A DNA stretch of 64,000 nucleotides from positions 32,001-96,000 of the forward strand of contig CAWCPV010000006.1 of NCBI GenBank assembly GCA_963797555.1, read 5' to 3'. Shown here piece after piece: positions 1 through 64,000 of the stretch. The notes below the pieces were generated by a model. That model was not told the DNA's origin, did not search any database, and saw only the letters and a list, made by a program, of their open reading frames with translations. Both the position numbers and the translations under genes were made by a program. The stretch comes from an uncultured Gammaproteobacteria bacterium. Lineage in GTDB: Bacteria; Pseudomonadota; Gammaproteobacteria; CAWCPV01. Every line of letters begins with the position of its first letter. Position 1 is the stretch's first letter.

Positions 1-229
1 ATCTCGGGCGCCTGAAGAGACCCCGAGGCACTCCGGGACGCGGCGCGGCATACGCGGCGGGCCCGCATGTGCTGAAGGTGCGGTTCTCAGGTCGCATCCG
101 GCAATGCCTGCCGACCTACGCTACAGAGCACGCGCGACGTACGCGCTGCGGGCGGGTGAGGCCGGCACTTCTGCGCCGAGGGCGCAGGCGGTGCCGACGG
201 CGTCCGCTCGCTCGTCGCTCGTCCACTCA

Positions 230-1189
230 TCACTGCGCGGGCGCGCCGGACGTTCGGGGCGCTGCACCCGGGGATCCAGCCGCCGGCGGGGATGGTGGGC
301 CCCCCGGTGCAGGCGCTGCGCTCCCCTGGGGAGCCGCGGGCGGTGGCGTCACGGGCGGGGCGGGTGGCGCCGGCCCTGGCCCAACCGGTGGCGCAGGCAT
401 GGGCATGCCCGGCGGCACCTCCTGTGCGGGCAATGGTGTCGAAGGCGCCGCAGGTGCCGGTCCAGGGGCCTGCTGGATGCGCGCAGGAGTCTCCTCACCC
501 GTAGCCCGCCCTTGCAGTGTAAACGCCATGTCGGTCCTCACGTGCTCTTCGGCGTAAGGGACCTGAGACGCCGGCACCGGGTCCTTGCCGACGCCGTATC
601 CCTTCCCGGGCGTGTAAAACTGGTGCTCGTTACCGGCCACCTTTTCCGTGGACAGCCAAAACCACTGCCCTCCCGTACTCAGCGGCCGCACCACGTAAAC
701 GGATACCCAGTACTGTCCGGGGGGAAGCCGCTGGCCGCCGAAGTTGATTACCAGCGTTCCGGTCTTCATCTCCTCGCCGCCGCTCACGGAGCCCATCACT
801 TTGTGTCCCCCGAAGGATCCCGGTAGACCTTCCCAGATCTCCGCCACCACGCTGTTGTTCTTGACCGCTTCGTTGGGCTGCCCACTCGCGGCGGCGTCCA
901 GGATCTCCGCAGCGTCGACCCACAACCGCGTTCCTTTGCTGGATCCCTTGCCCTCGGACGCAGTCTGTGGTCCGGCCTCGAAGCCGGGAGCGGTCAGCCT
1001 GTCGAGATAGTAGGGCTGCGTCGTGGTGAAATCGTCGAGTTGGAATGCGGACAGAGTCGACGCATCACTGAAGTCCTGCGCGATGAAGGCCCCCGCGTTC
1101 CCGTCCCATGGCTGATCCCAGATGATCTCGGCGGACACGACCGTGGACCACAGGAGCGCCGCAACAGGCATCGTACGTAGCCACACCAT
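230..1189 (-). CDS. Secreted hypothetical protein with Pro/Ala-rich C-terminal tail
   Basis: N-terminal signal peptide (VAALLWSTVVSA), globular aromatic-rich domain, low-complexity PAP tail. Confidence 0.7.
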   Translation of the reverse strand: MVWLRTMPVAALLWSTVVSAEIIWDQPWDGNAGAFIAQDFSDASTLSAFQLDDFTTTQPYYLDRLTAPGFEAGPQTASEGKGSSKGTRLWVDAAEILDAAASGQPNEAVKNNSVVAEIWEGLPGSFGGHKVMGSVSGGEEMKTGTLVINFGGQRLPPGQYWVSVYVVRPLSTGGQWFWLSTEKVAGNEHQFYTPGKGYGVGKDPVPASQVPYAEEHVRTDMAFTLQGRATGEETPARIQQAPGPAPAAPSTPLPAQEVPPGMPMPAPPVGPGPAPPAPPVTPPPAAPQGSAAPAPGGPPSPPAAGSPGAAPRTSGAPAQ

Positions 1190-1865
1190 TGTTCTTGTCC
1201 CTCAAGTCACCGGTCGGCTGTCCCGGCCTTCGGCAGGCCGATCAGCCGCCCTGCCTGAGACGAGGGCATGCCGCATACCGCGGCACATCGCTGCGTCTCG
1301 GCTCGGTCGGAATTGGACGCACCGCGTGTGTCGCCAGTCGGACCTGCGCGCAAGCTGATCCTGCGCGCGGCGGTTAGATTACCACAGCCGCGCGGACCCA
1401 GGCGTTCTAGACCTCGGGATCGCTTCGGCCCGTAGGCTAGAGCCCGCGGATTCCGAGGCCAGCAAGATCGTTTCCTCATTGGAACATCGGGACCAGAGCT
1501 TCGCGCGGCGGGTCGGCCGTATCCGGCGGCAGCTCATCGACAAGGACAGCCACGACCTGGTGCCGGGCGAGGTGCCAAGATTGACAGCAGCGGTGGCGCC
1601 CTCTTCAATGGGACACCCTCGCCCGCCGGCACGTCCTGCGCTGTCTGCTCTTGGACAAGTGACGGTCTCCGCGGGAACGACGCTGCACCGAACGCTGCGG
1701 TGCGCGTCGCCGTTCAATCGGAACGCGGCGCCACGGCAGAGTGTGGTGAAGCCCGTCACCTCATCCCGGGCTGCTGCGCCGTTGCGCACCGGCACGGCGC
1801 CGCGGTAGGCGGTCAGGATGAGCGGCCCCAGCCGGCGCAGCCAGGAACTGCTAGGCACTGCACAC

Positions 1866-2531
1866 ATGGCCTCAAGCACATCTTCGGTCGATCCCATCCA
1901 GGACCAGGCGAGCCTGGGTCGTTGCGCCCTGGCGACGGGATCCTTTGTCGCCCTGCTCTGGGTGATCTGGGCGGTCGGCGCCGCCCTCCACCTGCATCTC
2001 TACCGCTATGGCGTTTACCCGCGGGCGGTCAACGGTCTTCTGGGGATCCTGACCGCGCCCCTGATTCACGGCTCCTGGAGCCACATGTTCGCCAACACTC
2101 TCCCGCTGTTCGTGCTCGGAACGGCTGTCATATATGGTTACCCGCGCTCGGCGGCCATCGTGATCCCCGCCGTGTACCTCGGCTCGGGGCTGGGTGTCTG
2201 GCTGTTCGGTCGGGCCAGCTATCACATCGGAGCGAGCGGCCTCGCCCACGGACTGATGTTCTTCGTGTTCGTGGTCGGCATACTACGCCGGGACCGGCGC
2301 GCCATCGCGCTATCGCTGCTGGTGTTCTTCCTCTATGGAGGGATGGTCTGGACCATCCTGCCTTACGACCCAAAGGCCTCCTTCGAGTACCACTTGTTCG
2401 GGGCGCTGACCGGAGCAATCCTGGCGTTCCTGCTCAGGCATCGGGATCCTCCCCCGCCGCAGAAGCGCTACAGTTGGGAGGAAGAACCCGACGGCCCGGA
2501 CGAGGGGACCCCAACCCAGCCCGGGCCATGA
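1866..2531 (+). CDS. Rhomboid family intramembrane serine protease
   Basis: About 6 TM helices; HxxxN (HMFAN), catalytic GASG and HLFG motifs; alternative ATG at 1818. Confidence 0.9.
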   Translation: MASSTSSVDPIQDQASLGRCALATGSFVALLWVIWAVGAALHLHLYRYGVYPRAVNGLLGILTAPLIHGSWSHMFANTLPLFVLGTAVIYGYPRSAAIVIPAVYLGSGLGVWLFGRASYHIGASGLAHGLMFFVFVVGILRRDRRAIALSLLVFFLYGGMVWTILPYDPKASFEYHLFGALTGAILAFLLRHRDPPPPQKRYSWEEEPDGPDEGTPTQPGP

Positions 2532-2535
2532 GGGC

Positions 2536-3255
2536 CTACCTCACATCGCCGATAGCGTAAGTTACGGTGACCTCGGCACGGAACTCCAGCTCACCGGCCG
2601 CCACCGGGACGCCGGTTTCGCCCCTCGCCATCATCATCTGCGGTCGTATGGGTCCCGGCTTGGCCGCGGCCTGCTCGTCGATGTGAAGCACGCGGCCAAG
2701 AGCTGCTCCGGCCGCCTGGGCGTATAGTTCGGCCCTGCGCTTCGCGTCCTCCATAGCTTTGCGGCGGGCCTGGTCCATGAGGGCCGATGCATCCGCGACC
2801 GAGAAGCTGATGCTCTCCACGGTGTTCGCCCCTTCGGACACGAGCTGATCCAGCATCGCGCCGAGGCTGTCCAACTGCCGCACGGTGACTCGGACCTGGT
2901 TGGTCGCCTGATAGCCGACCAGCGTGCGCGGCTTCCCGGAGTGCTCGTACTCGTATCGAGGCGAGACGGCGAAGCTCACGGTCTGGACGTCTTCGTTCGC
3001 GATCCCGCGTTTAGCAAGCACTTCGAACAGCTTCTTCATGTCCCGCGTGTTCATCTGCAAGGCGTTGGCCGCGGCGGGCGCCTCCGAAGTCACGCCCGCG
3101 ACGACCTCCGCCGTGTCCGGGGTGGCGGAAACCTCGCCCGCCCCGACGACCGTGATCCCCGTCCCCCGGTCACTTCCGCAGTCGGCGGCCAGCACGGCGC
3201 AGGAGAGCGCCAAACCGAGTGCCAGCACCGCCGCTCCTAGCATCCTCCTATTCAT
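2536..3255 (-). CDS. SIMPL/DUF541 periplasmic protein
   Basis: Signal peptide; ITVVGAGEVSATPD, GYQATNQVRV, ARRKAMEDAKRRAELYA pattern. Confidence 0.9.
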   Translation of the reverse strand: MNRRMLGAAVLALGLALSCAVLAADCGSDRGTGITVVGAGEVSATPDTAEVVAGVTSEAPAAANALQMNTRDMKKLFEVLAKRGIANEDVQTVSFAVSPRYEYEHSGKPRTLVGYQATNQVRVTVRQLDSLGAMLDQLVSEGANTVESISFSVADASALMDQARRKAMEDAKRRAELYAQAAGAALGRVLHIDEQAAAKPGPIRPQMMMARGETGVPVAAGELEFRAEVTVTYAIGDVR

Positions 3256-3456
3256 ACTGGGTCCTCAGCAATCATGGTTGAGCCGTGCGCTATCATTGGT
3301 GGCCGCATGCTTTCCGTCAACCCAGCCGTCGCCCCATGGAACGGCAGCATCGTCCCGGAGCAGAATCTCCCGCGGTGGCTCGTCGACCCCGCAGCCGCCC
3401 TCCAGCTCGCTGTCCGGAACGAAACCTTGCGGGAGGACCGCCGCGAAGCCCGCCCG

Positions 3457-3906
3457 CTAGCGCGTCCTACCCCATTTCAGCACGTCCACCCTCACGCGCG
3501 CGTGCCCCGCGCCGGCGAACCTCAGCGCCCGCGCGGCAGCGAGCGAGAGGTCGATGATGATGCCCTTGCGCCGGAGCCTGCGGGAGGGCCCTCAATCGAT
3601 GATACGGACCTCGACCGAGCGGCCATTTGCGAGGTTGGTGACGCGGACGACCGACCCGAAAGGCCAGCGAGGGTGGGCTGCGACCAGCGCGTTCTTGTCC
3701 ATCCGCTCGCCGCTCGCGGTCTTTCTGCCATGCCGCTTGGGCCCGTAGAAGGTTGCCTCGCCCACGTGGCTTTCCAGGACATGCTCGTGCCGGGAGGCGT
3801 GATGACCAGCGGAGGGAGCCCCGCGGGCAGGCCCGGGCGCGCCCGTCGTCAGGGTGAAGAGCAACGCAAGCCAGAGGGCGCGAGAATGAGCAAAATGAGG
3901 TCTCAC
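3457..3906 (-). pseudogene. rlpA: RlpA-like double-psi beta-barrel lytic transglycosylase with internal stop
   Basis: GEATFYG..HGRKTASGE..AAH..PFGSVVRVTN; conserved IIDRGP reads IID*GP (TGA at 3592-3594); frame continues with IIDLS..AARAL to TAG at 3457. Confidence 0.8.
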
Positions 3907-4182
3907 CTTTAGCCTCTGCGGACGTGCCAACGCGACGGTCGGCCCCAATCAAAAGATAGTCTCCCGAGGCAGCTATGGGGCGGAAGAAGGTTGAATGCTC
4001 GCCCGAGGCTGGCGACCAAGGCACCACCGGCGCCGCATCGTGGCAACTGACTCGGCGGTCGCAGCACCGCGCGCGGGGCCGGGCCCCGGCTCGTCCGCAG
4101 GACGCCCCACAGGGGTGGGCGTACAGGGACGTACGCCGTGACCACCTCGAAACGCCGCGGTGGGGACGCACCGCAGATCGAT

Positions 4183-5688
4183 TCACGAACTCTCGGAAAC
4201 CAACGTCGGCCAGCGGCGGTAACTGCCGCACTCCTCGTCGGATAGCCCCTCCTTGAGGGCGTAGCGGCGCGGCGGGTGAAAGTGAGCAGCATAGAGAAAC
4301 GTCCAGGGCTGCCGGAACAAGCACACCTCCCCCCCGTCGGGAATGGCCCGCAGGACGCGTGGATCGAGGTGCTCCTGCATCAATGCCTCGACGGGGAAGA
4401 AACGCGGTAGCAGGTACCTGCCGTGTGTTACGGTGATGACCAGGGCCAGCGCCCCGCACAAGAGGAGTCCCAAGGCACGTCGAACAGCGACGGGATTTGC
4501 TGCAGCCGGCACCGACGGGTTGAACGCCAGGTACAGGTTCAACGAGACCAGAGTGATCATCCAGAACATATAGTAGCGAAGCGTGTGGGACTGGGGCATC
4601 ACGGAGGCCACGGCAGACATGAAGGCAACGAATAGGACGGCGACGAGGGTCTGCCCATCGCGAGAGCGCAGCGCCTGGTACACCAGCAGCGCAAGGTTGA
4701 AGAGCACGTAGACCACGGAGAAGCCGCCCATCGCAGATCCCATCGAGCCTCGGGGCATGTATTGGTCGATGCTCCAGCGCCTCGGGTCGGTGAAGGGCCG
4801 GATGCCGACCTCCAGCAAGGAAAGAAGCCAACGCCTGGCGGGCGATGCGTACACGAGGTATTCGGGCACGAAAGGAAGCGCTTGCCTGCCGGAAGGCACC
4901 GGCTCATTACCGTGAAGAGACATGCCGAACAGGTGAAGGTCCACGGGGAAAAGGGGGTTGTGGTAGAGGACCAGGTTCTTGATAGGGGTCAAAAAGATCA
5001 GCGGAAGCGCCATCAATGACAGTGCCAGGAGAACGGGCCGGCGTCCCGCGCGCATGGGTGTCTTGGGCTCCCCGTCCAGGAGGAGCAATCGCATCCCGAT
5101 GACGCACAGCGCGATGAACGCCAGTGGCATCAGTTGCAGCTTGGTGTTGACGGCGACCGCAGCCGAGATCGCGGCCAGCAGGAGGTTGCGCCCCGTTATC
5201 GAGTCTCGGCGGATCAGGAAGAGATACGTCAAGAGCAGAAGCGCCGACAGGGCGAGGTTGGCAGGCAAGTCGACGTAGCAGGCCGTCGCGTGGACCTGGA
5301 CCAACGGGATAGCGAGTAGACCAATGGTGGCGTATGCCAGGGGAATCCCGAGGCAAGTTCTCAAGAAGAAGACAAACAGACACAGCCCCCCCAACGCGAC
5401 GAAGTTGGCAGCCTGCAGCCTGCCGAATCCCCGCCACAGCAGACCTTGTAGAAACTCTCCGAGCAGCGGAAAGCCGTCATAGCGAAACGCCTGGCCCGTC
5501 GTGTAGGCGTAGTCCGTGGCCGGGACGATGCCGGAGAGTCTGGCGGCGAACGGCAGGTGGTACATCCAGGTGTCATAGGAGTAATCCACGTCCACCCATG
5601 CCTTCACGCTCAGCAGGAGGATCGCAAGGATGGCGACCACGTCGAGGAAGACGGGCAGGCCCCGTATCCGCGAGTTCGAAGAAGACAT
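4183..5688 (-). CDS. Polytopic membrane protein (possible GT-C-fold glycosyltransferase)
   Basis: More than 10 hydrophobic helices, YDTWMYHLP loop after TM1, YVDLP, NPLFP. Confidence 0.6.
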   Translation of the reverse strand: MSSSNSRIRGLPVFLDVVAILAILLLSVKAWVDVDYSYDTWMYHLPFAARLSGIVPATDYAYTTGQAFRYDGFPLLGEFLQGLLWRGFGRLQAANFVALGGLCLFVFFLRTCLGIPLAYATIGLLAIPLVQVHATACYVDLPANLALSALLLLTYLFLIRRDSITGRNLLLAAISAAVAVNTKLQLMPLAFIALCVIGMRLLLLDGEPKTPMRAGRRPVLLALSLMALPLIFLTPIKNLVLYHNPLFPVDLHLFGMSLHGNEPVPSGRQALPFVPEYLVYASPARRWLLSLLEVGIRPFTDPRRWSIDQYMPRGSMGSAMGGFSVVYVLFNLALLVYQALRSRDGQTLVAVLFVAFMSAVASVMPQSHTLRYYMFWMITLVSLNLYLAFNPSVPAAANPVAVRRALGLLLCGALALVITVTHGRYLLPRFFPVEALMQEHLDPRVLRAIPDGGEVCLFRQPWTFLYAAHFHPPRRYALKEGLSDEECGSYRRWPTLVSESS

Positions 5689-5845
5689 GAATCTCAAACG
5701 CACCTCTCTGGGCGCCGCGGGTGAACGTGAGCCGAGGCCGTACCGGCGCCGCGAAGAGCCGCCCAATGCGCATGAGCTCCCAGCGGGGGTCGGTCGAGCC
5801 TGGATCTCCCGGAGCGGGAGAGGAAGACTGGAGCACGCCGTGCGC

Positions 5846-6625
5846 TCAAGCCCTGATTCCCACCCCGCGGTTCAGCAGTACCAAAGCAGCCGCAAAAAGG
5901 GCCGCAATGAACAGCGATACGATCGCGAAGGCGCTGGCCAGGCCAACGTCGCTCACCCCCAGCAAGCCATAGCGGAAGGCGTTCACCATATAGAGGATGG
6001 GGTTGAGCAGGGAGGCTCTCTGCCAGAAATCCGGCAGCAAATGAATGGAGTAGAACACGCCGCCCAGATAGGTGAGCGGGGTGAGAACGAAAGTGGGGAC
6101 GATGGAGATGTCGTCGAAGCTCTTCGCGAAGATGGCGTTGATGAAGCCTCCCAGCGAGAACAGGGCCGCCGTCAGCACCACCACGCACATCGTCACGGCC
6201 CAGTCGTGCACCCTGAGATCGGTGAAGATCATGGCGACGGTCGTCACCGCCAGGCCCACGACGAGCCCCCGGGCGACCCCGCCCGAGACGTAGCCGACGA
6301 GGATGATCCAGTTGGGAATGGGCGACACCAGCATCTCTTCCACGTGGCGCAGGAGCTTGGCACCGAAGAATGACGACACCACGTTGGAGTAGGCATTGTT
6401 GATGATCGCCATCATGATGACTCCCGGCATGATGTAGTCGAGGTAGCTGTGGCCCGCCATGTCGCCGATGCGCGGTCCCATCAAACGTCCGAAGATGACC
6501 AGGTACAGCCCCATGCTGACGGCTGCGGGCAATATGGTCTGAACCCAGATCCTCGCAAAGCGCCGGATCTCCTTGAGAGCGATCGTCTCAAAGGCGATAT
6601 AGTTCCTTCGAGCGAGCGGACTCAC
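5846..6625 (-). CDS. ABC-2 type permease (YadH-like)
   Basis: KEIRRFARIWVQTILP, NAYSNVVSSFF, LNPILYMVNAFRYG; overlaps the ATPase stop. Confidence 0.92.
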   Translation of the reverse strand: MSPLARRNYIAFETIALKEIRRFARIWVQTILPAAVSMGLYLVIFGRLMGPRIGDMAGHSYLDYIMPGVIMMAIINNAYSNVVSSFFGAKLLRHVEEMLVSPIPNWIILVGYVSGGVARGLVVGLAVTTVAMIFTDLRVHDWAVTMCVVVLTAALFSLGGFINAIFAKSFDDISIVPTFVLTPLTYLGGVFYSIHLLPDFWQRASLLNPILYMVNAFRYGLLGVSDVGLASAFAIVSLFIAALFAAALVLLNRGVGIRA

Positions 6626-7602
6626 CGCTCGGCGGGCTCATAGTCGAGCGCCTGCGCTTGCGCCTCCGGAACCGGCGTGCGCGCCCGCCCATCTCCGCCT
6701 GTCAGTCTGATGAACAGCTCCTCGAGGCGATTGGTCTTGTTGCGCATACTGGGCACCTCGATATCGCGACTGGACAGCTCGGCGAACAGCCCGTTGACGT
6801 TCTGCTCTTTGGATACGTCCGCCTCCAGCGTGGTGGCATCCAGCCAGCGCACGGCGTAGCCGGGAAGGCTGGGAGCGGCGTCCAACGGGCTCTTGAGGTC
6901 CAGCACGAAGGTCTCCAGGTGCAGCTTATTGAGCAGCACCTTCATCTTCGTGTCCTCGATGATTTCGCCCCCATCGATGATGGCGATGCTCTTGCAGAGG
7001 CTCTCCGCCTCCTCCAGATAATGGGTGGTGAGAATGATGGTGGTGCCGCCGCGGTTGATCTCCCGCAAGAAGTCCCACATCGAGCGCCGGATCTCGATAT
7101 CCACGCCCGCCGTGGGCTCGTCCAGGATCAGCAGCCTGGGCTCGTGGACCAGGGCGCGGGCGATCATCAGCCGCCGCTTCATCCCGCCCGACAGGTCCCG
7201 AGCCTGGCTGCGGCGTCTGTCCCAGAGGCCGAGCTGGCCCAGATAGCGCTCGGCACGCCGCTGCGCCGTATGCCGGTCGATGCCATAGTAGCCTGCCTGA
7301 TTCACCACGATGTCGATGACCGGTTCCCAGACGTTGAAGTTGATCTCCTGGGGAACCACGCCGATGTGAGCTTTGGCAGCCGCGAGATCGACGTCGGTAT
7401 CGGTACCGAAGACATACACCTTGCCGCGAGTCTTGTTGACCAGCGAGGTGACGATACCGATCAGCGTGGACTTGCCGGCGCCGTTGGGTCCGAGCAGGGC
7501 GAAGAAATCACCCTCGTCAACGTCCAAGTCGACGCCTCTCAGCGCCACAGACCCAGTGCGGTAGGTCTTGTGTAGGGCGCGGATAGTCAGCGCACTGATC
7601 AT
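6622..7602 (-). CDS. ABC transporter ATP-binding protein (YadG-like)
   Basis: GPNGAGKST, LSGGMKRR, LILDEPTAGVD, TTHYLEEAE, MRNKTNRLEELF. Confidence 0.95.
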   Translation of the reverse strand: MISALTIRALHKTYRTGSVALRGVDLDVDEGDFFALLGPNGAGKSTLIGIVTSLVNKTRGKVYVFGTDTDVDLAAAKAHIGVVPQEINFNVWEPVIDIVVNQAGYYGIDRHTAQRRAERYLGQLGLWDRRRSQARDLSGGMKRRLMIARALVHEPRLLILDEPTAGVDIEIRRSMWDFLREINRGGTTIILTTHYLEEAESLCKSIAIIDGGEIIEDTKMKVLLNKLHLETFVLDLKSPLDAAPSLPGYAVRWLDATTLEADVSKEQNVNGLFAELSSRDIEVPSMRNKTNRLEELFIRLTGGDGRARTPVPEAQAQALDYEPAER

Positions 7603-8011
7603 GCAGGCGAGTCCCGGGGGTCAGAGCTGTCGGCAGCGCATTATACAGGCCGGCCATCGGTCCCAGCTCACAACTAGCATCGATTCAAGGCCAGTCTCCG
7701 TTGTTTTCTCGTTGTTTTGTAGTCGGCAACGCGGCGCGCGAGCGATGTCCATGAGGAGGCCGCAGCCGTCCGCCGCTGCGCGGCCGAGCCGGTACCGATG
7801 CTGCTGTACCGTGGCGCCGGCCCGAACGTCCACGCAGATCTCTCGAATCGCTGGAAGGCGGGAGTAAAGGCGGCCTCCCCCAGCGTGCTGGGGCACCGTC
7901 GGAGCACGATCCGGTCCCTCCCAGACACCGAGCCCCTGCCATGCTCATCCGCCACCCCGGCACACGCTCGGGCGCGCCTGGCCGATGGGCGCCGCGATTC
8001 CGATGCTGTCA

Positions 8012-10147
8012 TCACAGGCGGATGGGGAGACGCCGCACCGGCGTCCCGGTAGCGGCGAACACTCCATTCGCCACCGCAGGCGCGATCGGCGGGGTGCCGG
8101 GCTCGCCGACCCCGCCGGGGTGCTCGTCGCTCCTGACGATGTGCACCTCCACGGCCGGCATCTCGGCGATGCGCAGCATCGGATAATCGTCGAAGTTGCC
8201 CTGCTGAACCCGACCGTCCTTGACCGTGATCTCGCCCTTCAGGGCCGCCGTAAGCCCGTAAACGATTCCGCTCTGCATCTGCGCCTCGATGGTGTTCGGG
8301 TTCACCACCGTGCCGCAATCGATGGCGCACACCACCCGATGGACCCGTACGTCCTTGTCTGCAACGGAGACCTCGGCGACCTGGGCGACATAACTCCCGA
8401 ACGAGTGGGCGACGGCGATACCTCGTTGACGGCCGGCCGGCAATGACTTTCCCCAGCCTGCCTTCTCGGCGGCCAACTGCAGCGCCCCCAGGTGCCGGGG
8501 ACTGCTCCCGAGCAGTTGGCGGCGCAACTCATACGGGTCCTTGCCGAGGGCAGCGGCCACTTCATCGAAGAAGCATTCCGTCACATAAGCGTTTTGCGAG
8601 CTTCCGACGGAACGCCAGTACCCCACCGGCACCCCTGGATTCACCATCGCGTAGGTAACCTCCAGGTTCGGGATCATATAGGGGATATTGGCCGCTGCCT
8701 CCACGGAAGATTGGTCGATGCCGTCCTTGATGCGACCCGGGGCAGCGCGGGCGCTGATGGACGGACCGGCGATCCGATGCACCCAGGCGACCAGGGCGCC
8801 GCCCTCCCCGAGCCCTGCGGAGAAGCGGCTGTAGGCGGCAGGCCGGTAAAAGTCGTGGCGGATATCGTCCTCCCGGGTCCACATCACCTTTACCGGCGCC
8901 TTGACGGCCTTGGCGATAGCCACGGCATCCTCGACGAAGTCGGTCTCCCCCCGGCGCCCGAACCCGCCCCCCAGGAACGTGGTGTGGACCCGGATGCGTT
9001 CGGGCGGCAGCCCGGTGATCTTCGCTGCGACCTGCTGCGTGGCGCCCTGGGCCTGGGTCGGGACCCAGATGTCGACGCCGTCCGCCCGCACGCCGGCAGT
9101 GCAGTTCATGGGCTCCATGCACGCATGGGCGAGATAGGCCACCTGGTAAACCGCATCGAGCGTCCTGGCGGCGCCTTTCAGGGCCGTCATGGCATCACCC
9201 TCGCGCCGAGCCACCACGCCCTTGTCCACGGCCTCCCGGAAGCGCCGGAAGATCTCGTCGCTGCTCAGCGTCGCATTGGGTCCTTCGTCCCAGTCCACCT
9301 TCAGGGCATCCCGCCCCTGCTTGGCGGCCCAAAAGCCGTCTGCGACGACCGCCACGCGGTCCCCCAGATTCACGATGTCGCGCACGCCGGTCACTTTCTT
9401 GGCGGCGCTCCCCTCCACGGACCGGACGTTGCCTCCGAACACCGGACAGCGCTGCACCGAGGCAATCAGCATTCCGGGAAGCCTGACGTCCTGACCGAAG
9501 CGCGCACTGCCGTCGACCTTCGCAGGCGTATCCAAGCGAGCTTTGGAGGTGCCGATGATCCGAAACTCCGGCGGCTCCTTGAGAAATACGGTCTGCGGCA
9601 CCGGCAATGTCGCCGCTTTCCCGACCAACTGACCGTAGCGCAGCCGCCGCCCGGTGGACTCGTGAATCACCTCACCCGCCTGGGCGCGGCAACTCCCCGG
9701 GTCGACGCCCCAGGTCGCGGCCGCCGCCTGCACCAGCATCTGGCGACCGGCGGCGCCGGCCTCACGGAGCTTCTGCCAAAAGCCCCGCACGGCGGTGCTC
9801 CCGCCGGTGAGCTGACGGCCGAGGATGGGATTGACGTAGGCGTCGCCGACCGGGGCGAACTCCGCGCGCACCTTGGACCAGTCGGCGTCGAGTTCTTCGG
9901 CCACGAGCATCGGGATGGAGGTCATGACCCCCTGCCCCATCTCCGAGCTTGCCACCCTGATGGTGACCGAGTCGTCGGGGTCGATGCGGATCCACGCATT
10001 CGGCTCGAAGGTCTTCTGCGGCACGGCGGTCTCCGCGAGTCCGTCGCGCACGAACGCAGGGAGATGCATCCCGATGAGGAGCCCGCCTCCCGCGGCGGCG
10101 CTCACCTTGAGGAAGGTCCTGCGGTCCATCTCGGGCCCGTCCGCCAT
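8012..10147 (-). CDS. Xanthine dehydrogenase family molybdopterin-binding subunit (isoquinoline 1-oxidoreductase beta-like), Tat-exported
   Basis: DRRTFLK twin-arginine signal; [31 protein letters not shown]. Confidence 0.92.
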
Positions 10148-10148
10148 C

Positions 10149-10613
10149 TCATGCCTCCTTGGCAGCCAGCTCGGCGGCTCTCTTGATGGCGCGCCGGATG
10201 CGCTGGTAGGTCCCGCAGCGGCAGATGATGCCGGTCATGGCCTGATCGATGTCCGCGTCGCTCGGCTGGGGGGTCTTGGCGAGCAGGGCAGCAGCCGTCA
10301 GGATCTGCCCCGACTGGCAAAACCCGCACTGAGGCACGTCCTCGGTAATCCAGGCGCGCTGTACCGGGTGGCTCCGGTCCGCCGACAAGCCCTCGATGGT
10401 CACGACCCGCTTCCCGGCAACCGCCGACAACGGGGTCACGCACGAGCGCACGGCATCGCCATCGACCTGCACGGTGCAGGCCCCGCACAGGCCGACTCCG
10501 CATCCGTACTTGGTCCCGGTCATTCCGAGCACGTCCCGCACGGCCCAGAGCAGCGGCATACCGGGATCGGCCTCCACCTCCCGTTTCTCTCCGTTCAAGA
10601 CCAGTTGGACCAT
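10149..10613 (-). CDS. (2Fe-2S)-binding small subunit (IorA-like)
   Basis: [18 protein letters not shown] and [15 protein letters not shown]. Confidence 0.95.
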
Positions 10614-10857
10614 AGACCCTCCTTGTGCCGGAGCCATCGGGACAGGGGTTCGAAACACTAAGCGAGCATCATACGCCAGGGCGGCGCCTGTTCAATCCGA
10701 GCCCCCTGGGCCGACATCGGCTAGCGCTTGGGTTACGATTGCCACGAGCGGGCTGCTGCGGCGCCGGCTGTGGGGGGTGCGGCGCCCTCGATCCGGCCTC
10801 TAGCTGCTTCAGAGGCGGAAGGGGAAGACCGGCGGCCGATCGACGGAGAGCGAGACC

Positions 10858-13836
10858 ATGGCACAGGACGACAGGGAAAGGGGCGGCCAGAAAAGGGCCT
10901 TCATCTCCAGCACCTCCATCGACCTGCCGGAGCACCGCAAGCAGGTGATCGAGGCCTGCCTGCGCATGGGCTACCATCCGGTGGGGATGGAGCACTGGCC
11001 CGCCCAGGATGCCGACGCCGAGACGGTGTGCCTGCGGGCGGTCGACCGGGCGGATCTGTTCATCGGCGTCTACGCCTTCCGTTACGGCTGGGTTCCGCCG
11101 GGACACGCGGTGTCCATCACCGAGCTGGAGTACCAGCGGGCGGTCGACAAGAAGAAGCCGCGGCTGCTGTTCTTCATGGACGAGGACTACCCGCTTCCCC
11201 CACGCCTGGTGGAGAAGGGGGAAGGCGGGAAGAAGCTGGAGGCGTTCAAGAAACGGGTCGGGACCGAGCGGGTGGGGAGCTTCTTCACCACCGAGAACGA
11301 CCTGCGCGGGCTGGTCGTCCAGGCCCTCGCCGCGCACCGCGAGACCGTCCCCCCGGAGCGGGAGCGCGCCGGCTCCCCCATCCCCGCAATCCCGCAGCCT
11401 TATGTCGCGCACCCCTATACCCTGCTCCAGTCCCGCCGCCTGGTGGGGCGCGATCGGGAGCTGAGTCTCCTCACCGACTGGGTGGCCAAGCCCATGAGCG
11501 AGGTATACGCGAGCCCGGTCCTCAACTTCATCGCCATCGGCGGGATGGGCAAGAGCGCGCTCACCTGGCACTTCTTCCAGGTCATCGCTCCCCAGGAGAT
11601 GCGCCCGCTCGCCGGGCGGCTGTGGTGGAGCTTCTACGAGCGCGACGCCGGCTTCGAGCGCTTCCTGCCCCACGCTCTGGCCTACTGCTCGGGCGAGCCC
11701 CTTGCGGAGGTGGAGCGGCTCGACCCCGAGACCCAGCAGGAGCGCCTGTGGCAGCTCCTCGATCAGCGGCCTTTCCTTCTGGTTCTGGATGGCCTCGAAC
11801 GCATCCTGGTGGCGTACAACCGCCTGGATGCCCCGCGCCTGCTCGACGACGAGTTGGACGAGGCCACCGTCAACCGCGTCGCCGACGCTGGCGGCCTGCC
11901 TCCGGGCAGCGGCGAGACCTACCTCGCCCGCCACCACCTGCGTGCCTGCACCGACCCGCGCGCCGGGCGCTTCCTGCAGCGGCTCACCCGCCTCCGCACC
12001 TCGCGCATCCTCGTCAGCAGCCGGCTCTACCCCGCCGAGATCCAAACCCGTACCGGTTCGCCTCTAGCCGGCAGCACCGTGGTCTTCCAGCAGGGGCTGG
12101 AGCCCGCCGACGCCTTGGCTCTCTGGCGGGAGCTGGGGGTGCGCGGGGCGCGCGACGAGCTGCTGCCCCTGTTCGAGAGCTTCGGCTACCACCCCCTTCT
12201 GCTCCAGGCCCTGGCCGGGGAGGTGGCGGACTTCCGTCCCGCGCCTGGCGACTTTGCCGCCTGGCGCGCGGCCCACCCCGCCTTCGACCCCGGCGCCCTG
12301 CCCCTCGCCCAGCGCCACCACCACATTCTGGAGCACGCCCTGGGAGGACTGGCCGAGGCCTCGCGCCGGGTGCTGTACACCCTGGCCGGCTTTCGCATGC
12401 CCACCGGCTACGCCACTCTGCGCGCCCTGCTGGTGGGGGAAGGGGCGCCCTGCGCCGACGAGGCGGCGCTCGACCGCACCCTCACCGAGCTGGAGGACCG
12501 GGGACTGGTGGGCTGGGAGCGGCGGAGCAACCGCTACGACCTCCATCCCATCGTCCGGGCTGTGATCTGGGCGGCCCTGCCCGAGGGCGACCGCCGCGCC
12601 GTGCTGGAGGAACTGCACGACTACTTCCGGGCCCAGCCCCTGGTGAAGGATTGGCGGAAGGAGGAGTCCCTCGCCGACCTGGAGCCGGCCATCGAGCTGT
12701 ACGACAAGCTCGTCGGCCTCGGCCGCTACCAGGAGGCATTCGAGCTGTTCCGCGACCGTCTCGATGACGCCACCCTCTACCGCCTGAGCGCCGCCCCCCG
12801 CCGGCTGGAGCTGCTGCGCGCGCTGTTCCCGGACGGGGAGGAGGCCCCGCCGCGCCTGGAGAAGGCTGAGGACCAGGGCTGGACCCTGAACGCTATGGCC
12901 CAGGCATATCAGTTCAGTGGCCAGCCGGGGGCTGCGGTGGGACTGTTCCGGCAGGGGGCGACCATCGCCGAGCGGGAAGGGAACAAGCGCAACCTCGGGG
13001 TCGGTCTCCGCAACGTCTCCGACGCGCAGCGGCTGAGCGGTGGACTCCACGGGGCGGAGCGGGCGGCGCGCGGGTCCCTGGTGCTGACGCGGCAGCCTGG
13101 GGAGGCATTCCGGGAGGCGGTGAGTCTCCAACGGCTCGGCACCGCCCTCGCCGCCCGGGGCGAGGGCGGTGCCGCCGCTCGGGCACTGATCCGTTCCAGC
13201 CGCCTTCAGGAAGCCCGGGATAATCGTCAGGGTGAGGGGGTGGTCGCCGCCTACCGCGCCGAGCTGGCGCTCTCCCAGGGCCGGGCCACCGAGGCCCGCG
13301 ACCTGGCCGAGCGCGCCCGGGCGCTGGCCGGGGTCTGGCGCCACGAGCATGACTTCATCCGCACCGCCCGCTTGCAGGGTGCCGCCGCCCTCCTGCTCGA
13401 CGACCTCGCCACCGCCGCCGAGCGTCTGCACCACGCCCTGCAGCGCGCCCGGACCGTGGAGCTGGCCGAGGAGGAGTTGCCCGTCCTCGTCGCCCTGGCC
13501 GAGCTGCACCGCCGGTGCGGCGAGCCCCAGATCGCCCGCGAGCTGCTGGAGCAGGTCTGGGAGCCCGCCGAGCGGGGCCCCTATCCCCTGTTCCACGCCG
13601 ACGCCCTGGTCGTGTTGGCCCAGATCGAGCGCGATGCCGGCAATACGCCGGGCGCCATCGCCGCCGCCACACGCGCCTTCCAACTCGCCTGGTGCGATGG
13701 CCCTCCCTACGCCTATCACTGGGGCCTGGAGGCCGCCCGCGCCCATCTGAAGGCCCTCGGTGCTCCCGAGCCCGAGCTGCCGCCCTTCGACCCGACCGCC
13801 CACGAGCCCATGCCGGAGGTAGAGATAGAGCCCTGA
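10858..13836 (+). CDS. NLR-like STAND NTPase: DUF4062 effector - P-loop NTPase - TPR repeats
   Basis: AFISSTSIDL..RYG..SITELEY (DUF4062); Walker A AIGGMGKS; Walker B LLVLDGLE; HPLLL; YDLHPIVR; Ala/Arg-rich helical repeats. Confidence 0.85.
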   Translation: MAQDDRERGGQKRAFISSTSIDLPEHRKQVIEACLRMGYHPVGMEHWPAQDADAETVCLRAVDRADLFIGVYAFRYGWVPPGHAVSITELEYQRAVDKKKPRLLFFMDEDYPLPPRLVEKGEGGKKLEAFKKRVGTERVGSFFTTENDLRGLVVQALAAHRETVPPERERAGSPIPAIPQPYVAHPYTLLQSRRLVGRDRELSLLTDWVAKPMSEVYASPVLNFIAIGGMGKSALTWHFFQVIAPQEMRPLAGRLWWSFYERDAGFERFLPHALAYCSGEPLAEVERLDPETQQERLWQLLDQRPFLLVLDGLERILVAYNRLDAPRLLDDELDEATVNRVADAGGLPPGSGETYLARHHLRACTDPRAGRFLQRLTRLRTSRILVSSRLYPAEIQTRTGSPLAGSTVVFQQGLEPADALALWRELGVRGARDELLPLFESFGYHPLLLQALAGEVADFRPAPGDFAAWRAAHPAFDPGALPLAQRHHHILEHALGGLAEASRRVLYTLAGFRMPTGYATLRALLVGEGAPCADEAALDRTLTELEDRGLVGWERRSNRYDLHPIVRAVIWAALPEGDRRAVLEELHDYFRAQPLVKDWRKEESLADLEPAIELYDKLVGLGRYQEAFELFRDRLDDATLYRLSAAPRRLELLRALFPDGEEAPPRLEKAEDQGWTLNAMAQAYQFSGQPGAAVGLFRQGATIAEREGNKRNLGVGLRNVSDAQRLSGGLHGAERAARGSLVLTRQPGEAFREAVSLQRLGTALAARGEGGAAARALIRSSRLQEARDNRQGEGVVAAYRAELALSQGRATEARDLAERARALAGVWRHEHDFIRTARLQGAAALLLDDLATAAERLHHALQRARTVELAEEELPVLVALAELHRRCGEPQIARELLEQVWEPAERGPYPLFHADALVVLAQIERDAGNTPGAIAAATRAFQLAWCDGPPYAYHWGLEAARAHLKALGAPEPELPPFDPTAHEPMPEVEIEP

Positions 13837-14005
13837 ACAGCCCCTCGGGACCCGCGGAGCGCACGTGGCTGGCCCCGCCCTGCCCACCGCCCCTCCCCTC
13901 GGGTAGGAGAGGATTCATCCGCGACCTTGCAAGCCTCGGCGAGCTTGGACGGTCGCAGACCCATACGGATTCACAACCAGGCTGCGCCCCACAAGGCGTA
14001 GCCAT

Positions 14006-14080
14006 GTAGGTCGGGTTAGCGCAGCGTAACCCGACATCTCCCAACGTCGGGTTACGGCCTTGGGGCCTAACCCGACCTAC
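14006..14080. repeat. REPIN: inverted pair of GTAG-family REP palindromes
   Basis: GTAGGTCGGGTTAGCGCAGCGTAACCCGACA (14006-14036) and inverted CGTCGGGTTACGGCC..GGCCTAACCCGACCTAC (14045-14080); same family as the REPs flanking the RAYT at 35.4-36.0 kb. Confidence 0.9.
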
Positions 14081-14202
14081 CGTCTTGACGACACCCGCAA
14101 GCGAGCGGGATTTTTCGGGTGTCTTCGGCGCATTTTGACGCTAAATGCCTTGCAGCTTGAAACGATCTCGCGGGCTATACTCGCCCCGAGGGCCGGGCGC
14201 GC

Positions 14203-16908
14203 GTGACCACGATCTATCTCTCCTCCACCTACCGGGACCTGCAGGACCATCGTCGCGCCGTGTTCGACGCGCTGCGCCAGTCCGGCTACGCGGTCATCGC
14301 CATGGAGGACTATGTCGCCCGCGACGACCGGCCGGCGCCAGCGTGTCTCGCCGACGTGGAGCGCTGCAACGTCTACGTGGGGCTGTTCGCCTTCCGCTAC
14401 GGCTACTGCCCGCCGGCGGAGCACGGCAACCCCGATGGCCTGTCCATCACCGAGCTGGAGTTCCGCCGCGCCGACGCCAATCCGCGGGTCCACTGTCTGA
14501 CCTTCCTGCTGGACGAGAAGGCACCGTGGCCTCCCGACCAGATGGACGCCGTCACCGGTGAGAACGAAGGCGGAAAGCGCATCAAGGCGCTGCGCGAGTA
14601 CCTTGGCCGGGAGAAGATGGCGAGCTTCTTCGCCGCGCCCCAGGAGCTGGCCAGCAAGGTCCAGTCCGCGATCACCAAGCTCCTCGCCGGTGAGAGATCG
14701 GTGCCCAGTCCCGGCGAAGACCGGCAAGCGCCGGTCACCTGGGATGTCGATGAGCTGGGCTCACCCTATCCGGGCCTGATGCACTTCACCCCGCGTTACG
14801 CCCCTGTCTACTTCGGCCGGGAGGCCAAGGTGCGCGAGGTGCTGGACCGGCTGCACCTGCCGGCGGGGCGGTTCGTCATCGTCAGCGGCGACTCGGGCAC
14901 GGGCAAGTCCTCGCTGGTGGACGCCGGAGTGCTCCCGCGGCTCGCGGCCGGGGCCTTGCCGGGGGGTGTCGCGGCCGAAACGGTACGCATCGTGCCGAGC
15001 CAGGGGACCGACCCCTTCGACGCCCTCCTTCGCGGCCTGCACACTCAGGCTGAGGAGGCGGGCCTCGACCCGTTCACGACGGCCCGGACGCTGGCCCGGC
15101 GCCCGGCCGACCTGAGCCCGACGCTGAGCCAAATCATCGAACGGGGTCTGACGCGCGACGCCCTGGTCCTGTTCTTGGACCAGATGGAGGAGCTGTTCGC
15201 GGGCACCGACCGCGCGGCACTGGAGGTCAACTCCGCCGGGCCGTTCCTCGCCGGCCTTTACCGCACCGCCCAGAACGGCAGGCTCTGGGTGATCGCCACC
15301 ATCCGCAGCGACTGGCTGCATCGCTGCTACGCCCACCCGGATATGCTCGCCGTGCTGCGCGGCCCCGGCCATTACCCCTTGGGACAGGTGTTTCCCCACA
15401 CCATGCACGACATGATCGTGCGGCCCGCCCACTGTGCCGGCCTGCAGGTGTCCGAGTCCCTCGCCAGCCGGCTCATCGCGGATGCCGGGGCCGAGCCGGG
15501 CAGCCTCCCCCCGCTCGCCTTCGTGCTGCAGCGGCTGTTCGAGCTGCGCCGGGACGATGCCTTGAGCGAGGACGTGTACCTGCGGGACCTGGGCGGACTG
15601 GAGGGAGCGCTTTCCGGCCATGCGGCCGAGGCGGAGGCGGCAATGGGCCAGGACCTCGGCCCGCAAGCGATCGAGGATAAACTGCCGCAGGTCTTCGAGT
15701 CGCTGGTCCGGGTGAGCGTCCAGGGCCTGCCGACTCGCCGCCGTGCCAAGCTCTCCGCCATCCCGGGCGACGTGCGCCCGGTGATCGAGCACCTATTGCG
15801 GGCCCGGCTGTTGACGGCGGAGGGCGAGGGCGCGGAGGCCCTGGTGTCCGTGGCCCACGGGCGCCTGTTCGATGCCTGGCCGAGCCTCGCCCGCTGGGTC
15901 GCGGCCCACCAGGACGACCTGCGCCTGCTGCGCCAGGGGGAGCTGGACGCCGCGGAGTGGGCGCGGCAAGGCTATGACCTGGTCCACCTCTGGCACCCGA
16001 AGCGCTTGAAGCGTCTGCAGCGGGTCATCGATGCCCTGCCGCCCGACCGGGCTGACCCCGAGGTGCGCGAATTTGCCTGGCCCCAGACGCGGATGCTCCA
16101 GCGGGTGGTCGCAGGTGCCATGAGCCACGACCACGAGGAGCGGCGCACGGTAGGGACCTACCTCGCCGAGCTGGGCGACCCGCGACCCGGGGTCGGCGTG
16201 GGTTCCGACGGCAACCCCGACATCGACTGGGTGCCCATCGCTGGCGGCAAGGTGGTCCTGGAGGAGAAGGCGGGTCAGGCCAATGTCGAACCCTTCGAGC
16301 TGGCCCGCTATCCCGTCACCAACGCTCAGTTTCATGCCTTCACAGCCGCCGAGGATGTCTACCGCGACCCCCGCTGGTGGCAGAACATGCCGGATGGCGC
16401 GAGCGACGGACCCGCCGCATCCCGCTGGCCCGAGACGAGCCACCCGCGGGTGGAGGTCTCCTGGTACGAGGCGGTAGCCTTCTGTCGCTGGCTGTCCCAC
16501 CGGCTCGGGTTCGAGGTGCGCCTGCCCACGGAGTTCGAGTGGCAGCAGGCAGCGACGGGCGGTGATCCCCAAAACGTCTACCCGTGGGGCGGGGAGTGGG
16601 ACGCCGCGCGCTGCAACAGCGCCGAGAGCGGCCTCAACCGCACCACCGCAGTTGGGCTCTATCCTGCCGGGGCGAGCGCTCAGCGCGTACTTGACCTGGC
16701 GGGGAACATCTGGGAATGGTGCCTGAACAAGTACGACGAACCGACTGAGCCGATGGGGTCCCCTGAGGACCGGGGGGCGTTGCGCGGCGGTTCGTGGAAC
16801 TTCAACTCCGACTACTGTCGCGCCGCCTCCCGCACGTCCGTGCACCAGGACTTCCGCAACGACAACATCGCGTTTCGTGTGGTTCGTCCCGTATCTTCAG
16901 ATCACTGA
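14203..16908 (+). CDS. NLR-like DGR target 1: DUF4062 - STAND NTPase (nSTAND1-like) - FGE-sulfatase/CLec domain with C-terminal VR
   Basis: IYLSSTYRDL..SITELEF; SPYPGL..YFGRE; GDSGTGKSS; LFLDQMEELF; TIRSD; YPVTNAQF, RLPTEFEWQ, DLAGNIWEW, RGGSW..FRVV. Confidence 0.9.
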   Translation: MTTIYLSSTYRDLQDHRRAVFDALRQSGYAVIAMEDYVARDDRPAPACLADVERCNVYVGLFAFRYGYCPPAEHGNPDGLSITELEFRRADANPRVHCLTFLLDEKAPWPPDQMDAVTGENEGGKRIKALREYLGREKMASFFAAPQELASKVQSAITKLLAGERSVPSPGEDRQAPVTWDVDELGSPYPGLMHFTPRYAPVYFGREAKVREVLDRLHLPAGRFVIVSGDSGTGKSSLVDAGVLPRLAAGALPGGVAAETVRIVPSQGTDPFDALLRGLHTQAEEAGLDPFTTARTLARRPADLSPTLSQIIERGLTRDALVLFLDQMEELFAGTDRAALEVNSAGPFLAGLYRTAQNGRLWVIATIRSDWLHRCYAHPDMLAVLRGPGHYPLGQVFPHTMHDMIVRPAHCAGLQVSESLASRLIADAGAEPGSLPPLAFVLQRLFELRRDDALSEDVYLRDLGGLEGALSGHAAEAEAAMGQDLGPQAIEDKLPQVFESLVRVSVQGLPTRRRAKLSAIPGDVRPVIEHLLRARLLTAEGEGAEALVSVAHGRLFDAWPSLARWVAAHQDDLRLLRQGELDAAEWARQGYDLVHLWHPKRLKRLQRVIDALPPDRADPEVREFAWPQTRMLQRVVAGAMSHDHEERRTVGTYLAELGDPRPGVGVGSDGNPDIDWVPIAGGKVVLEEKAGQANVEPFELARYPVTNAQFHAFTAAEDVYRDPRWWQNMPDGASDGPAASRWPETSHPRVEVSWYEAVAFCRWLSHRLGFEVRLPTEFEWQQAATGGDPQNVYPWGGEWDAARCNSAESGLNRTTAVGLYPAGASAQRVLDLAGNIWEWCLNKYDEPTEPMGSPEDRGALRGGSWNFNSDYCRAASRTSVHQDFRNDNIAFRVVRPVSSDH
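16780..16908 (+). repeat. DGR variable region VR1 (+IMH) of target 1
   Basis: 16798-16890 aligns ungapped to 17059-17151: 17 mismatches in 93 nt, 10 opposite TR adenines. Confidence 0.85.
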
Positions 16909-17058
16909 TCACTGAGATGCGCGCGGAGCGCCGACATCGCCGATCCGGTCGCCCGTGGAACGGCGGGCGGTGCGTGGCGGCTCGCGGACCGTTTCCTCCG
17001 GACCGAAACGGGCCGCACGTAGTGCGCCCGAATGGGGCACGCCAGGATGGCGTGCATC

Positions 17059-17151
17059 AACATCGACTCCGACAACTGTCGCGCCGCCAACCGCAACAAC
17101 AACCACCCGGACGACCGCAACGACAACATCCGGTTTCGTGTGGTTCGTCCC
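17059..17151 (+). ncRNA. DGR template repeat TR1 (degenerate)
   Basis: AAC-rich copy of VR1 (gccAACcgcAACAACAACcac..AACgacAAC), outside any credible gene, followed by a structured spacer. Confidence 0.8.
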
Positions 17152-17329
17152 ACATCCTGCCCGCTTCCAGGCGCGGCTCCGGCGGCGTGGGGCCGGGCCC
17201 CGCGGGGGCACCACCCTCCCGCAACGCCGGTCGAGCACGCTTGGCCGGCCGAGGCGGAAAGGGCTAGATGGCGCAGGTCGATCCGGTCCGCACCGGGGCA
17301 CATCCCTCCGGTCGGGCGCATACCAAACC

Positions 17330-17364
17330 AGGGCGCATCCTGGAGGCGACTCCCGATGCGCCCT
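17330..17364 (+). other. Long hairpin at the 3' end of the TR1 spacer
   Basis: AGGGCGCATC/GATGCGCCCT outer stem, GGAG-GCGA-CTCC inner stem with a GNRA loop. Confidence 0.6.
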
Positions 17365-17555
17365 ACCTTCCATCCGCCTCGACGCGCCGGCGCCAACCGC
17401 CGAGCAGCCGCCCGATCTCCGCGGTGATCCGGCTCACGTGCTCGTACTGCCCGTCCTTCAGCCACGCCCAGCGGTTGATGAGACGCAGGTAGACCCGCAG
17501 CGATTGCAGCGCCACGTCGGCGCGCTGCAGGGCGCGCGCCCGGGCGAAGCGTGCC
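17363..17555 (-). pseudogene. avd: avd (DGR accessory protein), 3' half only
   Basis: LQRADVALQSLRVYLRL..LKDGQYEHVSRITAEIGRLLGGW, homologous to the C-terminus of the intact Avd at 30360-30758; no N-terminus. Confidence 0.85.
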
Positions 17556-17559
17556 CTAG

Positions 17560-17927
17560 TCGAGCGGCTCGCTGCCGTGCGGCTCACCCTGCACGCGGAC
17601 AGCGCCCAGGTCCTGCCGGTCGCGTGCGGCATTCCCTGGCTCGGCTTTATCGTGTACCCGGACCATCGGCGCGTGAAGCGGCGCAAGGTGGTGGCCGCGA
17701 GCCGCCGGCTCACCGCCCGCTACGACGCCTGGCGCCGGGGCGACATCACCTTCGCCGAACTGGACGCCAGCGTGCAGGGCTGCATCGGCCACGTGCGCTA
17801 CGCCGATTCCTGGGGACTACGGGAACATGTGCTGGCCCGGTTCGACCTGTCCGAGCGATGGCCGTGGAAGCCCAGGACCCGGAAACAACCGCGAAGGCGC
17901 GCTGCGCGCGCCTTCAGAAACCAGTGA
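17560..17927 (+). pseudogene. DGR reverse transcriptase, C-terminal (thumb) fragment
   Basis: RLTLH..GIPWLGFIVYPDHRRVKRRKV..DASVQGCIGHVRYADSWGLR parallels the C-terminus of the RT at 29282-30373; YxDD palm absent. Confidence 0.85.
17893..17915 (-). other. Perfect 10-bp hairpin/cruciform with GCA loop downstream of VR2 (DGR target recognition element)
   Basis: GAAGGCGCGC-GCA-GCGCGCCTTC, 12 nt after the target 2 stop. Confidence 0.75.
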
Positions 17928-20777
17928 TCAGCGATCTGGAGATGGGGGACGAACCACCCGAAAACCGTAGTAGTCGTTGCGGGAATCCGGGCCGCCCCCG
18001 CTGCGGCGGGCGGCACGACAGAGGTAGCGAAGGGAGCACCAGCAACCGCCGCGCAGCGCCCGCAACTCGTCGCCCTTTGTGCCCGTGCGTTCGGGGTTTT
18101 GGTATTCGTTCAGGCACCACTCCCAGACGTTTCCCGCCAGATCGAACACGCCGTGGGGGCTCGCCCCGCCGGGGTAGAGCCCGACGGCGGTGGTGCGGTC
18201 GGGGCCGCCCTCGGCGCTGTTGCAGCGCGCGGCATTCCACTCCCGGCCCCAGGGGTAAACGTTGTTCGGGTCGCCGCCCGTCGCCGCCTTCTCCCACTCG
18301 ACCTCCGTCGGCAGCCGAACCTCGAAGCCGAGCCGATCCGAGAGCCAGCGGCAGAAGGCCACCGCCTCGTACCAGGCAACCGTCTCGCGCGGATGGTTGC
18401 CCTCCGGCCACCTAGGCTCCCAGGCCGCATCGAATCGCTGCGCAAGGCCCTTCCACCACGCGGGATTCGCAAAGCCCGACGGGTCGTCCAGGAAGCAACG
18501 GAACTGGCGATTCGTGACGGGGTAGCGGGCGATGTGGAAAGCGGGCAGGGTGCGCCGCTCGCCCTCTTGGTAGCGGAACTCGCCAGCGGGGACGTCGCCC
18601 CAGTCGATGTCCGGGAGCCACAGCCCAGTCTTCGGGTCCCGGGCGACGCCAACGCCGGGGCGGGTGTCCAGCATCTCCCCCTCCACCTCCACCGCGAGAG
18701 CCTGGCCAATGGCAGCGCGGGCAGCAGGGTCGGGGTCCCGATCGAGGTCGCTGAGCCGCGGGGTCCAGGCGGCCCGCACCCGCTCGAGGGTCGCGGCCGG
18801 AACCCTGGCCCCGCTGCGGGCGAGGCACTGGCCGGCCACCCAGGGCTGGGCGTCGGCCAGCCAGTCGATGATGAGGGTGCAGTCCTCCGGGTAGATGCCC
18901 GCGAGGAGCACCGTCGCCTCCTCCCAGCCGCTGCGCTGCCACCAGCGCTGCACCGGCCAGAGGTCGGCCGCGGCCAGCTCGCGGGCTTGGATCTTGGCCT
19001 GCATCCCCAGGGCGACGAAATACTCCTGCAGGAGCTGGTGGCCGAAGCGGACGTACCCGCCCGTGGGCTCGATCAGGCTCGCCCTGACCGCGAGGCGGTA
19101 CAGCTCCGGCTGCAAGAGCAGGGCGGCATCCCGCGCCGACACCGAGGTCACCGCCTCCGCGCGCCCCGTGTCCTCGCCGTAGCGCTGCATGCTCCAGGCC
19201 ATGCGCCCGGCGGCATCGAGCAGCCGCTCACCGTCAGGGGTCACTACCAGCGACCGGCCGGCCGGGTCCCGCCGACCGAGCCCCTCGCGCTCGATGAGGG
19301 TGTCGACGAAGTAACGGAACAGCACGCCGCGGTTGGCCGGAACCGTCCCGCTGCGCCGATACACCCCGAGCAGCATGACCAGCATGTAGGGGTTGCGCGC
19401 GAGGCGCATGAGGTTGCGGGGCGAGGCCACCTGCTCCGCCCAGACCCGGTAGTCGTGCCCGCTGGTCTTGTGGTAGACATCCGGGCTATCGCGCGGGACC
19501 TCCCGCGCCGAGAAGAACAGCTCCAGGTCGGCACCGGCCGCCTGCCACCTATCCCAGACGGAGCGCACCGCCTCGCCGCCGGCGACAGCCCAGAAGAATG
19601 CCTCGGCGGCCTCGGCGCCGCGCCGGGCACGCTCGGCAGCAGGCAGGTCTTCGGGCTGGGCGGCCGTGAGATAACGCTCGGCGAAGTCGGCGATGCCCGC
19701 AATGGTCAGGGGCTGGATGCGGATGGTGTCGAGCGCGAGGGCCAGGTCCTCACCGTAGTCGTCCTGACGGCAGGTGGCCAGCACCGGAATCGCTTGCGGG
19801 CGGGTCCTGTTCAGCCAGGTCTTTATCCGGCCCGCCTTGTCGGCCCAGGCGCCGGTGGGCAGCTCGTTCAAGCCGTCGAGGAGCAACACGGCGCGGCGGT
19901 CGGTCATCAGGGGGGGAAGGTCGGGCTGCAGCGGCTCGACCTGGCCGGCAAGAAAGTCTTCGAAGGGCGTTGCGTCAGTCCAGTCCCCGAGCTTCACGAG
20001 CAGCGGCAGCGGGGCCCGACCGTCCTCCCGCGCCCGGGCGGCGAGATCCGCGGCGAGCCGCCACAGGGTCGTGGTCTTGCCAGCCCCGGGCGGGCCGAGC
20101 AGCACGGCGCGCGTGATGTCGGGCGTCGGGAAAGCTTCGGTGATGTCCTCGAAACGCCGGGTCTGCTTCTGGCTGCCCGCGCTTCCCACGGCCTCGAAGG
20201 GGATGTGCTGCAGCTCCGGCCGGGCCACCAGCATGGGCAGCGGCGCCTTGTCGTCGCCGCCCAGCTCGGCGGTGCCGGCGAGCGGCGTGTACAGGTCCAC
20301 GTGCTGAAGCTCCCGCAGCTCCAAGCGCCGCAGGTAAGCCAGCTCCCGCTCGCGCGGCTGCTGGGCCGCGAGCGGCGGGGCGGGCACCGGGGCCGGACCT
20401 GGGGCCGGCAGACTCGCCAGCAGCCGGTCCAGGGCACCCTGGTAGTCGCGGAAGAGATCCAGCGCCTGGAGTCGGGCCAGGTCCGCGGGCAGCGGACAGT
20501 CCTCGACCCGCACCGGGAAGATGGGCCGGTCGCGCCGCCGCGCCATGCGCCGCTCCCGCGCCACCCAGGGCCGGGCGTTGGCGGTCGCGCTCACCAGCAC
20601 CACGAACGCGTAGGCCGCAGCGATGGCGTCTGCGATGCGCTGCTCCCACTCGGCTCCCGGCTGGATGTCGCTCACGTCGATCCAGCAGCGGTGGCCGGCC
20701 TCCTCCAGGTCACGCCCAATCTCGCGAGCAAGATCGGCGTTCTCCCGCGCATAGCTGATGAAGATGACGCTGTCCAC
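17928..20777 (-). CDS. NLR-like DGR target 2: TIR - NACHT - FGE-sulfatase/CLec domain with C-terminal VR
   Basis: IFISYAREN..WID..IQPG..WVARE (TIR_2); LGPPGAGKTT; LLLDGLNE; TCR; RNPYML; FGHQLLQEYF; YPVTNRQF, RLPTEVEWEKAA, DLAGNVWEW, RGGCW..GFRVV; GTG start chosen (ORF open from 20801). Confidence 0.9.
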   Translation of the reverse strand: MDSVIFISYARENADLAREIGRDLEEAGHRCWIDVSDIQPGAEWEQRIADAIAAAYAFVVLVSATANARPWVARERRMARRRDRPIFPVRVEDCPLPADLARLQALDLFRDYQGALDRLLASLPAPGPAPVPAPPLAAQQPRERELAYLRRLELRELQHVDLYTPLAGTAELGGDDKAPLPMLVARPELQHIPFEAVGSAGSQKQTRRFEDITEAFPTPDITRAVLLGPPGAGKTTTLWRLAADLAARAREDGRAPLPLLVKLGDWTDATPFEDFLAGQVEPLQPDLPPLMTDRRAVLLLDGLNELPTGAWADKAGRIKTWLNRTRPQAIPVLATCRQDDYGEDLALALDTIRIQPLTIAGIADFAERYLTAAQPEDLPAAERARRGAEAAEAFFWAVAGGEAVRSVWDRWQAAGADLELFFSAREVPRDSPDVYHKTSGHDYRVWAEQVASPRNLMRLARNPYMLVMLLGVYRRSGTVPANRGVLFRYFVDTLIEREGLGRRDPAGRSLVVTPDGERLLDAAGRMAWSMQRYGEDTGRAEAVTSVSARDAALLLQPELYRLAVRASLIEPTGGYVRFGHQLLQEYFVALGMQAKIQARELAAADLWPVQRWWQRSGWEEATVLLAGIYPEDCTLIIDWLADAQPWVAGQCLARSGARVPAATLERVRAAWTPRLSDLDRDPDPAARAAIGQALAVEVEGEMLDTRPGVGVARDPKTGLWLPDIDWGDVPAGEFRYQEGERRTLPAFHIARYPVTNRQFRCFLDDPSGFANPAWWKGLAQRFDAAWEPRWPEGNHPRETVAWYEAVAFCRWLSDRLGFEVRLPTEVEWEKAATGGDPNNVYPWGREWNAARCNSAEGGPDRTTAVGLYPGGASPHGVFDLAGNVWEWCLNEYQNPERTGTKGDELRALRGGCWCSLRYLCRAARRSGGGPDSRNDYYGFRVVRPPSPDR
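17946..18060 (-). repeat. DGR variable region VR2 of target 2
   Basis: Same scaffold as VR1/TR1 (tgt cgN gcc gcc..cgc aac gac..ttt cgN gtg gtt cgt ccc) with NNC/NNT codons at TR AAC positions; over 75 nt, 11 mismatches at TR1 adenines and 9 elsewhere. Confidence 0.75.
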
Positions 20778-20884
20778 AGAAAAAGACCGGGTTGGAGCCA
20801 AGAAATCGGTTCATTGTAGAGATATCTACCGTGCTCTGGCCCCGTCTTTCTCTCGGCCAACTGGCGCTAAATTTCTGGCTACTG

Positions 20885-21060
20885 CACCATGGTGTGCACG
20901 AGTACTGGCTCGTCCACCCGCTCGATCGGGTCCTGACTGTCTACCATTCAGTAACGGGTGAGTACCGCAAGCCCGGAATCCGCGTAACCACGGGTGCAAC
21001 GCCTGTGGGCATCCTGCCGGGGCTCCAGATCGACTGGGGCCGGCTCTCCCCCACCGGCGT
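20885..21060 (+). pseudogene. Uma2/DUF820 endonuclease C-terminal fragment
   Basis: HGVHEYWLVHPLDRVLTVY..ILPGLQIDW; N-terminal half absent. Confidence 0.7.
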
Positions 21061-21280
21061 ACCGACAGGGATTGGGCGGGCCGGAGCGCCACGGAGAGGC
21101 GTTGCGCCCGCAGGTCCGAAAAACGGGAAGGCGCGCTGCGCGCCTCCAGCAATCAGCAATTAGTTTAATGATCGGAGGCCAGGCGCCATGCGGACCACGC
21201 CGAGCGCTAACCCGGTCTCGGCAGCAGACGTCGCAATCTTCAACGTCCTTGTCGCTGACCGGCAGCTTCGGCACCGGCCA

Positions 21281-22063
21281 TCACCAGACCGCCATTCCGA
21301 TGACTCCGAACGCCACCAGCGCCAGTACCAGGATCGGGCCGAACGGCTGGTCCAGGACCAAAGCCAGCTCGAACGCGAGAAGGTAGGCGAGGATGCTCGT
21401 CCCCACCGCGATGGCCAGCGAGATCTTCCAGTTGGGGCCGGCCCGGTATGCGACCATGGGAGGCACGAAAACCAGCCCGAACGCGGCCATGACGCCGATC
21501 GACGACGTGGCGAGGGCAATACCGGCGGCAATCAACAGGTCGAAGTACAGGTGAAAGCGTCTGGGTGAATGCCCGCTCGCCAGAAAGAAATCCGGAAACA
21601 TGCGCTCCAGCAGCAACTTCGGCGACAGCCAGCGCATCACCACCGCGCACACCATCATGAACGCCGCCGCGACCGTCAGGTGGGAGGCGCTCGTAAAGTA
21701 GAGCTGGCCATCGTACAGCGCGTGCCCCAGGTGTTCGGCCATTGGCACGTTGGCGAGCACCAGAATTCCGCATCCCCACCCCAGCAGCATGAACAATGCG
21801 TAGCCATTGTTGCCGCCCCGCGATGTCCACGCCTTTACGACCGCAGCGGAAGCCGAAGCGACGATCGCGCCGACATAAAAGGGAGCGGCCACGATGGCGG
21901 CAGCCAGCGACCCGGCTGCGGCCAACTGGGCAAGGGCCAGCGCGGCGAGCCATTCCTCGCGCAGCAGCAGGTACATGCCGAGGAGCGGGAGCACGAAGGC
22001 GAACACCAGGCCGGTGAAGAAGGGCAGCCGGAACACCGGGTCGAAGACCGCCAGAGGGCTCAT
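21281..22063 (-). CDS. Metal (Zn/Mn) ABC transporter permease
   Basis: ABC-3 type TM pattern, ATGA-coupled to the ATPase. Confidence 0.85.
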   Translation of the reverse strand: MSPLAVFDPVFRLPFFTGLVFAFVLPLLGMYLLLREEWLAALALAQLAAAGSLAAAIVAAPFYVGAIVASASAAVVKAWTSRGGNNGYALFMLLGWGCGILVLANVPMAEHLGHALYDGQLYFTSASHLTVAAAFMMVCAVVMRWLSPKLLLERMFPDFFLASGHSPRRFHLYFDLLIAAGIALATSSIGVMAAFGLVFVPPMVAYRAGPNWKISLAIAVGTSILAYLLAFELALVLDQPFGPILVLALVAFGVIGMAVW

Positions 22064-22719
22064 TTGCCGACCTCTACGAGACGGGTGCAGACCTTGTCCA
22101 GGAACCGGTGGTCGTGGCTGATCAAGATGATGGCGTGGCCGTCGGTCAGCTTGACCAGCTCGTGTTCCATATACTCCAGGCCCTTGGGATCCACATTGTT
22201 GGTCGGCTCGTCCAACATCACTAGGTCGACGGGTGCCTTCAGGCAGGCCCACACCTGCAGAAATTGCAGTTGTCCGCCGCTCAACCGGTCGAGCCGCCTG
22301 TCCAGGAGTTGTCGAATCCAATTCGGCAGCGAGTCGCTGTCGGCTCCGGTCAAGGCCAGGAGCTCGCGGCCCGAGAGGGGGATGTCTTCCAGAGGAAGGG
22401 GATTCTGCTGCTGATGAGCGATGCGCAGCCCCGGTCGCTTCTCGATGCGGCCGGCAAAGACCTTGACGGTGCCCCCGATCGCTTTCATCAGGGTGGATTT
22501 GCCCGAACCGTTGGGGCCGCGGATGCAGACGATCTCGCCCCGAGCGACGGAGAAGCTTATCGGACCAACCACCGGACGCTCATAGCCCGCCGCAACGCCC
22601 TCGACCGACAGCAATGCCGAATCCGGCGGCATTTCCGCGGCCGCATCCTCTATCGAATGGGTCCCGAGCGCACCCGGCTGACGCCCGCCGGACCCCGCTG
22701 CAGCCGTGTCAAGGGCCAC
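22060..22719 (-). CDS. Metal ABC transporter ATP-binding protein
   Basis: GPNGSGKST, LSGGQ, MLDEPTNNVD, ISHD. Confidence 0.9.
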   Translation of the reverse strand: MALDTAAAGSGGRQPGALGTHSIEDAAAEMPPDSALLSVEGVAAGYERPVVGPISFSVARGEIVCIRGPNGSGKSTLMKAIGGTVKVFAGRIEKRPGLRIAHQQQNPLPLEDIPLSGRELLALTGADSDSLPNWIRQLLDRRLDRLSGGQLQFLQVWACLKAPVDLVMLDEPTNNVDPKGLEYMEHELVKLTDGHAIILISHDHRFLDKVCTRLVEVGK

Positions 22720-23644
22720 GGGTGTGGGACTCGATCGCGGCCAGCAAGCGGCTGATCGTGTCGTCGTAAAGGCTGAACAGGTCCTTCGCCTGCGGGGTCC
22801 CCCCGATGGTCGCGGCGACTGCGACCGCCGGGATGTGAATGCGCTGGGCCAGCCAATCGGAGGCGTCCGGCGACTTGTAGGTCGCCCTGACGATGAGCTT
22901 GGCCGGGTGCACTCGCTGCTGGTCCAGCAGCTCTTCCAGATGCGCAGAAGTGGGTTCCACGCCCGGCTTGGGCTCCAGAGAGCCCATGACCGGCATGCCT
23001 ATCCAGTGAAAGAGATAGGTGATCTCCTTGTGGTGCTCGATCACGGGCACTCCCTTCAGTGGTGCAGCTTCCTGCTCCCACTTCCTCATCGCAGCCTCCC
23101 AGCGCTCGGTGAACGAGCGCAGACGGGACTGGTAGGCGCTGGCACCTTGGGGGTCTGTCTCGATCAAGCGCTTGGTCAGCTCATCGGCCGCCAGCAGGAT
23201 ATTCTGCGGGTCGTAAACCAGGTGCGGATTGCCCACCGGATGAAGATCGCCGAGCGAACGGTCGAGCACGGCCGGCCGCTCGATGACTTGGACGTAATCC
23301 GCCACTTCCAGATGTCCCGGCTTTCCGAGCTGGATCTTGTCGTTCCCGGATTGGGCCAGGACCGGCGGCAGCCAACCGACCTCGAGCTCGGCCCCCGCGC
23401 ACACCACGAGGTCGGCGCGGCGTGCCGCGGCGATCAAGCTGGGCTTTGCTTGAACCCGATGCGGGTCTTGTAGGCCCGTCGTGGCGACAAAGACGCGGGC
23501 CCGGTCGCCCGCGATCTCGGTCGTGAGAGCGCCCCACTCCGGCTCACACGCGAACACCTCGACGGCCGCGGATGCGGGTGCGGGTGCGGGTGCGACAGCC
23601 GCCCATAACGTCAGACAAATGAACCACTTAGGCCAATTTCTCAT
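22709..23644 (-). CDS. Zn/Mn ABC substrate-binding protein (ZnuA/TroA family)
   Basis: Signal peptide, QDPH, GAELEVGWLP, HPVGNPH, LEPKPGVEPT. Confidence 0.9.
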   Translation of the reverse strand: MRNWPKWFICLTLWAAVAPAPAPASAAVEVFACEPEWGALTTEIAGDRARVFVATTGLQDPHRVQAKPSLIAAARRADLVVCAGAELEVGWLPPVLAQSGNDKIQLGKPGHLEVADYVQVIERPAVLDRSLGDLHPVGNPHLVYDPQNILLAADELTKRLIETDPQGASAYQSRLRSFTERWEAAMRKWEQEAAPLKGVPVIEHHKEITYLFHWIGMPVMGSLEPKPGVEPTSAHLEELLDQQRVHPAKLIVRATYKSPDASDWLAQRIHIPAVAVAATIGGTPQAKDLFSLYDDTISRLLAAIESHTRGP

Positions 23645-23676
23645 GTGCTGTCGTCCTGTTTAAACGGGCCGCCGGC

Positions 23677-25179
23677 CTAGAATTTGTGAGCGCCGTGGGT
23701 ACCCAGACTCATGATGTACTGCAGGAACACCTGGTTGTCGGTGAGCCCGCGTTGGTATTGGTCCTGGTTGAACTGCAGCCTGAGACGGCTGAACTCGGAA
23801 GGGCTCCAATCGATCATCTCGGAGAAACGCTGCGGCTTGAAGCTGGTCGCGGTAACGCCGTTCGCCGCGTTCAGCCCTGCGCCGATGCTTCCGGGATCGA
23901 GCTGGTCGTAACGCAGGCCCACGCGCCAATAGGGGTGAAACTGATATACGCCCTGCAGGTACCAGCCCGACTGATTGCTGTTGAAGGAGTCGATGCTGTC
24001 GATGCTTGTCGTGTCGAACGCCAGTTGCCCGCCGCGCTTGAGCTGCATCCACTCGGTGACGAACTTGAAGTTCTTGTAGTAGTAGTCGCCGTTGGGCGCC
24101 CACTTGTACACGAAGTCCACGCCGTTCACCTGCGTGTCGCCGGTGAAGCTGTTGCTGACTCCGGTACGCTCGTCCAGATCCGCGATCGGTACGCCGTTGC
24201 TGCCCGTCGCGGTGCGCAAGGTCCACAGCCCAAACCGATAGCTGCCCCCGGTCCCGATGTCCCCGCCGACGTGCGCGAATGCCGTGCCGGCGCCGACTCC
24301 GTTCTGGTTGCGGTCCGACCCGGGCGGTTCCGCGCCGCGCCCGACCTCGCCCCCCAGCTCGAGGAAAACAGGAGTCGGGGCGACCCAGTTGAGCTGCAGA
24401 CCGTCGTCACCGTAGTTGTCACCCAGGAACACGCGTTGCACCAGCGCCGGATCGACGAAGTCCCACGCATGGGCGTGAACCGAGTTCTCGTAGCCGATCG
24501 CTGAAAAGAACCGGCCTCCCTTGACGCTCAGGCCGTGGCCCAATCCCAGGGTCTGGAAATACGCTTCCTCCACCGAGACCGTGTTGTCCGGTTCCACGGC
24601 CAGGTTCATGGCTCCGCTGAACCACGGGTCCACGCTGGCCGAGATGAACAGCTCGGACTCGTCGAGAGTGAATCCTCGCCTCCCGGGCAGCTTGTCTTGC
24701 TTGACCGCATCGGCATTGGACAGGAAGCCCTCCACCTTGTAGTCGTTCGGATTGTGCTGCAGGTTGGCGTATTGGCCGTTTAGGATCAGGGAGATCGCGG
24801 GATTGAAGGCATTGGGCGTGCTCTGCTTGGTCGACGCCTGGACCGCGGAGGATTGCGCCTGGACCGCAGACGATTGCGCTTGGGCCGCGGACGATTGGGC
24901 TTGGGCCGCGACCGTCTGCGCCCGCGTGGCCGCAGCCTCGGCCCTGCTCGCTCGGGCCTCTGCTTCGTCGAGACGTTTTTCCAGTGCTCGGGTCTGGGCT
25001 TCGTAGCTCTTCTTCAGCTCCTTGATCTGTTCGCGGATCTGGGCCAGCTCGGCATCGCCAGCAGCATACAGCGGGGCCGGACACCCCACCGCCAGCACGA
25101 TAGCGAGCGCTCCGACTTTCGGCTGAAACTGCCGCAAACCGATAGCCCCGGGCGCCACCCGCAGGGTGCGTTGGTTCAT
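23677..25179 (-). CDS. Outer-membrane beta-barrel/porin of the metal uptake cluster
   Basis: Signal peptide, coiled coil, FNPAISLIL, EEAY, HAHAWDFVD, WSPSEFSRLRLQ, C-terminal GTHGAHKF; 21-bp tandem repeat (QAQSSAx) at about 24838-24910. Confidence 0.8.
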   Translation of the reverse strand: MNQRTLRVAPGAIGLRQFQPKVGALAIVLAVGCPAPLYAAGDAELAQIREQIKELKKSYEAQTRALEKRLDEAEARASRAEAAATRAQTVAAQAQSSAAQAQSSAVQAQSSAVQASTKQSTPNAFNPAISLILNGQYANLQHNPNDYKVEGFLSNADAVKQDKLPGRRGFTLDESELFISASVDPWFSGAMNLAVEPDNTVSVEEAYFQTLGLGHGLSVKGGRFFSAIGYENSVHAHAWDFVDPALVQRVFLGDNYGDDGLQLNWVAPTPVFLELGGEVGRGAEPPGSDRNQNGVGAGTAFAHVGGDIGTGGSYRFGLWTLRTATGSNGVPIADLDERTGVSNSFTGDTQVNGVDFVYKWAPNGDYYYKNFKFVTEWMQLKRGGQLAFDTTSIDSIDSFNSNQSGWYLQGVYQFHPYWRVGLRYDQLDPGSIGAGLNAANGVTATSFKPQRFSEMIDWSPSEFSRLRLQFNQDQYQRGLTDNQVFLQYIMSLGTHGAHKF

Positions 25180-25251
25180 GGTTTTTCCTCACCGCCAGGC
25201 AACACTGCAACACAGACCCCAACGGGGGCCTGCCGTTACGGGCTTTGAGGC

Positions 25252-25569
25252 TCAGGCGAGAGGCGGTGGGGCGCGGGAGAAATAGGGACGGCAGATACGG
25301 CAGATGATGCGCGGGGCCGCCGGGAGCGCGGGCGCAGCGACGGCCCGCGGCGGCTCCACGAAGAGCGGCACCGAAGGCAAGGCCCCCCCTAGCTGGGCGA
25401 ACGCGACACACTGCTCGCATACGTGGGAATGCGGCAGGTGTTTGTCGGGCTGCCCCGGTCCAGAGAGCGGATCGCTCAGGTGGGAGAGCGGATGCACCGC
25501 CGCTCGCCCCTGGGCGACGAGCACCAGTAGTGCGAGCAGGACAATCGCGACGGGGCGGCGATGCAGCAT
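25252..25569 (-). CDS. Small His/Cys-rich protein (DUF2946-like)
   Basis: TM helix, HPLSH, HVCEQC, C-terminal SRAPP; upstream of the metal porin. Confidence 0.7.
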   Translation of the reverse strand: MLHRRPVAIVLLALLVLVAQGRAAVHPLSHLSDPLSGPGQPDKHLPHSHVCEQCVAFAQLGGALPSVPLFVEPPRAVAAPALPAAPRIICRICRPYFSRAPPPLA

Positions 25570-25853
25570 GGCGAAGTAGCATGCTGCGCGTCCGGCGCGG
25601 CTGTCAAGCGGGGTTTCTTCCCGCATAGACTAGAGAGAGTCCGCGGGATGGGGGCGTGTCAGGACGCCCCCCCCGCATCCCGAAGACTGCTACCATCTTG
25701 CCCGCCAGCGCCCGCCCGGATGGCTCGGCGAGGGGTGCGGGAGGATCCGGGTGACGCTGACCCAGCGAAGCGAGGGCCGGTCAGGGGGCGTTCAGGTTGT
25801 GCGGTTATACTGGGGCCATCGGATTTCCGGAGGCGCCGAGAGGAGAGATTGAG

Positions 25854-26696
25854 ATGTCAACGCAAGGCGATGCCCACACTGGGGCGCATACGCGCCGACG
25901 GCAAGAGCATGTGCTCCCGAAGGTGCTCGCAGCCGGCCTGCTCCTCTTGGCGCCCCTCGGACGGGTGTCGGCAGAACCGGCGCGGGACTGCCAGGTCCGC
26001 GACTTCCCCATCCATCAGACGGTGCACAAGGAGGACTCGCTCGATCTTCGCGTCCCGCCAGGATACGTGGACTCCGTCGCAGTCCGCTGGGATGACGCCA
26101 TCGGAAAGGGACACAACGCCCGTGGGGAGGTGTTTCTGGACGGACAGCCCTTGGGAAACACGGACATCAAATCGGCCGGGAACACGTCGGTGTTCCGAGC
26201 GGACCGCTACGCCTCGCGCGGGCGGGTGACGGTCCGCATCCGCAGGGACGACGCCCACGTCCATTCGGTCAAGGTCGTCCTGTGCGCTGACTCGTCCCGC
26301 GACGGTCGCGGGGCGGAGGAGTCCGTAGCCCCTCTGGCCGAGGAACTGGTCCACCGGACACGGCGCCTGCACCGGGACGCCGAGCGGGAGGCGCAGGGAT
26401 CGCGTCGCTGGAGAGCGGTGCGCGACCTGGAGGCGCTCGAAGCCTCCGCGGAGGACTTCTACCGCCTCGCGGCCGGCGTCCCCCCCGCCGGACGCGAGGC
26501 GCACAGGGCGTACCGGCGGCTGGAGGATGACTACCGGCGCGCGGGCTCGACCCTGGACCAAGCCGATTTCTCCCGCCGCGTGGAAGCCCAGTGGGCTGAC
26601 CTGGCTCCTATCATGCGCCGCCTGGATGAGCGCTTCGACCGTGAACGGCCCCCGGAGAGATCGCGGGAAGGCCGCCCCTGGGAGGGCAGGGACTGA
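25854..26696 (+). CDS. Secreted hypothetical protein (beta domain plus helical domain)
   Basis: GAGGAG upstream, signal-like LLLLAPLGRVSA, typical codon usage. Confidence 0.65.
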   Translation: MSTQGDAHTGAHTRRRQEHVLPKVLAAGLLLLAPLGRVSAEPARDCQVRDFPIHQTVHKEDSLDLRVPPGYVDSVAVRWDDAIGKGHNARGEVFLDGQPLGNTDIKSAGNTSVFRADRYASRGRVTVRIRRDDAHVHSVKVVLCADSSRDGRGAEESVAPLAEELVHRTRRLHRDAEREAQGSRRWRAVRDLEALEASAEDFYRLAAGVPPAGREAHRAYRRLEDDYRRAGSTLDQADFSRRVEAQWADLAPIMRRLDERFDRERPPERSREGRPWEGRD

Positions 26697-26815
26697 CCCG
26701 ACCGGCGCGCGGCGGCTGTCCGCCACGTCCGGCTCCCGGGGCGCGGCCCGGCGTGCTCACCGGGTGAGAGTACCTCGCACTCGTCGACAGGACCGGCTGG
26801 ATGATCTTGCCCCGC

Positions 26816-28903
26816 TCAGGGGGCCGCTGGCGGCGGCTCCTGCTCGGGAATCGAGTCCAACTGGGAGAGCCACGCCGCCGCCTCGCCGTCGCTGGGCGCC
26901 CGGTAATCGCCGCGCGGTGACAGCGAGCCGCCCGACCCGACCTTGGGCGCGTTGGGCATGGCGCTGCGCTTGAACTGGCTGAGCTGGAAGAAGCGCTCGA
27001 GGAAAACCCCGAGCCACCGGCGTATTTCGGCGATGGTGTACTCGCGGCGCTCGGACTCCGGGATATCCGGCCACACGCCGCGCGCCGCATCGTGCCAGGC
27101 GCACCAGGCGAGGAAAGCGACCTTCGGCGGGGCGTAGCCGAAGCGCAGGATTTGGTAGAGATTGAAGTCCTGCAGCTCGTAAGGACCGACCACCGCTTCG
27201 GTGCGCTGATTCGGCTGCCCGCCCTCCCCGTCCGGCTCCGCGGGGACCAGCTCGGGACTGATCTCGGTCTCCAGCACCTCCTCCAGCACCGCACTCACCT
27301 CGGGGCCGAGCTGACGCGTCTTCGCTACCCAGCGGATCAGGTACTGGATCAGCGTCTTCGGGACGCTGGCGTTCACGCCGTAGTGGGCCATCTGGTCGCC
27401 CACGCCGTAGGTGCACCAGCCCAGGGCCAGCTCGCTGAGATCGCTGGTCCCGACCACCAGGCCGCCGTGGCGGTTCGCCAGCCGGAACAGCAGGCTGGTG
27501 CGTGCGCCCGCCTGCACGTTCTCGAAGGTCACGTCGTACACCGGCTCACCCCGCGCGTAGGGGTGATCGATGTCGCGCAGCATCTGCAGGCAGCCGGGGC
27601 GGATGTCCACCTCCCGCGCGGGGCACCCCAGGGCCGCGATGAGGCGCCGCGCCTGCGCCAGGGTGCGGGCGCTGGTCGCGAAGCCCGGCAGGGTATACGC
27701 AAGCACATGGCTGCGCGGCAGCCCCAGCACGTCCATGGCGTGGCCGCACACCAGCAGCGCCTGGGTCGAGTCGAGCCCCCCCGAGACGCCGATGACCACC
27801 TTGTCCACTTGCGCGGCGTGCAGGCGCTTCACCAGCCCCTGCACCTGGATCTCGTACACCTCCCGGCAGCGCTCGTCGCGCCGGTTCGGATCGCTCGGAA
27901 CATAGGGGAAACGCTCGTAAGCCCGCTCCGGCAGCAGCACGCCCCGGCTGGGAAGGTCGAGCGGCACCGGCACCGTACGATAGTCCTGCAGGTCCTGCCG
28001 GTGGCGGTAGCGTGCCTGGGCGAAGGTGCCCTGGCGCATCCTGTCCTGAACGAGACGCTCCAGGTCGACGTCCCCGGTGACGAGCTGGGCGCTATAGCGG
28101 AACCGCTCCGACTCCGCGATCCGCGTCCCGTTCTCGTAGATCAGGGCGTGCCCGTCCCAGGCCAGCTCCGTGGTCGACTCCCCGCTCCCGGCCGCGCAGT
28201 ACACGTAGGCCGCGAGGCAGCGCCCCGACTGGTTCTCCACGAGCTGGCGGCGGTAGTCCGCCTTGCCCACGGTGATGTTCGACGCGGACAGGTTCACGAG
28301 CACCGTGGCGCCCGCCAGCGCCGCATAGCTCGAAGGCGGGATGGGCACCCAGAGGTCTTCGCAGATCTCCACCGAGAAGGTCAGCAGCGGCTGACTCTCG
28401 GCCGCGAACAGCAGGCGGTTGCCGAAGGGCACGTCGCGGCTCCCGAGCAGGTCCACGGTGCTCCTGCCGGCCACGTCCGCCGGCGTGAACTGGCGCAGCT
28501 CGTAGAACTCCCGGTAGTTGGGGAGGTAGGTCTTGGGGACGATCCCCAGCAGCTTGCCGCGGTAAAGCACCGCCGCGCAGTTGTAGAGCAGCCCGTCCAC
28601 TTGGAGCGGCAGCCCCACTACCGCGACCACGGGCAGCGCATGGGAGGCGTGCAGGATACGCGACAGAGCGTCCACGCAGCCGTCCAGCAGCGCCTGCTGG
28701 TGGAACAGGTCCTCGCAGGAATAGGCCGACAGCCCCAATTCCGGGAACACGACCAGCGCCGCCCGCCGCGCCGCCGCCCGTTCCAGCAGCGCGATGGTCT
28801 GGGCGGCGTTGAACGCCGGGTCCGCCACCTTCACCTCGGGCGACGCGGCCGCGACCCGCACCATACGGTGGCGGTAAAGGTTGAAGAAGTCTTCGGTTTC
28901 CAT
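26816..28903 (-). CDS. nadE: Glutamine-dependent NAD+ synthetase
   Basis: Nitrilase domain ([23 protein letters not shown]) plus [20 protein letters not shown]; start at METEDFF. Confidence 0.95.
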
Positions 28904-29146
28904 GGCCTGTCGCGGAGCTTCGAGCCAGACCACTCTAGTGGAGCGAGCGCTGCCGCCGCAAGGGCGCTGAATCCTCGGTCCGGTAGCCGGCTGGAGGGCG
29001 ACCCCGATTCCCTGTGTAAGACATCCCGGCGGCTGTCGCTCCCGCCGGGAGCCAGGACAGCCGCCGGGCACCGCTCTCATCATGACCGGCGTTGGACGCG
29101 CGAGCGCACTCCTGGCCCGTCCTTGAACGGGCCGGCTCCCGCCTCG

Positions 29147-29272
29147 CAGCGTACTGGCAACACGAAACCCCAGGTTGTTGTTCCGATCGGAGACGGTATT
29201 CCTGTTGCGGTTGGCGGAGCGCACGTTCTGCGGGGTATTGTTCCAACTGCCGCCGCGGTTCACGCGCCGCCC
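29147..29272 (-). ncRNA. DGR template repeat TR2
   Basis: 126-nt ungapped match to 30808-30933 with 21 mismatches, 18 at TR adenines; GGCCCGT/ACGGGCC hairpin at 29114-29133 just 3' of it. Confidence 0.95.
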
Positions 29273-29281
29273 TGACGCCGG

Positions 29282-30373
29282 TCAGGCTCCCGCGGGCCGG
29301 TCGGACCCGGCAGGTGCCGGGTCGAACCAGCCGCCGCGAAAGATGGCGTGGCGCAGCCGCCGCGTGTGCCCATGCGCGGCGTGCGCGACCCAGGACTGCA
29401 CCCGTTGGCGCACCTCCTTCTCGGTGACGGTCCCCTGCCCCCAGCGGTCGCGCAGCCCCCGCAAACGGTTGCGGAAGCGCCGGACATTGGATTCCGGCAG
29501 GCGCCGCCGCCCGTTTGCGTGCAGCTCGAAGCCGAGGAACGTCGCCGGCTCGGCGGTCGCCAGAACCAGGGTCTTGTCCGGGTGCAGCGACAGGCGGCGC
29601 CGGGCGAGATATTCGGCGATGCGCTCCCGCCATGCCGCGAGCTGCGCCGGGTCGTCGTGGAACAGTGCCAGATCGTCCACGTAGCGGACATAGCCGGGCG
29701 CGCGCAGGACTTCCTTGACGAAGTGGTCCAGGCCATCCAGGTAGACGTTGGCGAAGAGCTGGCTGGTCAGGTTGCCAATGGGCAGCCCGCGGCGGCGCTC
29801 GAAGGGTGTGAACAGGCCGTCACCCGGGTAGTAGAGATGGACCGGCTCCTGGGGATTGGAGCCGTCGACGATCAGGTCCAGCAAGCGCAAGGCGCGCGCG
29901 CAGGCGATGCGCCGGCGCAGATCCCGCTTCAGGATGGCGTGGTCGATCGCCGGAAAGTACCGGTAGATGTCGGCGCGCAGCACGTATCGGTGGCGGTCGC
30001 GGTAATGCTCGTAGCGGGCAACGGCGCGGTGGGTGCCCTTGCCCCGGCGGTTGGCGAAGCTGTCCGGGATGAAGCCGCGCTCGAACAGCGGCTCCACCAC
30101 GGCGCAAAGGGCATGATGCACCACCCGGTCGCGAAACGGCGCGGCCGACACCCGCCGCGGCTTGGGGTCGCGCACCTCCATCACCGTGTAGCCGCCGGGC
30201 CTCCACGAGCCGTCGCGCAGCGCCCGCTCCAGGACCAACAGGTTCGTCTCCAGTCCCGCCAGGAAGGCGGCGACGCCGGCCTTGGCGCGCTTGCCGCGCG
30301 CCGCCCGCTGTGCCGCCGCGTGCAGGGCGTGAAAGTTGGCGATGCCCTCGAACAGATGATCAGCCCTGCGCAC
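29282..30373 (-). CDS. DGR reverse transcriptase
   Basis: FRDRVVHHA, GKGTH, DIYRYFPAIDH, GLPIGNLTSQ (DGR-type SQ motif), YVRYVDD, FLGF. Confidence 0.97.
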   Translation of the reverse strand: MRRADHLFEGIANFHALHAAAQRAARGKRAKAGVAAFLAGLETNLLVLERALRDGSWRPGGYTVMEVRDPKPRRVSAAPFRDRVVHHALCAVVEPLFERGFIPDSFANRRGKGTHRAVARYEHYRDRHRYVLRADIYRYFPAIDHAILKRDLRRRIACARALRLLDLIVDGSNPQEPVHLYYPGDGLFTPFERRRGLPIGNLTSQLFANVYLDGLDHFVKEVLRAPGYVRYVDDLALFHDDPAQLAAWRERIAEYLARRRLSLHPDKTLVLATAEPATFLGFELHANGRRRLPESNVRRFRNRLRGLRDRWGQGTVTEKEVRQRVQSWVAHAAHGHTRRLRHAIFRGGWFDPAPAGSDRPAGA

Positions 30374-30758
30374 CGCGGTCGGCCTTCATCCAGCCCCCCA
30401 CCAGCCGCCCCACCTCGTCCACGCTGCGGGCGACGTGCTCGTAACGGCGCAGATCGAGGTAGCCGAGATCCTTCGATAGCCGAAACAGAAAACGCAGCTT
30501 CTCCAGCCGCAGGTTCACCCGGCGCAGGATCGGCGCCGCCTCGCGCGTGTAGGTGGCCTCGATCAGCCCTTCCAGCAAGTCCAGCGCCGTGCCCTGGATG
30601 CGGTCGCCCAGCAGGAAGCGCTGGCTGCGCGGGAACTTCTCCACCGTCGGGATCATCCACAGCAGAAACTGGTAGGCCCGCTCCAACGCCGGGCCGTGGC
30701 GCCGCGCCGGGTCGGGCTGCCGACCCGGCGCGGCGCGCGGTGGCTGGGTGCTCGCCAC
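30360..30758 (-). CDS. avd: DGR accessory variability determinant Avd
   Basis: KFPRSQRFLLGDRI..LEKLRFLFRL..YEH..EVGRLVGGW four-helix bundle; overlaps the RT start. Confidence 0.93.
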   Translation of the reverse strand: MASTQPPRAAPGRQPDPARRHGPALERAYQFLLWMIPTVEKFPRSQRFLLGDRIQGTALDLLEGLIEATYTREAAPILRRVNLRLEKLRFLFRLSKDLGYLDLRRYEHVARSVDEVGRLVGGWMKADRGAQG

Positions 30759-30792
30759 GACGGGGTAAAGGGGTAAAGAAGCTAAGCCCTAA

Positions 30793-30811
30793 GCTGCCGT
30801 TTCACGGCAGC
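30793..30811 (-). other. 8-bp hairpin with GAA loop overlapping the target stop (DGR cis element)
   Basis: GCTGCCGT-GAA-ACGGCAGC; absent after TR2. Confidence 0.8.
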
Positions 30812-31968
30812 GTCCTGGCAACACGAAACCCCGGGGCGCCGTTCCGAGCGGAGACGGGATACCAGCCGCGGCTGGCGGAGCGCACGAACAGCGGGGAAGA
30901 GTCCCAACTGCCGCCGCGGTTAACGCGCCGCCCGCAGTCGCCCCGGTGGCTGGCGCTGCCGTCGGCCGGCGCGCCCGCGTAGCTCTCGTCGTAGCAGTCC
31001 TCGGTCCATTCCCAGACGTTTCCCAGCATGTCGTAGAGCCCGAATGCGTTCGGCCGGAAGGAGCCCACCGGGGCGGTGTCGGGGTAGCCGTCGTCGCAGG
31101 CGAAGGCCGGCCAAGGGTACCGCGACGAATATTTGGTCTCGCCGGACCAATCATAGACGTTGGCGAACTGACAGGCGCGGTCCGTCGACGTGCCCCAGAA
31201 CCGGGGCTTCTGCGATCCGGCGCGCGCCGCGTACTCCCACTCCGCCTCGCTCGGCAGACGGTATCCCTTGCCGGTCTTCTCCGACAGCCACTCGGTGAAG
31301 CCCACCGCCTCCTCCCAGGTGACGTTGATGACCGGCTGGCGACCGCGGCCCCAGCCCTCGTCTCCCACCTGCCCACAGTCCCCGGCACGCGCGCACGCGT
31401 CCCACTCGTTGAAGGTCACCTCGTACTTGCCCAGCGCAAAGGGCTTCGCCAAGGTGACCTCGTGGGCGGGCCCCTCGTTGTTGTCGCGCCCCGCCTCGCT
31501 GGGCGGCGAGCCCATCACGAAGGACCCGGCCGGGATGACCACCATCGCCGGGCAAACGTCGCAGTCCTGGAACTCGGTGCCGGGCTTAGGGTAACGCGGC
31601 GCGGCGCTGGCGGTGCCCTTCCCGGACAGCTCGGCGAGGCGGCGCTTCGCCTGGGGTGCCACCGGGCTGTTCGGGTCCGCCTTGAGCGAGGCATCGAAGC
31701 GCGCGCGGGCCTGGTCCTTCTTGCCCAGCGCCAGATAGGTCTCGCCCAGGTAGTAGTTCGCCGGGGCATTGTCGGGCTCGACCTTGAGCCCTTGCTCGAA
31801 CTTGGCCGCCGCTGCGTCGAGCTTGCCCGCCTTCCTCAGCTCGAAGGCGTCGAAGAACAATTGCTGCGCGCCCCCTTGCTGCGCATGGCCATTGCCCGAC
31901 CCGACAGCGGTAGAAAAAAGCACCAACCACACCATGAGCCCAAACGGTTTCAGCAGAACCTTCCCCAT
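30802..31968 (-). CDS. DGR target 3: signal peptide - TPR - FGE-sulfatase/CLec domain
   Basis: Hydrophobic N-terminus, TPRs (ANYYLGETYLALG), FQDCDVCPAMVVIPAGSFVMGS, RLPSEAEWEYAARAG, NAFGLYDMLGNVWEW. Confidence 0.93.
   Translation of the reverse strand: MGKVLLKPFGLMVWLVLFSTAVGSGNGHAQQGGAQQLFFDAFELRKAGKLDAAAAKFEQGLKVEPDNAPANYYLGETYLALGKKDQARARFDASLKADPNSPVAPQAKRRLAELSGKGTASAAPRYPKPGTEFQDCDVCPAMVVIPAGSFVMGSPPSEAGRDNNEGPAHEVTLAKPFALGKYEVTFNEWDACARAGDCGQVGDEGWGRGRQPVINVTWEEAVGFTEWLSEKTGKGYRLPSEAEWEYAARAGSQKPRFWGTSTDRACQFANVYDWSGETKYSSRYPWPAFACDDGYPDTAPVGSFRPNAFGLYDMLGNVWEWTEDCYDESYAGAPADGSASHRGDCGRRVNRGGSWDSSPLFVRSASRGWYPVSARNGAPGFRVARTLP
30808..30933 (-). repeat. DGR variable region VR3
   Basis: Encodes [42 protein letters not shown] versus TR2 [42 protein letters not shown]. 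Confidence 0.95.
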
Positions 31969-32191
31969 CTTTGCCTCCCTTGCGGCGTGGCCGCTTACCA
32001 AAACGAGTATTAATAGTACAGGCTTACTGGGGCACGGTTTTCCCCACCGGGACGGCGGTCAGGACTCGGCCGAGACGGCCCCGGAAAGATACGAGCCAAA
32101 GAGTCGATGTCGTTAAACAAGCCGCTACAGCTTCGATGGTCCAGACAGCGGGGCGCAGGATCGAAGCCCATGCCTGGAGGAGGGAGCGTCC

Positions 32192-33728
32192 ATGAATTCC
32201 ACCCGCCTGTCGTTCACCGCTGTCCTCGCGGCGCTGTTCTTGCCTCAGGCGCAGGCCTAATATCTCTCTCTACGGAATAGTCACGGAACCCGTCTTGCCG
32301 ACGTCGTTCCAAGAGTGTTACGCGATGGCGCAGGCCTTCAACGCCGTCACCCAGAAAATCTCCGATCAGCTCATGCGGTGCGTAGATCAGTACAACGGTC
32401 TTGAGGTGATTCCGCCCCATTGCAAGAAGTACCTACGTGAGCAGGACGAGGCCGACAGGGCGAGAGATCAGGCTTTGGACGCATGCCGCGCCAAAGTGGC
32501 GGCCTACCTGGAACAGCAGCGAGAAATGGAACGGGAAAAGCAAAAGCAGGAACAGGAGCGGTTGGCGCGCGAGCGTCGGGACAGCGAGGAGCGGGACGCA
32601 CGCGAGACAAGGCGCCAAGACGAGCGGCACGAGCGCGAGGCGCGCCAGGCTCGGGAGGAGCGGCGCAGAGAGGAAGACGCGCGGAGCAGGCAAGAACGGG
32701 AGGCACGGCGCCAAGACGAGCGGCGCGACGGCGGAGAGAAACGGGAAGCAAAGAGCGCCAAGGATCGGGACCGTGAGTCGCATGAAGCGCGACAGGCATC
32801 ACTTTGGCAAAAAATCTTGGACGCGTCCGAGCGGTCGAGGGAGCCGGAAGCGGAGCACCCCCAAGCAGAGGAAGCCCGCGCCGAGGAGCGTCAGCAGGAG
32901 ACCGAGCAGGGTCGCCAAGAGGAAGAGACCCATTACTGGGATCTCGTAAAGAATCTGAAGGAAGGCGCCGGCCTGGCGAAGGACATCGCCGAGATCGGCG
33001 AGAATCCATTCGGGGCGTCCGCCCAGAAGGGCGGCGAAGCCGTCAGCAGCTTCTTGGTGGGCAAGGGGGTCGGTGTTGCGACCGGAGGCTTACCGGAGCA
33101 CGAGGATCAAGGCTACGGCGCGATAGCCTCCGGGGTGGATGAAATGCGCAGCCAGGCATTGGCGCGTAACCCGTTCGCGGCCGAGATTTCCGGGCAGGCG
33201 TTTCAAGGGATTCGCAGGGTCCAAGGCGCCGTTCTGGGCCAGGCCGAGGACCTCGGGGAACAGGTCTCGGAGATCGGCCGCGAGGAGGCGCCGAGTTCTG
33301 CCGGCGCGGCTAACCCCTTCCAGCCGCCTCGGCGGCGCTTCGTTCAGGACGTTGCCGAGCCGCCCCAACCGGTGGCCCGTGCGCAGGTGCGGCAGGTCGC
33401 TCAGCCGGCACCGCAGCCCGCGCCACAGTCGTTCGCATCGACGAGTACGGAGAATCCGTTCGGTCGGCGCTCGACTCCGGTCACCTACGACGACCTGGAG
33501 AGCGGCACTCGCTTCGACATTTCGCCAGGTCATGCCCTCTACCGGGACCCGGCGACCAGGCGCCTGCGCGTCGTGAGCCTGGCTGAGTTGCCGGCAGGCG
33601 CCGGGCGCGGCGACCAGCCCGGTGCCGGGAAGGTGGGATGCAGTGCGACGGGGGTTGGAATCGTCACTCCGGAGTGCGAGAAGGCGCGCCGTGCCAGCGT
33701 GAATCCTTTCGGAAGCGGTCAGAAGTAG
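32192..33728 (+). pseudogene. Secreted coiled-coil protein with five NPF motifs; signal peptide cut off by a stop and a frameshift
   Basis: RBS plus ATG 32192 gives MNSTRLSFTAVLAALFLPQAQA then TAA (32258-32260); TA(TC)4 tract; main ORF 32295-33728 in another frame. Confidence 0.6.
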
Positions 33729-33825
33729 CAGCCCGATCGGGTCGAACGCGACGGCATCGATCGCATGCCCCCTACAAAGTCGCTCACAATCCCACCCCGC
33801 GAGCCCCCACAGCCCGCACATCCCA

Positions 33826-34182
33826 TCAAGCCGCATCCCGGATCTCCGCGTGAATAACGATCTCATCGAAAGGCGCAGCGAGTTTCCCGTCCTCGTCCCT
33901 TTCCAGCAGCCCAAGCTCGACCAGCTCCTTGACGTCGGTGTGGACGTTCTTGTAGTCGCGGCTAAGCCCCTGCGCGAGCTGGCGGACGTTCAGAGTCTGA
34001 TGAGCGGCCACGTGGCGCAACAGCTCCAGCCGTTTTTCGGTGATAGTGGAAAACAGCTCCCGCAGGCTCCCGAACGCGAGGCGCGGGGTGGACGACTCTC
34101 CAGCCTCCAATCGCCGCCAGGCCTCGGCGAAGGCATTCAGGCCGGCCTGCGGCCTCATCACCATGATCTCGATCCGGTTCAT
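33826..34182 (-). CDS. HTH protein, putative antitoxin/regulator (HVO_A0114-like)
   Basis: TEKRLELLR..VRQLAQGLSRDYKNVHTDVKELVELGL..PFDEI; ATGA-coupled to the upstream gene. Confidence 0.8.
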   Translation of the reverse strand: MNRIEIMVMRPQAGLNAFAEAWRRLEAGESSTPRLAFGSLRELFSTITEKRLELLRHVAAHQTLNVRQLAQGLSRDYKNVHTDVKELVELGLLERDEDGKLAAPFDEIVIHAEIRDAA

Positions 34183-34469
34183 TCCCACCTCCAGCCCGCC
34201 AGGCGCACGCAATCGGCGCGGAAGTCGGCGATCAACCTGTGCAGCGAATCGAACCGGTAAGGGTGTTCCCCGTCGGCGTCATGTCGATGGTCACCCTTGC
34301 CGCTCTCGTTGTCGTACCGAACGAGACACTTGCCGGCGCGACCGCAATACAGCCGGTATTTGAGCCCATGAGCCCGCTCCGGGGTAACTCCCGGTAAGGC
34401 CCAGATGACCATCTCCACGAACACATCCGCCTGCCGGGCCTTGTACCGGAAGATCTGCCGTGCCCGCAT
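34179..34469 (-). CDS. DUF6516 family protein, putative toxin
   Basis: HGLKYRL..VRYDNESGKGDHRH..YRF..LIADF. Confidence 0.8.
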   Translation of the reverse strand: MRARQIFRYKARQADVFVEMVIWALPGVTPERAHGLKYRLYCGRAGKCLVRYDNESGKGDHRHDADGEHPYRFDSLHRLIADFRADCVRLAGWRWE

Positions 34470-34647
34470 GATGGTCTAGTATGCCATAACGGCCCCCGCC
34501 CGCGCGCAGCCTGAACCCGTCATCCAGGCAACGCAGGGCCTCAGGATTCGTGGCCCGCCGCGGCTGGTATATTAAGGACCGAGCCTAAACCCCCAAACGA
34601 TGCGCGGCAGCGAGCGCCCTGATCCAGCCGAGAGAGGAGATTCATCC

Positions 34648-34920
34648 ATGTCCGTCGTCCAGATCAACAGCTATTACGCCGAGTGGTTGCCTTCCGGCAC
34701 GCCTGACCACCCCGGGACCGGAAGGATTATCCTGCGCAGCGCGCAGCGCCTGACCGATCTGTATTGGCTCACCAACCTCCACTCGGATGACTTCCGGAAC
34801 CTGCTGACGCTGCTCCAAACCGAGAAGCCGCTGTTCTGGGACAAGTCCGCCGACTGCCTGCGCACGGCCCACCCCCAGAGCCTGGACGCCGAGCCCGTCG
34901 GGGAGCAGGAGCGCTCCTGA
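34648..34920 (+). CDS. Small hypothetical protein
   Basis: GAGGAG RBS, high-GC3 codons, LLQTEKPLFWD..EPVGE. Confidence 0.65.
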   Translation: MSVVQINSYYAEWLPSGTPDHPGTGRIILRSAQRLTDLYWLTNLHSDDFRNLLTLLQTEKPLFWDKSADCLRTAHPQSLDAEPVGEQERS

Positions 34921-35119
34921 CTCGAAGACCCCCGGCCCCGCCGACGCGCAGGCCCGCAGGCCAAGGGAGGACGTCGCGAATTCGGGACAAACCGCAGCCT
35001 TCTGCGGCTGGCAGGGAACCCTCGGGTCGACCAGATGGGCCTCGGTCCCCGCCGTCCGGCATACCGGCGAACGGGTGTGGGGATCCCACAGGCGAGATAG
35101 CGGCAAGACTCCCGTTATT

Positions 35120-35389
35120 TCAGTAAGCAACAACCGCGATATCGGTCTTGCTGAAATCCCGACCTTTGAAGACCAGCGGCTCGCCCGTTTCTTTGGCAAG
35201 CCCATAGGCGATGCAATCACCGAAATTCAGGCCTGCCGGATGTCTCCCTCTACCGAACTCACGAAACGCCCTGCGGGCGATTTCCGCCTGTGTCGAGTCA
35301 AAAGCGGCGATTTGGATCTTGAGCTTCGCCAGCAGTAGATCGAGATCCCGCGAGCCTTCGTCACCGTGTCGCGCCCGGACCAGTAGATG
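35120..35389 (-). pseudogene. vapC: VapC (PIN) toxin, 5'-truncated at a REP
   Basis: AFREFGRGRHPAGLNFGDCIAYGLAK..LVFKGRDFSKTD; homology ends at the REP boundary. Confidence 0.85.
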
Positions 35390-35420
35390 GTAGGTCGGGT
35401 TAGCGCAGTGTAACCCGACA
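35390..35420 (+). repeat. GTAG REP palindrome (left of RAYT)
   Basis: GTAGGTCGGGTTAGCGCAGTGTAACCCGACA. Confidence 0.9.
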
Positions 35421-35430
35421 ATCCGAATCT

Positions 35431-35973
35431 TCATTCCCCGCCAATGCCCTTCGGGAGGTCAACGGCGGATTCACCCCAGCTCTCGGGGTAGGTGCCGTCC
35501 GCGACGTAATGCCTGAAACTGGAATAGCGCCAATCGAGTGGGCGCTTGGCATAGCCGTGCTTTACCGGGTTGTAGTGGATATATTCGACATGCCGCCTGT
35601 AGTCTTCTTCATCGCGCAGCAGGTGTTCCCAATAGCGATGTTGCCAGATGGCCCGCTCGCCTTTTCGGCGCCTGGCGCTATTGGCGGGATTGTCTCGCAG
35701 GTGGGGATCGCAATGCTTGGTGAACCACGTCTTGACCAATCGCAGCCGGGTGGAGAAGTCTCGATCATGGTCGGGCAATGTCAGGATGCAATGCAGGTGG
35801 TCCGGAAGCACCACGGCCGCTGATAGGACGAACGGGTGCTGGTCCATCACGCCGCGGAACGCTTGCCGCAGGATGTCGATGGCGGCATCGGTCGCCAGGA
35901 TCGGCCGCCGGCTCTCGGTGACGAGAGTGAAGAAGTAGCTGCCACCAGGCACGTATGCACGGCGATATTGCAT
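35431..35973 (-). CDS. REP-associated tyrosine transposase (RAYT, HUH/Y1)
   Basis: YRRAYVPGGSYFFTLVT, LPDHLH (HUH), IWQHRYWEH, YIHYNPVKHG, WRYSSF; flanked by inverted REPs. Confidence 0.93.
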   Translation of the reverse strand: MQYRRAYVPGGSYFFTLVTESRRPILATDAAIDILRQAFRGVMDQHPFVLSAAVVLPDHLHCILTLPDHDRDFSTRLRLVKTWFTKHCDPHLRDNPANSARRRKGERAIWQHRYWEHLLRDEEDYRRHVEYIHYNPVKHGYAKRPLDWRYSSFRHYVADGTYPESWGESAVDLPKGIGGE

Positions 35974-36004
35974 CGGTGGAGTTATCTGTTCGTCGATATA
36001 TCGA

Positions 36005-36035
36005 TGTCGGGTTACGCTGCGCTAACCCGACCTAC
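36005..36035 (-). repeat. GTAG REP palindrome (right of RAYT, inverted)
   Basis: TGTCGGGTTACGCTGCGCTAACCCGACCTAC; exact reverse complement of 14006-14036. Confidence 0.9.
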
Positions 36036-36249
36036 GAACTACGAACTCGTACTCAGATTCTAGGCCCTGAGCCGCCGCGGGCGCAGGTGTTCCGGCGCCC
36101 GCCGGACCGCCCGCGATTGCAGAAATGTCGGTGCGGCGTTCATGGGTACGGTCAAGGATCTCTGCTGAGGAAGCGGCCGACGCACGGCTCGGGGTATATT
36201 GTGCCGGTGGCCTGCCAGGCCGAACCGCCCCACAAGAAGCGAGTACGCC

Positions 36250-37815
36250 ATGCTCTTCGCCGAGATCGTCGACACCTCCCGGCGGGTCTCGGGGACCCGC
36301 AGCCGCCTGGCGAAGGTCGAGCAACTGGCCCAGTGCCTGAGACGCCTGCCGCCTGAAGAGCTGGAAGCGGGAGTCTGCTATCTGTCGGGCGTGACCCGCC
36401 AGGGCCGCATCGGCATTGGAGGCGCCGCGCTGCGCGACGCCATGCCGGGCAGCGCCGCCTCCACGCCCCGGCTCCCTATCGCCGAGGTGGACGAGACCCT
36501 CACCCGCATCGCAGAAACCTCGGGCGCGGGAAGCACCGCAAAGCGTCTCCAGCTTCTGGGCGGTTTACTCGCCGGGGCGACACGCGCGGAGCAGGATTTC
36601 CTGGTGCGGCTCCTGATCGGAGAGCTGAGGCAGGGAGCGCTGGAGGGGCTGATGGTGGAGGCCGTGGCGCAGGCGGCTCAGGTGCCCGCCGAAGAGGTCC
36701 GCCGCGCCGCCATGGTCGCGGGCGACGTGACGGCCGTGGCCGCTGCGGCGCTGACGGCCGGGACCGACGGGCTGCGGCGTTTCTCCATCCGTTTGCTAGA
36801 ACCGGTCCGGCCCATGCTGGCGCAAACCTCGGAAGACGTGCCGGACGCCCTCGCCCACCTGGGGCGCGCCGCCGTCGAGTTCAAGCTGGACGGCGCCCGG
36901 GTGCAGGTGCACAAGGCCGGCGGGCAGGTCCGGGTGTTCAGTCGCCGCATGAACGACGTGACGCCGGCCGTCCCGGAGCTGGTGGAGGCGGTGCGGGCGC
37001 TCCCTGCCGGAGAGATCATCCTGGACGGCGAGGCACTCGCCATGCGCCCGGACGGGAGGCCGCACCCCTTTCAGGTCACCATGCGCCGCTTCGGCCGGCG
37101 CCTCGACGTCGAGCGCATGCGAGAGAAGCTACCGCTCAGCGTCTACTTCTTCGACTGCCTGTACCTCGACGGCAGTGACCTGACGGGCGAGCCGGCGGCA
37201 AGGCGCTTTCGGGCGGCCTCCGAGACCCTGCCTGCAACCCTGATCATCCCCCGCATCGAAACCGTGGACCCGGATGAAGCGGCCTCCTTCCTCGACGAGG
37301 CCCTGCGGCGCGGACACGAGGGCGTGATGGCGAAGTCCCTGGAGGCCGTCTACGAGGCGGGCAATCGGGGCAGCACCTGGCTGAAGATCAAGCCCGCGCA
37401 CACCCTCGACCTGGTGATCCTCGCCGCCGAGTGGGGACACGGCCGGCGCAGCGGCTGGCTCAGCAATCTCCACCTCGGGGCGCGCGAGCCGGCGACTGGC
37501 GCCTTCGTGATGCTGGGCAAGACCTTCAAGGGGCTGACCGACGACATGCTGCAGTGGCAGACGCAGCGGCTCCTGGAGCTGGAGGTCGCCCGCGACGCTT
37601 ACACGGTGTGCGTGCGCCCCGAGCTGGTGGTCGAGGTCGCCTTCAACGACATCCAGGAGAGCCCCCACTACCCGGCCGGGATGGCTCTGCGCTTCGCACG
37701 GGTCAAGCGCTACCGACCCGACAAGAGCGCCGCCGACGCGGACACGGTCGAGACCGTGCGCGCCATCCACCAAGGCGAAGTTGGGCGCACCCGACCCGAA
37801 GCACATGAACGTTGA
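36250..37815 (+). CDS. ATP-dependent DNA ligase (LigB-like)
   Basis: PMLA, EFKLDGARVQVH (KxDG), ILDGE, FFDCL, EGVMAK, WLKIK, LRFAR. Confidence 0.95.
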   Translation: MLFAEIVDTSRRVSGTRSRLAKVEQLAQCLRRLPPEELEAGVCYLSGVTRQGRIGIGGAALRDAMPGSAASTPRLPIAEVDETLTRIAETSGAGSTAKRLQLLGGLLAGATRAEQDFLVRLLIGELRQGALEGLMVEAVAQAAQVPAEEVRRAAMVAGDVTAVAAAALTAGTDGLRRFSIRLLEPVRPMLAQTSEDVPDALAHLGRAAVEFKLDGARVQVHKAGGQVRVFSRRMNDVTPAVPELVEAVRALPAGEIILDGEALAMRPDGRPHPFQVTMRRFGRRLDVERMREKLPLSVYFFDCLYLDGSDLTGEPAARRFRAASETLPATLIIPRIETVDPDEAASFLDEALRRGHEGVMAKSLEAVYEAGNRGSTWLKIKPAHTLDLVILAAEWGHGRRSGWLSNLHLGAREPATGAFVMLGKTFKGLTDDMLQWQTQRLLELEVARDAYTVCVRPELVVEVAFNDIQESPHYPAGMALRFARVKRYRPDKSAADADTVETVRAIHQGEVGRTRPEAHER

Positions 37816-38087
37816 CCGCGTACCGGCCCGCCGCGTCACCTCCCTCGACGGGCCCGCGCCGAACCTCCCTCGGCCGACGGGCGCCCAGGATCGGATGCCG
37901 TCAACGGCTCCCGGCTGAATGGGCAGGCGTAGTTTCGAGTATCCTCCTTGGTCGGACACGAAATCCCTGTTAACTTCCCCCTGCAGTGAAATGCGGGGGC
38001 CGAAGGTGCCACCCGCCCGCCGAGCCGTTGAACGGCCGAGCCATGAAGGGCCTGTTCAACAAGAACACACCATAGAGAGCAGGACTC

Positions 38088-40205
38088 GTGAATCATAGCG
38101 AAATCGTCAGCTTCCTCTGGGGTGTCGCCGACCTGATCCGGGACACGTTCAGACGCGGCCATTACCAGGACGTCATCCTCCCCCTCACGGTCCTGCGCCG
38201 GCTCGACTGCGTCCTGGCCCCGAGCAAGGCGAAGATCCTCGCCACCCAGGCCAGGTTCAAGGGGAAGATCGAGAACCTGGACCCGCAGCTCCGCAAGGCG
38301 GCAGGCTTCGCCTTCTACAACACCTCCCGCTACGACTTCGAGAAGCTCCTGGCGGACGCCCCGCACCTGGCCGCCAACCTGCGCAACTACATCGCCGGCT
38401 TCAGCCCGAACATGCGCGAGGTGATCGAGAAGTTCGACTTCGACAACACCCTCAGCAAGCTCGACGAGGCCGGGCTGCTGTTCCAGGTGATGGAGCGCTT
38501 CAAGAACGTCGACCTGCACCCGGACAAGATCGACAACCCCACCATGGGGACCATCTTCGAGGAGCTGATCCGCAAGTTCAACGAAGCGCTGAACGAGAAC
38601 CCCGGCGAGCACTTCACGCCGCGCGATGTCGTCCACTTGATGGCGGACCTCCTGCTCGCAGGGGACCAGGCCCGAATCCGCAAGCGAGGGGTGGTCCTCA
38701 CGGTCTGCGACCCGTGCTGCGGATCGGGCGGCATGCTCACCATCACCAAGGACCACGTCACGGTCGGCGTTCGCAGCAACAGCGGCGTGGTGCGCGGGCC
38801 CATCAATCCCGACGCCGACATCCACCTGTTCGGCCAAGAGGTGAATCCCGAAACCTTCGCCATCTGCAAGTCCGACCTCTTCATGAAGTCGACCGACGGG
38901 CGGGACGCCGAGAACATTCTCTACGGGAGCACCCTCTCCAACGACCGCCACGCCGCCCGCGGGTTCGACTACCTGATCGCGAATCCCCCTTACGGCAAGG
39001 ACTGGAAGCGCGACGAGGACGCCGTGCGGGCCGAGCACGAGCGCGGCGCGGGCGGGCGGTTCGGGCCGGGCCTGCCGCGGATCAGCGACGGGCAGCTCCT
39101 GTTCCTGCTGCACATGCTGGCCCACATGAAGGCGCCGAAGGACGGCGGCTCCCGCGTCGCGATCATCATGAACGGCTCGCCCCTCTTCACCGGCGACGCC
39201 GGGAGCGGGGAGAGCGAGATCCGCCGCTGGATTCTCGAGAACGACTGGCTGGAGGCCCTGATCGCACTCCCCGAGCAGCTCTTCTACAACACCGGCATCG
39301 CCACCTACGTCTGGGTGCTCACCAACCGCAAGGCGCCCGAACGCAAAGGCAAGGTCCAGCTCATCGACGCGACCTCGTTCTGGGCGCCCATGCGCAAGAG
39401 CCTGGGCGACAAGCGCCGCGAGGTCCCGCGCGAGCGCGCCCAGGACATCCTGAAGATCCTCGCCGATTTTCGGGACGGCGATACCCGGACGGTGGCCAAG
39501 GACGCCAAAGAAGAGGAAGTCGTCGTCAGCCGCATCTTCCCGACTACCCACTTCGGCTTCCGCAAGATCACCGTCGAGCGCCCGCTGCGGCTCAACTTCC
39601 AGGCCAGCCCGGAACGTATCGCGCGGATCGAAGAGGAAAAGGGCTTCCAGACGATCGCGCAGCCCAAGAAGAAAGGCCCCGCCGGGGAGCAAGAGCAGGC
39701 CCAGGGCCGGGCCTTGCAGGAGTCGATCCGCAAGGTGGTGCACGGGCTGCCGAACACCCTCATAAAGGATCGTGCCGAGTTCGAGCGCCTGCTCGACGCC
39801 GTTACGACGAAGGCCGGCGTGAAGCTCCCGGCGCCCGCCAGGAAGGCCGTCCTCTCCGCGCTTTCGGAACGCGACGAGACGGCCGCCATTTGCTGCGACA
39901 AGGACGGCAACCCGGAGCCCGACCCGGAGCTGCGCGATACGGAGAGCGTGCCGCTCGCCGAGCGCGTCGAAGCCTTCTTCGATCGCGAGGTCAGGCCTCA
40001 CGTCCCCGACGCGTGGATCGACACATCCAAACGCGACCCCAAAGACAGCCAGGTCGGTCTCGTGGGCTACGAGATCAACTTCAACCGCTACTTCTACCGT
40101 TACACGCCGCCGCGCCCTCTGGAGGAGATCGAGGCGGACATCCGCGGCATCGAGAGGGATATCGTCCGCATGCTGGCGGAGGTGACCGGATCGAAGGTGC
40201 TCTGA
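38088..40205 (+). CDS. hsdM: Type I RM methyltransferase subunit (m6A)
   Basis: GEHFTPRDVV, DPCCGSGGML, GQE, NPPY, FYNTGIATY, GYEINFNRYFY. Confidence 0.95.
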   Translation: MNHSEIVSFLWGVADLIRDTFRRGHYQDVILPLTVLRRLDCVLAPSKAKILATQARFKGKIENLDPQLRKAAGFAFYNTSRYDFEKLLADAPHLAANLRNYIAGFSPNMREVIEKFDFDNTLSKLDEAGLLFQVMERFKNVDLHPDKIDNPTMGTIFEELIRKFNEALNENPGEHFTPRDVVHLMADLLLAGDQARIRKRGVVLTVCDPCCGSGGMLTITKDHVTVGVRSNSGVVRGPINPDADIHLFGQEVNPETFAICKSDLFMKSTDGRDAENILYGSTLSNDRHAARGFDYLIANPPYGKDWKRDEDAVRAEHERGAGGRFGPGLPRISDGQLLFLLHMLAHMKAPKDGGSRVAIIMNGSPLFTGDAGSGESEIRRWILENDWLEALIALPEQLFYNTGIATYVWVLTNRKAPERKGKVQLIDATSFWAPMRKSLGDKRREVPRERAQDILKILADFRDGDTRTVAKDAKEEEVVVSRIFPTTHFGFRKITVERPLRLNFQASPERIARIEEEKGFQTIAQPKKKGPAGEQEQAQGRALQESIRKVVHGLPNTLIKDRAEFERLLDAVTTKAGVKLPAPARKAVLSALSERDETAAICCDKDGNPEPDPELRDTESVPLAERVEAFFDREVRPHVPDAWIDTSKRDPKDSQVGLVGYEINFNRYFYRYTPPRPLEEIEADIRGIERDIVRMLAEVTGSKVL

Positions 40206-40213
40206 CGCGAAAA

Positions 40214-40304
40214 GTCGGCACGGATATCACAGATGCCGACATTATGTGTTGACACGCCCGTTTGTCCGACGCATATTGCAGGCATGTCACAACAGCGTGC
40301 CGAC
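40214..40304 (+). promoter_or_regulatory. abiE promoter with inverted-repeat operator
   Basis: GTCGGCA(40214)-13 nt-TGCCGAC(40240); TTGACA(40249)-17 nt-CATATT(40272); third TGCCGAC at 40298. Confidence 0.6.
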
Positions 40305-40922
40305 AATTCGAGTCAATCCCCCAAGTCTTCGGAGCCCGTCGACCTGCTTCGCAGCGCCGCTCTGGGTGCCTTCTTCCGTCCGAGCCAGATCCATGCGGCA
40401 GGACTATCGCGCGACCAGCTCCCGGCCCTCGTGCGATCGGGGAAGGTCGAACGAATCGGTCGCGGCCTCTACCGGCTCGCGGACGCCGAGCCGACCGAGA
40501 ACTACTCCCTGGCGATGGCGTGCGCGCGGGTGCCGAACAGCATCGTCTGCCTGCTCTCCGCCCTGCGCGTCCATGGCATCGGCACCCAGGCACCGGCCGA
40601 GGTCTGCCTCGCCATTCCGCACAAGGCGCGCATGCCGCGCCTCCCCGAACTCAAGCTGCGCGTCGTGCGCTTCAGCGGACCTGCTTGGACGTTCGGTGTA
40701 CAGACGACCGCGTTCGAGGGCGTGCCGGCACGGATCACCTCCCCCGCGCGGACCGTGGCGGACTGCTTCCGGTTCGAGCGCCTCGTGGGGCCCGAGGCTG
40801 CGATGGAAGCGCTGCAGGACGCCCTGCGACAGCGGAAGGTCACGATCCCCGAACTCTCGCGCGTGGCGGAGATCCTTCCGTCGCGCCGCCTCAGCGCCGC
40901 GCTGGACACGAGGTTGATATGA
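40284..40922 (+). CDS. abiEi: Type IV TA antitoxin AbiEi
   Basis: wHTH VERIGRGLYRL, CLLSALRVHG, ITSPARTVADCFR; coupled to the toxin. Confidence 0.88.
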   Translation: MSQQRADNSSQSPKSSEPVDLLRSAALGAFFRPSQIHAAGLSRDQLPALVRSGKVERIGRGLYRLADAEPTENYSLAMACARVPNSIVCLLSALRVHGIGTQAPAEVCLAIPHKARMPRLPELKLRVVRFSGPAWTFGVQTTAFEGVPARITSPARTVADCFRFERLVGPEAAMEALQDALRQRKVTIPELSRVAEILPSRRLSAALDTRLI

Positions 40923-41854
40923 CTGCAGACGTGGCGGCGTCGGTCAGGGCCCGTCTCCTGAACCAGGCAAAGGCGAGCGGGGAGGAGTTCGAGCGAACCC
41001 TGGCGCGCTTCGCCGCCGAGCGGCTGCTCTTTCGCCTCGGTGAATCCGCGGCGCGAGACCGTTGCATCCTGAAAGGCGCCAGCCTCCTTGCGGTATGGCT
41101 TCCGGATCCTTACCGGGCAACCCGCGATGTGGACGTGCTGCTCTCGGGACAGGCGGACGACGCCGCGATCCGGTCGCTGGTGGCGGAGATCTGCGCGATG
41201 GCCTGTCCCGAAGACGCCCTCCGCTTCGACCTCTCCAAGCTGGTCGTCGAGACGATCCGGCCCGAGGACGAGTACTCGGGCAAGCGCGCCCGCTTCCGCG
41301 CGTTCCTCGGCAACGCGCGGATCGCCGTGCAGCTTGACCTTGGCGTTGGCGACGCGTTGACCGTACAGCCCGAAGAGATCGTCTACCCGACGATGCTCGA
41401 CACCCTGCCCCCGCCCCGGCTCCGCGCCTATCCGCGCGAGGCGTCCGTCGCCGAGAAGTTCGAAGCGATGGTGAAGCTCGACACGCGCAACAGCCGGATG
41501 AAGGACTTCCACGACATCTGGGCGCTTGTGGGCGCCTTCGAGTTCGATGGCCCGTCGCTCCAGAAAGCAATCGCGGCCTGCTTCGAGCGCCGGGGCACAC
41601 CGTGGACCGATGAACTCCCGCGCGTCCTGACCCCGGCGTTCTACCAGATGCCGGATATGGAGACGCGCTGGCGGAACTACCGCGCGGCGGGTGCCGTGCT
41701 CGCCCCGCTGCCGCCCCAGTTCGCGGTCATCGGAGAGCGCATCATCGAGTTCCTTGGCCCTGTCCGGAGCAGCATCGCCGCGGGAGAGGCGTTCGAGCGT
41801 GCCTGGGCGCCGGGAGGCCCTTGGATGTCTGCCGGACAAGAGAACACAGAATGA
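40919..41854 (+). CDS. abiEii: Type IV TA nucleotidyltransferase toxin AbiEii
   Basis: ASVRARLLN, LKGA..RATRDVD, AEKFEAMV, NSRMKDFHD. Confidence 0.9.
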   Translation: MTADVAASVRARLLNQAKASGEEFERTLARFAAERLLFRLGESAARDRCILKGASLLAVWLPDPYRATRDVDVLLSGQADDAAIRSLVAEICAMACPEDALRFDLSKLVVETIRPEDEYSGKRARFRAFLGNARIAVQLDLGVGDALTVQPEEIVYPTMLDTLPPPRLRAYPREASVAEKFEAMVKLDTRNSRMKDFHDIWALVGAFEFDGPSLQKAIAACFERRGTPWTDELPRVLTPAFYQMPDMETRWRNYRAAGAVLAPLPPQFAVIGERIIEFLGPVRSSIAAGEAFERAWAPGGPWMSAGQENTE

Positions 41855-43719
41855 TCGGCGCCAGCTTCGACAGCACCAAGACCCCGCTTCACGACCTGCT
41901 CGCACGGGCCGACGGCGGCAAGCTCCAGCTTCCGGATTTTCAGCGCGGCTGGGTCTGGGACGACGACCGCATCCGGAGCCTCCTCGCCAGCGTGTCGGTC
42001 TCTTTCCCGATCGGTGCCGTGATGTTGCTCGAAACGGGCGGCGAGCACGTCCGCTTCAAGCCGCGGCCCCTCTCCGGAACGCACGAGCGGCTGCGCCAGA
42101 TCGCGCCCGAGACGTTGATCCTCGACGGCCAGCAGCGGCTGACATCGCTCTACCAGGCGCTGATGAGCGCGGTGGTGGTCGAGACCAAGGACGCCAAGGG
42201 CAAGCCGATCCGCCGCTGGTACTACATCGACATGAAGCAGGCCGTGACTAACGACGACGACCGCGAGGACGCGGTGCTGAGCGTCCCCGAGGACCGCCAG
42301 GTCAAGGCGTTCGGCGGCGAGATCGCTTTGGACGTGACGACACCCGAGCGGGAGTACGGAGCCGACCTCTTTCCCGTGAACCGGATTTTCCAGAGCGCGG
42401 AGTGGCGTCAGGCTTACAACAAGCACTGGAACTACGTACCCGAGAAGATCCAGCTCTACGACGAGTTCGAGCGCGAGGTCATCAAGCGGTTCGAGCAGTA
42501 TCAGGTGCCGGTGATCGAGCTGAAAAAGGAGACACCCAAGGAGGCCGTCTGCCTGGTCTTCGAGCGCGTGAACACGGGGGGCATGGCGCTCAACGTGTTC
42601 GAGCTGCTCACGGCCGCCTTTGCCGCGGACGATTTCCAGCTCCGCGATGACTGGAACGCCCGCGAGCAGCGCCTGAAGGGCCAGCACCCCGTGCTGCGCA
42701 ACCTCCAGAGCGACGACTTCCTCCAGGCCATCTCGCTCCTCGTGACGCAGAGGCGCCGCCACAACACGCTCGCGGCCGGCGTCGCCGTCGACAAGGCGCC
42801 CGGCATCAGTTGCAAGCGCAAGGACATCCTGAAGCTCGAGGTCGCCGACTGGCAGGCATGGGCCGAACGCGTCGAGGCCGGTTTCGTGCGCGCCGCGCGC
42901 TTTCTGTACGGGCAGAAGATATTCAAGGCGCGGGATCTGCCCTACCGCACCCAGCTCGTGCCGCTCGCCGCGATGTTTGTGAACCTCGGCCAGGACGGTG
43001 AGACCGAGGGTGCCCGCCAGCGGATCGCCCGATGGTACTGGTGTGGGGTTCTCGGCGAGCTTTACGGCGGCGCCATCGAGAGCCGCTTCGCGCGCGACCT
43101 GCCGGAGGTGGTCGCCCTGGTGCGCGGCGAGGGGAGCGAGCCGATCAGTATCCAGGAGTCGAGCTTCCAGGCCAACCGGCTGCTGACGCTGCGGACGCGC
43201 AACAGCTCGGCCTACAAGGGAGTCTACGCGCTCCTGATGCGCGACGGCGGGCGGGACTTCCGCACCGGCGAGCCGATCGAAGCCCAGACCTTCTTCGACG
43301 ACAAGGTCGACATCCACCACATCTTCCCCGAGAAGTGGTGCAAGGCGGCCGGCATCGAGCCCGGCACCTACAACAGCGTGATCAACAAGACGGCGCTCGC
43401 CGCCAAGACCAACCGCCAGATCGGCGGCCGCGCGCCGTCGAAGTACCTGCCTGCGATCGAGAAGGCCGCTGGTGTTGGTACCGAGCGTATGGACGAGATC
43501 CTGCGTTCGCATTGCATCGCACCGGGAGAACTGCGGGCCGACCGCTTCTGGGAGTTCTACGCTGCACGCGCCGAGGCGCTGCTCCAGCGCATCGAGGCCG
43601 CGACGGGCAAGACCATCACGCGCGAGCCGGAACTTTTCCGCGCCGGGGTCGTCGCCGAAGTCTACGACGAGGGGCCGGAGGAATGGGACGCCGAGGAGCC
43701 GATCGAGGAGGCGTCGTGA
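41851..43719 (+). CDS. GmrSD-like (DUF262 + HNH/DUF1524) modification-dependent nuclease
   Basis: DFQRGWVW, LDGQQRLTS, FERVNTGG, DIHHIFP..INK..TN. Confidence 0.88.
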   Translation: MIGASFDSTKTPLHDLLARADGGKLQLPDFQRGWVWDDDRIRSLLASVSVSFPIGAVMLLETGGEHVRFKPRPLSGTHERLRQIAPETLILDGQQRLTSLYQALMSAVVVETKDAKGKPIRRWYYIDMKQAVTNDDDREDAVLSVPEDRQVKAFGGEIALDVTTPEREYGADLFPVNRIFQSAEWRQAYNKHWNYVPEKIQLYDEFEREVIKRFEQYQVPVIELKKETPKEAVCLVFERVNTGGMALNVFELLTAAFAADDFQLRDDWNAREQRLKGQHPVLRNLQSDDFLQAISLLVTQRRRHNTLAAGVAVDKAPGISCKRKDILKLEVADWQAWAERVEAGFVRAARFLYGQKIFKARDLPYRTQLVPLAAMFVNLGQDGETEGARQRIARWYWCGVLGELYGGAIESRFARDLPEVVALVRGEGSEPISIQESSFQANRLLTLRTRNSSAYKGVYALLMRDGGRDFRTGEPIEAQTFFDDKVDIHHIFPEKWCKAAGIEPGTYNSVINKTALAAKTNRQIGGRAPSKYLPAIEKAAGVGTERMDEILRSHCIAPGELRADRFWEFYAARAEALLQRIEAATGKTITREPELFRAGVVAEVYDEGPEEWDAEEPIEEAS

Positions 43720-45074
43720 GGGCGGCGAAGAACACCGAGCGTGCGGCGCGGCCAGAGCGTTTCAGGTCCTATCCGGGCTACAAGGACTCGGGGGTCGAGT
43801 GGTTGGGGGAGATTCCCGCGCACTGGGAGGTCGCGCCCGTCTATGCGCGGTACCAGATAGCACTTGGAAAGATGCTCGATGCCAAGCGGGTGACCGGCGA
43901 GTCTTCCGGGCGATACTTGCGCAATATCGATGTCCAATGGGACGCGGTGAACACAGAAGGGCTGCCGGAGATGGACTTCGCCCCGGGGGAGCGCGACCGG
44001 TACCTGATTCGCCCGGGCGACCTGCTCGTTTGCGAGGGTGGCGAGGTCGGTAGAACCGCAATCTGGGGTGGGCAAATCGAGGAGTGCTTTTACCAGAAGG
44101 CGATCCACCGGGTAAGACCGCATTCGGACAAAGAGGCGCCGCGCTTTTTCTACTACCTTATGTACACTCTGGCAAAGCGTGGTGTATTCGTCGCGGGCGG
44201 GAACCCGAACACGATCGATCACCTCACCGCCGTGCAACTGAGGCATTACCGCCTTCCGTTCGCCCCGACTCAAGAACAACGTGCCATCGCCGCCTTCCTC
44301 GACCGGGAGACGGCGAGGATCGATGCGCTGGTGGCGAAGAAGGAGCGGCTGATCGAGCTGCTCCAGGAGAAACGCACCGCCCTCATCACCCGCACCGTCA
44401 CCAAGGGCCTCGACCCGAACGTCCCCATGAAGGACTCCGGCGTCGAGTGGCTGGGGGAAATTCCGGCGCATTGGGAGGTCAGGAAGACGACCTGGATATT
44501 CACGATTGGGAGTGGAACGACGCCCCGGTCTGAGGATCCCGCTTACTACGGTGGTGAGACGCCTTGGATCACCACATCTGAGCTTCGCGAGTCGGAAGTG
44601 GTCGCAACAGAGAAGAACGTCACTGGGGACGCGGTTAGAGACCACCCGAGCCTGAAGGTTCATCCCAAGGGGAGTGTCGCAGTGGCGATGTACGGTGCGA
44701 CGATTGGGCGTCTCGGAATCCTGGGCGTTCCCGCGACAGTTAATCAGGCTTGCTGTGTCTTTAGCAGGCCCAGGGGTATCGAGACGTGGTACTGGTTCTA
44801 TTGGCTGCAGATGCGGCGGCCGTATCTAATCTCGCTTGGCTACGGCGGCGGTCAACCGAACCTCAGCCAGGATCTCTTGAGATCGCTCCGCGTCCCGACG
44901 CCGCCCCTTCTCGAGCAGCGCGCCATCATTTCCTTTCTCGATCTGGAGGCGGCGCGGATTGACGCCCTCATTGCCAAGGTCCGCGAAGCCATCGAGCGGC
45001 TCAAGGAACTGCGTACCGCCCTCATCTCCGCCGCGGTGACAGGCAAGATCGACGTGCGGAAGGAGGTCGCATGA
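43716..45074 (+). CDS. hsdS: Type I RM specificity subunit
   Basis: Two KDSGVEWLGEIPAHWEV repeats, two lower-GC TRDs, EQRAI..FLD, RTALISAAVTGKIDV. Confidence 0.95.
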   Translation: MRAAKNTERAARPERFRSYPGYKDSGVEWLGEIPAHWEVAPVYARYQIALGKMLDAKRVTGESSGRYLRNIDVQWDAVNTEGLPEMDFAPGERDRYLIRPGDLLVCEGGEVGRTAIWGGQIEECFYQKAIHRVRPHSDKEAPRFFYYLMYTLAKRGVFVAGGNPNTIDHLTAVQLRHYRLPFAPTQEQRAIAAFLDRETARIDALVAKKERLIELLQEKRTALITRTVTKGLDPNVPMKDSGVEWLGEIPAHWEVRKTTWIFTIGSGTTPRSEDPAYYGGETPWITTSELRESEVVATEKNVTGDAVRDHPSLKVHPKGSVAVAMYGATIGRLGILGVPATVNQACCVFSRPRGIETWYWFYWLQMRRPYLISLGYGGGQPNLSQDLLRSLRVPTPPLLEQRAIISFLDLEAARIDALIAKVREAIERLKELRTALISAAVTGKIDVRKEVA

Positions 45075-45429
45075 CTCGAATTGCCGTCAAACGGAAATTG
45101 GTGCACCAGGCACGCCAGAGGGTTGGCCGGAGCTTTGAGGCCCTTACACGGAAGTTGCCGAGGCTTCAGTGCGGCGCGAGCGTGCCCTGCTTGGAGCCGT
45201 CAGTCGACTGACGCTCTGCAGACGGTCCTCACCGGCAGTCCGCGGGGCCGTTGTCTTCACCGAAGCCCGCTGACGCAAATAGCTCGGCGGCTTGTTTTCG
45301 GAGGCGCTAACATCCTCGCAGCCAGCGAAGGTGGTTGTCTCCGGCTGGGGTTGTTGGTTAGACTTCACCATTGAAGTCTTAATAGCACTGCGGCTTATTC
45401 AGAGTTTCTGAACAGCGGGGCCTAGCGTC

Positions 45430-46593
45430 GTGCAGCGCGGGGAAACCGGTCGCTACGAGGTCACCAGCGTTGGGGGCGAGCAGGTCCGCGCCTTCGTGCC
45501 GGCCCCGCTGCCGCCAGCCCCGCCGCTCGTCTTGGACGGTCCACTCCAGCAGACGCTCGAATCCGCTGTGCTTGCGGTCGGGCGGCTCGACGGCGTCTCG
45601 ACCCTGCTGCCCGACAAGGCGCTCTTTCTCTATGCCTATGTGCGTAAGGAGGCGGTGCTCTCTTCCCAGATCGAAGGGACGCAGTCGTCGCTCTCGGACC
45701 TACTGCTCTTCGAGCTAGACGAGGCGCCGGGCGTTCCTCTCGATGACGTCGTCGAAGTCTCGAACTACGTCGCGGCCCTGGAGCACGGGCTGGCACGCCT
45801 GCGGGAGGGCTTTCCGCTCTCCAATCGACTCGTCCGCGAGATCCACGGCGTGCTGTTCTCGCGCGGGCGCGGCAGCGCCAAAAATCCCGGTGAGTTCCGC
45901 CGCTCGCAGAACTGGATCGGCGGCAGCCGGCCCGGCAATGCCGCCTTCGTGCCTCCGCCCCACACCGTCGTGCCCGACTGCATGGCGGCGCTCGAGCGTT
46001 TTCTTCACGCCGAGGGCGACGGCCTGCCCGTTCTGGTGCGCGCCGCAGTGGCGCACGTCCAGTTCGAGACGATCCACCCCTTCCTCGACGGCAACGGGCG
46101 TGTTGGACGTCTGCTCATCACCTTCCTGCTCTGCGATGCCGGCCTGCTGCGGGAGCCGCTTCTGTACCTGAGCCTCTATCTGAAGCAGAACCGGACGGCA
46201 TACTACGACCTGCTCGACCGAGTGCGGCGCACCGGTGACTGGGAGACCTGGCTTGCATTCTTCCTGGAGGGGGTAAGGCAGACGGCTGAAGGCGCGGTCT
46301 CGACCGCGCAGCGGTTGGCCGAAACGTTCACGGCCGATCGGGCGAAGATAGAACCGGCCGGCCGCCGGGCCGGCTCGGCGCTACGTGTGCACGAGGCGCT
46401 GAAGAGGCGGCCGATCCTCTCCATGCCCGAGGTCTGCCGAAGCACGGGGCTGTCCTTTCCGGCCGCCTCGTCGGCGATGGACCTGCTCGCAGAGTTCGGA
46501 ACGGTGCGGGAGCTGACCGGGAAACGTCGGAACAGGCTCTTCGTGTACGAACGGTACCTCGCCATCCTCAACGAGGGCACAGAGGCGCCATGA
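45430..46593 (+). CDS. Class II Fic family AMPylase with C-terminal HTH
   Basis: HPFLDGNGRVGR, inhibitory SSQIEG, ELTGKRRNRLF. Confidence 0.93.
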   Translation: MQRGETGRYEVTSVGGEQVRAFVPAPLPPAPPLVLDGPLQQTLESAVLAVGRLDGVSTLLPDKALFLYAYVRKEAVLSSQIEGTQSSLSDLLLFELDEAPGVPLDDVVEVSNYVAALEHGLARLREGFPLSNRLVREIHGVLFSRGRGSAKNPGEFRRSQNWIGGSRPGNAAFVPPPHTVVPDCMAALERFLHAEGDGLPVLVRAAVAHVQFETIHPFLDGNGRVGRLLITFLLCDAGLLREPLLYLSLYLKQNRTAYYDLLDRVRRTGDWETWLAFFLEGVRQTAEGAVSTAQRLAETFTADRAKIEPAGRRAGSALRVHEALKRRPILSMPEVCRSTGLSFPAASSAMDLLAEFGTVRELTGKRRNRLFVYERYLAILNEGTEAP

Positions 46594-49500
46594 GTCCCGA
46601 GATCTCCGAGCGCTCCTTCGAGCAGGCCATCGAGTGCGGGCTGCTCCGGTATGGCCCGGACGCCCGCGCCGGGGACTCGACCGCCGTCCGGGAGACGCCC
46701 CCGCCCTACGGCGAAGCCGTACCGGGCGACTACCGGAAGCGCTCGCCGGAGGACTACGACCGCGCGCTGTGCCTGCTGCCGCGCGACGTCGCGGACTTCG
46801 TCCTCGCCACGCAGCCGAAGGAATGGGAGAAGCTCAAGCAGCACCACGGCGCCGAAACCAAGGAGCGGTTCTTGAAGCGCCTCGCCTCGGAGATCGAACG
46901 GCGCGGCGCGCTCGACGTGCTGCGGAACGGCATCAAGGACTCGGGCTGCAAGTTCCGGCTCGCCTACTTCCGCCCCGCCAGCGGGCTCAACGAGGAGACC
47001 CGGCGCCTGCACGCGGCGAACCTGTTCGCGGTGGTGCGCCAGCTCCGTTACAGCGGGAAAAACGAGAAGAGCCTCGACCTGGCACTGTTCCTGAACGGGT
47101 TGCCGGTCTTCACTGCCGAGCTGAAGAACCCCCTCACCGGCCAGGATGTCGAGGACGCCATCCGACAGTACAAGAGCGACCGCGACCCGCGCGAGCCGCT
47201 CCTCGCCCACGGCCGCTGCCTCGCGCACTTCGCGGTGGATCCGGACCTGGTCTACGTGACCACCCAGCTCGCCGGGCCGAAGACGCGTTTCCTCCCCTTC
47301 AACCAGGGCAAGTTCGGCGGCGCCGGCAACCCGCCCGTGCCGCCCACCCGGGGGGGCTACGCGACCGCGTACCTCTGGGTGGAGACCTGGGCGCGCGACA
47401 GTGTGCTCGACCTCGTGCGCCAGTTCATCCATGAGGTCGAGGAGGAGGACGAGAAGGGGCGCAAGACCGGCAAACGCTTCCTGATCTTTCCGCGCTACCA
47501 GCAGCTCGACGCCGTCCGCCGGCTGGTGGCCCACGCCCGCCAGTACGGGGCGGGGCAGCGCTATCTCATCCAGCACTCGGCTGGCAGCGGCAAGAGCTTC
47601 ACCATCGCCTGGCTGGCCCACCAGCTCTCGACGCTCCACGACGCGGCCGACCGGCGGGTCTTCGACTCCATCGTGGTCGTCACCGACCGGCGCGTCCTCG
47701 ACCGGCAGCTCCAGACCACCATGCGCCAGTTCGAGCAAACCCTCGGCGTGGTGGAGAACATCGACACCACCTCGCGCCAGCTCAAGCAGGCTCTGGAGTC
47801 GGGGAAGACCATCATCGTGACGACGCTCCAAAAGTTCCCGGTGATCGCGCGGGAGATAGGCGAGCTTCCGGGGAGCCGCTTCGCCGTTATCGTGGACGAG
47901 GCGCACTCGTCGCAGTCGGGAGAGAGCACCAAGAGCCTCAAGTCGGTGCTGGCCTCCGCGAGCCTGGAGGAGGCGGAACGGGAGGAGGCCGCAGCAGAGA
48001 CTCCCGAGGAGGAGCTGGAGAACACGGTCCTCGCCGAGATGGAGAAGCGGGGCCGGCTCCCCAACCTCTCCCTGTTCGCCTTCACGGCGACCCCCAAGCC
48101 CAAGACCCTCGAGCTCTTCGGCACGAAGCGCCCCGACGGCAGGTTCGCGCCCTTCCACCTGTACAGCATGCGCCAGGCCATCGAGGAGGGATTCATCCTC
48201 GATGTCCTGGAGACCTACACCACCTACAAGGCATACTGGCGGCTCCTCAAGAAGATCGAGGACGACCCCCGTTACGACAAGAACAAGGCGCAGCACCTGC
48301 TGAAGTCGTTCGTGGAGCTGCACCCGCACGCCATCAACGAGAAGGTGCGGATCATGGTCGAGCACTTCGCCGCCCAAGCGCAGAACGAGATCGGCGGGAA
48401 GGCCAAGGCCATGATCGTGACGCGGTCGCGGCTGCACGCGGTGCGCTACCGGCTGGCGCTGGACCGTTATGTGAAGGAGAAGGGGTATCCGTTCAGGGCG
48501 CTGGCCGCCTTCTCGGGCGCCGTGCAGGACGGCGGACTGGGCTACACCGAGGCGGAGATGAACGGCTTGTCCGAGAGGCAGACCGCCAAGACCTTCGAAC
48601 GCCCCGAGTACCGTTTCCTCATCGTGGCCAACAAGTTCCAGACCGGCTTCGACCAGCCGCTGCTGCACACCCTGTACGTGGACAAGAAGCTCGGCGGGGT
48701 GAACGCCGTGCAGACCCTGTCACGGCTGAACCGCATCCACCCCGGGAAGCGCGGGACGATGGTGCTGGACTTCGCCAACGAGGCCGACGCCATTCAGGCG
48801 GCGTTCGAGCCATACTACGAGACCACGCTGCTCTCGGAGGCGACGGACCCCAACCTCCTCTACGAGACGCAGAGCCGGCTCCTCGCCTTCGGGGTCTATA
48901 CCGAGGCGGACGTGGACCGCTTCGCGAAGGTCTATTTCGACCGCAAGGCCACGCAGGACCAGCTCTATGCGGCCCTGGCCCCGGTGACGGCGCGCTTCTT
49001 CGGGGAGCTGTCCGAAGAGGAGCGGCACGACGTCCGCGGCCAGCTCACCGACTACGTGCGGCTCTACGCCTTCCTGGCCCAAGTGCTGACCTTCGCCGAC
49101 ACGGACCTCGAGAAGCTCTACGTGTTCGCGCGCCACCTGCGGCGGCTCCTGCCCTCCGATCAGGTCGAGCTTCCCCGGCGAGGTGCAGCAGAACATCGAC
49201 ATGGAGTCCTACCGCATCCAGCAGACGGGGAGCGGGAAGATCGCGCTGGAGCGCAAGACCGGCCTGCTCGACCCGATGGGGACGAAAGACCATCCCGGGC
49301 CGGGACCGGAGCAGATCGAGCCACTATCCCGGATCATCGCCGAGCTGAACGAGCGCTTCGGGCTGAATCTCGGCCCCGAGCACCGAGTCACGCTCGGCCA
49401 GATGATCGAGAAGCTGGACGACGACCCGGCCCTCGACGCCAGCGCCCGGGCCAACACGCGCGAGAACGTGAGGCTCACCTTCGACCAGAAGGTGGAGGAC

Positions 49501-50133
49501 GTGATCCAGGAAATCGTCGACTCGAACTTCGATCTGTACAAACGCATCACCGACGACCGGGCGTTCGGCCAAGCGGTCAAGAACTTCCTTTTCGATCAGT
49601 ATCTGCGGACCCACCGGCAGGCGGAGGAGCTGATCAAACGAGGCGAGTCCCGGACCCTCGAGTTCAAGTCCACGCTGCGCTGGAGCCTCCGCGAAAACCG
49701 GATGGACGACAAGGCCGTCACCCATGCCGTCCTCAAGACCATCGCGGCGTTCCTGAACACCGAGGGCGGCGACCTCCTCATCGGTGTCGCGGACGACGGA
49801 TCGGTGGTCGGCATCGAGGTCGACCGGCTCGACAGCGACGACAAGTTCATGCGCCACCTGGCGCAGGCCGTCCGCAACGGCCTGGGCGACCGTGCCAGCA
49901 CCTGCATCGACCCGAGGACCCAGGTCGTCCGGGGAAAGACCGTGTGCCTGGTCACCTGCCAGCGCAGCCCGGAGCCCGTGTTCCTCAAATGGAAGGGAAC
50001 CGAGGAGGGCCCCGGCGGAGATTTCTACGTGCGGAGCGGGCCGGGAAGCGTGAGACTCCGCCCCGAAAGCGCTGCGGAATACATCCGGACGCGGTTTCCG
50101 GAGGCGCCGAAGCGTGGTGAAGATTCGCCGTAG
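46590..50133 (+). pseudogene. hsdR: Type I RM restriction subunit fused to a C-terminal Schlafen/AlbA_2 domain; +1 frameshift at about 49173-49179
   Basis: AELK nuclease motif, QHSAGSGKS, DEAH, FTATP, QTGFDQP, QTLSRLNR; HsdR-like sequence resumes in the next frame (EVQQNIDMESY..LSRIIAELNERFG), then GESRTLEFKST..AAFLNTEGGDLLIGVADDG. Confidence 0.85.
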
Positions 50134-50713
50134 GAGCCGGGTACGGTGTATGTGAGCGCCCGCTGCGGCCGGATGCCGCCGTACCCCACCAGCAACCCGC
50201 CAAGATTGCCACCTGGATTTTGCGTTCCGTAAGGTTGGCTTGGCGCGACTCCAAGCACCCCATAGCTGAGCCGCCCACGGCGGCCTTGTCCCTTCGAGAA
50301 ATACGCATTGCCAATCCCCTCAGGTACGCGCGCAGCATGCACGCGGAACACGCTTCCGCCGGCGCAAGCCGTGCCGTCGCGGGACACCCGTCGCACACGC
50401 TCCTGGGCGATGCTCGGTTCGCCGAGTGGGCGTTGCCGACCGACTGAAAACCGAACAAGATTCAAGTTGTGCCGCCCCAGTGTTTGAACGTATCAAACAC
50501 GCCCGCGCCCTGAGCGGCTCATTGGGGTCAGGCGAGAGGATGCGGCCGGATGCTGCTGACCGTCTGGTTTCGACCCAGAGCAGCCATTCGTGTCCGACAC
50601 GACACGGCAGCCGCACGGCTGCGCTGCCCCAGTGGTCCCCGCCGCTTGAGTTGTGGCAAGCTAGTGAAGCCGTAACCGGTTTGTCATGACATCAAAAAGC
50701 GAGGAGAGCCCCC

Positions 50714-51222
50714 ATGAAATTCCGTCTCGTAGCGTTGGTGAGCTTCACCTGCTTTGCGCTGGGCACCGCAGCCGCTGCTGAACCGGTCATGATGTCGCAG
50801 AATGGGCCAAGCAGGCGTGTGAAGCATGGAACGCCGATTCGACCCTGACCGAGGGTCTGGAGAAGTGGATAGAGAACGACAAGGGCCGCGGCTTCAAGGT
50901 GATCGAAATGTACCGCACCGACTGCCCCGATAGCCCGCGTGTGGAGCTTCGATTCAACAAGAAGGACGGCAAGGCGATGTGTGGTTACGGCGGTGCGGTC
51001 GAAACCAAGAATTTGGACCTCAGTGCCGACTACATCATGTCCGCGGCGACCCCGCGCTGGCTAGAAATGGGCAAGGGAGAATATGGACCCTTCAAGGCGA
51101 TGATGTTCGGCCGCTTGAAGTTCGAAGGGCCGAAGATGGAGGCGATGGGCAACATGGGGCCTTTCGGGGCCTTCCTGCGCATCGTGGGCAAGGTTCCGAG
51201 CGATTCCTCCAAGTGCCCCTAA
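50714..51222 (+). pseudogene. Secreted SCP2-like sterol/lipid-binding protein, frameshifted near 50797
   Basis: Signal peptide frame (MKFRLVALV..EPVMMS) joins the AEWAKQACEAWN..GPFKAMMFGRLKFEGPKMEAM frame. Confidence 0.7.
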
Positions 51223-51540
51223 CGTGAAGGAAAGCCTCCAGAGCGTTGGATGTCCCAGACAAGGCAGCATGCCCAACTCAGTGGTTTCTTACGGCACAGA
51301 TTCTTCACCGAGCTTTGCATCGCAGAGCACTGTGGTCGCGCGGAGCCCGGATATAGCGCTATGAGCAGCCCGGTGATTGAGCGCTTTCCCGCGAGTCCAT
51401 CAGTCCGCAAGCCTGCCGACATCCGACTCGGAGCGACAGCGGTGAGGTGACGATATGGCAGAAGAAGCGAGGGGGAGCCGGCAGTACATCAGTTCTCGCT
51501 CGCCGCCGGTCGCGCCTCAATCGACGGCGGGCGTGACCTT

Positions 51541-51846
51541 CTAGCTCCACTTCTTTCCCAGCGCCTCCAAGTTGGCGCGCGCGAGGTCTTCGGGCGTCAT
51601 GGCAATGCGGAACTCCACTTCGGCATCGAAGGTGAGAAACCACGGCTCGGCCAACATCGGGACCTCGGACGGATCGTCGACGTGGACGACCAAAGTGCCA
51701 CCGCGCCGACCGTTCTGCTCGGAGAAATAGACGGCTTCGGGCTTGATGGCTTCAAGAATTCGCTGGATCTTCTCCCCAACGGTGCCATCCAGAACCGCAG
51801 TGTTGAACGGTTCAAGCGGGACATGGACATGCATGAGCATGCGCAT
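51541..51846 (-). CDS. Small conserved hypothetical protein (DUF3303-like)
   Basis: GGAGG RBS; KPEAVYFSEQNGRRG..LAEPWFLTFDAEVEF..MTPEDL; second copy at 60177. Confidence 0.8.
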   Translation of the reverse strand: MRMLMHVHVPLEPFNTAVLDGTVGEKIQRILEAIKPEAVYFSEQNGRRGGTLVVHVDDPSEVPMLAEPWFLTFDAEVEFRIAMTPEDLARANLEALGKKWS

Positions 51847-51989
51847 GACTGACCTCCAGAGGTGTCGCGTGGTTTCCTGCTCGATTATATGTCAGCCGCC
51901 TCCGTCTAAGGCGGTCAGCGGCTTGGGGCTCACCTGCGGCGCCGCTCACGAGCGCAAGGCATGAGTCCGTTGCGCGGGCGAGGACGCGA

Positions 51990-52200
51990 TCACGTGGGCC
52001 ATGTCCCCGAGGTGCACGAGATCACAACCGCGCAGCTTGCTATCGATGGCGAGGTTGAACAGGGCGAGATCCCGAATCCGCTTGGCGATCTGCAGCCGAA
52101 TGCGGATGGCCCAGATCTCCTTGAGCTTGAAGGGAGACTTCGGTCGGACCAGCCTGCCCTTTCCGGGGTCTCGGGCGGCCAGTCGCTTGGTGCGGGTGCT
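51990..52200 (-). pseudogene. Tyrosine recombinase N-terminal fragment
   Basis: KEIWAIRIRLQ..RDLALFNLAIDSKLRGCDLV, then homology stops. Confidence 0.75.
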
Positions 52201-52762
52201 CAGCGCACATGGTAGGGTCCCCCAGGGTGGTTGAGGAACCATGAGTCTGCGCGCCCACCACAACGGTCGGTTCACGACCCTGAGCTAGCACTACGAGACC
52301 CTCCTGAGCGAAGGCGAGGCGGCCAATCCCCCGGCCTGCGCGAGCAAGCAGACGATGTGCTGCGATTCACCCGCGACCCGCGCGTACCCGCGATGCAGCC
52401 TCGCAACGGCGTGCTATGTGATGTATCCTAGCCACTTGGCGCCTGCCCGTATCCTCGATTCAGCGTCTGGCGCGCGCCGTCTACGGCCACGAATCGAACC
52501 GAGCGGAGTCGGATACGGTAACGGGCTGCAGTATCTCTCGCTTCCCAAATAATACAAAGAATTATCTGCGGAAGCTGCCGTGCCGGCCGTTGGTGACAAG
52601 AGCTAAGGATGAGGTCAGCTTTCGTCAGGGAGGCGGTCCTACGAAGGACTTAATGGCGCCGGCGCTTCACCCGTGCGCGTGCAGTGCGCCCTGCTTCGAT
52701 TCTAGAGCCCCGCCTCTCTCCTGCCCGGTGCGCGCGGGCGCTCCTCCTGTCCGGAGGAGCCC

Positions 52763-53377
52763 ATGCCTCAGGACAGGCTGGGGTTGACCGTGTCCTCCGT
52801 CCCCCACAACGCGTATCCGTTGGGTGCGACGCCCGACCAGCGCTCGCGCGGTCATGTCGAGGCGATTCGCGCCGAGCAGATCCGGCTGCTGCTGCGCCAA
52901 GCCCCGTTTGGCCTCAGCGCTGTCGCCATCAACGCCGTCATCCTCGTCGCCGTCATGTGGGGCGAGATACCGCAAGTCCTGCTACTCACCTGGTTGGCGC
53001 TCACCCTGCTGCTTACCCTGGCGCGTTACCTGCTAACACGGGCTTACTCCCGCGCACAGCCCATGCCCTCCGAAGCGGCGCGCTGGGGGTTCTGGTTCGT
53101 GCTCGGCGCGGGCGTCTCGGGGCTCACCTGGGGCGTGGCCGGCGCCCTCTTCTTCACCCGGCAAAGCTATGCCCACCAGGCATTCCTGGCGTTCGTGCTC
53201 GCCGGCATGTCGGCGGGCGGTGTGTCCACGCTATCGTCCTATCCCGGCACTTACCCCGCCTTCCTGCTGCCGGCCCTGCTCCCCTATACGGGACGGGTTT
53301 TTGCCCAAGGGGGTATCCTGCATACCGCCATGGGGCTGATGCTGGTCCTGTTCTCTGGCTTGATGCTGTGCCTCTGA
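52763..53377 (+). pseudogene. Membrane sensor N-terminus (diguanylate cyclase/kinase type), truncated by ISL3
   Basis: AEQIRLL followed by 5-6 TM helices; ends at the ISL3 junction. Confidence 0.65.
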
Positions 53378-54386
53378 GGGCGGGCTCGGTCTTGATCTCC
53401 TGGCGGCGCACCGCGTCGACCGCCTCGTTGGCGAGCTTGATCACGTGGAAGGCATCGAAGCTCACCGTAGCCTGAGGCAGATGCTTGGCCACCCCGGCGC
53501 GGTAGGCGGCGGACATGTCGATGCACACCTGCTCGATGGCCTGCGGGTCGCCGCCGTGCGCCTTGAGGTCGGCGGCGAAGGCCGCCACGGTGCTCTGGTC
53601 GCGGCCCTCGCAGGCGAACAGCAGGCGTTTTCCCGTGAGGTCATGGAACAGGCTGATGTAGTGCTGTCCACGCCGGGCAGCGGTCTCGTCCAGGCCCACA
53701 GCGCTCACCTGCGAGTGGTCCTCCTGAGCACGGGCCCTGCCTACGTAGTGATCGAGCACCGCCCACAGGCGCTCATCGCCCACGCCCAGGTGCCGAGCCA
53801 CGGTCGCCACCGGCATGGCCTGGCACAGCGTGACCACCAGCGCCTCCATCAGCGCCGTGAAGCCACTCTGTGCGCGCGCCCACGGCGGGTTCGACCTGGG
53901 TCGTCTTGCCGCAGGCCTCGCAGCGCACCCGCGGCAGATGCGCGTGCAGGTACGCCCGTGACTTAAAGAAGCTCAGGTGCTGCCAACTGCGCTCCCGGGT
54001 GTCGTGCACCGCCTGGCCTTGCACTCCGCAGGCCGGGCAAGCAAAGCGGCTGCCCTTGGCAAACGCCACATCGAGGTCGATGCGCCCAGCCTCGGGGTCG
54101 AAGCGCACGTCGGTGACCTCCCAAGGCGCCGTCAGGCCCAGTGCCGTGGTAAACAGATGCGTGGGCCGCACGGTGCTCCCCCCTTGGATGACGACCTGTG
54201 GATTTGTGGACGAGCCCTGCGGAGCGGCCCGCGTCCCAAGGACCGTGTGGACAACCTCCCGGTTGCCCACACTCGCGGGCCTCTCGCCCACAACCCCACA
54301 AGCCCAACCACAAGATGTTGTGATAAGCGACCGGTCAGGGCAGATGCTACTTCACCACCGCGACCCACACAATTTCCGAAAGAGCC
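53375..54386 (-). mobile_element. ISL3 family IS, frameshifted and 3'-truncated
   Basis: GGCTCT terminus at 54386; CPAC..CEAC zinc finger; GLDETAARRG..Y, CIDMSAAY, FDAFHV; frameshift near 53870. Confidence 0.88.
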
Positions 54387-54479
54387 ACATAAAATCAGAG
54401 CGACTGGACGGCGGCCCGTCCTTCAGCGCTTGCCTCCGTGGTAAGCTTTCGCGTGCGGGCTGCCGCCGATTATGAGCGG

Positions 54480-54645
54480 TCCGTTAGCCATGGGGGTGCC
54501 CTGATCGTAGCTGAGGGTGATGTCTTCAGCGGGGTCGGGGAAGTGGACGGCGCTCAGGCCGTTCAGCGCATCGTAGCTGTAGATGATGATGGTGCCGTCG
54601 ACGCGGGTCTCGCTCACGCAGTTGTCGGCGGCATCGTAGGCCTAG
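54480..54645 (-). pseudogene. RHS/YD-repeat fragment
   Basis: YDAADN..YSYDALNGL..ITLSYDQG. Confidence 0.55.
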
Positions 54646-54811
54646 ATGGTGAGACCTTATCAGGGGGAAGTAAATCGAGTACGACCCCATTTATTCACGA
54701 TTATCGAGTACGACCCCTTTTATTCTTCGACGCTCTTCAAGGCAGTGGAAAATTGGGTTTGCCGCTTATTGGGATGGGCTGTTTTACGAAAATCCGCCTG
54801 TCGCCGACTTC

Positions 54812-55177
54812 ATGGTGGACAAGGTCGAGGAGCGTCCTGACGAAATCTGGATCGTGCGGATCAATCCCCAAACGCGCAGGACGATTCCGAAAACAACAGA
54901 AGGTATACTGGATCGACGGAATGAATTGTCAGGCAATCTATCTATGAACCAGGAACTTCATTTCATCGAGGTCGTGAATCGATGGATAGAGGAGGGTTAC
55001 TTCGCGGAAAAGGCCTCCGAAAAGTTCAAGAAGGTTAGGGTGCGCTGGATCGATATGAGTCCCGAATTGTCTGCGACCCTGGATTACGCCTCGAAACTCG
55101 ATCGGTCGCCGTCCTTCCTGCATCAGTTGATGGAGGAAGGCAAACGCCAAGCCGTTACGTTCTTGCTGGGCATGTGA
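54812..55177 (+). pseudogene. Patatin-like phospholipase C-terminal fragment
   Basis: PDEIWIVRINP..DRRNELSGNLSMNQEL..SKLDRSPSF. Confidence 0.6.
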
Positions 55178-55228
55178 GCTGGTGATTACCTTCACTGAGT
55201 GTCCGAGTCACTCATGGGATGCCTCACT

Positions 55229-57099
55229 GCAGAACTCCTGACATGCGCTACCTAACCGATTGAGAAGGCGCTATAATCGATGCGGGTATCGAAATATAAA
55301 TACGAGACCAGAGGAATGCTATGCCAGGCACCATTGAGCTTCCCTTGCTGCCCGAACAGGCTGTGACATTGGGTCCGCGGTTGACGGTCATCGAAACGCC
55401 CAAGGAACTCGTGTTCATGAATGCCTCCGGTCCGTTGATGAGCTGCGCGCGCACGGATACGACGGCTAAGTGTTACCTCGGGGCGGTGTTCATGACGCAG
55501 GGTTTAGCGAAGGGTGAGGACTTGGCGGCGGTGTTGGGTGTTCACCGCTCGACGGTATTTCGCAACCAGAAGCTGTATCGCGAAGGGGGTCTTGATGCCA
55601 TACGCGATGGCCGAGGCCATGGTGCGCCGCGTCGTGGGCATAAGCTCACCGATGAGGTTTTGCCGATCGCTCAGGCGTGCTTGGACCAAGGGTGCTCGCA
55701 GTCGCAGGCCGCGCGTGCGCTCGGTGTGAGTGAGACGGCGGTGCGCCATGCGATCAAGACCGGACGGCTGCGCCGCTCGCCAACAGGCGGCGCAACTAGC
55801 CGCGGCGTTGACCGCCCAGTGGGCGCAGGGGGAGCCCGATGAGCTGGGCATACTGTACGTCGACGGTCACGTCCATGCCTACACGGGGCGCAAGCATCCG
55901 CTGCCTAAGACGTTGGTGCAGAAACGCCGCCAGTGTCTGCCCGCCTCGACGGATGTTTGGGTGCATAACGGAGCGGCCGAGCCGGTGTTCTTCGTCACCA
56001 GCCCCCTCAATGGACACCTCTTGGCGCTGATCGAGCAGGAGGTCATTCCCCAGGCGCGCCAGCAGATCGGCCCCGACCGGACGCTGACCTTGGTGTTTGA
56101 CCGTGAGGCTTGGAGCCCCCAGTCCTTCCAGCAGTGGCACAGCCAAGGGGCCGAAGTCATCACGTATCGCAAGGGTAAACAAACGCCCTGGGACCCGGAG
56201 GACTTCCGCCCCTTAAGCGTCGAGCACCACGGTAAGTCTGTGACCTATAGTCTGGCCGAGTGCAGCGTGCAGGTCATCGCTGCCAATCGCAAGCAACCCG
56301 CCTTGTGGATGCGCGAGATCCGCCGCTTATGCAAAAACGGACATCAGAGCGCGATCCTGACGACCCGGCAGGACTTACCTGCCGCAGAGATCGCCCATCG
56401 CATGTTCGGCCGTTGGCGCCAAGAGAACTTCTTCAAATACCTGCAGGACGAATTCAACATCGACCACTTGAGCACCTATGCCACCGAACCAGCCGATCCT
56501 GAGCGGATGGTTCCCAATCCTGAGCGCCGAGCGCTGATAAAATCGCTCCAGGCAACCAAGGCGCAGCTCGGCAGAGCCTACGCCCAGCGTGGCAAGCACC
56601 AACGTAACAGGGCATCGACGGCGAAGCAAGAGAAGGCGACAGAGGCCATCGAACGATTGGAAAGGCAATGCGAGCAACTCAGCGAACGCATCAACGCGAT
56701 GGAAAAGCGCGTGCCATTGAAGAGCATTTATGAGGCGGACAAGATCGTACATCACGAACGCGAACGAAAAACCATTACCCGGCTCATCAAGGTCGTCGCT
56801 TATCGCAGTGAGAGTTGTCTCGCGAGCATTGTCGAACCCTTTTTCGTGCGCCACGACGACGAAGTTCGCGCCTTCCTCAAAGCCGTGTTCTGCTTACCCG
56901 GCGAGATTATCCCGGATTACCAGCGCCATGAATTGCGGGTGCGTCTCTACGGCTTGGCCAATAATCGATCTCAACAAGCTCTCATCGCTCTTTGCGAATA
57001 TCTGAATACCCAGCAGATGAAATACCCTGGCACCCACCTGCCCCTGGTCTACGACACCGCCCAGTCGCATTGAATTTAGCGCCAAGTCAGGAGTTCTGC
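55229..57099 (+). mobile_element. Unclassified DDE IS with terminal IRs; transposase internally deleted/frameshifted
   Basis: IRs GCAGAACTCCTGAC (55229) / GTCAGGAGTTCTGC (57099); HTH ORF 55321-55842 and DDE ORF (YVDGH, VFDRE, RWRQENFFK) to 57073. Confidence 0.8.
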
Positions 57100-57209
57100 G
57101 CTGTGACTGAGACGACCGTTCCTGCTGGGTCTATAAGCCGTTACGACTCATGCGCCAGGTTTTCGCAGTGCCTTCGCAACCTGAGTCGGCGGTCATCCAC
57201 ACGAGAGGA

Positions 57210-57570
57210 GTGCGGCGTGCAGATTTGGGAGTGAGATGGGGACAAAACAGGCCGGTCGGTACAGGTACACAGCTTGGCCGGGCGCCGCTGGGAGGCAGCG
57301 TCTGAGCAATTAGGGGTTGTAAGTTTCCCCAGGGTGAAGTTGCAGGCCGTAGCGCGAGCGAACCTACGAGTAGCCTCGTTACGATGAGCTGGAGATGCCG
57401 ACCCTGTGGTCAGAAGGGGAAGGCCGCTGTCGGTGGAATGGGAAAACGGAAGCGTTCCATCGGATCTCCCGGGGTAGCAGGGGCGGCATGCAGCGGAAGA
57501 GAAGCAGAGCAGGGCGGGAGACCCGCGGCGGTGGGGCACAGGGCCGCCAACCGCTAGAAAGGTGCACGGA
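57210..57570 (+). ncRNA. Probable group II intron 5' remnant (domains I-III)
   Basis: Starts GTGCG; purine-rich non-coding stretch with intron-like blocks (GCCGACCCT..GGGGAAGGC, CCCGGGGTAG..GGCATG, CGGGAGACCC); no RT ORF or DV/DVI seen. Confidence 0.5.
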
Positions 57571-57599
57571 CAACTCCTTTCGCGGGACTTCAACCCGCC

Positions 57600-60108
57600 A
57601 GAGAAACAGACGGTTACGGCATACGGCCAGAGAGAACGATTTCTTCCGCCAGGCGCTGGGTATCGAGCGGGTGCCTTCGGCGGAAAAGCTGAGGCAGCGC
57701 CTCGAACGAGCACGCAGCGGCGATGCGGGGGTATCGACGAGGCCAATATTGAGTTCATGGTCAACGCCAAGGTGCCGGTGAGCCCCCTGAAGACCGCCCA
57801 TGCGCCCGTGGACATCGATGTCTTTCCCATGGACAACTCCGGGACCCAGAAAGAAGGGGGCTCGCGCACCTACCCCGGCTATGACGGTTATGCGCCGATC
57901 GCGGCCTATGTGGGAGCCGAAGGCTGGAGCCTCGCCTGTGAGCTGCGCGAAGGCAAGCAGCACAGCCAGAAGGAATTCAGCTACGTCTGGGAGCGCATCC
58001 TGCCGCGCGCCAGGCGCCTGACGGCCCTGCCTTTGCTGGTACGCCAGGACAGCGCCCACGACGCACTGGAGAATCGGCTGAGGTCTGTGCAAGAGGAGGT
58101 GGACTTCATTATCCAGTGGAACCCCGAGGCGAGGACCCTGCGCAGTGGCTTGAGCGCGCCGAGCACCAAGGGGTGTGGGAGACACCCCGACCCGGCAAGC
58201 GGATAGCGCTGTTCAGCGTCATCGAGGAGCACCCCCATCCAGGCCATACCTACTACGTTCGCCGGGTCATGCGGGTGACCGAGCGCACCATCGACAAATA
58301 GGGCCAAATGCTGCTGGTGCCGGAGCTTGAGCTCGAGGGCTGGTGGACCTCCCTGGCCTACTCTGACCATGCGATCCTCGCCCTGTACCAGGACCACGGC
58401 ACCTCCGAGCAGTTTCACGAGACGAGTTCAAGACCGATCTCGACATCGAGCGGCTGCCCTCCGGGAACTTTGACACCAATGACCTACTGCTGGGCTTTGC
58501 CGTATTCGCCTACAACATCCTGCGCTTCATCGGTCTCATCGGGCTGACCGGCGAGGTCGCCCCCCTGCGCCACCCAGCCAAGCGCAGGCGGCTCCGGACC
58601 GTCATCCAGGAGCTGATGTATCTCGCCGCCCGGTTGGTCGCCACCGCCCGGAGGCTCTGTCCCGGCTTCCGCGCCTTCGAGCAAGTGTATTGCCAACTCG
58701 CCTTCGGGTAGCTAGTGTAGTGCTTCATTCTGTTTAGAACTTAAACGTGCGTTGGCGCGGATGACCTTCTGCAGGATGTCCTTAGCCTTGGCGGTCCAGA
58801 TGAAGGGTTTGGGATTGGCGTTGTGGGCATCGACATAGCGGTTGATGGCATGGATCAACTCGGGGACGCTTCGAAACACGCCACGGCGCAACCGATCCAC
58901 AGTCAGGTCGCGGAAGAATCGCTCGACCATGTTCAACCAGGATGCTGAGGTGGGCGTGAAATGGATGTGGAAACGCGGGTGTTTTCCCAGCCATTTCTGA
59001 ACGTTGGGATGTTTGTGGGTGGCGTAGTTGTCGCAGACCAAGTGCAGTTCCTTGTCCTTGGGCGTCTCGCGGTCGATTTGGCGCAGGAAGGTGAGCCACT
59101 CCGTGTGGCGATGGTGCGGCTCGCAGCGGGCAATCACGGAACCCTCCAAGGTGTTCAGGGCAGCAAACAGTGTCGTGGTGCCATGGCGCTTGTAGTCATG
59201 GGTCATGGTCGCAGCCCGCCCCTTCTTCAGCGGCAGGCCAGGTTGGGTACGATCCAGCGCCTGAACCTGACTCTTCTCGTCGCAGCACAACACCAAAGCA
59301 TGCTCCGGGGGGGACAGATACAGCCCGACGATGTCCTCCAACTTCTCGGTGAATTTCGGGTCGCGCGATACCTTGAAGGATTCGACACGATGCGGCTTCA
59401 GCCCATGGGCATGCCACACGCGCAGCACCGTGGTGTCGCTCACTCCCATTTCCTTAGCCAGGGTCCGCGTACTCCACTGTGTCGCTGCTAAGGGCTGGGT
59501 CTGAGTCGTGCGTCGCACGATCTCGGCGGCATCCACCTTGGGCTGACGACCTCCGCGCGGCAGGTCACACTCGATGGCCGCCAGCCCGCCTTGCGCATAG
59601 CGCTCCCGCCAACGCCCAACCTGCACACGCCCAATCTTGAGTTCCGCCGCGATGGCCTTGTTCTCCATGCCCACCGCCGCCAACAGCACAATGCGCGCTC
59701 GGCGGGCCAGCCTCACACTCGTGGTGTTCGAACGCGACACACGCCTCAGGCTCCGCTGTTCTTCCGCGCTCAGTCGGACCATCGGGGCTACTCGCATCAG
59801 TGCTCTCCTGTCTTGGCTTCATAGCCCTGGACAGCGATAGATCATATATGTTCCGTTAATTACCAAGCACTACACTAGGACGACATCAGAGAAGCTCCAC
59901 CCGTGCCCCACCAGGCTGCGGTGTAAACCTACGCCCGAAAGGCAGCACCAAAGGGTCAAGGTCCTGCAATCACCCCTGCGCCGAGGAGGATCCAAGCCTT
60001 CTCTGCAGCCGGTGTCACCGGTTGGCCAAAAACTGTACCAACTCAACTGAGAAGACCTCCCATTCCCCTCCCTTCCGGCTGCTCAAAGCTCGAAGTCACG
60101 GATCCAGG
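57600..60108 (+). mobile_element. IS1380-family remnant (multiple frameshifts/stops) with IS630 inserted after its stop
   Basis: DIDVFPMDNSG.QKEG, ELREGKQHSQ, RQDSAHD, YQDHGTSEQFH..FKTDLDIERLPSG; right end TCACGGATCCAGG. Confidence 0.75.
58712..59878 (-). mobile_element. IS630 family IS, intact (transposase 58712-59797)
   Basis: IRs CTAGTGTAGTGCTT / AAGCACTACACTAG; DEK, HDYKRHGTTTLFAAL, DNYATHK, SWLNMVERFF. Confidence 0.95.
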
Positions 60109-60176
60109 ACCGCGTCAGACTGAAAGGGCTTGGCATATAATCGAACAGGAAAACACCCGACACTTGGAGGTCAGTC

Positions 60177-60483
60177 ATGCGCATGCTTATGCACGTTAAG
60201 CTCCCGGTTGAACCGTTCAACACCGCCGTTCTGGATGGCACCGCAGGGGAAAAGATCCAGCGAATTCTTGAGGCTATCAAGCCCGAAGCCGTCTATTTCT
60301 CCGAGCAGAACGGCCGGCGCGGTGGCACCTTAGTCGTGAACGTCCACGAATCCGTCCGAGGTCCCCATGTTGGCCGAGCCGTGGTTTCTCACATTCGATG
60401 CCGAAGTGGAGTTTCGGATTGCCATGACGCCCGAAGAACTCGTGCGCGCCAACTTGGAGGCCTTGGGAAAGAAGTGGGCTTAG
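60177..60483 (+). pseudogene. Frameshifted paralog of 51541-51846
   Basis: Near-identical sequence including upstream region; extra base near 60349. Confidence 0.8.
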
Positions 60484-60807
60484 TCAAGCCGGCCGTCGAC
60501 TGGGACGTTGGTTAACCGTCACCGATGTCCGCGACCGCACAGCGTCTTGCGTCCTGCCGCGGGACCGGCGGAAGCTGGTGGTTGGGTGCGGCCGGAGGAG
60601 TGCCAGCTCGCGGACTGACAACGGCCGGAGTGGCCGGTCAAGCGGCCGGTTGTTCGGGTTGATCCGGCCAAGGGACGCGGTCTAATCGGGTAAGGGCGGG
60701 TGTTTGGCCCGCCCTCCTCGTACCACCAGCGAGGAGGTGACACGGTCATGAACTCACAAATCTTTGGATTGCGTGTAGCGAGCATTGTGTTCGGGTTAAT
60801 AGCCATA

Positions 60808-61000
60808 GCCATGGCTGGCCGCTTGGCGCGACCCCTGGGAGGACCAGATGTTGTTTCTGGGCGCCCGCGGATTCCGCTGCATCGCCCATGACCGCCGCGG
60901 TAATGGCCGATCGAGCCAGCCTTGGAACGGCAACGACATGGACACGTACGCTGACCTTGCGACGCTCGTCGAAACGCTCGATCTCCAGAACGCCATCCAG
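60808..61000 (+). pseudogene. Non-heme chloroperoxidase (alpha/beta hydrolase) fragment
   Basis: [45 protein letters not shown]. Confidence 0.75.
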
Positions 61001-61050
61001 TCGGTGAGTCGCTCGATCTGAGCACCCACGCCAACAATGGACACATCGCC

Positions 61051-62733
61051 ATGACCGGTGCCATCGCTACGCCAGAACCTTTGACGCTTACCGCGCGTAT
61101 CGCCCAGATGTTTCCGACACTGACGCCCGCGCAGATCGAGCGCATCGGGGCGCACGGGCACCGGCATCCGATCCAACGCGGCGAGGTGCTCTTCGAAGCG
61201 GGGTCCGAGGTCATGCCGTTCTTCGTGGTCACGGAAGGTCAGATCGAGATCGTCCAGCCATCCGGCGCCACCGAGACGCTGATCGCGGTCCATGAACCGG
61301 GTCAGTTCACCGGCGAGATCCAAATGCTCTCGGGCCGCCGAGCGCTCGTCCGGGCGCGTGCCAGCGAGCCGGGCGAAGTGATCGAGCTGGATCGCGAGCA
61401 CCTTCTGGCACTCGTGCAGACCGACAGCGAGCTGAGCGAGATCATCATGCGCGCCTTCATCCTGCGCCGCGTGGAGTTGATCGCGCACGGGTTCGGAGAC
61501 GTCGTGCTCATCGGGTCGACTCATTGCTCGGGAACGCTGCGCGTCAAGGAGTTCCTGACGCGCAACGGTCATCCCTACTCGTACATCGACCTCGACCGTG
61601 ACTCCAACGTCCAGGCCCTGCTCGACCGGTTCCATATCTCCGCCGCGGACGTGCCGGTGCTGATCTGGCGCGGCGACGTGGTGTTGCGGAGCCCGACCAA
61701 TCAGCAGATCGCCGATTGCCTCGGCTTTAACGCCGCGATCGACGAGACGCAGATACGCGACGTGGTCATCGTCGGCGCGGGACCCGCGGGGCTCGCGGCG
61801 GCCGTGTACGCCGCGTCGGAGGGGCTAGACGCCCTGGTGATCGAGACCAATGCGCCCGGGGGACAGGCCGGTTCGAGCTCGAAAATCGAGAATTACCTCG
61901 GCTTCCCGACGGGCATCTCAGGCCAGGCGCTCGCCGCCCGCGCGTACACACAGGCGCAGAAGTTCGGGGCCCAGGTGATTATCGCGAAAAGCGCCACGCG
62001 GCTGACGTGCGACCGCAAACCCTACGCCATCGAGATCGGTGAGGGTCCGCGCGTGACGACACGCACCGTCGTGATTGCGACGGGCGCCGAGTACCGGAAA
62101 CCGGCGATCGAGAACCTGTCGCGGTTCGAAGGGGCAGGCGTGTACTACGGCGCGACCTTCATGGAGGCGCAGTTGTGCGCCGGTGAAGAGGTGATCGTGG
62201 TGGGAGGCGGAAACTCGGCCGGCCAGGCCGCGGTTTTCCTCGCGCAGACAGCCAGGCGCGTGCACATGCTCGTCCGGTCGAGCGGGCTGGCCGAGAGCAT
62301 GTCGCGCTACCTGATCCGGCGGATCGAAGAAAATCCCGCCATCGTCTTGCGAACGCAGACGGAAATCGTGACCCTCGAAGGCAGCGGCCATCTCGAACGC
62401 GTGCGCTGGCGCGAACATCGGTCCGGAAACGTCGAGACCCACGACCTCCGGCACGTCTTCTTCATGACCGGCGGCGTTCCCAACACGCAGTGGGTCGATA
62501 GCTGCCTCCTACGCGACGCGAAGGGATTCATCAAGACCGGATCCGAACTGACGCAGGACGACCTCGCCGCGGCGCATTGGCCGCTCGGCCGCGCGCCGCA
62601 CCTCCTGGAAACGAGCCTGCCCGGCGTGTTCGCGGTCGGCAACGTCCGGGCAGGAAGCATCAAGCGCGTGGCGTCCGCCGTCGGGGAGGGATCGATTACC
62701 ATCGCCTTCGTACACCAAGTACTCCGCGAGTAG
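61051..62733 (+). CDS. cNMP-binding domain - thioredoxin reductase-like FAD oxidoreductase
   Basis: GQFTGE cNMP domain; GAGPAG, IENYLGFPTGISG, ATGA, GGGNSAGQAA, KRVASAVGEG. Confidence 0.92.
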   Translation: MTGAIATPEPLTLTARIAQMFPTLTPAQIERIGAHGHRHPIQRGEVLFEAGSEVMPFFVVTEGQIEIVQPSGATETLIAVHEPGQFTGEIQMLSGRRALVRARASEPGEVIELDREHLLALVQTDSELSEIIMRAFILRRVELIAHGFGDVVLIGSTHCSGTLRVKEFLTRNGHPYSYIDLDRDSNVQALLDRFHISAADVPVLIWRGDVVLRSPTNQQIADCLGFNAAIDETQIRDVVIVGAGPAGLAAAVYAASEGLDALVIETNAPGGQAGSSSKIENYLGFPTGISGQALAARAYTQAQKFGAQVIIAKSATRLTCDRKPYAIEIGEGPRVTTRTVVIATGAEYRKPAIENLSRFEGAGVYYGATFMEAQLCAGEEVIVVGGGNSAGQAAVFLAQTARRVHMLVRSSGLAESMSRYLIRRIEENPAIVLRTQTEIVTLEGSGHLERVRWREHRSGNVETHDLRHVFFMTGGVPNTQWVDSCLLRDAKGFIKTGSELTQDDLAAAHWPLGRAPHLLETSLPGVFAVGNVRAGSIKRVASAVGEGSITIAFVHQVLRE

Positions 62734-62743
62734 AGGAAACCCC

Positions 62744-63016
62744 ATGACATCCAGATCATCCTGCGCTCATCTCGGCGCCATTACGACGGTCACACACGCG
62801 AAACGCCGGGAGTGCGATGAGTGTGTGAAGATCGGCGCAAGATGGGTCCATCTGCGGACCTGTCAGGAGTGCGGCACGACGCTGTGCTGCGACGATTCGC
62901 CAAACCGCCACGCGACCAAGCACGCGCACGGCAGTGGGCACCCCGTGGTAGCCTCGGCGGAGCCCGGGGAGCGGTGGCTGTACTGCTATCCGGACGACGC
63001 CTTCGCGGAATACTGA
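62744..63016 (+). CDS. UBP-type zinc finger protein
   Basis: CAH..CDEC..WVHLRTCQECG..CCDDSPNRHATKH..EPGERW. Confidence 0.9.
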   Translation: MTSRSSCAHLGAITTVTHAKRRECDECVKIGARWVHLRTCQECGTTLCCDDSPNRHATKHAHGSGHPVVASAEPGERWLYCYPDDAFAEY

Positions 63017-63079
63017 AGTCAGGCGCAAATAAAGAAAGTGGGATTCTAGATCCGCCACAAAAAGGGCTTCCGCCTGCCG

Positions 63080-64000
63080 TCAGTTCGGCGCCGTCTTGGG
63101 GATCGCGAAGGCCGGCACGCAGGTCAGCAACGTCAGTGCCGCGGAGATCAGGAACACGTAAGGACCCAGGAAACGATACAGCAGGCCCCCGGCGATCAAG
63201 CCGATGATGCTGGCCACGGCGGCCAGGCCCCCGGCGATCCCCTGAACTGCCCCCTGCACGTCACGGCCCGCGGATTTCGCCAGGACCGAGAGCAATGAGG
63301 GCCACATTACGCCGTTGCCGAGAGCGAGCAAGGCCGTGCCGATGTAGAGGGTCGCGGTACTGGCCGAACTGAAAAACGGGAAGCTGGCGGCCAGCACCAG
63401 GCTGCCGCCCAGGACCAGGGCACGGTCGGACCAAATTCTCGCGGCGCGCTTCAACACCGGACCCTGCACGAGCACCATCATGAAACTCATGGCCGAAAAA
63501 AACACGCCGGTTTCGGCGAGCGACCAGTGGATCCCGGTGGCCGCGTACACCGGAAAGCTGACGTAAAACAAATTGAAGGCGAGGAACACCAGGAAGTACA
63601 GCGCGAGTAGCAACCCCACCGACGGCAGCGCCAGGATCTCGATGATCGACAGTTTCGGCGCGGCCGTCAGCCGAAAACGCGCCTTGTGATCCTGGCCGAG
63701 GACCTTGCGCACACTGACCCCCTCCGGGTCGCTCCGCAATACGCAGGGATCGGTCTCCGGGAGCCACCAGGCGATCATCAGGCTCGCCACCACCGAGATG
63801 ACGAACGCGGCCAGGACTGGCAACGTCGCCCCCGCCAACGTCGCGCCCAGCGCGCCGGCGATCGCCGGCCCCAAAATGAACCCGAGGTTCGCCGACACCG
63901 CCATTTTGCCGAAATTGGCGCTGCGGTTCGTGTCATCGCTGATGTCCGCCAGGTAGGCGTTCGCAACCGACGCATTGCCTCCCGTGAGCCCGTCCAACGC
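63080..64000 (-). CDS. MFS transporter (TetA/DHA1-like), 5' end outside the window
   Basis: DGLTGGNASVANAYLADIS, LGFILGPAIAG, multiple TM helices. Confidence 0.88.
   Translation of the reverse strand, partial: ALDGLTGGNASVANAYLADISDDTNRSANFGKMAVSANLGFILGPAIAGALGATLAGATLPVLAAFVISVVASLMIAWWLPETDPCVLRSDPEGVSVRKVLGQDHKARFRLTAAPKLSIIEILALPSVGLLLALYFLVFLAFNLFYVSFPVYAATGIHWSLAETGVFFSAMSFMMVLVQGPVLKRAARIWSDRALVLGGSLVLAASFPFFSSASTATLYIGTALLALGNGVMWPSLLSVLAKSAGRDVQGAVQGIAGGLAAVASIIGLIAGGLLYRFLGPYVFLISAALTLLTCVPAFAIPKTAPN

Follow-up and report, generated by a model that had tools for sequence, protein, structure and literature searches.

Convergent STAND-CLec receptor genes flanking the remains of a DGR in an uncultured gammaproteobacterium

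Three genes that resemble NLR-type receptors lie within 10 kb of one another in an uncultured Gammaproteobacteria bacterium, and they have domain families in common pairwise; what feature organizes them? The window analyzed here is the whole 64,000-nucleotide stretch that contains them (GCA_963797555.1 CAWCPV010000006.1:32001-96000). Pfam searches bore out the three architectures claimed by a first-pass annotation: g1 (10858-13836, plus strand; 992 aa) is a DUF4062(NIR)-STAND-TPR protein of Avs-like build, g2 (14203-16908, plus strand; 901 aa) is a DUF4062(NIR)-nSTAND1-FGE/CLec protein, and g3 (17928-20777, minus strand; 949 aa) is a TIR_2-NACHT-FGE/CLec protein. The g3 reading frame extends over 17928-20801, and the GTG at 20777 is its likely start, since it yields a protein as long as the database copy P0125 (949 aa). 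The same annotation proposed an effector family common to g1 and g2 and a sensor family common to g2 and g3, and in both cases we agree (heads 34% identical over 190 aa; FGE regions 53% identical over 270 aa). Its gene list was correct, but the opposite strand of g3 and the remains of a diversity-generating retroelement (DGR) in the gap between g2 and g3 were absent from it. These remains supply the organizing feature: the DGR lies in the 1-kb gap and has g2 and g3, which converge on it, as its two targets, and the two genes have a sensor family in common because both are targets of this one, now degenerate, DGR. We give a probability of roughly 0.7 to the reading as a whole, in which g1 is a stand-alone sensor beside g2 and g3, the convergent STAND-CLec targets of one broken DGR, and in which g2 and g3, with their predicted NADase heads, are now germline-fixed. 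A terminator-like hairpin 3' of g1 (14094-14109, plus strand), found by consensus scan only (4 sites against 2.8 expected), suggests that g1 and g2 are separate transcription units.

The template repeat TR2 (17059-17156, plus strand) is AAC-rich. All 24 adenines of its core stand at codon position 1 or 2, AAC accounts for 8 of its 31 codons, and its identity to the TR of an intact DGR on contig C4 is 80%. A direct repeat of TR2, VR2 (16798-16890, plus strand; 81% identity), forms the 3' end of g2, and an inverted repeat, VR3 (17946-18038, minus strand; 74% identity), forms the 3' end of g3; each VR makes up the final ~31 codons of an FGE-sulfatase domain. VR2 is followed by a VR-type 3' flank (16891-16914, plus strand) that consists of an IMH-like end and a GATCACTGATCACTG element and covers the g2 stop codon. 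This flank is common to VR2, VR3, and both C4 VRs and is absent from TRs. In the window, C4, and loci L037 and L052, VRs end in CCC[C/G][C/T]ATC and then a GATC.CTGATCACTG element, and TRs end in the TR-type CCCACATC. The difference between VR and TR ends (CCCCCATC versus CCCACATC) was seen again in L037 and L052, and the two distinct kinds of 3' end are conserved across phyla; they may act as the IMH. In the BPP-1 DGR, the 3' ends of VR and TR likewise differ, and the VR is followed by a GC-rich hairpin. Here, a GC-rich terminator-like hairpin (17892-17916, minus strand) sits just past the g3 stop codon and the VR3 flank. A similar hairpin is also found downstream of a VR at C4:520.65 kb.

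The 5' part of TR2 appears to have been split. A probable displaced piece (16963-16988, plus strand) matches the constant 5' edge of VR2 (16773-16798) at 21 of 26 bases, and just three places in the window reach 20/26. Between this piece and the remainder of TR2 lies a putative insertion of ~70 nt (16989-17058, plus strand), a stretch that occurs nowhere else in the genome; in C4, L037, and L052 the TR runs through this point without a break. On the 3' side, TR2 is followed by a structured spacer RNA module (17157-17364, plus strand), for which six copies give a consensus fold of 41 pairs; compensatory changes occur in 16 of these.

Both enzyme genes are reduced to remnants. The avd remnant (17363-17545, minus strand) covers positions 54-106 of the 107-position bAvd profile, on which it scores 37.4 bits (cut-off, 40). 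It aligns with Avd1 residues 82-123 and shares 70% identity with the avd of C4; the gap between g2 and g3 thus holds only the C-terminal half of Avd, and no complete Avd is present at the locus. The RT remnant (17556-17927, plus strand) encodes the C-terminal ~95-124 aa, about a quarter of the protein, matching residues 252-345 of RT1 (363 aa) with 57-60% identity to the C4 RT. It has no Pfam match, RVT_1 included, and an intact DGR-type catalytic domain is not found at the locus. Elsewhere the genome encodes intact DGR RTs: RT1 itself (29282-30373 in the window), one on C4, two on C14, and one on C3. The C4 DGR has the identical order of target-VR, TR, antisense avd, RT, and convergent target-VR, and head-to-head avd and RT genes occur also in L037, L041, L045, and L052. 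By blastn, window positions 17080-17501 correspond to C4 376986-376514 and window positions 17602-17833 to C4 375448-375216; the sequence between the two blocks is 101 nt in the window versus 1066 nt in C4. This collinearity with an intact paralogous DGR indicates that ~965 nt have been lost here, and with them the 5' portions of avd and RT, two genes arranged head to head, with an approximate junction at 17546-17555 (unstranded).

A mundane source of such a junction would be an assembly artefact, the true chromosome carrying a complete DGR between g2 and g3. The genome is in 20 contigs, is 84.6% complete, and has several genes that are apparently frameshifted, all of which would favor an artefact. 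However, the remnants have diverged from every paralogue, even the closest (avd 70%, RT 57-60% amino acid identity), so the junction does not stem from paralogue collapse, and the locus carries independent decay in its non-adenine TR/VR mismatches and its split TR2. We therefore regard an artefact as very improbable, although given the completeness and the frameshifted-looking paralogues a residual chance of assembly error in fine details has to be allowed. A genuine deletion remains our reading of the gap.

Mismatches between TR2 and its VRs are adenine-enriched but not adenine-limited: for VR2, 10 of 17 mismatches fall at TR adenines, the others affecting 7 of the 69 non-A sites (Fisher p 1.4e-3), and for VR3 the corresponding values are 17 of 32 and 15 of 69 (Fisher p 2.5e-5). 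By comparison, the RT-bearing DGRs of this genome have 23/24, 18/19, 12/12, 16/17, 13/13, 14/14, 12/12, and 18/21 of their mismatches at adenines, and intact DGRs show 0-3 non-adenine differences per ~100 sites. Because their adenine shares fall so far below those of the intact DGRs (18/21 to 23/24), the sensor tips of g2 and g3 look frozen, and both receptors are most likely germline-fixed. In the sequence of events that we propose, reverse transcription of TR2, error-prone specifically at adenines, would once have supplied new versions of the sensor tips; the ~965-nt deletion would then have removed the 5' parts of the avd and RT genes; and non-adenine drift in TR2 and both VRs, with the splitting of the TR2 5' end, would have come after it.

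Conceivably the locus is still alive, with TR2 and the structured RNA transcribed (for example, by read-through from g2) and copied in trans by the C4 RT and Avd, so that g2 and g3 diversify at a low rate. The spacer RNA of the window retains 40 of the 41 consensus pairs, VR2 and VR3 retain the VR-type 3' flank that they have in common with active paralogues, and the hairpin is intact. Service in trans also seems possible in this organism because a TR/VR pair at C4:520 kb, with neither RT nor Avd within 10 kb on either side, has 17 of 17 substitutions at adenines, and trans activity is inferred for Thiohalocapsa in the available text of Doré et al. 2024 (PMC10907252). Yet any retrohoming would reset non-adenine sites, and the non-A differences between TR2 and both VRs far exceed those of the intact DGRs. 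In addition, the 5' part of TR2 is divided by ~70 nt; TR2 codes Arg where the VRs and the other TRs have the Gly of a conserved GFRV motif; the window spacer has 8 private changes at the 68 columns where the other five copies agree, versus 1-2 of ~62 in four of those five (16/76 in L037); and even in the C4 RT the reading frame shifts ~35 codons ahead of its end. Ongoing service in trans is therefore unlikely, and we hold the broader proposal, a genome-wide network in which one or two surviving RT/Avd pairs serve scattered enzyme-less templates (TR2 with its structured RNA and two VRs that retain their homing signals, and C4:520 kb), to be just as doubtful. If it were true, losing or acquiring the enzyme genes could move NADase-headed NLR-like sensors between a "frozen" and a "diversifying" state, and a bacterial receptor repertoire would have a distributed hypermutation system.

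A frozen locus of this kind has already been described in print, as it matches the "degenerate" STAND-CLec DGR loci of Doré et al. 2024. In the portions of that paper available to us (PMC10907252), clade 5D DGRs have two STAND-CLec targets with TIR or peptidase heads, and "degenerate" loci occur in genomes with multiple DGRs. The likeness to clade 5D members such as DGR 3 and DGR 6 of Thiohalocapsa PB-PSB1 extends to two targets, each with an nSTAND1 or NACHT NTPase in the middle and one CLec/FGE domain at the C terminus, to TIR heads on some targets and several DGRs per genome, and to "degenerate" loci whose RT or accessory genes are missing or pseudogenized and for which service in trans is suspected (PMC10907252). 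Here, g2 (nSTAND1-FGE) and g3 (NACHT-FGE) are two STAND-CLec targets flanking TR2. The likeness drawn here is one of target architecture, the RT at this locus being a fragment. Unlike clade 5D as described in the available text, g2 has a DUF4062/NIR head, a domain not named there (PMC10907252), the two targets in one cassette belong to different NTPase families (nSTAND1 and NACHT), and TR and VRs differ by many non-adenine mismatches.

Two other systems offer partial parallels. Kaur, Burroughs, Iyer, and Aravind 2020 (PMC7159879, as far as its text was available) describe the FGS domain (FGE-sulfatase, of C-type-lectin fold) as always C-terminal, TvpA-like, and hypervariable via an RT-dependent system, predict that it binds invader molecules directly, and place the TR either locally or elsewhere in the genome. 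With those STAND/vWA-FGS conflict systems our locus has in common a DGR-linked, C-terminal, TvpA-like FGE/FGS domain; unlike the vWA-MoxR ternary systems with which that text mainly deals, g2 and g3 have no vWA, MoxR, or adaptor (EAD) component. As in the prototype DGR, that of Bordetella phage BPP-1 (mtd-avd-TR-brt; PMC7159879, available portion), the TR adenines stand at codon positions 1-2 and a CLec-fold gene has the VR as its 3' end. This locus, however, is cellular and not phage, its avd is antisense between TR and RT, it has two convergent targets, and its RT and avd are shortened to remnants.

Pfam assigns DUF4062 (77.9 bits), nSTAND1 (269.6 bits), and FGE-sulfatase (140.6 bits) to g2, and TIR_2 (103 bits; cut-off, 28), NACHT (49.1 bits; cut-off, 26.7), and FGE-sulfatase (147.9 bits) to g3. 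Invariant in 12 of 12 g2 homologues are E86, Walker A G229-S237, and D326-E330; in 23 of 23 g3 homologues (P0004 numbering), the Glu of WVARE (E83), Walker A G236-K242, and D309 are invariant. The WVARE Glu aligns with Glu 77 of SPARTA TIR-APAZ chains, a residue that we take to be catalytic, but the match is marginal (E 0.02-0.05). In g3, a NACHT NTPase with Walker A and B motifs stands between effector and sensor in a bNACHT-type arrangement. None of the NACHT defence models in PADLOC or NCBIfam reaches its cut-off for g3 (EruA scores 24.6 bits where 1000 is required), and we place g3 by its NACHT architecture as a candidate bNACHT protein. The FGE regions of g2 (E 3.4e-10) and g3 both match the Treponema DGR variable protein TvpA (2y3c), which, with the Pfam FGE-sulfatase matches, establishes membership in the fold family; the NCBIfam enzyme models EgtB, SenA, PvdO, and GldK score far under their cut-offs for these domains. 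The FGE catalytic Cys pair would presumably fall in the region that is the DGR-written VR. Among defence models, those of PADLOC matched nothing in g1 and gave a P-loop-level match only for g2, and TIR-level matches only for g3, and no NCBIfam model passed its cut-off for any cluster gene. By analogy with homologues, a ligand-binding tip in g2 and g3 would consist of the final ~31 codons of the FGE-fold (C-type-lectin-fold) domain at the C terminus; ligand binding would make the nSTAND1 (g2) or NACHT (g3) NTPase oligomerize, and the clustered DUF4062 or TIR heads would deplete NAD+, stopping the infected or invaded cell.

The DUF4062 heads connect g2 to g1. Both exceed the PF13271 cut-off of 24.7 bits, g1 with 86.2 bits (residues 13-95). 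The available text of two preprints presents DUF4062 as a TIR-like NADase defence effector with a catalytic Glu (bioRxiv 10.64898/2026.05.01.722283; bioRxiv 10.64898/2026.09.04.749371), and mutation of E97 inactivates KpSwz (bioRxiv 10.64898/2026.05.01.722283). The g1 head matches the solved KpSwz DUF4062 structure 10wc (E 2.5e-11; profile E 1.4e-17), with E89, the first Glu of SITELE, aligned to Glu 82 of chain 10wc_A, a residue that is KpSwz E97 provided that chain numbering begins with residue 16, the first of construct KpSwz16-C. The g2 head matches PDB 11gz (E 2e-6), and its E84, at least 90% conserved among 12 homologues, aligns to g1 E89. By alignment, then, the DUF4062 catalytic Glu (equivalent to KpSwz E97, PsAvs2 E108, and TEP1 E1008) is present in g1 and g2, and with the WVARE Glu of g3 the putative catalytic Glu noted by the first-pass annotation is conserved in all three heads. 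The heads of g1 and g2 resemble the TIR-like NADases Swarozyc KpSwz and human TEP1 (PDB 10wc, 11gz) in having the DUF4062 fold with its catalytic Glu, and in human proteins, too, DUF4062 lies beside a NACHT/STAND ATPase (bioRxiv 10.64898/2026.05.01.722283, available portion). Unlike the cluster genes, KpSwz, as described there, senses the phage portal via its own auxiliary domain and has neither a STAND NTPase nor a CLec sensor.

Beyond its head, g1 has the tripartite Avs build, with DUF4062, a P-loop region with invariant Walker motifs, and TPR repeats (TPR_12, 36.8 bits). E89, E91, Walker A G228-S233, and Walker B D311-E314 are invariant in 18 of 18 homologues. TPR_MalT (35.9 bits) and AAA_16 (17.3 bits) fall under their Pfam cut-offs, and no NTPase family is assigned above cut-off. 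By domain build, g1 is like PsAvs2, a DUF4062-STAND-TPR Avs2 with the same three parts, and it keeps the equivalent Glu; in the available text, this head Glu is needed for defence and NAD+ depletion in PsAvs2, and the E108Q mutant loses defence (bioRxiv 10.64898/2026.09.04.749371). For its part, g1 has no PADLOC match and no Pfam NTPase assignment above cut-off. Curated Avs/AVAST models gave 0 families in PADLOC and 0 in NCBIfam for g1, and a profile search of PDB with g1 matched no Avs chain. The nearest neighbors of g1 in a protein language model, which we treat as a lead only, are NB-ARC/nSTAND clusters. We envision g1 as a stand-alone, widely distributed single-gene sensor in which the TPR repeats would be the sensor and the STAND NTPase the switch, and whose DUF4062/NIR head would hydrolyze NAD+ after the protein oligomerizes.

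Sequence comparisons thus support the earlier view of these proteins as NLR-like STAND receptors with NADase-type heads (TIR_2 and DUF4062); NADase activity, oligomerization, a defence role, and the nature of the ligand are extrapolated from homologues and the literature. According to the available text of Doré et al. 2024 (PMC10907252), there are no functional data for any STAND-CLec sensor. Instead of acting against phage, g2 and g3 could encode real DGR-written STAND sensors that serve some other conflict or signaling function in a social or multicellular bacterium, for example programmed cell death, the recognition of kin or self, or the tuning of regulatory pathways. FGS/DGR systems are framed broadly as conflict systems of multicellular prokaryotes (Kaur 2020, PMC7159879), regulatory tuning has been proposed in a cyanobacterial study (PMC7517822), both sources being available in part, and relatives come mostly from filamentous or floc-forming taxa (Anaerolineae, Accumulibacter, Zoogloea, Nitrospira). 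The cluster is directly flanked by metabolic genes (molybdopterin oxidoreductase, ABC/ZnuA). On the other hand, in defence systems that have been tested, TIR and DUF4062 heads alike act in abortive infection as effectors that deplete NAD+ (bioRxiv 10.64898/2026.05.01.722283; 10.64898/2026.09.04.749371, available portions), and the window also encodes a type I RM system, GmrSD, and AbiEi, 18-30 kb from the cluster. The sequence evidence fits either role; we consider a non-defence one improbable, a shade more so than service in trans, and favor defence.

The first-pass annotation had called the cluster a modular innate-immunity island built by domain shuffling. Its NLR-like, NADase-headed receptors stand; a local shuffling event does not. 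Were the three genes built from each other's modules by recent exchange, one might expect what is indeed seen: effector and sensor families common pairwise, all four FGE-tailed combinations in the genome (TIR-nSTAND1, TIR-NACHT, DUF4062-nSTAND1, and DUF4062-NACHT), and a 309-nt inverted repeat of 82% identity between the FGE cores of g2 and g3. However, the g2 DUF4062 is nearer to a C4 paralogue (53%) than to g1 (34-38%), the 77% identity of the g2 and g3 cores is matched by unrelated genomes (71-74%), and in a tree of the FGE domain plus upstream linker g2 is only 95th of 119 in distance from g3. On the FGE-domain trees, NTPase type changes 3-4 times in 96 labeled rows, versus ~25 in shuffles, and effector type changes 6-7 times among 61 rows; an AU test did not reject the grouping of the g3 FGE with its whole-protein orthologues (p 0.70). 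The trees and the AU test largely refute recent local shuffling, which is highly unlikely. Each of the architectures is widespread in its own right: among the 119 FGE relatives nearest to g3 are 11 DUF4062-nSTAND1 and 40 TIR_2-NACHT proteins, and full-length g1 relatives with 54-69% identity account for 120 of the 120 matches listed of 2219 at E<=1e-10. Together with the few NTPase changes and the AU test, these distributions lead us to read module swapping from the sequences as ancient, family-level, and mostly at the effector end, and each gene as a member of a widespread, pre-formed whole-gene lineage.

Three long codon-biased open reading frames occupy the interval 10858..20777 of this high-GC window, and Pfam confirmed the three architectures that the first-pass annotation had placed within about 10 kb. 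The first gene, g1 (10858-13836, plus strand), carries DUF4062 and then TPR, with a middle P-loop region that has no Pfam assignment (AAA_16, just 17.3 bits). The second, g2 (14203-16908, plus strand), encodes DUF4062, nSTAND1, and FGE-sulfatase, and the third, g3 (17928-20777 from a GTG start, minus strand; database copy, 949 aa), encodes TIR_2, NACHT, and FGE-sulfatase. The genes cluster as claimed, with the correction that g3 lies on the opposite strand, convergent with g2. The effector family proposed to be common to g1 and g2 is reflected in N-terminal effector domains (heads) that are 34% identical, and the sensor family proposed to be common to g2 and g3 in C-type-lectin-fold (FGE) regions that are 53% identical. 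PADLOC and NCBIfam models run on the three genes gave nothing above cutoff except TIR-level hits. An AlphaFold2 prediction for g1, based on an alignment of 18 rows, was discarded (mean pLDDT, 67.9; NTPase region 200-600 mostly below 50, with no strands).

Passages of two preprints describe DUF4062 as a TIR-like NADase in phage defense (bioRxiv 10.64898/2026.05.01.722283 and 10.64898/2026.09.04.749371); the glutamate mutants KpSwz E97A and TEP1 E1008A are reported there as inactive by the former, and E108Q of PsAvs2, which shares the DUF4062-STAND-TPR architecture of g1, by the latter. The g1 head matched the solved KpSwz chain (E value, 2.5e-11), and g1 E89, the first Glu of its SITELE motif, aligned on Glu 82 of that chain, which would be E97 if residue 16 is the first of the chain, as implied by the name of the construct. 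The putative catalytic Glu seen in the first-pass annotation is present and conserved in homologs of all three heads: g1 E89 is invariant (18/18), g2 E84 is conserved at 90% or more and g2 E86 is invariant (12/12), and the Glu of the g3 WVARE motif is invariant in all 23 homologs. At marginal E values, this last residue aligned with Glu 77 of the SPARTA TIR-APAZ protein, which we take to be catalytic. Walker A and Walker B residues are invariant across all three families.

A repeat search revealed an AAC-rich 98-nt element, TR2 (17059-17156), in the gap between g2 and g3, which recurs as a direct repeat at the 3' end of g2 (81%) and as an inverted repeat at that of g3 (74%). Several features argue that TR2 is a real template repeat of a diversity-generating retroelement (DGR) and that the gene ends are its variable regions, VR2 (16798-16890) and VR3 (17946-18038). 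All 24 core adenines of TR2 fall at codon positions 1 and 2 (AAC makes up 8 of 31 codons); a 3' flank absent from template repeats is common to VR2, VR3, and both variable regions of a paralogous DGR on C4, another contig of the same genome; and a conserved RNA module lies downstream. At their 3' ends the template repeats read CCCACATC, and the variable regions read CCC[C/G][C/T]ATC at the same place, a contrast repeated in two further loci (L037 and L052). The possibility that VR2 and VR3 were written from another template was rejected; they have the constant bases specific to TR2 and not those of the C4 template.

The RNA module is conserved in six copies (window 17157-17364; L014:5641-5914; L022:2685-2953; L037:8487-8695; L041:9262-9489; L052:11316-11538), with 41 predicted pairs, 16 of them showing compensatory changes, and the window copy keeps 40 of the 41. 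It has four helices and sits directly 3' of the template, with antisense avd (accessory variability determinant) just beyond, and its copies span at least three phyla. Two near-identical GC-rich hairpins with T-rich tails and a GGCGCGC...GCGCGCC core lie on the minus strand, one just after g3 (17892-17916) and one upstream of it (21127-21147), and a similar one follows the variable region at C4:520.65 kb; those at g3 may act as terminators, as DGR target-recognition hairpins, or in both roles.

The same gap holds remnants of two DGR genes. The avd remnant, on the minus strand, comprises the C-terminal half (bAvd profile positions 54-106 of 107) and aligns with residues 82-123 of the other Avd in the window; the reverse transcriptase (RT) remnant, on the plus strand and of DGR type, comprises the C-terminal ~95 residues. 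Their nearest relatives are in the intact C4 DGR (70% identity for avd, 57-60% for RT), whose layout is identical: a first target with its variable region, template, antisense avd, RT, and a convergent second target with its variable region. Head-to-head avd and RT genes also occur in Acidobacteria, Accumulibacter, and Zoogloea loci (L037, L041, L045, and L052). Because the window and C4 are collinear at the DNA level on either side of a gap that measures 101 nt in the window versus 1,066 nt in C4, we conclude that a single deletion of ~965 nt removed the 5' portions of avd and RT, which lie head to head.

Mismatches between templates and variable regions bear on whether the element still works. 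Adenines account for 23/24 and 18/19 mismatches in the C4 DGR, for 12/12 and 16/17, 13/13, and 14/14 and 12/12 in the other RT-bearing DGRs of the genome, and for 18 of 21 in the complete DGR at 29146-32001 of the window. Between TR2 and VR2, 10 of 17 mismatches are at adenines (enriched, P = 1.4e-3) and 7 of 69 nonadenine sites differ; between TR2 and VR3, the values are 17 of 32 (enriched, P = 2.5e-5) and 15 of 69. The 5' part of TR2 is apparently detached by ~70 nt, and TR2 codes Arg where the conserved GFRV motif has Gly. The ~70-nt stretch at 16989-17058 is unique, with no second copy in the genome, and contains two short hairpin-forming segments by eye. Nonadenine drift, the split template, the Arg in GFRV, and loss of the RT catalytic domain together point to an element that ceased to work some time ago.

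An alternative explanation could be that the g2-g3 locus is served in trans by enzymes encoded elsewhere. Such service is plausible in this organism, since the spacer RNA at TR2 is nearly fully paired and since another template, at C4:520 kb, lies more than 10 kb from any RT or Avd gene, yet differs from its variable region by 17 substitutions, all at adenine sites, plus one indel; Doré et al. (PMC10907252) likewise infer service in trans for Thiohalocapsa. The TR2 spacer RNA, however, carries private changes at 8 of 68 positions, and we consider it unlikely that this locus is still served. The pattern as a whole points instead to a g2-g3 DGR that stopped working some time ago, leaving two intact receptor genes with fixed tips. 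A search of public reads returned two soil-metagenome runs from one study, both in contig form and each with 0.05-0.06 of the words; on the window they yield a few exact pieces of 151-251 nt, with 16808-17275 uncovered.

The first-pass annotation had also proposed a modular innate-immunity island built by domain shuffling. The genes are immune-receptor-like and modular at the level of the family; the DGR had been missed, and local shuffling was not borne out. The g1 family has 2,219 relatives at E values of ≤1e-10, and among the matches listed, 120/120 are full-length with DUF4062 (54-69% identity). The best 119 relatives of the g3 FGE region include 40 TIR_2-NACHT proteins (10 of those with PF19961), 11 DUF4062-nSTAND1, and 3 DUF4062-NACHT, the remainder having other or no named heads; the same genome also holds TIR-nSTAND1, nSTAND1-only, NACHT-only, caspase, and DUF4062-NACHT versions. 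On trees of the FGE region that excluded the variable region, the NTPase label switches 3-4 times over 96 rows (shuffles, ~25) and the head label 6-7 times over 61 rows (shuffles, ~15). That g2 and g3 had undergone gene conversion or swapped sensors, as suggested by an 82% inverted repeat and by g2 ranking 9th of 119 from g3 on the FGE-only tree, was rejected: unrelated genomes match the FGE core equally well, and the AU test favors g3 with its own orthologs (lnL 12.3 higher with these constrained together, P = 0.70). A tree hint that the g3 FGE belongs to the nSTAND1 lineage was likewise not upheld by the AU test. Judged from these sequence comparisons, module movement, mainly of heads, occurs at the scale of the whole family, and g1, g2, and g3 are members of established lineages rather than products of local exchange.

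Among 40 genomes of the same class, g2 found a match at E values of ≤1e-20 in 2 only and an orthologous locus in none, and the collection holds no genus- or family-level kin. rpoB (PF00562) was not found in the assembly, which is 84.6% complete, and NadE homologs come from many phyla at ~74% identity.

The g2-g3 locus belongs to an already known kind of system and reveals no new kind. Sections of Doré et al. 2024 (PMC10907252) describe genomes with one complete DGR locus per class plus degenerate loci, and a passage of Kaur et al. 2020 (PMC7159879) predicts the FGS domain to be a DGR-diversified, invader-binding module. Particular to this locus, with no claim of absence from print, are nSTAND1 and NACHT targets sharing a template, a DGR target that carries a DUF4062 head and neighbors an Avs-like DUF4062 gene, and a cleanly explained deletion. 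Among bacterial proteins, those of the DGR-written STAND-CLec type come closest to a diversifiable antigen receptor; according to Doré et al. 2024 (PMC10907252), none of these sensors has been functionally characterized. This genome offers a compact comparison set: the Avs-like gene, DUF4062- and TIR-headed receptors on one template, a precisely explained diversifier inactivation, its intact paralog, and a second, enzyme-less template apparently freshly used. It is a source of constructs for asking whether DUF4062 NADase heads function downstream of CLec sensors, what ligands the "frozen" receptors bind, and whether one RT serves foreign templates.

The enzyme-less set (C4:520100-524100, L022) comprises a template, spacer, and variable region next to an apparently frameshifted DUF4062-NACHT-FGE gene; the indel between template and variable region is 1 nt, and the adenine pattern suggests that this variable region was recently written by an enzyme encoded elsewhere. 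Four more RT-bearing DGRs have clean, adenine-only template/variable-region pairs (C14:5.8-9.6 kb, C14:227.7-229.2 kb, C3:44.6-49.6 kb, and C4:374.9-380.2 kb), and their targets include two caspase-FGE, two NACHT-FGE, a TIR-nSTAND1-FGE, and an nSTAND1-FGE protein. Apparent frameshifts in several of these targets, as well as in the C4 RT, may reflect assembly error.

The complete DGR of the window (29146-32001, minus strand) is of a different lineage. Its FGE shares just 31-37% identity with the g2 and g3 FGE regions. It consists of a TPR+FGE target (30802-32001) with variable region VR1 (30807-30933), bAvd (30360-30758), RT (29282-30373), and, downstream of RT, template TR1 (29146-29272). A glutamine-dependent NAD+ synthase gene (26816-29100, minus strand) begins directly downstream of TR1; because the long ORF as called runs into TR1, the true start lies further in. 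Its position ~6-16 kb from three NADase-headed genes is probably a coincidence. Further along is a defense stretch (38088-50120) with type I restriction genes HsdM (38088-40205) and HsdR (46590-50120) enclosing AbiEi (40233-40922), GmrSD (41821-43719), and Fic (45430-46593). Between the complete DGR and the restriction genes lie a small HVO_A0114/MarR-like gene (33826-34212, minus strand) and an ATP-dependent DNA ligase gene (36199-37815, plus strand).

Follow-up and report, generated by a model that had tools for sequence, protein, structure and literature searches.

Diversity-generating retroelements (DGRs), which rewrite part of a protein-coding gene by error-prone reverse transcription, were first discovered in a phage. 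The Bordetella phage BPP-1 element is arranged as mtd-avd-TR-brt, and its target is the phage tail protein Mtd. The spacer RNA of BPP-1 runs in the order stem-loop, priming duplex, 2-3 nt, bracketing duplex, A-rich stretch, and long stem-loop (10.1101/2023.10.23.563531). In phage DGRs, the hairpin associated with the VR has a stem of 7-10 bp and a 4-nt GRNA loop and lies 4-34 bp after the VR (PMC3240598). Inverted repeats of this kind were detected in no more than 34% of the DGRs surveyed by Wu et al. (2018, PMC5758913). The DGR reverse transcriptase is characterized by [I/V/L]GxxxSQ in place of QGxxxSP, together with YxDD, and R74 and I181 favour mutagenesis at adenines in the Bordetella phage RT (PMC7826257). 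The gene order avd-RT-TR is described as Architecture B2 by Wu et al. (2018) and as group 2 in the DiGReF survey (PMC3521204). The largest target category, 'b', with a CLec1 VR in an FGE-sulfatase domain, accounts for 71/372 DGRs (PMC5758913). The TvpA DGR of Treponema denticola is a cellular element directed at an FGE-type C-type-lectin protein with a presumed extracytoplasmic role; this element has an HRDC accessory gene (Architecture C) and seven remote targets (PMC5758913). The conflict-system DGRs of multicellular purple sulfur bacteria and other organisms have STAND-NTPase/ternary sensors as targets, and a sensor role in conflict systems was proposed for many cellular DGR targets (PMC10907252).

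Architecture of the locus and its closest relatives

In this work, a 64-kb stretch of DNA (the window) was analysed, and the cassette described here is likely a chromosomal, sequence-intact DGR of the avd-RT-TR type (Architecture B2). It consists of the following features:

30802..31968, minus strand: target gene, 388 aa from the ATG at 31968, with the stop codon TGA at 30802-30804
30807-30933, minus strand: variable repeat (VR), the final 42 codons of the target
30360..30758, minus strand: avd, accessory variability determinant, 132 aa from the GTG at 30758 (NCBIfam NF033474, Pfam bAvd, PHROG 3206 'Avd protein of DGR')
29282..30373, minus strand: DGR reverse transcriptase (RT), 363 aa, GTG start (Pfam RVT_1)
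29146-29272, minus strand: template repeat (TR), from the repeat search and mismatch analysis, beginning 10 nt past the RT stop

As judged from the sequence, every part is present and undamaged, and the TR lies within an RNA fold that is conserved and shows covariation. The complete cassette proposed in the earlier note (target, Avd, RT, adenine-specific TR/VR pair, and hairpin at the VR end) was recovered. The order target, avd, RT, TR on the minus strand, which had been emphasized as unusual, stands; the emphasis does not, because this is the order of Architecture B2 and the TR lies directly behind the RT gene in 36/39 close relatives with a detectable TR/VR pair. The locus is an avd-RT-TR element on one strand without another accessory gene; no HRDC, MSL, or CH1-type gene adjoins it among the neighbours searched with Pfam. 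The gene order and the target class are the same as in B2 elements of category 'b', and all 31/31 scanned targets of the relatives end in an FGE-sulfatase domain. Nothing essential differs from this class, although TPR is absent from the partner domains named in the consulted part of the survey (PMC5758913). The DGR is real and of ordinary architecture within a large, already catalogued class, one more cellular DGR among tens of thousands. More useful is the clade-level product, in which target, avd, RT, TR, and an RNA module of ~260 nt (flanks included) lie within 3 kb.

The element shares with BPP-1 an Avd protein, the RT [I/V/L]GxxxSQ motif, the residues corresponding to R74/I181/Q187 and the three catalytic Asp, and adenine-only TR/VR differences; the GC-rich inverted repeat near the end of the VR is a candidate counterpart of the phage hairpin. 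In both elements, a bracketing duplex, a duplex of TR and spacer, and stem-loops surround the TR. On the other hand, identity to the BPP-1 RT is low (two aligned stretches, 154 bits), the setting is cellular instead of phage, and the target has an FGE-type domain with TPR and a leader in place of Mtd. Moreover, in contrast to BPP-1, the RT gene precedes the TR and spacer, and the bracketing duplex therefore takes its upstream strand from the RT stop region instead of the end of avd. Neither the HRDC accessory gene nor the remote targets of the Treponema element have a counterpart in the window, within which no second VR for the TR was found.

Template and variable repeats, reverse transcriptase and Avd

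The TR and VR form the longest direct repeat of the 64-kb window in the repeat search (127 nt, 83% identity). A recount confirmed the adenine-restricted pattern, with 18 of the 21 mismatches located at TR adenines and 13 codons changed; the previously given length of 126 nt differs by a one-base boundary. The TR contains 28 adenines, ten of which are kept in the VR, and the bias of mismatches towards adenine is strong (one-sided Fisher p = 4.1e-12, A/non-A vs mismatch/match). The adenines are distributed 16/12/1 over codon positions 1/2/3, and there are ten AAY codons. Each of the 13 codons altered by adenine substitutions (367-369, 371, 372, 377, 379-382, 385, 388, and 389 of the 399-codon ORF) is changed non-synonymously. 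The computed ceiling of diversity for the last 42 residues is up to 7e16 DNA variants and 3e16 protein variants, and no stop codon can be reached by adenine mutagenesis of the TR. The TR is also open in frame, and therefore ORF finders fuse it to nadE, as in the spurious 815-aa ORF called at 26816-29263. The three remaining TR>VR mismatches, G>T (silent, codon 360), T>C (L390P), and T>G (S396R), all fall outside the adenine-variable stretch.

The first 14 nt of the RT gene are shared with the end of avd. The motifs IGNLTSQ and YVDD occur in the RT translation, in agreement with the earlier note, and align to I181-Q187 and D215/D216 of the best solved match, 8ub7_A (E 5e-44). The residues R73, D135, I199, Q205, and D233/D234 correspond to R74, D138, I181, Q187, and D215/D216 of that structure, so by alignment both the catalytic aspartates and the adenine-mutagenesis residues are conserved in the RT. 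At least 8000 RT homologues were scored, all with E<=1e-20, and the nearest in the genome collection, from a Chromatiaceae assembly, is 85% identical. Avd was likewise found intact, above the curated cut-off of the NCBIfam equivalog NF033474 (107.5 bits, cut-off 80) and above that of Pfam bAvd (62.2 bits, cut-off 40).

RNA module around the TR and marks at the VR end

The new result of this work is an RNA module around the TR which is supported by covariation and, as predicted, mirrors the spacer RNA of the Bordetella phage. It reaches ~85 nt past the coordinates of the earlier note, to 29025, and comprises:

29275..29284, minus strand: 5' strand of the TR-bracketing duplex, starting with the RT stop codon; pairs with 29083-29092
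29025..29145, minus strand: spacer-like structured RNA 3' of the TR (RNAalifold, pair counts, covariance model)
29111-29135, minus strand: spacer hairpin 1 (RNAalifold)
29094-29104, minus strand: 3' strand of the TR:spacer duplex; pairs with TR 29143-29154
29083-29092, minus strand: 3' strand of the bracketing duplex, within a conserved linker; pairs with 29275-29284
29025-29068, minus strand: long spacer hairpin 2 (RNAalifold)

Unaided, RNAalifold on 37 sequences recovered the bracketing duplex, the TR:spacer duplex, and both hairpins. The bracketing duplex (helix 1) is paired in 96.4% of cells, with a compensatory change in 8/10 pairs. For the whole named structure, 92.6% of cells are paired, compared with 35-46% when the partners are slid. 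Changes on both sides occur in 28/37 pairs, and 0/500 shuffles were as high on any measure. The covariance model gave one match in the window (80.2 bits) and matched 53/53 loci with an RT at least 60% identical, including 18 outside the training set, with scores across the loci of 56-95 bits. The spacer elements run in the same order as those described for BPP-1 (10.1101/2023.10.23.563531), and the fold maps element by element onto the phage RNA of solved structure. With the compact layout and the covariation-backed fold, cellular DGRs of the B2 type become directly testable. It can be asked whether priming, termination, and target choice proceed as in the phage, and what role is played by a pyrimidine motif beside the VR. 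The VR end and the adjoining avd region contain these features:

30793..30811, minus strand: GC-rich inverted repeat with an 8-bp stem and GAA loop (DNA fold), overlapping the end of VR homology and the stop codon
30765..30777, minus strand: tandem motif rich in pyrimidines (TTTAC, 3 nt, TTTAC), located between the stop codon of the target and the start of avd
30699..30736, minus strand: perfect 17-bp hairpin closed by a 4-nt loop, in the 5' part of the avd coding sequence (RNA fold of the region flanking the VR)

The GAA-loop hairpin overlapping the target stop had also been claimed before, and the 8-bp stem was found; the TGA spans the last stem base and the loop, which has 3 nt, or 5 nt once the closing T-A pair opens. 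Its energy is modest (z = -2.0; 12/200 shuffles fold as well). The same arms are present in four relatives, L005 and L018 with a GAA loop, L003 with GAAT, and L033 with GAAA; because they are identical, there is no covariation to judge this hairpin by. The phage hairpins have the 4-nt GRNA loop downstream of the VR (PMC3240598), whereas the hairpin of the window has a 3-nt loop and overlaps the VR end. The hairpin inside avd recurs in L018 with the same stem and a different loop.

The strict TTTAC tandem was found in 18/46 VR 3' flanks, against 21 occurrences in 1.25 Mb (all loci, both strands), and 27/32 HMM matches to TTTAC-type motifs lie at VR flanks. The tandem also trails extra VRs without a full avd behind them. 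Past the last variable adenine, the repeats of the window show the T>C and T>G differences, after which they diverge. The base just 5' of ACGC is a pyrimidine in the TR and a purine in the VR in 31/38 TR/VR rows (28 Y/G, 3 C/A); the T (TR)/G (VR) mismatch of the window, beside the predicted priming duplex, represents this clade-wide difference. The sequence feature of an IMH in the VR and a non-identical IMH* in the TR is present 3' of the mutagenised stretch, and its function here is inferred. As a tentative proposal, this very large cellular RT clade would distinguish donor from target by a specific rule: the presumed first template base is a pyrimidine in every TR, mismatched to a spacer C, whereas the VR has a purine there (usually G), and the VR, never the TR, is followed by the TTTAC tandem (or variants of it) and the GC-rich hairpin, which would accompany additional VRs as well, avd or no avd behind them. 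No such clade-specific rule was found in the searched portion of the DGR literature. Alternatively, the pyrimidine repeat may act in the control of avd translation, in the manner of an anti-Shine-Dalgarno sequence. If the tandem, the base difference, and the hairpin are real integration recognition elements, they would provide a simple, portable target tag for cellular DGRs.

We hypothesize, by analogy with BPP-1, that a single transcript would extend from the avd-RT region through the TR into the spacer of ~120 nt. In this transcript, the 10-bp duplex between the RT stop-codon region and the spacer would bracket the TR. The 3' end of the TR (G.ACGC) would pair with the spacer (GCGU.C) in a short duplex and set a spacer nucleotide as the primer, so that, in the proposed analogy, cDNA synthesis would start at or next to the T at 29153. 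Hairpins 1 and 2 would bind Avd and the RT; their roles and the choice of the priming nucleotide are drawn from the phage system. The RT-Avd complex would then copy the TR toward its 5' end, inserting random bases opposite adenines, and the cDNA would replace the VR. The target could be told from the donor by three marks: G in the VR instead of T in the TR just 5' of ACGC, the GC-rich inverted repeat over the stop codon, and the differing downstream sequence.

Activity, target and genomic setting

The intact elements suggest that the cassette is probably active. Alternatively, it may be intact in sequence and no longer diversify, having been silenced or having lost a host factor, so that the VR would be the frozen product of past homing. 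This is unlikely, although several observations point in that direction. The T>C change L390P, only 3 nt past the last variable adenine, is a non-adenine change at a conserved scaffold position, which is L (15) or V (3) in 18/18 aligned homologues. If it lies inside the copied stretch, L390P arose after the last homing event or represents a rare RT error. Moreover, no sigma-70-like promoter was found in 28700-32400, and no purine-rich ribosome-binding site is visible before the avd GTG start. A second, decayed DGR (14203-20801), in which RT and avd remain as fragments only, lies ~12 kb from the intact one, so DGRs do die in this genome. In the decayed element, 8/19 TR/VR mismatches are at non-adenine positions, compared with 3/21 in the intact one. 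By contrast, all ORFs of the intact cassette are full length with the catalytic residues, and its RNA module scores within the range of the loci. Only 3/99 non-adenine positions differ; one of these differences is clade-wide and one sits 19 nt 5' of the first variable adenine. Furthermore, non-adenine differences were reported in 23% of catalogued DGRs (PMC5758913).

The target gene shows these features:

31974-31980: Shine-Dalgarno-like AGGGAGG upstream of the target ATG
31882..31968, minus strand: predicted Sec-type signal peptide, residues 1-29 (hand-read hydropathy scan)
31657..31839, minus strand: TPR repeats, residues 55-115 of the 399-codon ORF (Pfam TPR_16, TPR_19, TPR_2, and others)
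30814..31554, minus strand: FGE-sulfatase domain (Pfam PF03781), residues 150-396, profile positions 2-255 of 255

The TPR-CLec target was borne out by Pfam (FGE-sulfatase E 5e-60, plus TPR families), and its predicted export is in keeping with a leader which resembles a Sec signal peptide, with two Lys, a hydrophobic core of ~15 residues, and G-H-A preceding Q-Q. A similar leader ending in A-x-x-Q is present in 18/19 aligned TPR-FGE proteins, the protein of the window included. TPR and FGE families occur together in 52/119 of the non-self matches listed for the target, whose 90%-identity cluster has a single member. The best solved relative of the FGE domain is PvdO, the pyoverdine maturation protein of FGE fold (5hha, E 1.4e-57, residues 125-387), and TvpA (2y3c) matches at E 1.5e-11. 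PvdO is periplasmic. The target is not a PvdO orthologue, because it scores 237.7 bits with the NCBIfam PvdO model against a cut-off of 500. From the predicted signal peptide, the target product would therefore be periplasmic or exported, which we consider probable. The variable residues, placed in the C-terminal 42 codons of the FGE-sulfatase (C-type-lectin-like) domain, would form the binding face of a domain joined to TPR repeats.

It is improbable that the target, instead of being an exported binder, acts as a conflict-system (defence) sensor in the cytoplasm or at the membrane. Defence genes are numerous in the window (type I restriction-modification, GmrSD, AbiEi, and TumE toxin), and in 13/31 targets of the relatives the FGE domain has a caspase, TIR, or kinase domain as its fusion partner. 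However, Pfam found TPR and FGE only in this target, with no NTPase or effector domain, and no MoxR, vWA, or STAND gene adjoins it among the neighbours. The widely shared hydrophobic leader and the similarity to PvdO argue against a sensor as well. The NTPase-free target with a leader thus differs from the sensors of PMC10907252, whereas the decayed DGR had targets of that conflict-system type, DUF4062-nSTAND1-FGE and TIR-NACHT-FGE. The host, probably a purple sulfur bacterium, would maintain a seemingly functional hypermutation system for a TPR-lectin protein that is probably exported, and 12 kb away it carries the remains of a DGR whose former targets were NLR-like sensors.

The sequence comparisons place the element in the cell and not in a phage, as had been suggested from the lack of phage genes nearby. 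Neither the 12 proteins compared with PHROGs (9 of them neighbours) nor the 18 neighbours compared with Pfam included a phage structural protein. The PHROGs matches were limited to DGR parts, a toxin-antitoxin pair, a ligase, and a ZnuA-like protein, with no capsid, tail, or terminase. The flanks consist of nadE and genes of housekeeping type, the neighbours being nadE and a charged protein without family assignment, and the G+C of the cassette (0.69-0.71) matches that of nadE. None of the 107 matching phage records reaches 60% identity to the RT (best 41%), nor does any of the 330 matching plasmid records (best 53%), whereas chromosomal relatives are 62-85% identical. A prophage or plasmid element diversifying its own receptor-binding protein is therefore very improbable, even though the first DGR came from a phage and PHROGs families exist for Avd and RT. 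Finally, an ordinary partial gene duplication beside an unrelated RT by chance, for which only the bare existence of a repeat speaks, is refuted by the adenine bias (p = 4e-12, with adenines at codon positions 1 and 2), by the DGR-type RT and the above-cut-off Avd between the copies, and by the same layout in 36 relatives.

Layout of the cassette and its proteins

As read from its sequence, the locus is an intact DGR of known architecture with a target of a known class. All DGR parts lie on the minus strand in the order target-avd-RT-TR.

Features of the DGR cassette and the gene that follows it
31968 (ATG) to 30802-30804 (stop), minus: target gene, 388 aa, with AGGGAGG at 31974-31980 ahead of the start
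30933-30807, minus: VR, 127 nt, in the target's final 42 codons
30758-30360, minus: avd, GTG start, Pfam bAvd
30373-29282, minus: RT gene, Pfam RVT_1, with a 14-nt start overlap with the avd end
29272-29146, minus: TR, 127 nt, 10 bases past the RT stop
28903 (likely ATG), minus: nadE, after the TR

No direct repeat in the 64-kb window is longer than the TR/VR pair. TR and VR are mismatched at 21 of 127 positions, 18 of them with A in the TR, and adenines make up 28 of the 127 TR bases (Fisher p = 4e-12 for the bias to A). The adenines at codon positions 1, 2 and 3 number 16, 12 and 1, and ten TR codons are AAC or AAT. The 18 adenine changes occupy repeat positions 30-97, a stretch that holds 23 of the 28 TR adenines, and alter 13 codons, as the earlier note had described, non-synonymously throughout. 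By computing all adenine sites, no stop codon was found to be reachable by adenine substitution in TR/VR, and the diversity ceiling was 7e16 DNA variants or 3e16 protein variants. In a protein search for natural variants, nothing but the window's own target exceeded 66% identity. The search for remote VRs, which the earlier note had proposed for the genome, was run over the window only. No further VR was found there by matching the non-adenine positions on both strands; the best other place agrees with the TR at only 57 of 99 such positions, and therefore there is no second target inside the 64 kb. A scan of 28700-32400 found no promoter-like sites and two terminator-like sites, and shuffles give as many of the latter. 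The GTG start of avd has no purine-rich ribosome-binding site ahead. A hairpin with 17 bp, all paired, and a loop of 4 nt (30699-30736, minus) lies within the 5' coding region of avd; the nearest relative's locus, L018, has the identical stem, capped by another loop. In the TR, the reading frame stays open and continues into nadE with no intervening stop; the resulting 815-aa ORF (26816-29263, minus) is spurious, so automatic annotation may add a false N-terminal extension to nadE.

The RT motifs claimed earlier were found in the translation, and the key residues align to a solved DGR RT. The top match among solved structures is 8ub7_A (328 aa, nine entries; E 5e-44), and R73, D135, I199, Q205 and D233/D234 align with its R74, D138, I181, Q187 and D215/D216. 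The numbering of 8ub7_A agrees with that of bRT, the RT of Bordetella phage BPP-1, in the available text of the cryo-EM preprint (10.1101/2023.10.23.563531). The residues R74 and I181 of bRT were reported to favour misincorporation opposite adenine (PMC7826257, in the part available). Avd is intact, with 107.5 bits against the NCBI DGR Avd equivalog (curated cut-off 80). It matched no solved structure by sequence at E<=0.01, so its family membership rests on profile libraries.

The target comprises TPR repeats and a full FGE-sulfatase domain (Pfam, E 5e-60). Solved structures matching this domain include PvdO (E 1.4e-57) and TvpA, a Treponema variable protein (E 1.5e-11), but the domain scores far under the PvdO equivalog cut-off. 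Residues 1-29 contain two lysines, a hydrophobic core of ~15 residues and G-H-A ahead of Q-Q, and, counting the window's own, 18 of the 19 TPR-FGE proteins in the alignment have such a leader, ending in A-x-x-Q. The target is thus predicted to be exported, from a hand reading of the leader. The variable columns of the TPR-FGE alignment are the codons with TR adenines. TPR and FGE occur together in 52 of the 119 non-self matches listed, in a table read by eye.

RNA module around the TR and the non-adenine mismatches

An RNA module around the TR is a point absent from the earlier note. The TR and its flanks were aligned for the window and 36 relatives' loci found via RT homology (37 rows); L024 was omitted from the RNA alignments for a doubtful anchor, and L049, L069 and L075 for having none. 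Without guidance, RNAalifold predicts four helices in these 37 sequences.

Helices predicted by RNAalifold
29275-29284 (RT stop-codon region) with 29083-29092 (conserved spacer segment), minus: bracketing duplex, 10 bp
29143-29154 (G.ACGC of the TR 3' end) with 29094-29104 (GCGU.C), minus: short TR:spacer duplex
29111-29135, minus: hairpin directly after the TR
29025-29068, minus: long GC-rich hairpin

Standard pairs make up 92.6% of this structure, a share that drops to 35-46% once partners are shifted by 1-3 columns; both sides change in 28 of its 37 pairs, and none of 500 shuffles matches it on any measure. Taken by itself, the bracketing duplex is paired in 96.4% of cells, and 8 of its 10 pairs show compensatory change. 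An ungapped search recovered it, at 10 bp or more and in one shared register, in 23 of 37 rows; the alignment-based pair count is preferred as its measure. A covariance model built from the central 88 positions of the module and searched over the window and the loci sequence matches the window once (80.2 bits), as well as all 53 loci with an RT at least 60% identical, 18 of them outside the training set. The match lies after the RT in 49 of these and before it in 4. In L013, L014, L016 and L020 (62-68% RT identity), the same spacer module stands upstream of the RT, which means that, within the clade, the TR-spacer unit has changed its position with respect to the RT. A scan of the whole window with Rfam at gathering thresholds gave no match at the DGR, so the TR-flanking RNA is covered by no curated family.

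The spacer runs through a stem-loop, a priming-type duplex, 2-3 bases, the bracketing duplex, an A-rich single strand and a long stem-loop. The same order is described for the Bordetella phage RNA in the available text of 10.1101/2023.10.23.563531, which makes the module a clade-specific form of an established design. In the same text, stem-loops and bracketing duplexes are predicted in 207 of 278 Avd-bearing DGRs. The functional element is predicted from the fold to extend to about 29025, 85 nt past the left end assigned in the earlier note. By analogy, the most likely mechanism of the DGR is that of the Bordetella phage element, except that the RNA parts are arranged differently about the RT gene.

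None of the three non-adenine mismatches is inside the adenine-changed stretch. Position 119 (T in the TR, G in the VR) is directly 5' of the spacer-pairing ACGC, and its TR base stands opposite a spacer C, unpaired in the predicted fold. With gapped TR/VR pairs excluded, the site is a pyrimidine in the TR and a purine in the VR in 31 of 38 rows (28 Y/G, 3 C/A), and in at least 5 of the remaining 7 the anchor pattern had slipped. Thus, it represents not decay but an IMH/IMH*-type difference between donor and target (non-identical VR-side and TR-side elements 3' of the mutagenised stretch) that is conserved. This base would be the first template base or its neighbour (compare phage TR G117). 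At position 11, G>T is silent and the first variable adenine lies 19 nt further on; copying is described as having a loose 5' limit (PMC5758913, in the part available). At position 100, T>C turns Leu390 into Pro, and this residue is Leu (15) or Val (3) in all 18 aligned TPR-FGE homologues. L390P is the sole sign of VR drift since the last rewriting, or of RT error at a non-adenine. Non-adenine TR/VR differences were reported for 23% of DGRs in the available text of Wu et al. (PMC5758913).

Gene order, targets and VR flanks among relatives

Each of the 8000 RT homologues that were scored reaches E<=1e-20, and identity is 70-85% among the best. The annotated length of many exceeds this by ~60 residues, or includes an extra FGE-sulfatase Pfam match, as results if the caller continues from the RT into a TR directly behind. 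From a species-representative genome collection, 80 loci were scanned for adenine-biased repeats; hosts include Alpha-, Beta- and Gammaproteobacteria, Binatia, Latescibacterota, Dehalococcoidia and others. At RT identity of at least 60% (53 loci), a TR/VR pair was found in 39, with the TR after the RT in 36 and before it in 3. Below 60% (27 loci), 17 had a pair, with the TR after the RT in 4 and before it in 13. The TR-downstream order pointed out earlier is confirmed by coordinates but is ordinary. In the 36 loci, the TR starts from 4 nt before to 65 nt after the RT match end, and the VR is upstream of the RT in 33, typically ~1.65 kb ahead of the TR. In the portions available, avd-RT-TR is Architecture B2 of Wu et al. 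2018 (PMC5758913) and group 2 of the DiGReF survey (PMC3521204).

The partner domains of the FGE module differ within the RT clade, while FGE-sulfatase is C-terminal in all 31 targets searched with Pfam; 10 of the 41 VR-bearing ORFs were omitted because stops, frameshifts or contig ends left them at <200 aa. There was no partner in 13 targets, caspase in 6, TIR in 4, protein kinase in 3, ankyrin in 2, and WD40, OmpA and TPR in one each, the last in L018. In L003, L005, L033 and L050, and also in L008, L019, L040 and L076, stops or frame breaks within or shortly ahead of the VR leave a VR-bearing ORF of <110 aa. The TRs of L003 and L033 have an AAA codon able to mutate to a stop. Some of the VR-region frame breaks may be assembly artefacts from mixed VR populations.

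The GAA-loop hairpin claimed over the target stop codon is present, with an 8-bp stem. Four relatives, L005, L018, L003 and L033, have identical arms; the hairpin is thus conserved, with no covariation. In phage DGRs, the rule is a GRNA loop of 4 nt situated 4-34 bp beyond the VR (PMC3240598, in the part available), and the window's hairpin deviates from it. Of 41 relatives' flanks scanned for perfect hairpins near the VR end, only 9 had a stem of 6 bp or longer; in most relatives, a GC-rich hairpin occurs 35-60 nt farther along instead.

The gap from the target stop to avd contains a tandem pyrimidine motif:
30765-30777, minus: TTTAC, 3 nt, TTTAC

The strict motif occurs in 18 of 46 VR flanks, versus 21 occurrences in 1.25 Mb (all loci, both strands). 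An HMM from 17 loci gave 32 matches, 27 of them at VR flanks, and at least 3 of the remaining five sit at expected VR-flank places. Five extra VRs also have the motif behind them, and avd homology is absent behind four. In most relatives, a GC-rich hairpin follows the motif, at extra VRs too. The motif and its variants, seen in the VR 3' flanks of L003, L007, L009, L012, L017, L018, L021, L022 and others, are nearly restricted to such flanks within this RT clade. The motif at 30765-30777 resembles the 3' end of 16S rRNA. One idea is that it is a target-recognition element; another is that it is an anti-Shine-Dalgarno-like regulator of avd.

A second, decayed DGR and the genomic setting

A second DGR lies at 14203-20801, with avd and RT surviving only as fragments.

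Features of the second DGR
14203-16908, plus: target, DUF4062-nSTAND1-FGE
16798-16895, plus: VR
17059-17156, plus: TR
17393-17518, minus: avd fragment, ~42 residues left
17556-17834, plus: RT fragment, ~94 residues left
17928-20801, minus: target, TIR-NACHT-FGE

Its TR and VR have 19 mismatches over 98 positions, 8 of them at non-adenines. This DGR is decayed and forms an internal contrast to the non-adenine mismatches of the intact one. Both targets are of the kind of the NLR-like sensors described in the available text of PMC10907252. Service of the RT-less TR at 17059-17156 in trans by the intact RT is unsupported, as the spacer-module covariance model is blank there and as those 8 differences are non-adenine.

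No phage structural genes were found by profile searches of the proteins neighbouring the intact DGR, in agreement with the earlier reading, and no phage or plasmid records have an RT >53% identical. The G+C of the cassette is level with that of nadE, and base composition has no step at the cassette borders. The window is rich in defence genes (type I restriction-modification, GmrSD, AbiEi, Fic, TumE) and has a group II intron.

Defence-type and mobile features of the window
33826-34212, minus: HVO_A0114/MarR-like protein, half of a probable toxin-antitoxin pair (33826-34469)
34179-34469, minus: TumE toxin family protein, the other half
38088-50120, plus: defence-type cluster of type I restriction-modification methylase and R subunit, AbiEi, GmrSD and Fic
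57247-57484, plus: group II intron, Rfam RF02005 (72.9 bits), the window's sole Rfam match at gathering thresholds

The divergent neighbour of the DGR target is a 477-aa protein (32295-33728, plus) matching no Pfam, NCBIfam or PHROGs family. It has a long Glu/Arg-rich middle, and its gene carries imperfect internal DNA repeats at 32560-32733.

Follow-up and report, generated by a model that had tools for sequence, protein, structure and literature searches.

An HsdR-Schlafen fusion gene with a one-base frameshift in a type I restriction-modification operon

The 64,000-nucleotide stretch of DNA that was analysed as a whole (the window), from an uncultured Gammaproteobacteria bacterium, holds an hsdR gene whose reading frame changes by one base ahead of a Schlafen/AlbA_2 domain. 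Is this gene dead, misassembled or recoded, and what would a Schlafen domain do on a type I restriction subunit?

The hsdR frame and the site of the extra base

Translated from the ATG at 46590, frame 0 is sound HsdR sequence as far as LLPSDQVELPR (49178), beyond which it is Arg/Pro/Gly-rich nonsense with a first stop at 50120; the +1 frame reads ...EVQQNIDMESYRIQQ..., then ...GESRTLEFKSTLRW...AAFLNTEGGDLLIGVADDG..., and ends at 50133. GC3 in frame 0 was 0.88-0.98 through the 48990 block and dropped to 0.30-0.64 from the 49140 block on, from where the +1 frame had 0.88-0.96 (last block 0.76); past the insertion, the coding frame had a GC3 of 0.89. The translation, the GC3 switch and Pfam matches on both parts bear out the original prediction of an HsdR-Schlafen fusion behind a one-base frameshift, and also its view that the downstream part is uncoupled from the nuclease and helicase. 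The features of the gene are as follows.

46590..49178, plus strand: 5' part of hsdR in the original frame (PD-(D/E)xK nuclease, SF2 motor, start of the helical C-region)
49177..49179, plus strand: one-base insertion, CGG-C before GAG (alignment A1, 75 related loci)
49179..50120, plus strand: out-of-frame tail that translation of hsdR would yield (314 codons, no stop until 50120; GC3 0.41)
49180..49611, plus strand: C-terminal helical region of hsdR, frame +1 (aligns to residues ~862-1005 of full-length relatives)
49612..50133, plus strand: Schlafen/AlbA_2 domain plus stop, frame +1 (Pfam, AF2 model, Foldseek)
49645..49668, plus strand: E-x4-E-x-K catalytic motif, ESRTLEFK (alignment A2; SLFN11 7fex)
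49792..49794, plus strand: conserved Asp of GVaDdG, the third acidic residue (alignment A2; SLFN11 7fex)

Full-length relatives read ELPREVQQ across the junction (alignment A1), where the window has GAG CTT CCC CGG, one surplus base and then GAG GTG. Because the Arg codon CGG of ELPREVQQ is still in frame 0, the insertion is best placed at 49177-49179 (CGGC), which lies within the 13-mer that had been named for it but not in the CCCC run. All 75 related loci read ...LP(R/L/K)EVQQNID in one frame and none needs a shift. Their codon before GAG is CGC (55), CGG (5), CGA (4), CGT (4), CTC (4), CTT (2) or AAG (1), so that the residue is R in 68, L in 6 and K in 1, and never G. By comparison with these loci, the frameshift is peculiar to this lineage and not a recoding device.

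Domains of the HsdR part

The N part matched the Pfam profiles SWI2_SNF2 (1.6e-28), HSDR_N (7.9e-16), ResIII (3.5e-15) and T1R_D3-like (2.2e-12). The nuclease domain is thus covered by HSDR_N, and we take D...ELK in LDLALFLNGLPVFTAELK to be the motif of the HsdR PD-(D/E)xK nuclease; the SF2 motor and domain 3 are marked by GSGKS and DEAH in the translation as well as by the Pfam matches. PADLOC assigned hsdR to REase_I (7.9e-36), and NCBIfam TIGR00348 gave 205.9 bits, below its curated cut-off of 284.55, with only the 861-aa N part scored. Among solved structures, EcoR124I HsdR is the closest relative by sequence and the only one (E 1.7e-16). hsdM and hsdS stand in the same operon, as befits an R subunit; an intact complete frame is missing, owing to the one-base insertion at about 49179.

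The Schlafen/AlbA_2 domain

The only Pfam match in the C part was SLFN_AlbA_2 (PF04326), which maps to 49645-50058 (E 4.6e-19, 69.5 bits against a cut-off of 25.3, profile positions 1-117 of 118). An AF2 model of the domain had a pLDDT of 95.1 and a pTM of 0.90, and Foldseek gave 31 PDB matches at E<=0.001, led by 3lmm, SLFN13, SAMD9, 2kyy and SLFN11, with SLFN14, SLFN12 and SLFN5 among the further matches. Profile and predicted fold agree with the assignment to Schlafen/AlbA_2 that had been made from the letters.

Prokaryotic Schlafens are described as carrying E-x4-(D/E)-x-K plus an Asp (PMC13462974; bioRxiv 10.1101/2025.07.24.666596; 10.64898/2026.05.29.728809). The acidic residues were said to be intact, and both the E-x4-E-x-K motif and the Asp are indeed present in the +1 frame: among 102 sequences (alignment A2), E12 is kept in 100, E17 in 102, K19 in 101 and D61 in 99, and ESRTLEFK pairs with ESqsiEFK of SLFN11 7fex and the Asp of GVADDG with the D of IGVDD. 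In this domain clade, S1 RNA-binding and RNase HII domains also occur as fusion partners. A homodimer prediction for the Schlafen domain (A2, two copies) scored 0.00, where the threshold is 0.42, which speaks neither for nor against binding.

The type I operon

The genes upstream of hsdR are the following.

38088..40205, plus strand: hsdM, type I methyltransferase (Pfam HsdM_N 1.4e-22, N6_Mtase 5.8e-55)
40233..40922, plus strand: abiEi-like antitoxin gene (named by its position before AbiEii; tblastn relatives)
40919..41854, plus strand: abiEii, AbiE nucleotidyltransferase toxin (Pfam AbiEii 9.5e-40)
41851..43719, plus strand: DUF262 / GmrSD_N-domain gene (Pfam GmrSD_N 2e-29; PADLOC PDC-M55C, HEC-05)
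43716..45074, plus strand: hsdS, specificity subunit (Pfam Methylase_S 3.8e-29; PADLOC Specificity_I 1.2e-112)
45430..46593, plus strand: SoFic-type Fic gene (Pfam Fic_N, Fic; PADLOC SoFic 1.2e-117)

The stop of abiEi overlaps the ATG of abiEii at 40919, the stop of SoFic overlaps the ATG of hsdR, and hsdS starts at a GTG (43716) with GAGGAGG upstream. hsdM, abiEi, abiEii, the DUF262 gene, hsdS, SoFic and hsdR are a translationally coupled type I RM operon. We treated orf97 (45081-45374) as non-coding, as it had no Pfam or PADLOC match, no tblastn match in 80 loci and a GC3 of 0.60.

In 43 related loci the upstream DNA spans 9 kb or more; among these we counted hsdM in 38, abiEi in 33, abiEii in 31, the DUF262 gene in 1, hsdS in 38 and SoFic in 20, the usual order being hsdM-abiEi-abiEii-hsdS-(SoFic)-hsdR. 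None of the operon's proteins resembled PrrC in Pfam, NCBIfam or PADLOC scans.

The HsdR-Schlafen family

A search for full-length HsdR+AlbA_2 architectures, as had been proposed, returned them in large numbers: relatives 70-85% identical, usually a single ORF of ~1,180 aa, were present in 272 of 313 candidate stretches of species genomes from many phyla. PF04326 was found in all of the 120 best longer matches to the C part (best 120 of 2,183 among 6,896 candidates) and in 116 of the 120 best matches to the N part. Judged by these searches, the family is widespread and horizontally spread, and the fusion is not rare but the rule in the clade. The databases name relatives "type I restriction enzyme R subunit" or "RNA-binding domain-containing protein".

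Where enough upstream DNA was available (55 loci), the gene was an uninterrupted single ORF in 43 and broken in 12. In these 12 the lesions lie at scattered positions, and we discarded a clustering of breaks in relatives at 49177-49179, apart from the single case P0345. Two variants of 1,016 aa, 82-84% identical, stop cleanly between the helical C-region and the Schlafen domain; because such natural variants exist, we regard the Schlafen domain as an add-on to an HsdR that is complete without it. We also considered the ~430-aa Schlafen proteins nearest to the domain as free-standing HsdR C-regions, and rejected them, their similarity to the full-length relative P0002 being confined to the Schlafen domain.

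We found no explicit description of an HsdR-Schlafen fusion in the literature searched, though Supplementary Table 2 of bioRxiv 10.1101/2025.07.24.666596 (55 domain compositions) may list it; the supplement of PMC13462974 gave no match for HsdR, ResIII, type I restriction, SWI2_SNF2 or three peptide strings.

Knockout, assembly error or slippage

We consider this hsdR a recently knocked-out member of the family and probably a dead gene. One inserted base at about 49179 would shift the frame of an hsdR of the ~1,180-aa type, so that the product from ATG 46590 would lose its last ~315 residues (helical C-region and Schlafen domain) and gain a nonsense tail of 314 residues, and the downstream part would have no convincing start of its own. 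Two internal starts were judged unconvincing: GTG 49183 follows GGCGAG without a spacer, and ATG 49201 lies 15 nt past GAGGTG. With the frame shifted and no convincing start downstream, hsdR has most likely been inactivated recently. Loss of the C-region reportedly abolishes restriction in work on EcoR124I and EcoKI, and the frameshifted gene would be expected to have lost it too; methylation and the embedded AbiE and SoFic genes would be left intact.

Against P0002, the N part shows 86% identity over residues 2-862 and no stop, and past the shift the identity is 83%. The lesion looks recent because it is the only one in the 3.5 kb of hsdR, the downstream GC3 is still 0.89 and identity hardly differs between the two sides.

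The main competitor of a knockout is an assembly or consensus error, in which case the organism would have an intact ~1,180-aa HsdR-Schlafen gene. We regard this as the less probable reading and as a live possibility, because at least 50 other candidate frame switches occur in the genome: scanning GC3 across 8,587 long open frames yielded 112 raw events, of which 50 passed the filter. Two of six sampled switches split a single Pfam domain in ordinary transporter genes (CitMHS, ACR_tran), one splits an nSTAND1/FGE-sulfatase pair and three gave no decisive match; the two switch sites that we inspected are not in long homopolymers. The 5.3 Mb in 20 contigs suggest a long-read assembly, and other long-read MAGs among the relatives (loci L081 and L087) have multiple shifts in the same gene. 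Of the same-strand switches, 47 of 50 go to frame +1, a bias that the method of detection would itself produce, given how few out-of-frame stops that frame has.

Against an error, independent k-mer contigs of two sequencing runs carry the identical extra base: one of 151 nt from run X1 has 0 differences, and one of 209 nt from run X4 has 1 difference and no gap. This read support is thin, with k-mer depths of 2.4 and 3.4, and comes from two runs of one study, of which one may be the source sample. Four of the seven X1 records listed are exactly 151 nt long, which suggests short reads. Relatives in run X3 have one base fewer at 49177, and no run contained more than 0.30 of the words sampled.

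An exact 43-nt search of metagenome contigs for the frameshift allele gave 0 matches, which informs neither way. Using the 316-aa downstream ORF as a query, we found no second copy of the allele above 85% identity at near length among the best 120 of 1,031 matches; these 120 are mostly contig-end fragments. A search for the rpoC family as a control of assembly quality gave no match in this 84.6%-complete genome, which left it of no use for that purpose.

A programmed +1 frameshift by slippage at CCC-C, or phase variation, that would restore or regulate the full-length protein has very little to commend it, although CTT CCC C looks slippery and the frame past the shift is intact and GC3-rich: +1 slippage, which the original prediction had entertained, is rejected as a conserved device because none of the 75 relatives shifts here, as a prfB-like site would require, and because the extra base fits after CGG and not in CCCC, while a slip at CCC-C would yield ELPGEV where relatives have R, L or K, frame 0 has neither a stop nor a known stimulator after the site, and contingency loci typically have longer runs than the C4/G2 here.

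A possible function of the fused domain

Prokaryotic Schlafen domains with E-x4-(D/E)-x-K act in defence by cleaving tRNA, and over half of the defence-linked Schlafens adjoin RM or other nuclease systems, according to the three sources cited above for the motif (PMC13462974; bioRxiv 10.1101/2025.07.24.666596; 10.64898/2026.05.29.728809). The earlier description of Schlafen domains as RNases agrees with these reports of defence tRNases that cluster with RM. In intact members of the family, we infer that the Schlafen domain would be a tRNA/rRNA-cutting effector licensed by the state of the tethered restriction complex, and as such it would add a second, abortive-infection layer.

Tentatively, this may amount to a restriction enzyme with two weapons, in which the motor carries its own tRNA-cutting effector whose trigger would be either a complex at work on unmodified DNA or one blocked by anti-restriction proteins, so that failed restriction would end in abortive infection. 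That hsdR is often broken (12 of 55 loci, and this one) might then reflect the cost of a self-toxic RNase.

It is plausible, though rather unlikely, that the domain is a PrrC-like guard, silent on a working RM complex and unleashed by inhibition of the Ocr, ArdA or Stp kind, as the original prediction had it. The precedent is PrrC, a tRNase that lies within a type IC locus and becomes active when EcoprrI is inhibited (PMC12707154); moreover, the domain directly follows the stretch of HsdR that corresponds by alignment to the C-terminal portion in type I R subunits, and the only solved sequence relative is the type IC EcoR124I HsdR. Characterised prokaryotic Schlafens are, however, activated by oligomerisation on positive sensing (cA4, target DNA, a phage protein) and not by loss of an inhibitor, and activation by DNA-engaged or colliding complexes fits equally well.

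More doubtful still is a nucleic-acid-binding or DNA-directed module that would aid restriction and not be an RNase effector. AlbA_2 has long been annotated as DNA-binding, source names include 'putative DNA binding domain-containing protein', and the structural matches include the DNA-bound SAMD9 AlbA_2 (7ksp) and SLFN5 entries titled DNA/RNA binding. Pure binding would not, however, require the near-invariant E-x4-E-x-K and Asp of the 102 relatives; the fusions of the same clade to S1 RNA-binding and RNase HII domains and the 1,016-aa variants, whose HsdR is complete without the domain, also argue against a binding module.

Comparison with known systems

With the pSlfn nucleases (RorSlfn5, DUF262-Slfn; Cash; SLFN-pAgo), the family shares PF04326 with E-x4-(D/E)-x-K, an AFxN box and a Gly-rich core, and an effector fused to a sensing module, often beside RM genes. 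tRNA cleavage and growth arrest are reported for those proteins. In contrast to them, the Schlafen domain here sits C-terminally on an entire type I R subunit, and GHKL ATPase, Ig-like, Csx15 and Argonaute parts are absent. EcoR124I HsdR (PDB 2w00 and others) is likewise built of nuclease, SF2 motor and helical C-region in that order, but has 1,038 aa and no Schlafen domain, and similarity to it is low and mainly in the motor.

Mammalian SLFN11/13/14 and SAMD9 have the same fold (Foldseek probability 1.00) and acidic motif, and SLFN11 likewise pairs the nuclease with a helicase, whereas here only the C-lobe is present, the SF2 translocase is N-terminal of the nuclease and identity is 13-21%. 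PrrC is made of an ATPase N-domain and an anticodon nuclease domain. It is a separate gene product of unrelated fold, triggered by T4 Stp, and would resemble HsdR-Schlafen as an RNase embedded in a type I RM locus and a back-up when restriction fails (PMC12707154). Other Schlafens are reported to be covalently joined to RM components, each time to a different subunit from the one here: to a methyltransferase (PMC13462974 cluster 3), and to HsdS in the Schlatpase-HsdS fusion, whose GHKL ATPase is absent here (10.64898/2026.05.29.728809).

The role of Schlafen tRNases in bacterial defence was shown only in 2025-2026, and the discussion of PMC13462974 states as an open question how the many RM-linked Schlafens are activated. 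In this family the activation question can be tested directly, since the Schlafen domain and the type I motor subunit form one covalent chain, and the natural variants that lack it are built-in controls for a strongly conserved family (70-85% identity, many phyla). The window's copy, a broken allele, adds little by itself and illustrates the frequent disruption of hsdR in the family.

At least three family records carry no 'MAG' label and may come from cultures: Pelomicrobium sp. G1, Microcystis elabens FACHB-917 and Cyanobium sp. Morenito 9A2.

Reading frames and domain content of hsdR

The window locus is a broken copy of the HsdR-Schlafen family. The original prediction described an HsdR frame that moves to +1 into a Schlafen/AlbA_2 part. 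To follow the frames, we translated the gene and used third-position GC (GC3) as a coding-frame marker, the window having 66% G+C. The first frame encodes clean HsdR sequence from the ATG at 46590 to ...RHLRRLLPSDQVELPR at 49178, past which it becomes an Arg/Pro/Gly-rich tail, open until a stop at 50120. The +1 frame starts at 49180 with EVQQNIDMESYRIQQTGSGK... and goes on via ...KRGESRTLEFKSTLRW...AAFLNTEGGDLLIGVADDG... up to the stop codon at 50131-50133. GC3 in the first frame is 0.88-0.98 as far as the 48990 block and drops to 0.30-0.64 from the 49140 block onward, from which the +1 frame reaches 0.88-0.96 (0.76 in the last block). Pfam profiles detected HSDR_N, SWI2_SNF2, ResIII and T1R_D3-like domains in the upstream part and SLFN_AlbA_2 in the downstream part (E 4.6e-19, 69.5 bits for a cut-off of 25.3, 117 of 118 profile positions), and PADLOC labelled the hsdR product as a type I REase. 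Taken together, the translations, the GC3 switch and the domain assignments confirm the predicted frame change. The gene has lost its intact frame, and its 861-aa upstream part scores 205.9 bits with the NCBIfam hsdR model, below the cut-off of 284.55; its domains and operon nevertheless place it in the HsdR family. An 821-codon antisense open frame opposite hsdR (46203-48668, minus strand) is not a gene but a shadow frame, as is usual opposite genes of high G+C content.

HsdR-Schlafen fusions in other genomes

A search of longer proteins with the 320-aa downstream part yielded 2,183 matches out of 6,896 candidates. The best 120 of these 2,183 all carry PF04326 (120/120) at 79-85% identity; most are about 1,150-1,200 aa long with the full HsdR domain set, under source names such as "type I restriction enzyme R subunit", "RNA-binding domain-containing protein" or similar. 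With the 863-aa upstream part as a query, PF04326 was present in 116 of the 120 best matches. The full-length HsdR+AlbA_2 architectures that the original prediction proposed to look for were thus found, and thousands of HsdR-Schlafen proteins are already in databases with domain annotation. No description of a fusion to the HsdR C-terminus was found in the full texts searched; one published supplementary table may list it. The Schlafen-RM links described in PMC13462974 and 10.64898/2026.05.29.728809 consist of genes lying side by side, fusions to methyltransferases and one fusion to HsdS; the partner here is the HsdR C-terminus.

A relative is encoded by 272 of 313 candidate stretches (contigs, one genome per species). 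We kept 80 of the 272, which are 70-85% identical and come from Acidobacteriota, Gemmatimonadota, Proteobacteria, Nitrospirota, Methylomirabilota, Cyanobacteria, Planctomycetota, Chloroflexota, Spirochaetota and others; among 40 same-class relatives of the window's genome, no copy exceeded 46% identity, and none of the conclusions depends on the genome flagged unpublished. Such identity across many phyla, together with the lack of a close copy in same-class relatives, indicates that the fusion has spread horizontally. Where 2.7 kb or more of upstream DNA was available (55 loci), 43 loci contain a single uninterrupted fused ORF and the other 12 are broken at places scattered along the gene. Three related loci (L056, L078 and L082) have lost the nuclease/motor part by deletion and keep an open frame through the C-region and Schlafen part.

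Position and origin of the extra base

At the break site, full-length relatives align as ELPREVQQNID and the window's codons are GAG CTT CCC CGG, one additional base, then GAG GTG CAG. The first frame still includes the Arg codon, which places the insertion in CGGC (49177-49179) rather than in the CCCC stretch. From a set of 80 related loci, 5 were excluded because the match began later or upstream DNA was absent; all 75 others read ...LP(R/L/K)EVQQNID in a single frame, the codon preceding GAG being CGC (55), CGG (5), CGA (4), CGT (4), CTC (4), CTT (2) or AAG (1).

We lean towards a real mutation as the origin of the extra base. The original prediction had called for a check of the reads, and the base is present in contigs from two sequencing runs, X1 (151 nt, 49039-49189, zero differences) and X4 (209 nt, 49071-49279, one substitution, no gap), at a depth of 2-3 and from two samples of one study, one of which may be the assembly's source. 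The many 151-nt records suggest that the X1 data are short reads, the platform being off record. In a third run, X3, two contigs from more distant relatives are without one base at 49177.

The X1 and X4 contigs speak against an assembly artefact, which we consider rather unlikely, although a GC3 scan of the whole genome (5.35 Mb, 20 contigs) lends it some weight: at 112 places a long open frame cedes the coding signal to another frame without a stop, and 50 of these switches are left once antisense shadows are removed, 47 of them going to +1, the direction that the method favours. Two of six sampled switches cut a single Pfam domain across frames (CitMHS, profile positions 40-233 and 237-336; ACR_tran, 2-305 and 305-604), one parts nSTAND1 from FGE-sulfatase, two have no Pfam match and one matches weakly, with its upstream part alone. 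These switches point to an indel-prone assembly or to an organism with many pseudogenes. Examples, from at least 50 same-strand stop-free candidates, lie at C3:~764,300, C16:~75,500 and C4:~545,750 (contig:position). The break sites of the CitMHS transporter and the AcrB-like pump have no long homopolymer; one has GATC, the other CCCGGG/CCGCGG.

Recoding is highly improbable, as the +1 slippage at CCC-C raised in the original prediction would yield a Gly seen at this site in no relative, which together with the 75 unshifted loci and an extra base located after CGG led us to reject a conserved programmed shift.

A metagenomic homolog (P0345, 920 aa, 4 member sequences) turns aberrant right past ELPREV, two residues beyond the window's break; the scattered lesions of the 12 other broken loci argue against a hotspot there.

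The Schlafen domain

By HMM, fold and motif, the domain is a PF04326 member, in agreement with the original assignment. Its AlphaFold2 model (102-row alignment; pLDDT 95.1, pTM 0.90) matched 31 PDB chains at E<=0.001 using Foldseek, the named ones all being AlbA_2/Schlafen (DIP2311, SLFN13, SAMD9, a RecG-related N-domain, SLFN11, 14, 12 and 5), and phmmer paired ESRTLEFK and GVADDG with the corresponding residues of SLFN11 (7fex, E 0.0057). Across a 102-sequence alignment, E-x4-E-x-K is conserved at its first Glu (100/102), second Glu (102/102) and Lys (101/102), as are the Asp of GVxD (99/102) and, within the AFLN box, both F and N (102/102). Published work gives E-x4-(D/E)-x-K as the nuclease motif of SLFN-pAgo and bacterial Schlafens and reports, by mutation, that this centre is required for tRNA cleavage in CbCash. 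Near-invariance of the catalytic residues makes a purely nucleic-acid-binding role in HsdR less likely.

Two variants (P0272 and P0338; 1,016 aa, 82-84% identical to the full-length relative P0002) end cleanly just short of the Schlafen domain, so HsdR is complete without it; the domain is a modular and probably catalytic add-on. Used as a query, it matched 6,401 cluster representatives with E<=0.001, of which 200 reached E<=1e-30. The nearest non-HsdR relatives (43-55% identity) also have it C-terminally, with PF04326 in 18/18 such proteins scanned, on an unannotated ~270-aa region, HsdR + peptidase S24 (P0175), SNF2 helicase (P0239), RNase HII (P0242), S1 domains (P0244) or TPR repeats (P0190). 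The clade also occurs in many proteins of ~430 aa whose N-terminal region carries no annotation.

Possible function of the intact family

The literature describes bacterial Schlafens as latent tRNases that are activated, usually via oligomerisation, by a sensor that is either fused to them or a partner. According to PMC13462974, more than half of the defence-linked ones adjoin RM or other nuclease systems, and activation of the RM-adjoining ones is called unknown. PrrC, to which the window gene and domain are not related, is a precedent for a tRNase guarding a type IC enzyme (PMC12707154). In the intact fusion, the type I complex may act as the sensor for the Schlafen domain; the trigger could be complexes engaging or colliding on unmodified DNA or their jamming by anti-restriction proteins, and the two fit equally well.

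Operon and surroundings

Features in the window, with the occurrence of each gene as a neighbour in the 43 related loci that have at least 9 kb of upstream DNA
36199-37815, +, ATP-dependent DNA ligase gene, upstream of the operon
38088-40205, +, hsdM (38/43)
40233-40922, +, abiEi (33/43)
40919-41854, +, abiEii (31/43)
41851-43719, +, DUF262/GmrSD_N gene (1/43)
43716-45074, +, hsdS (38/43), followed by a 355-nt spacer
45430-46593, +, SoFic-type Fic gene (20/43; PADLOC SoFic 1.2e-117)
from 46590, +, hsdR
53154-53849, -, ISL3 transposase fragment, downstream of the operon
55730-57073, +, Transposase_29 gene, downstream of the operon

Genes of the type I operon overlap by 4 bases at four junctions. 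Three extra defence modules (AbiEi/AbiEii, DUF262/GmrSD_N and SoFic) lie inside it at 38088-46593; AbiE and SoFic recur in related operons, and DUF262 is found in one.

Consequence of the break

The extra base is the sole lesion in 3.5 kb of hsdR, and identity to P0002 is 83% downstream of the break vs 86% upstream, which would make the lesion, if real, a recent one. The translated product would be without the helical C-region, which in work on EcoR124I and EcoKI reportedly docks HsdR onto the methyltransferase, and without the Schlafen domain; the expected phenotype would be methylation without restriction. On inspection, we saw no convincing ribosome-binding site from which the downstream part might be separately expressed. 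Two more hsdR-like remnants occur in this genome (C7:3507-5205 and C4:844634-846178; loci L009-L012), both without a Schlafen domain; one is spread over three frames and contains an internal gap, the other has a TGA at a contig end.
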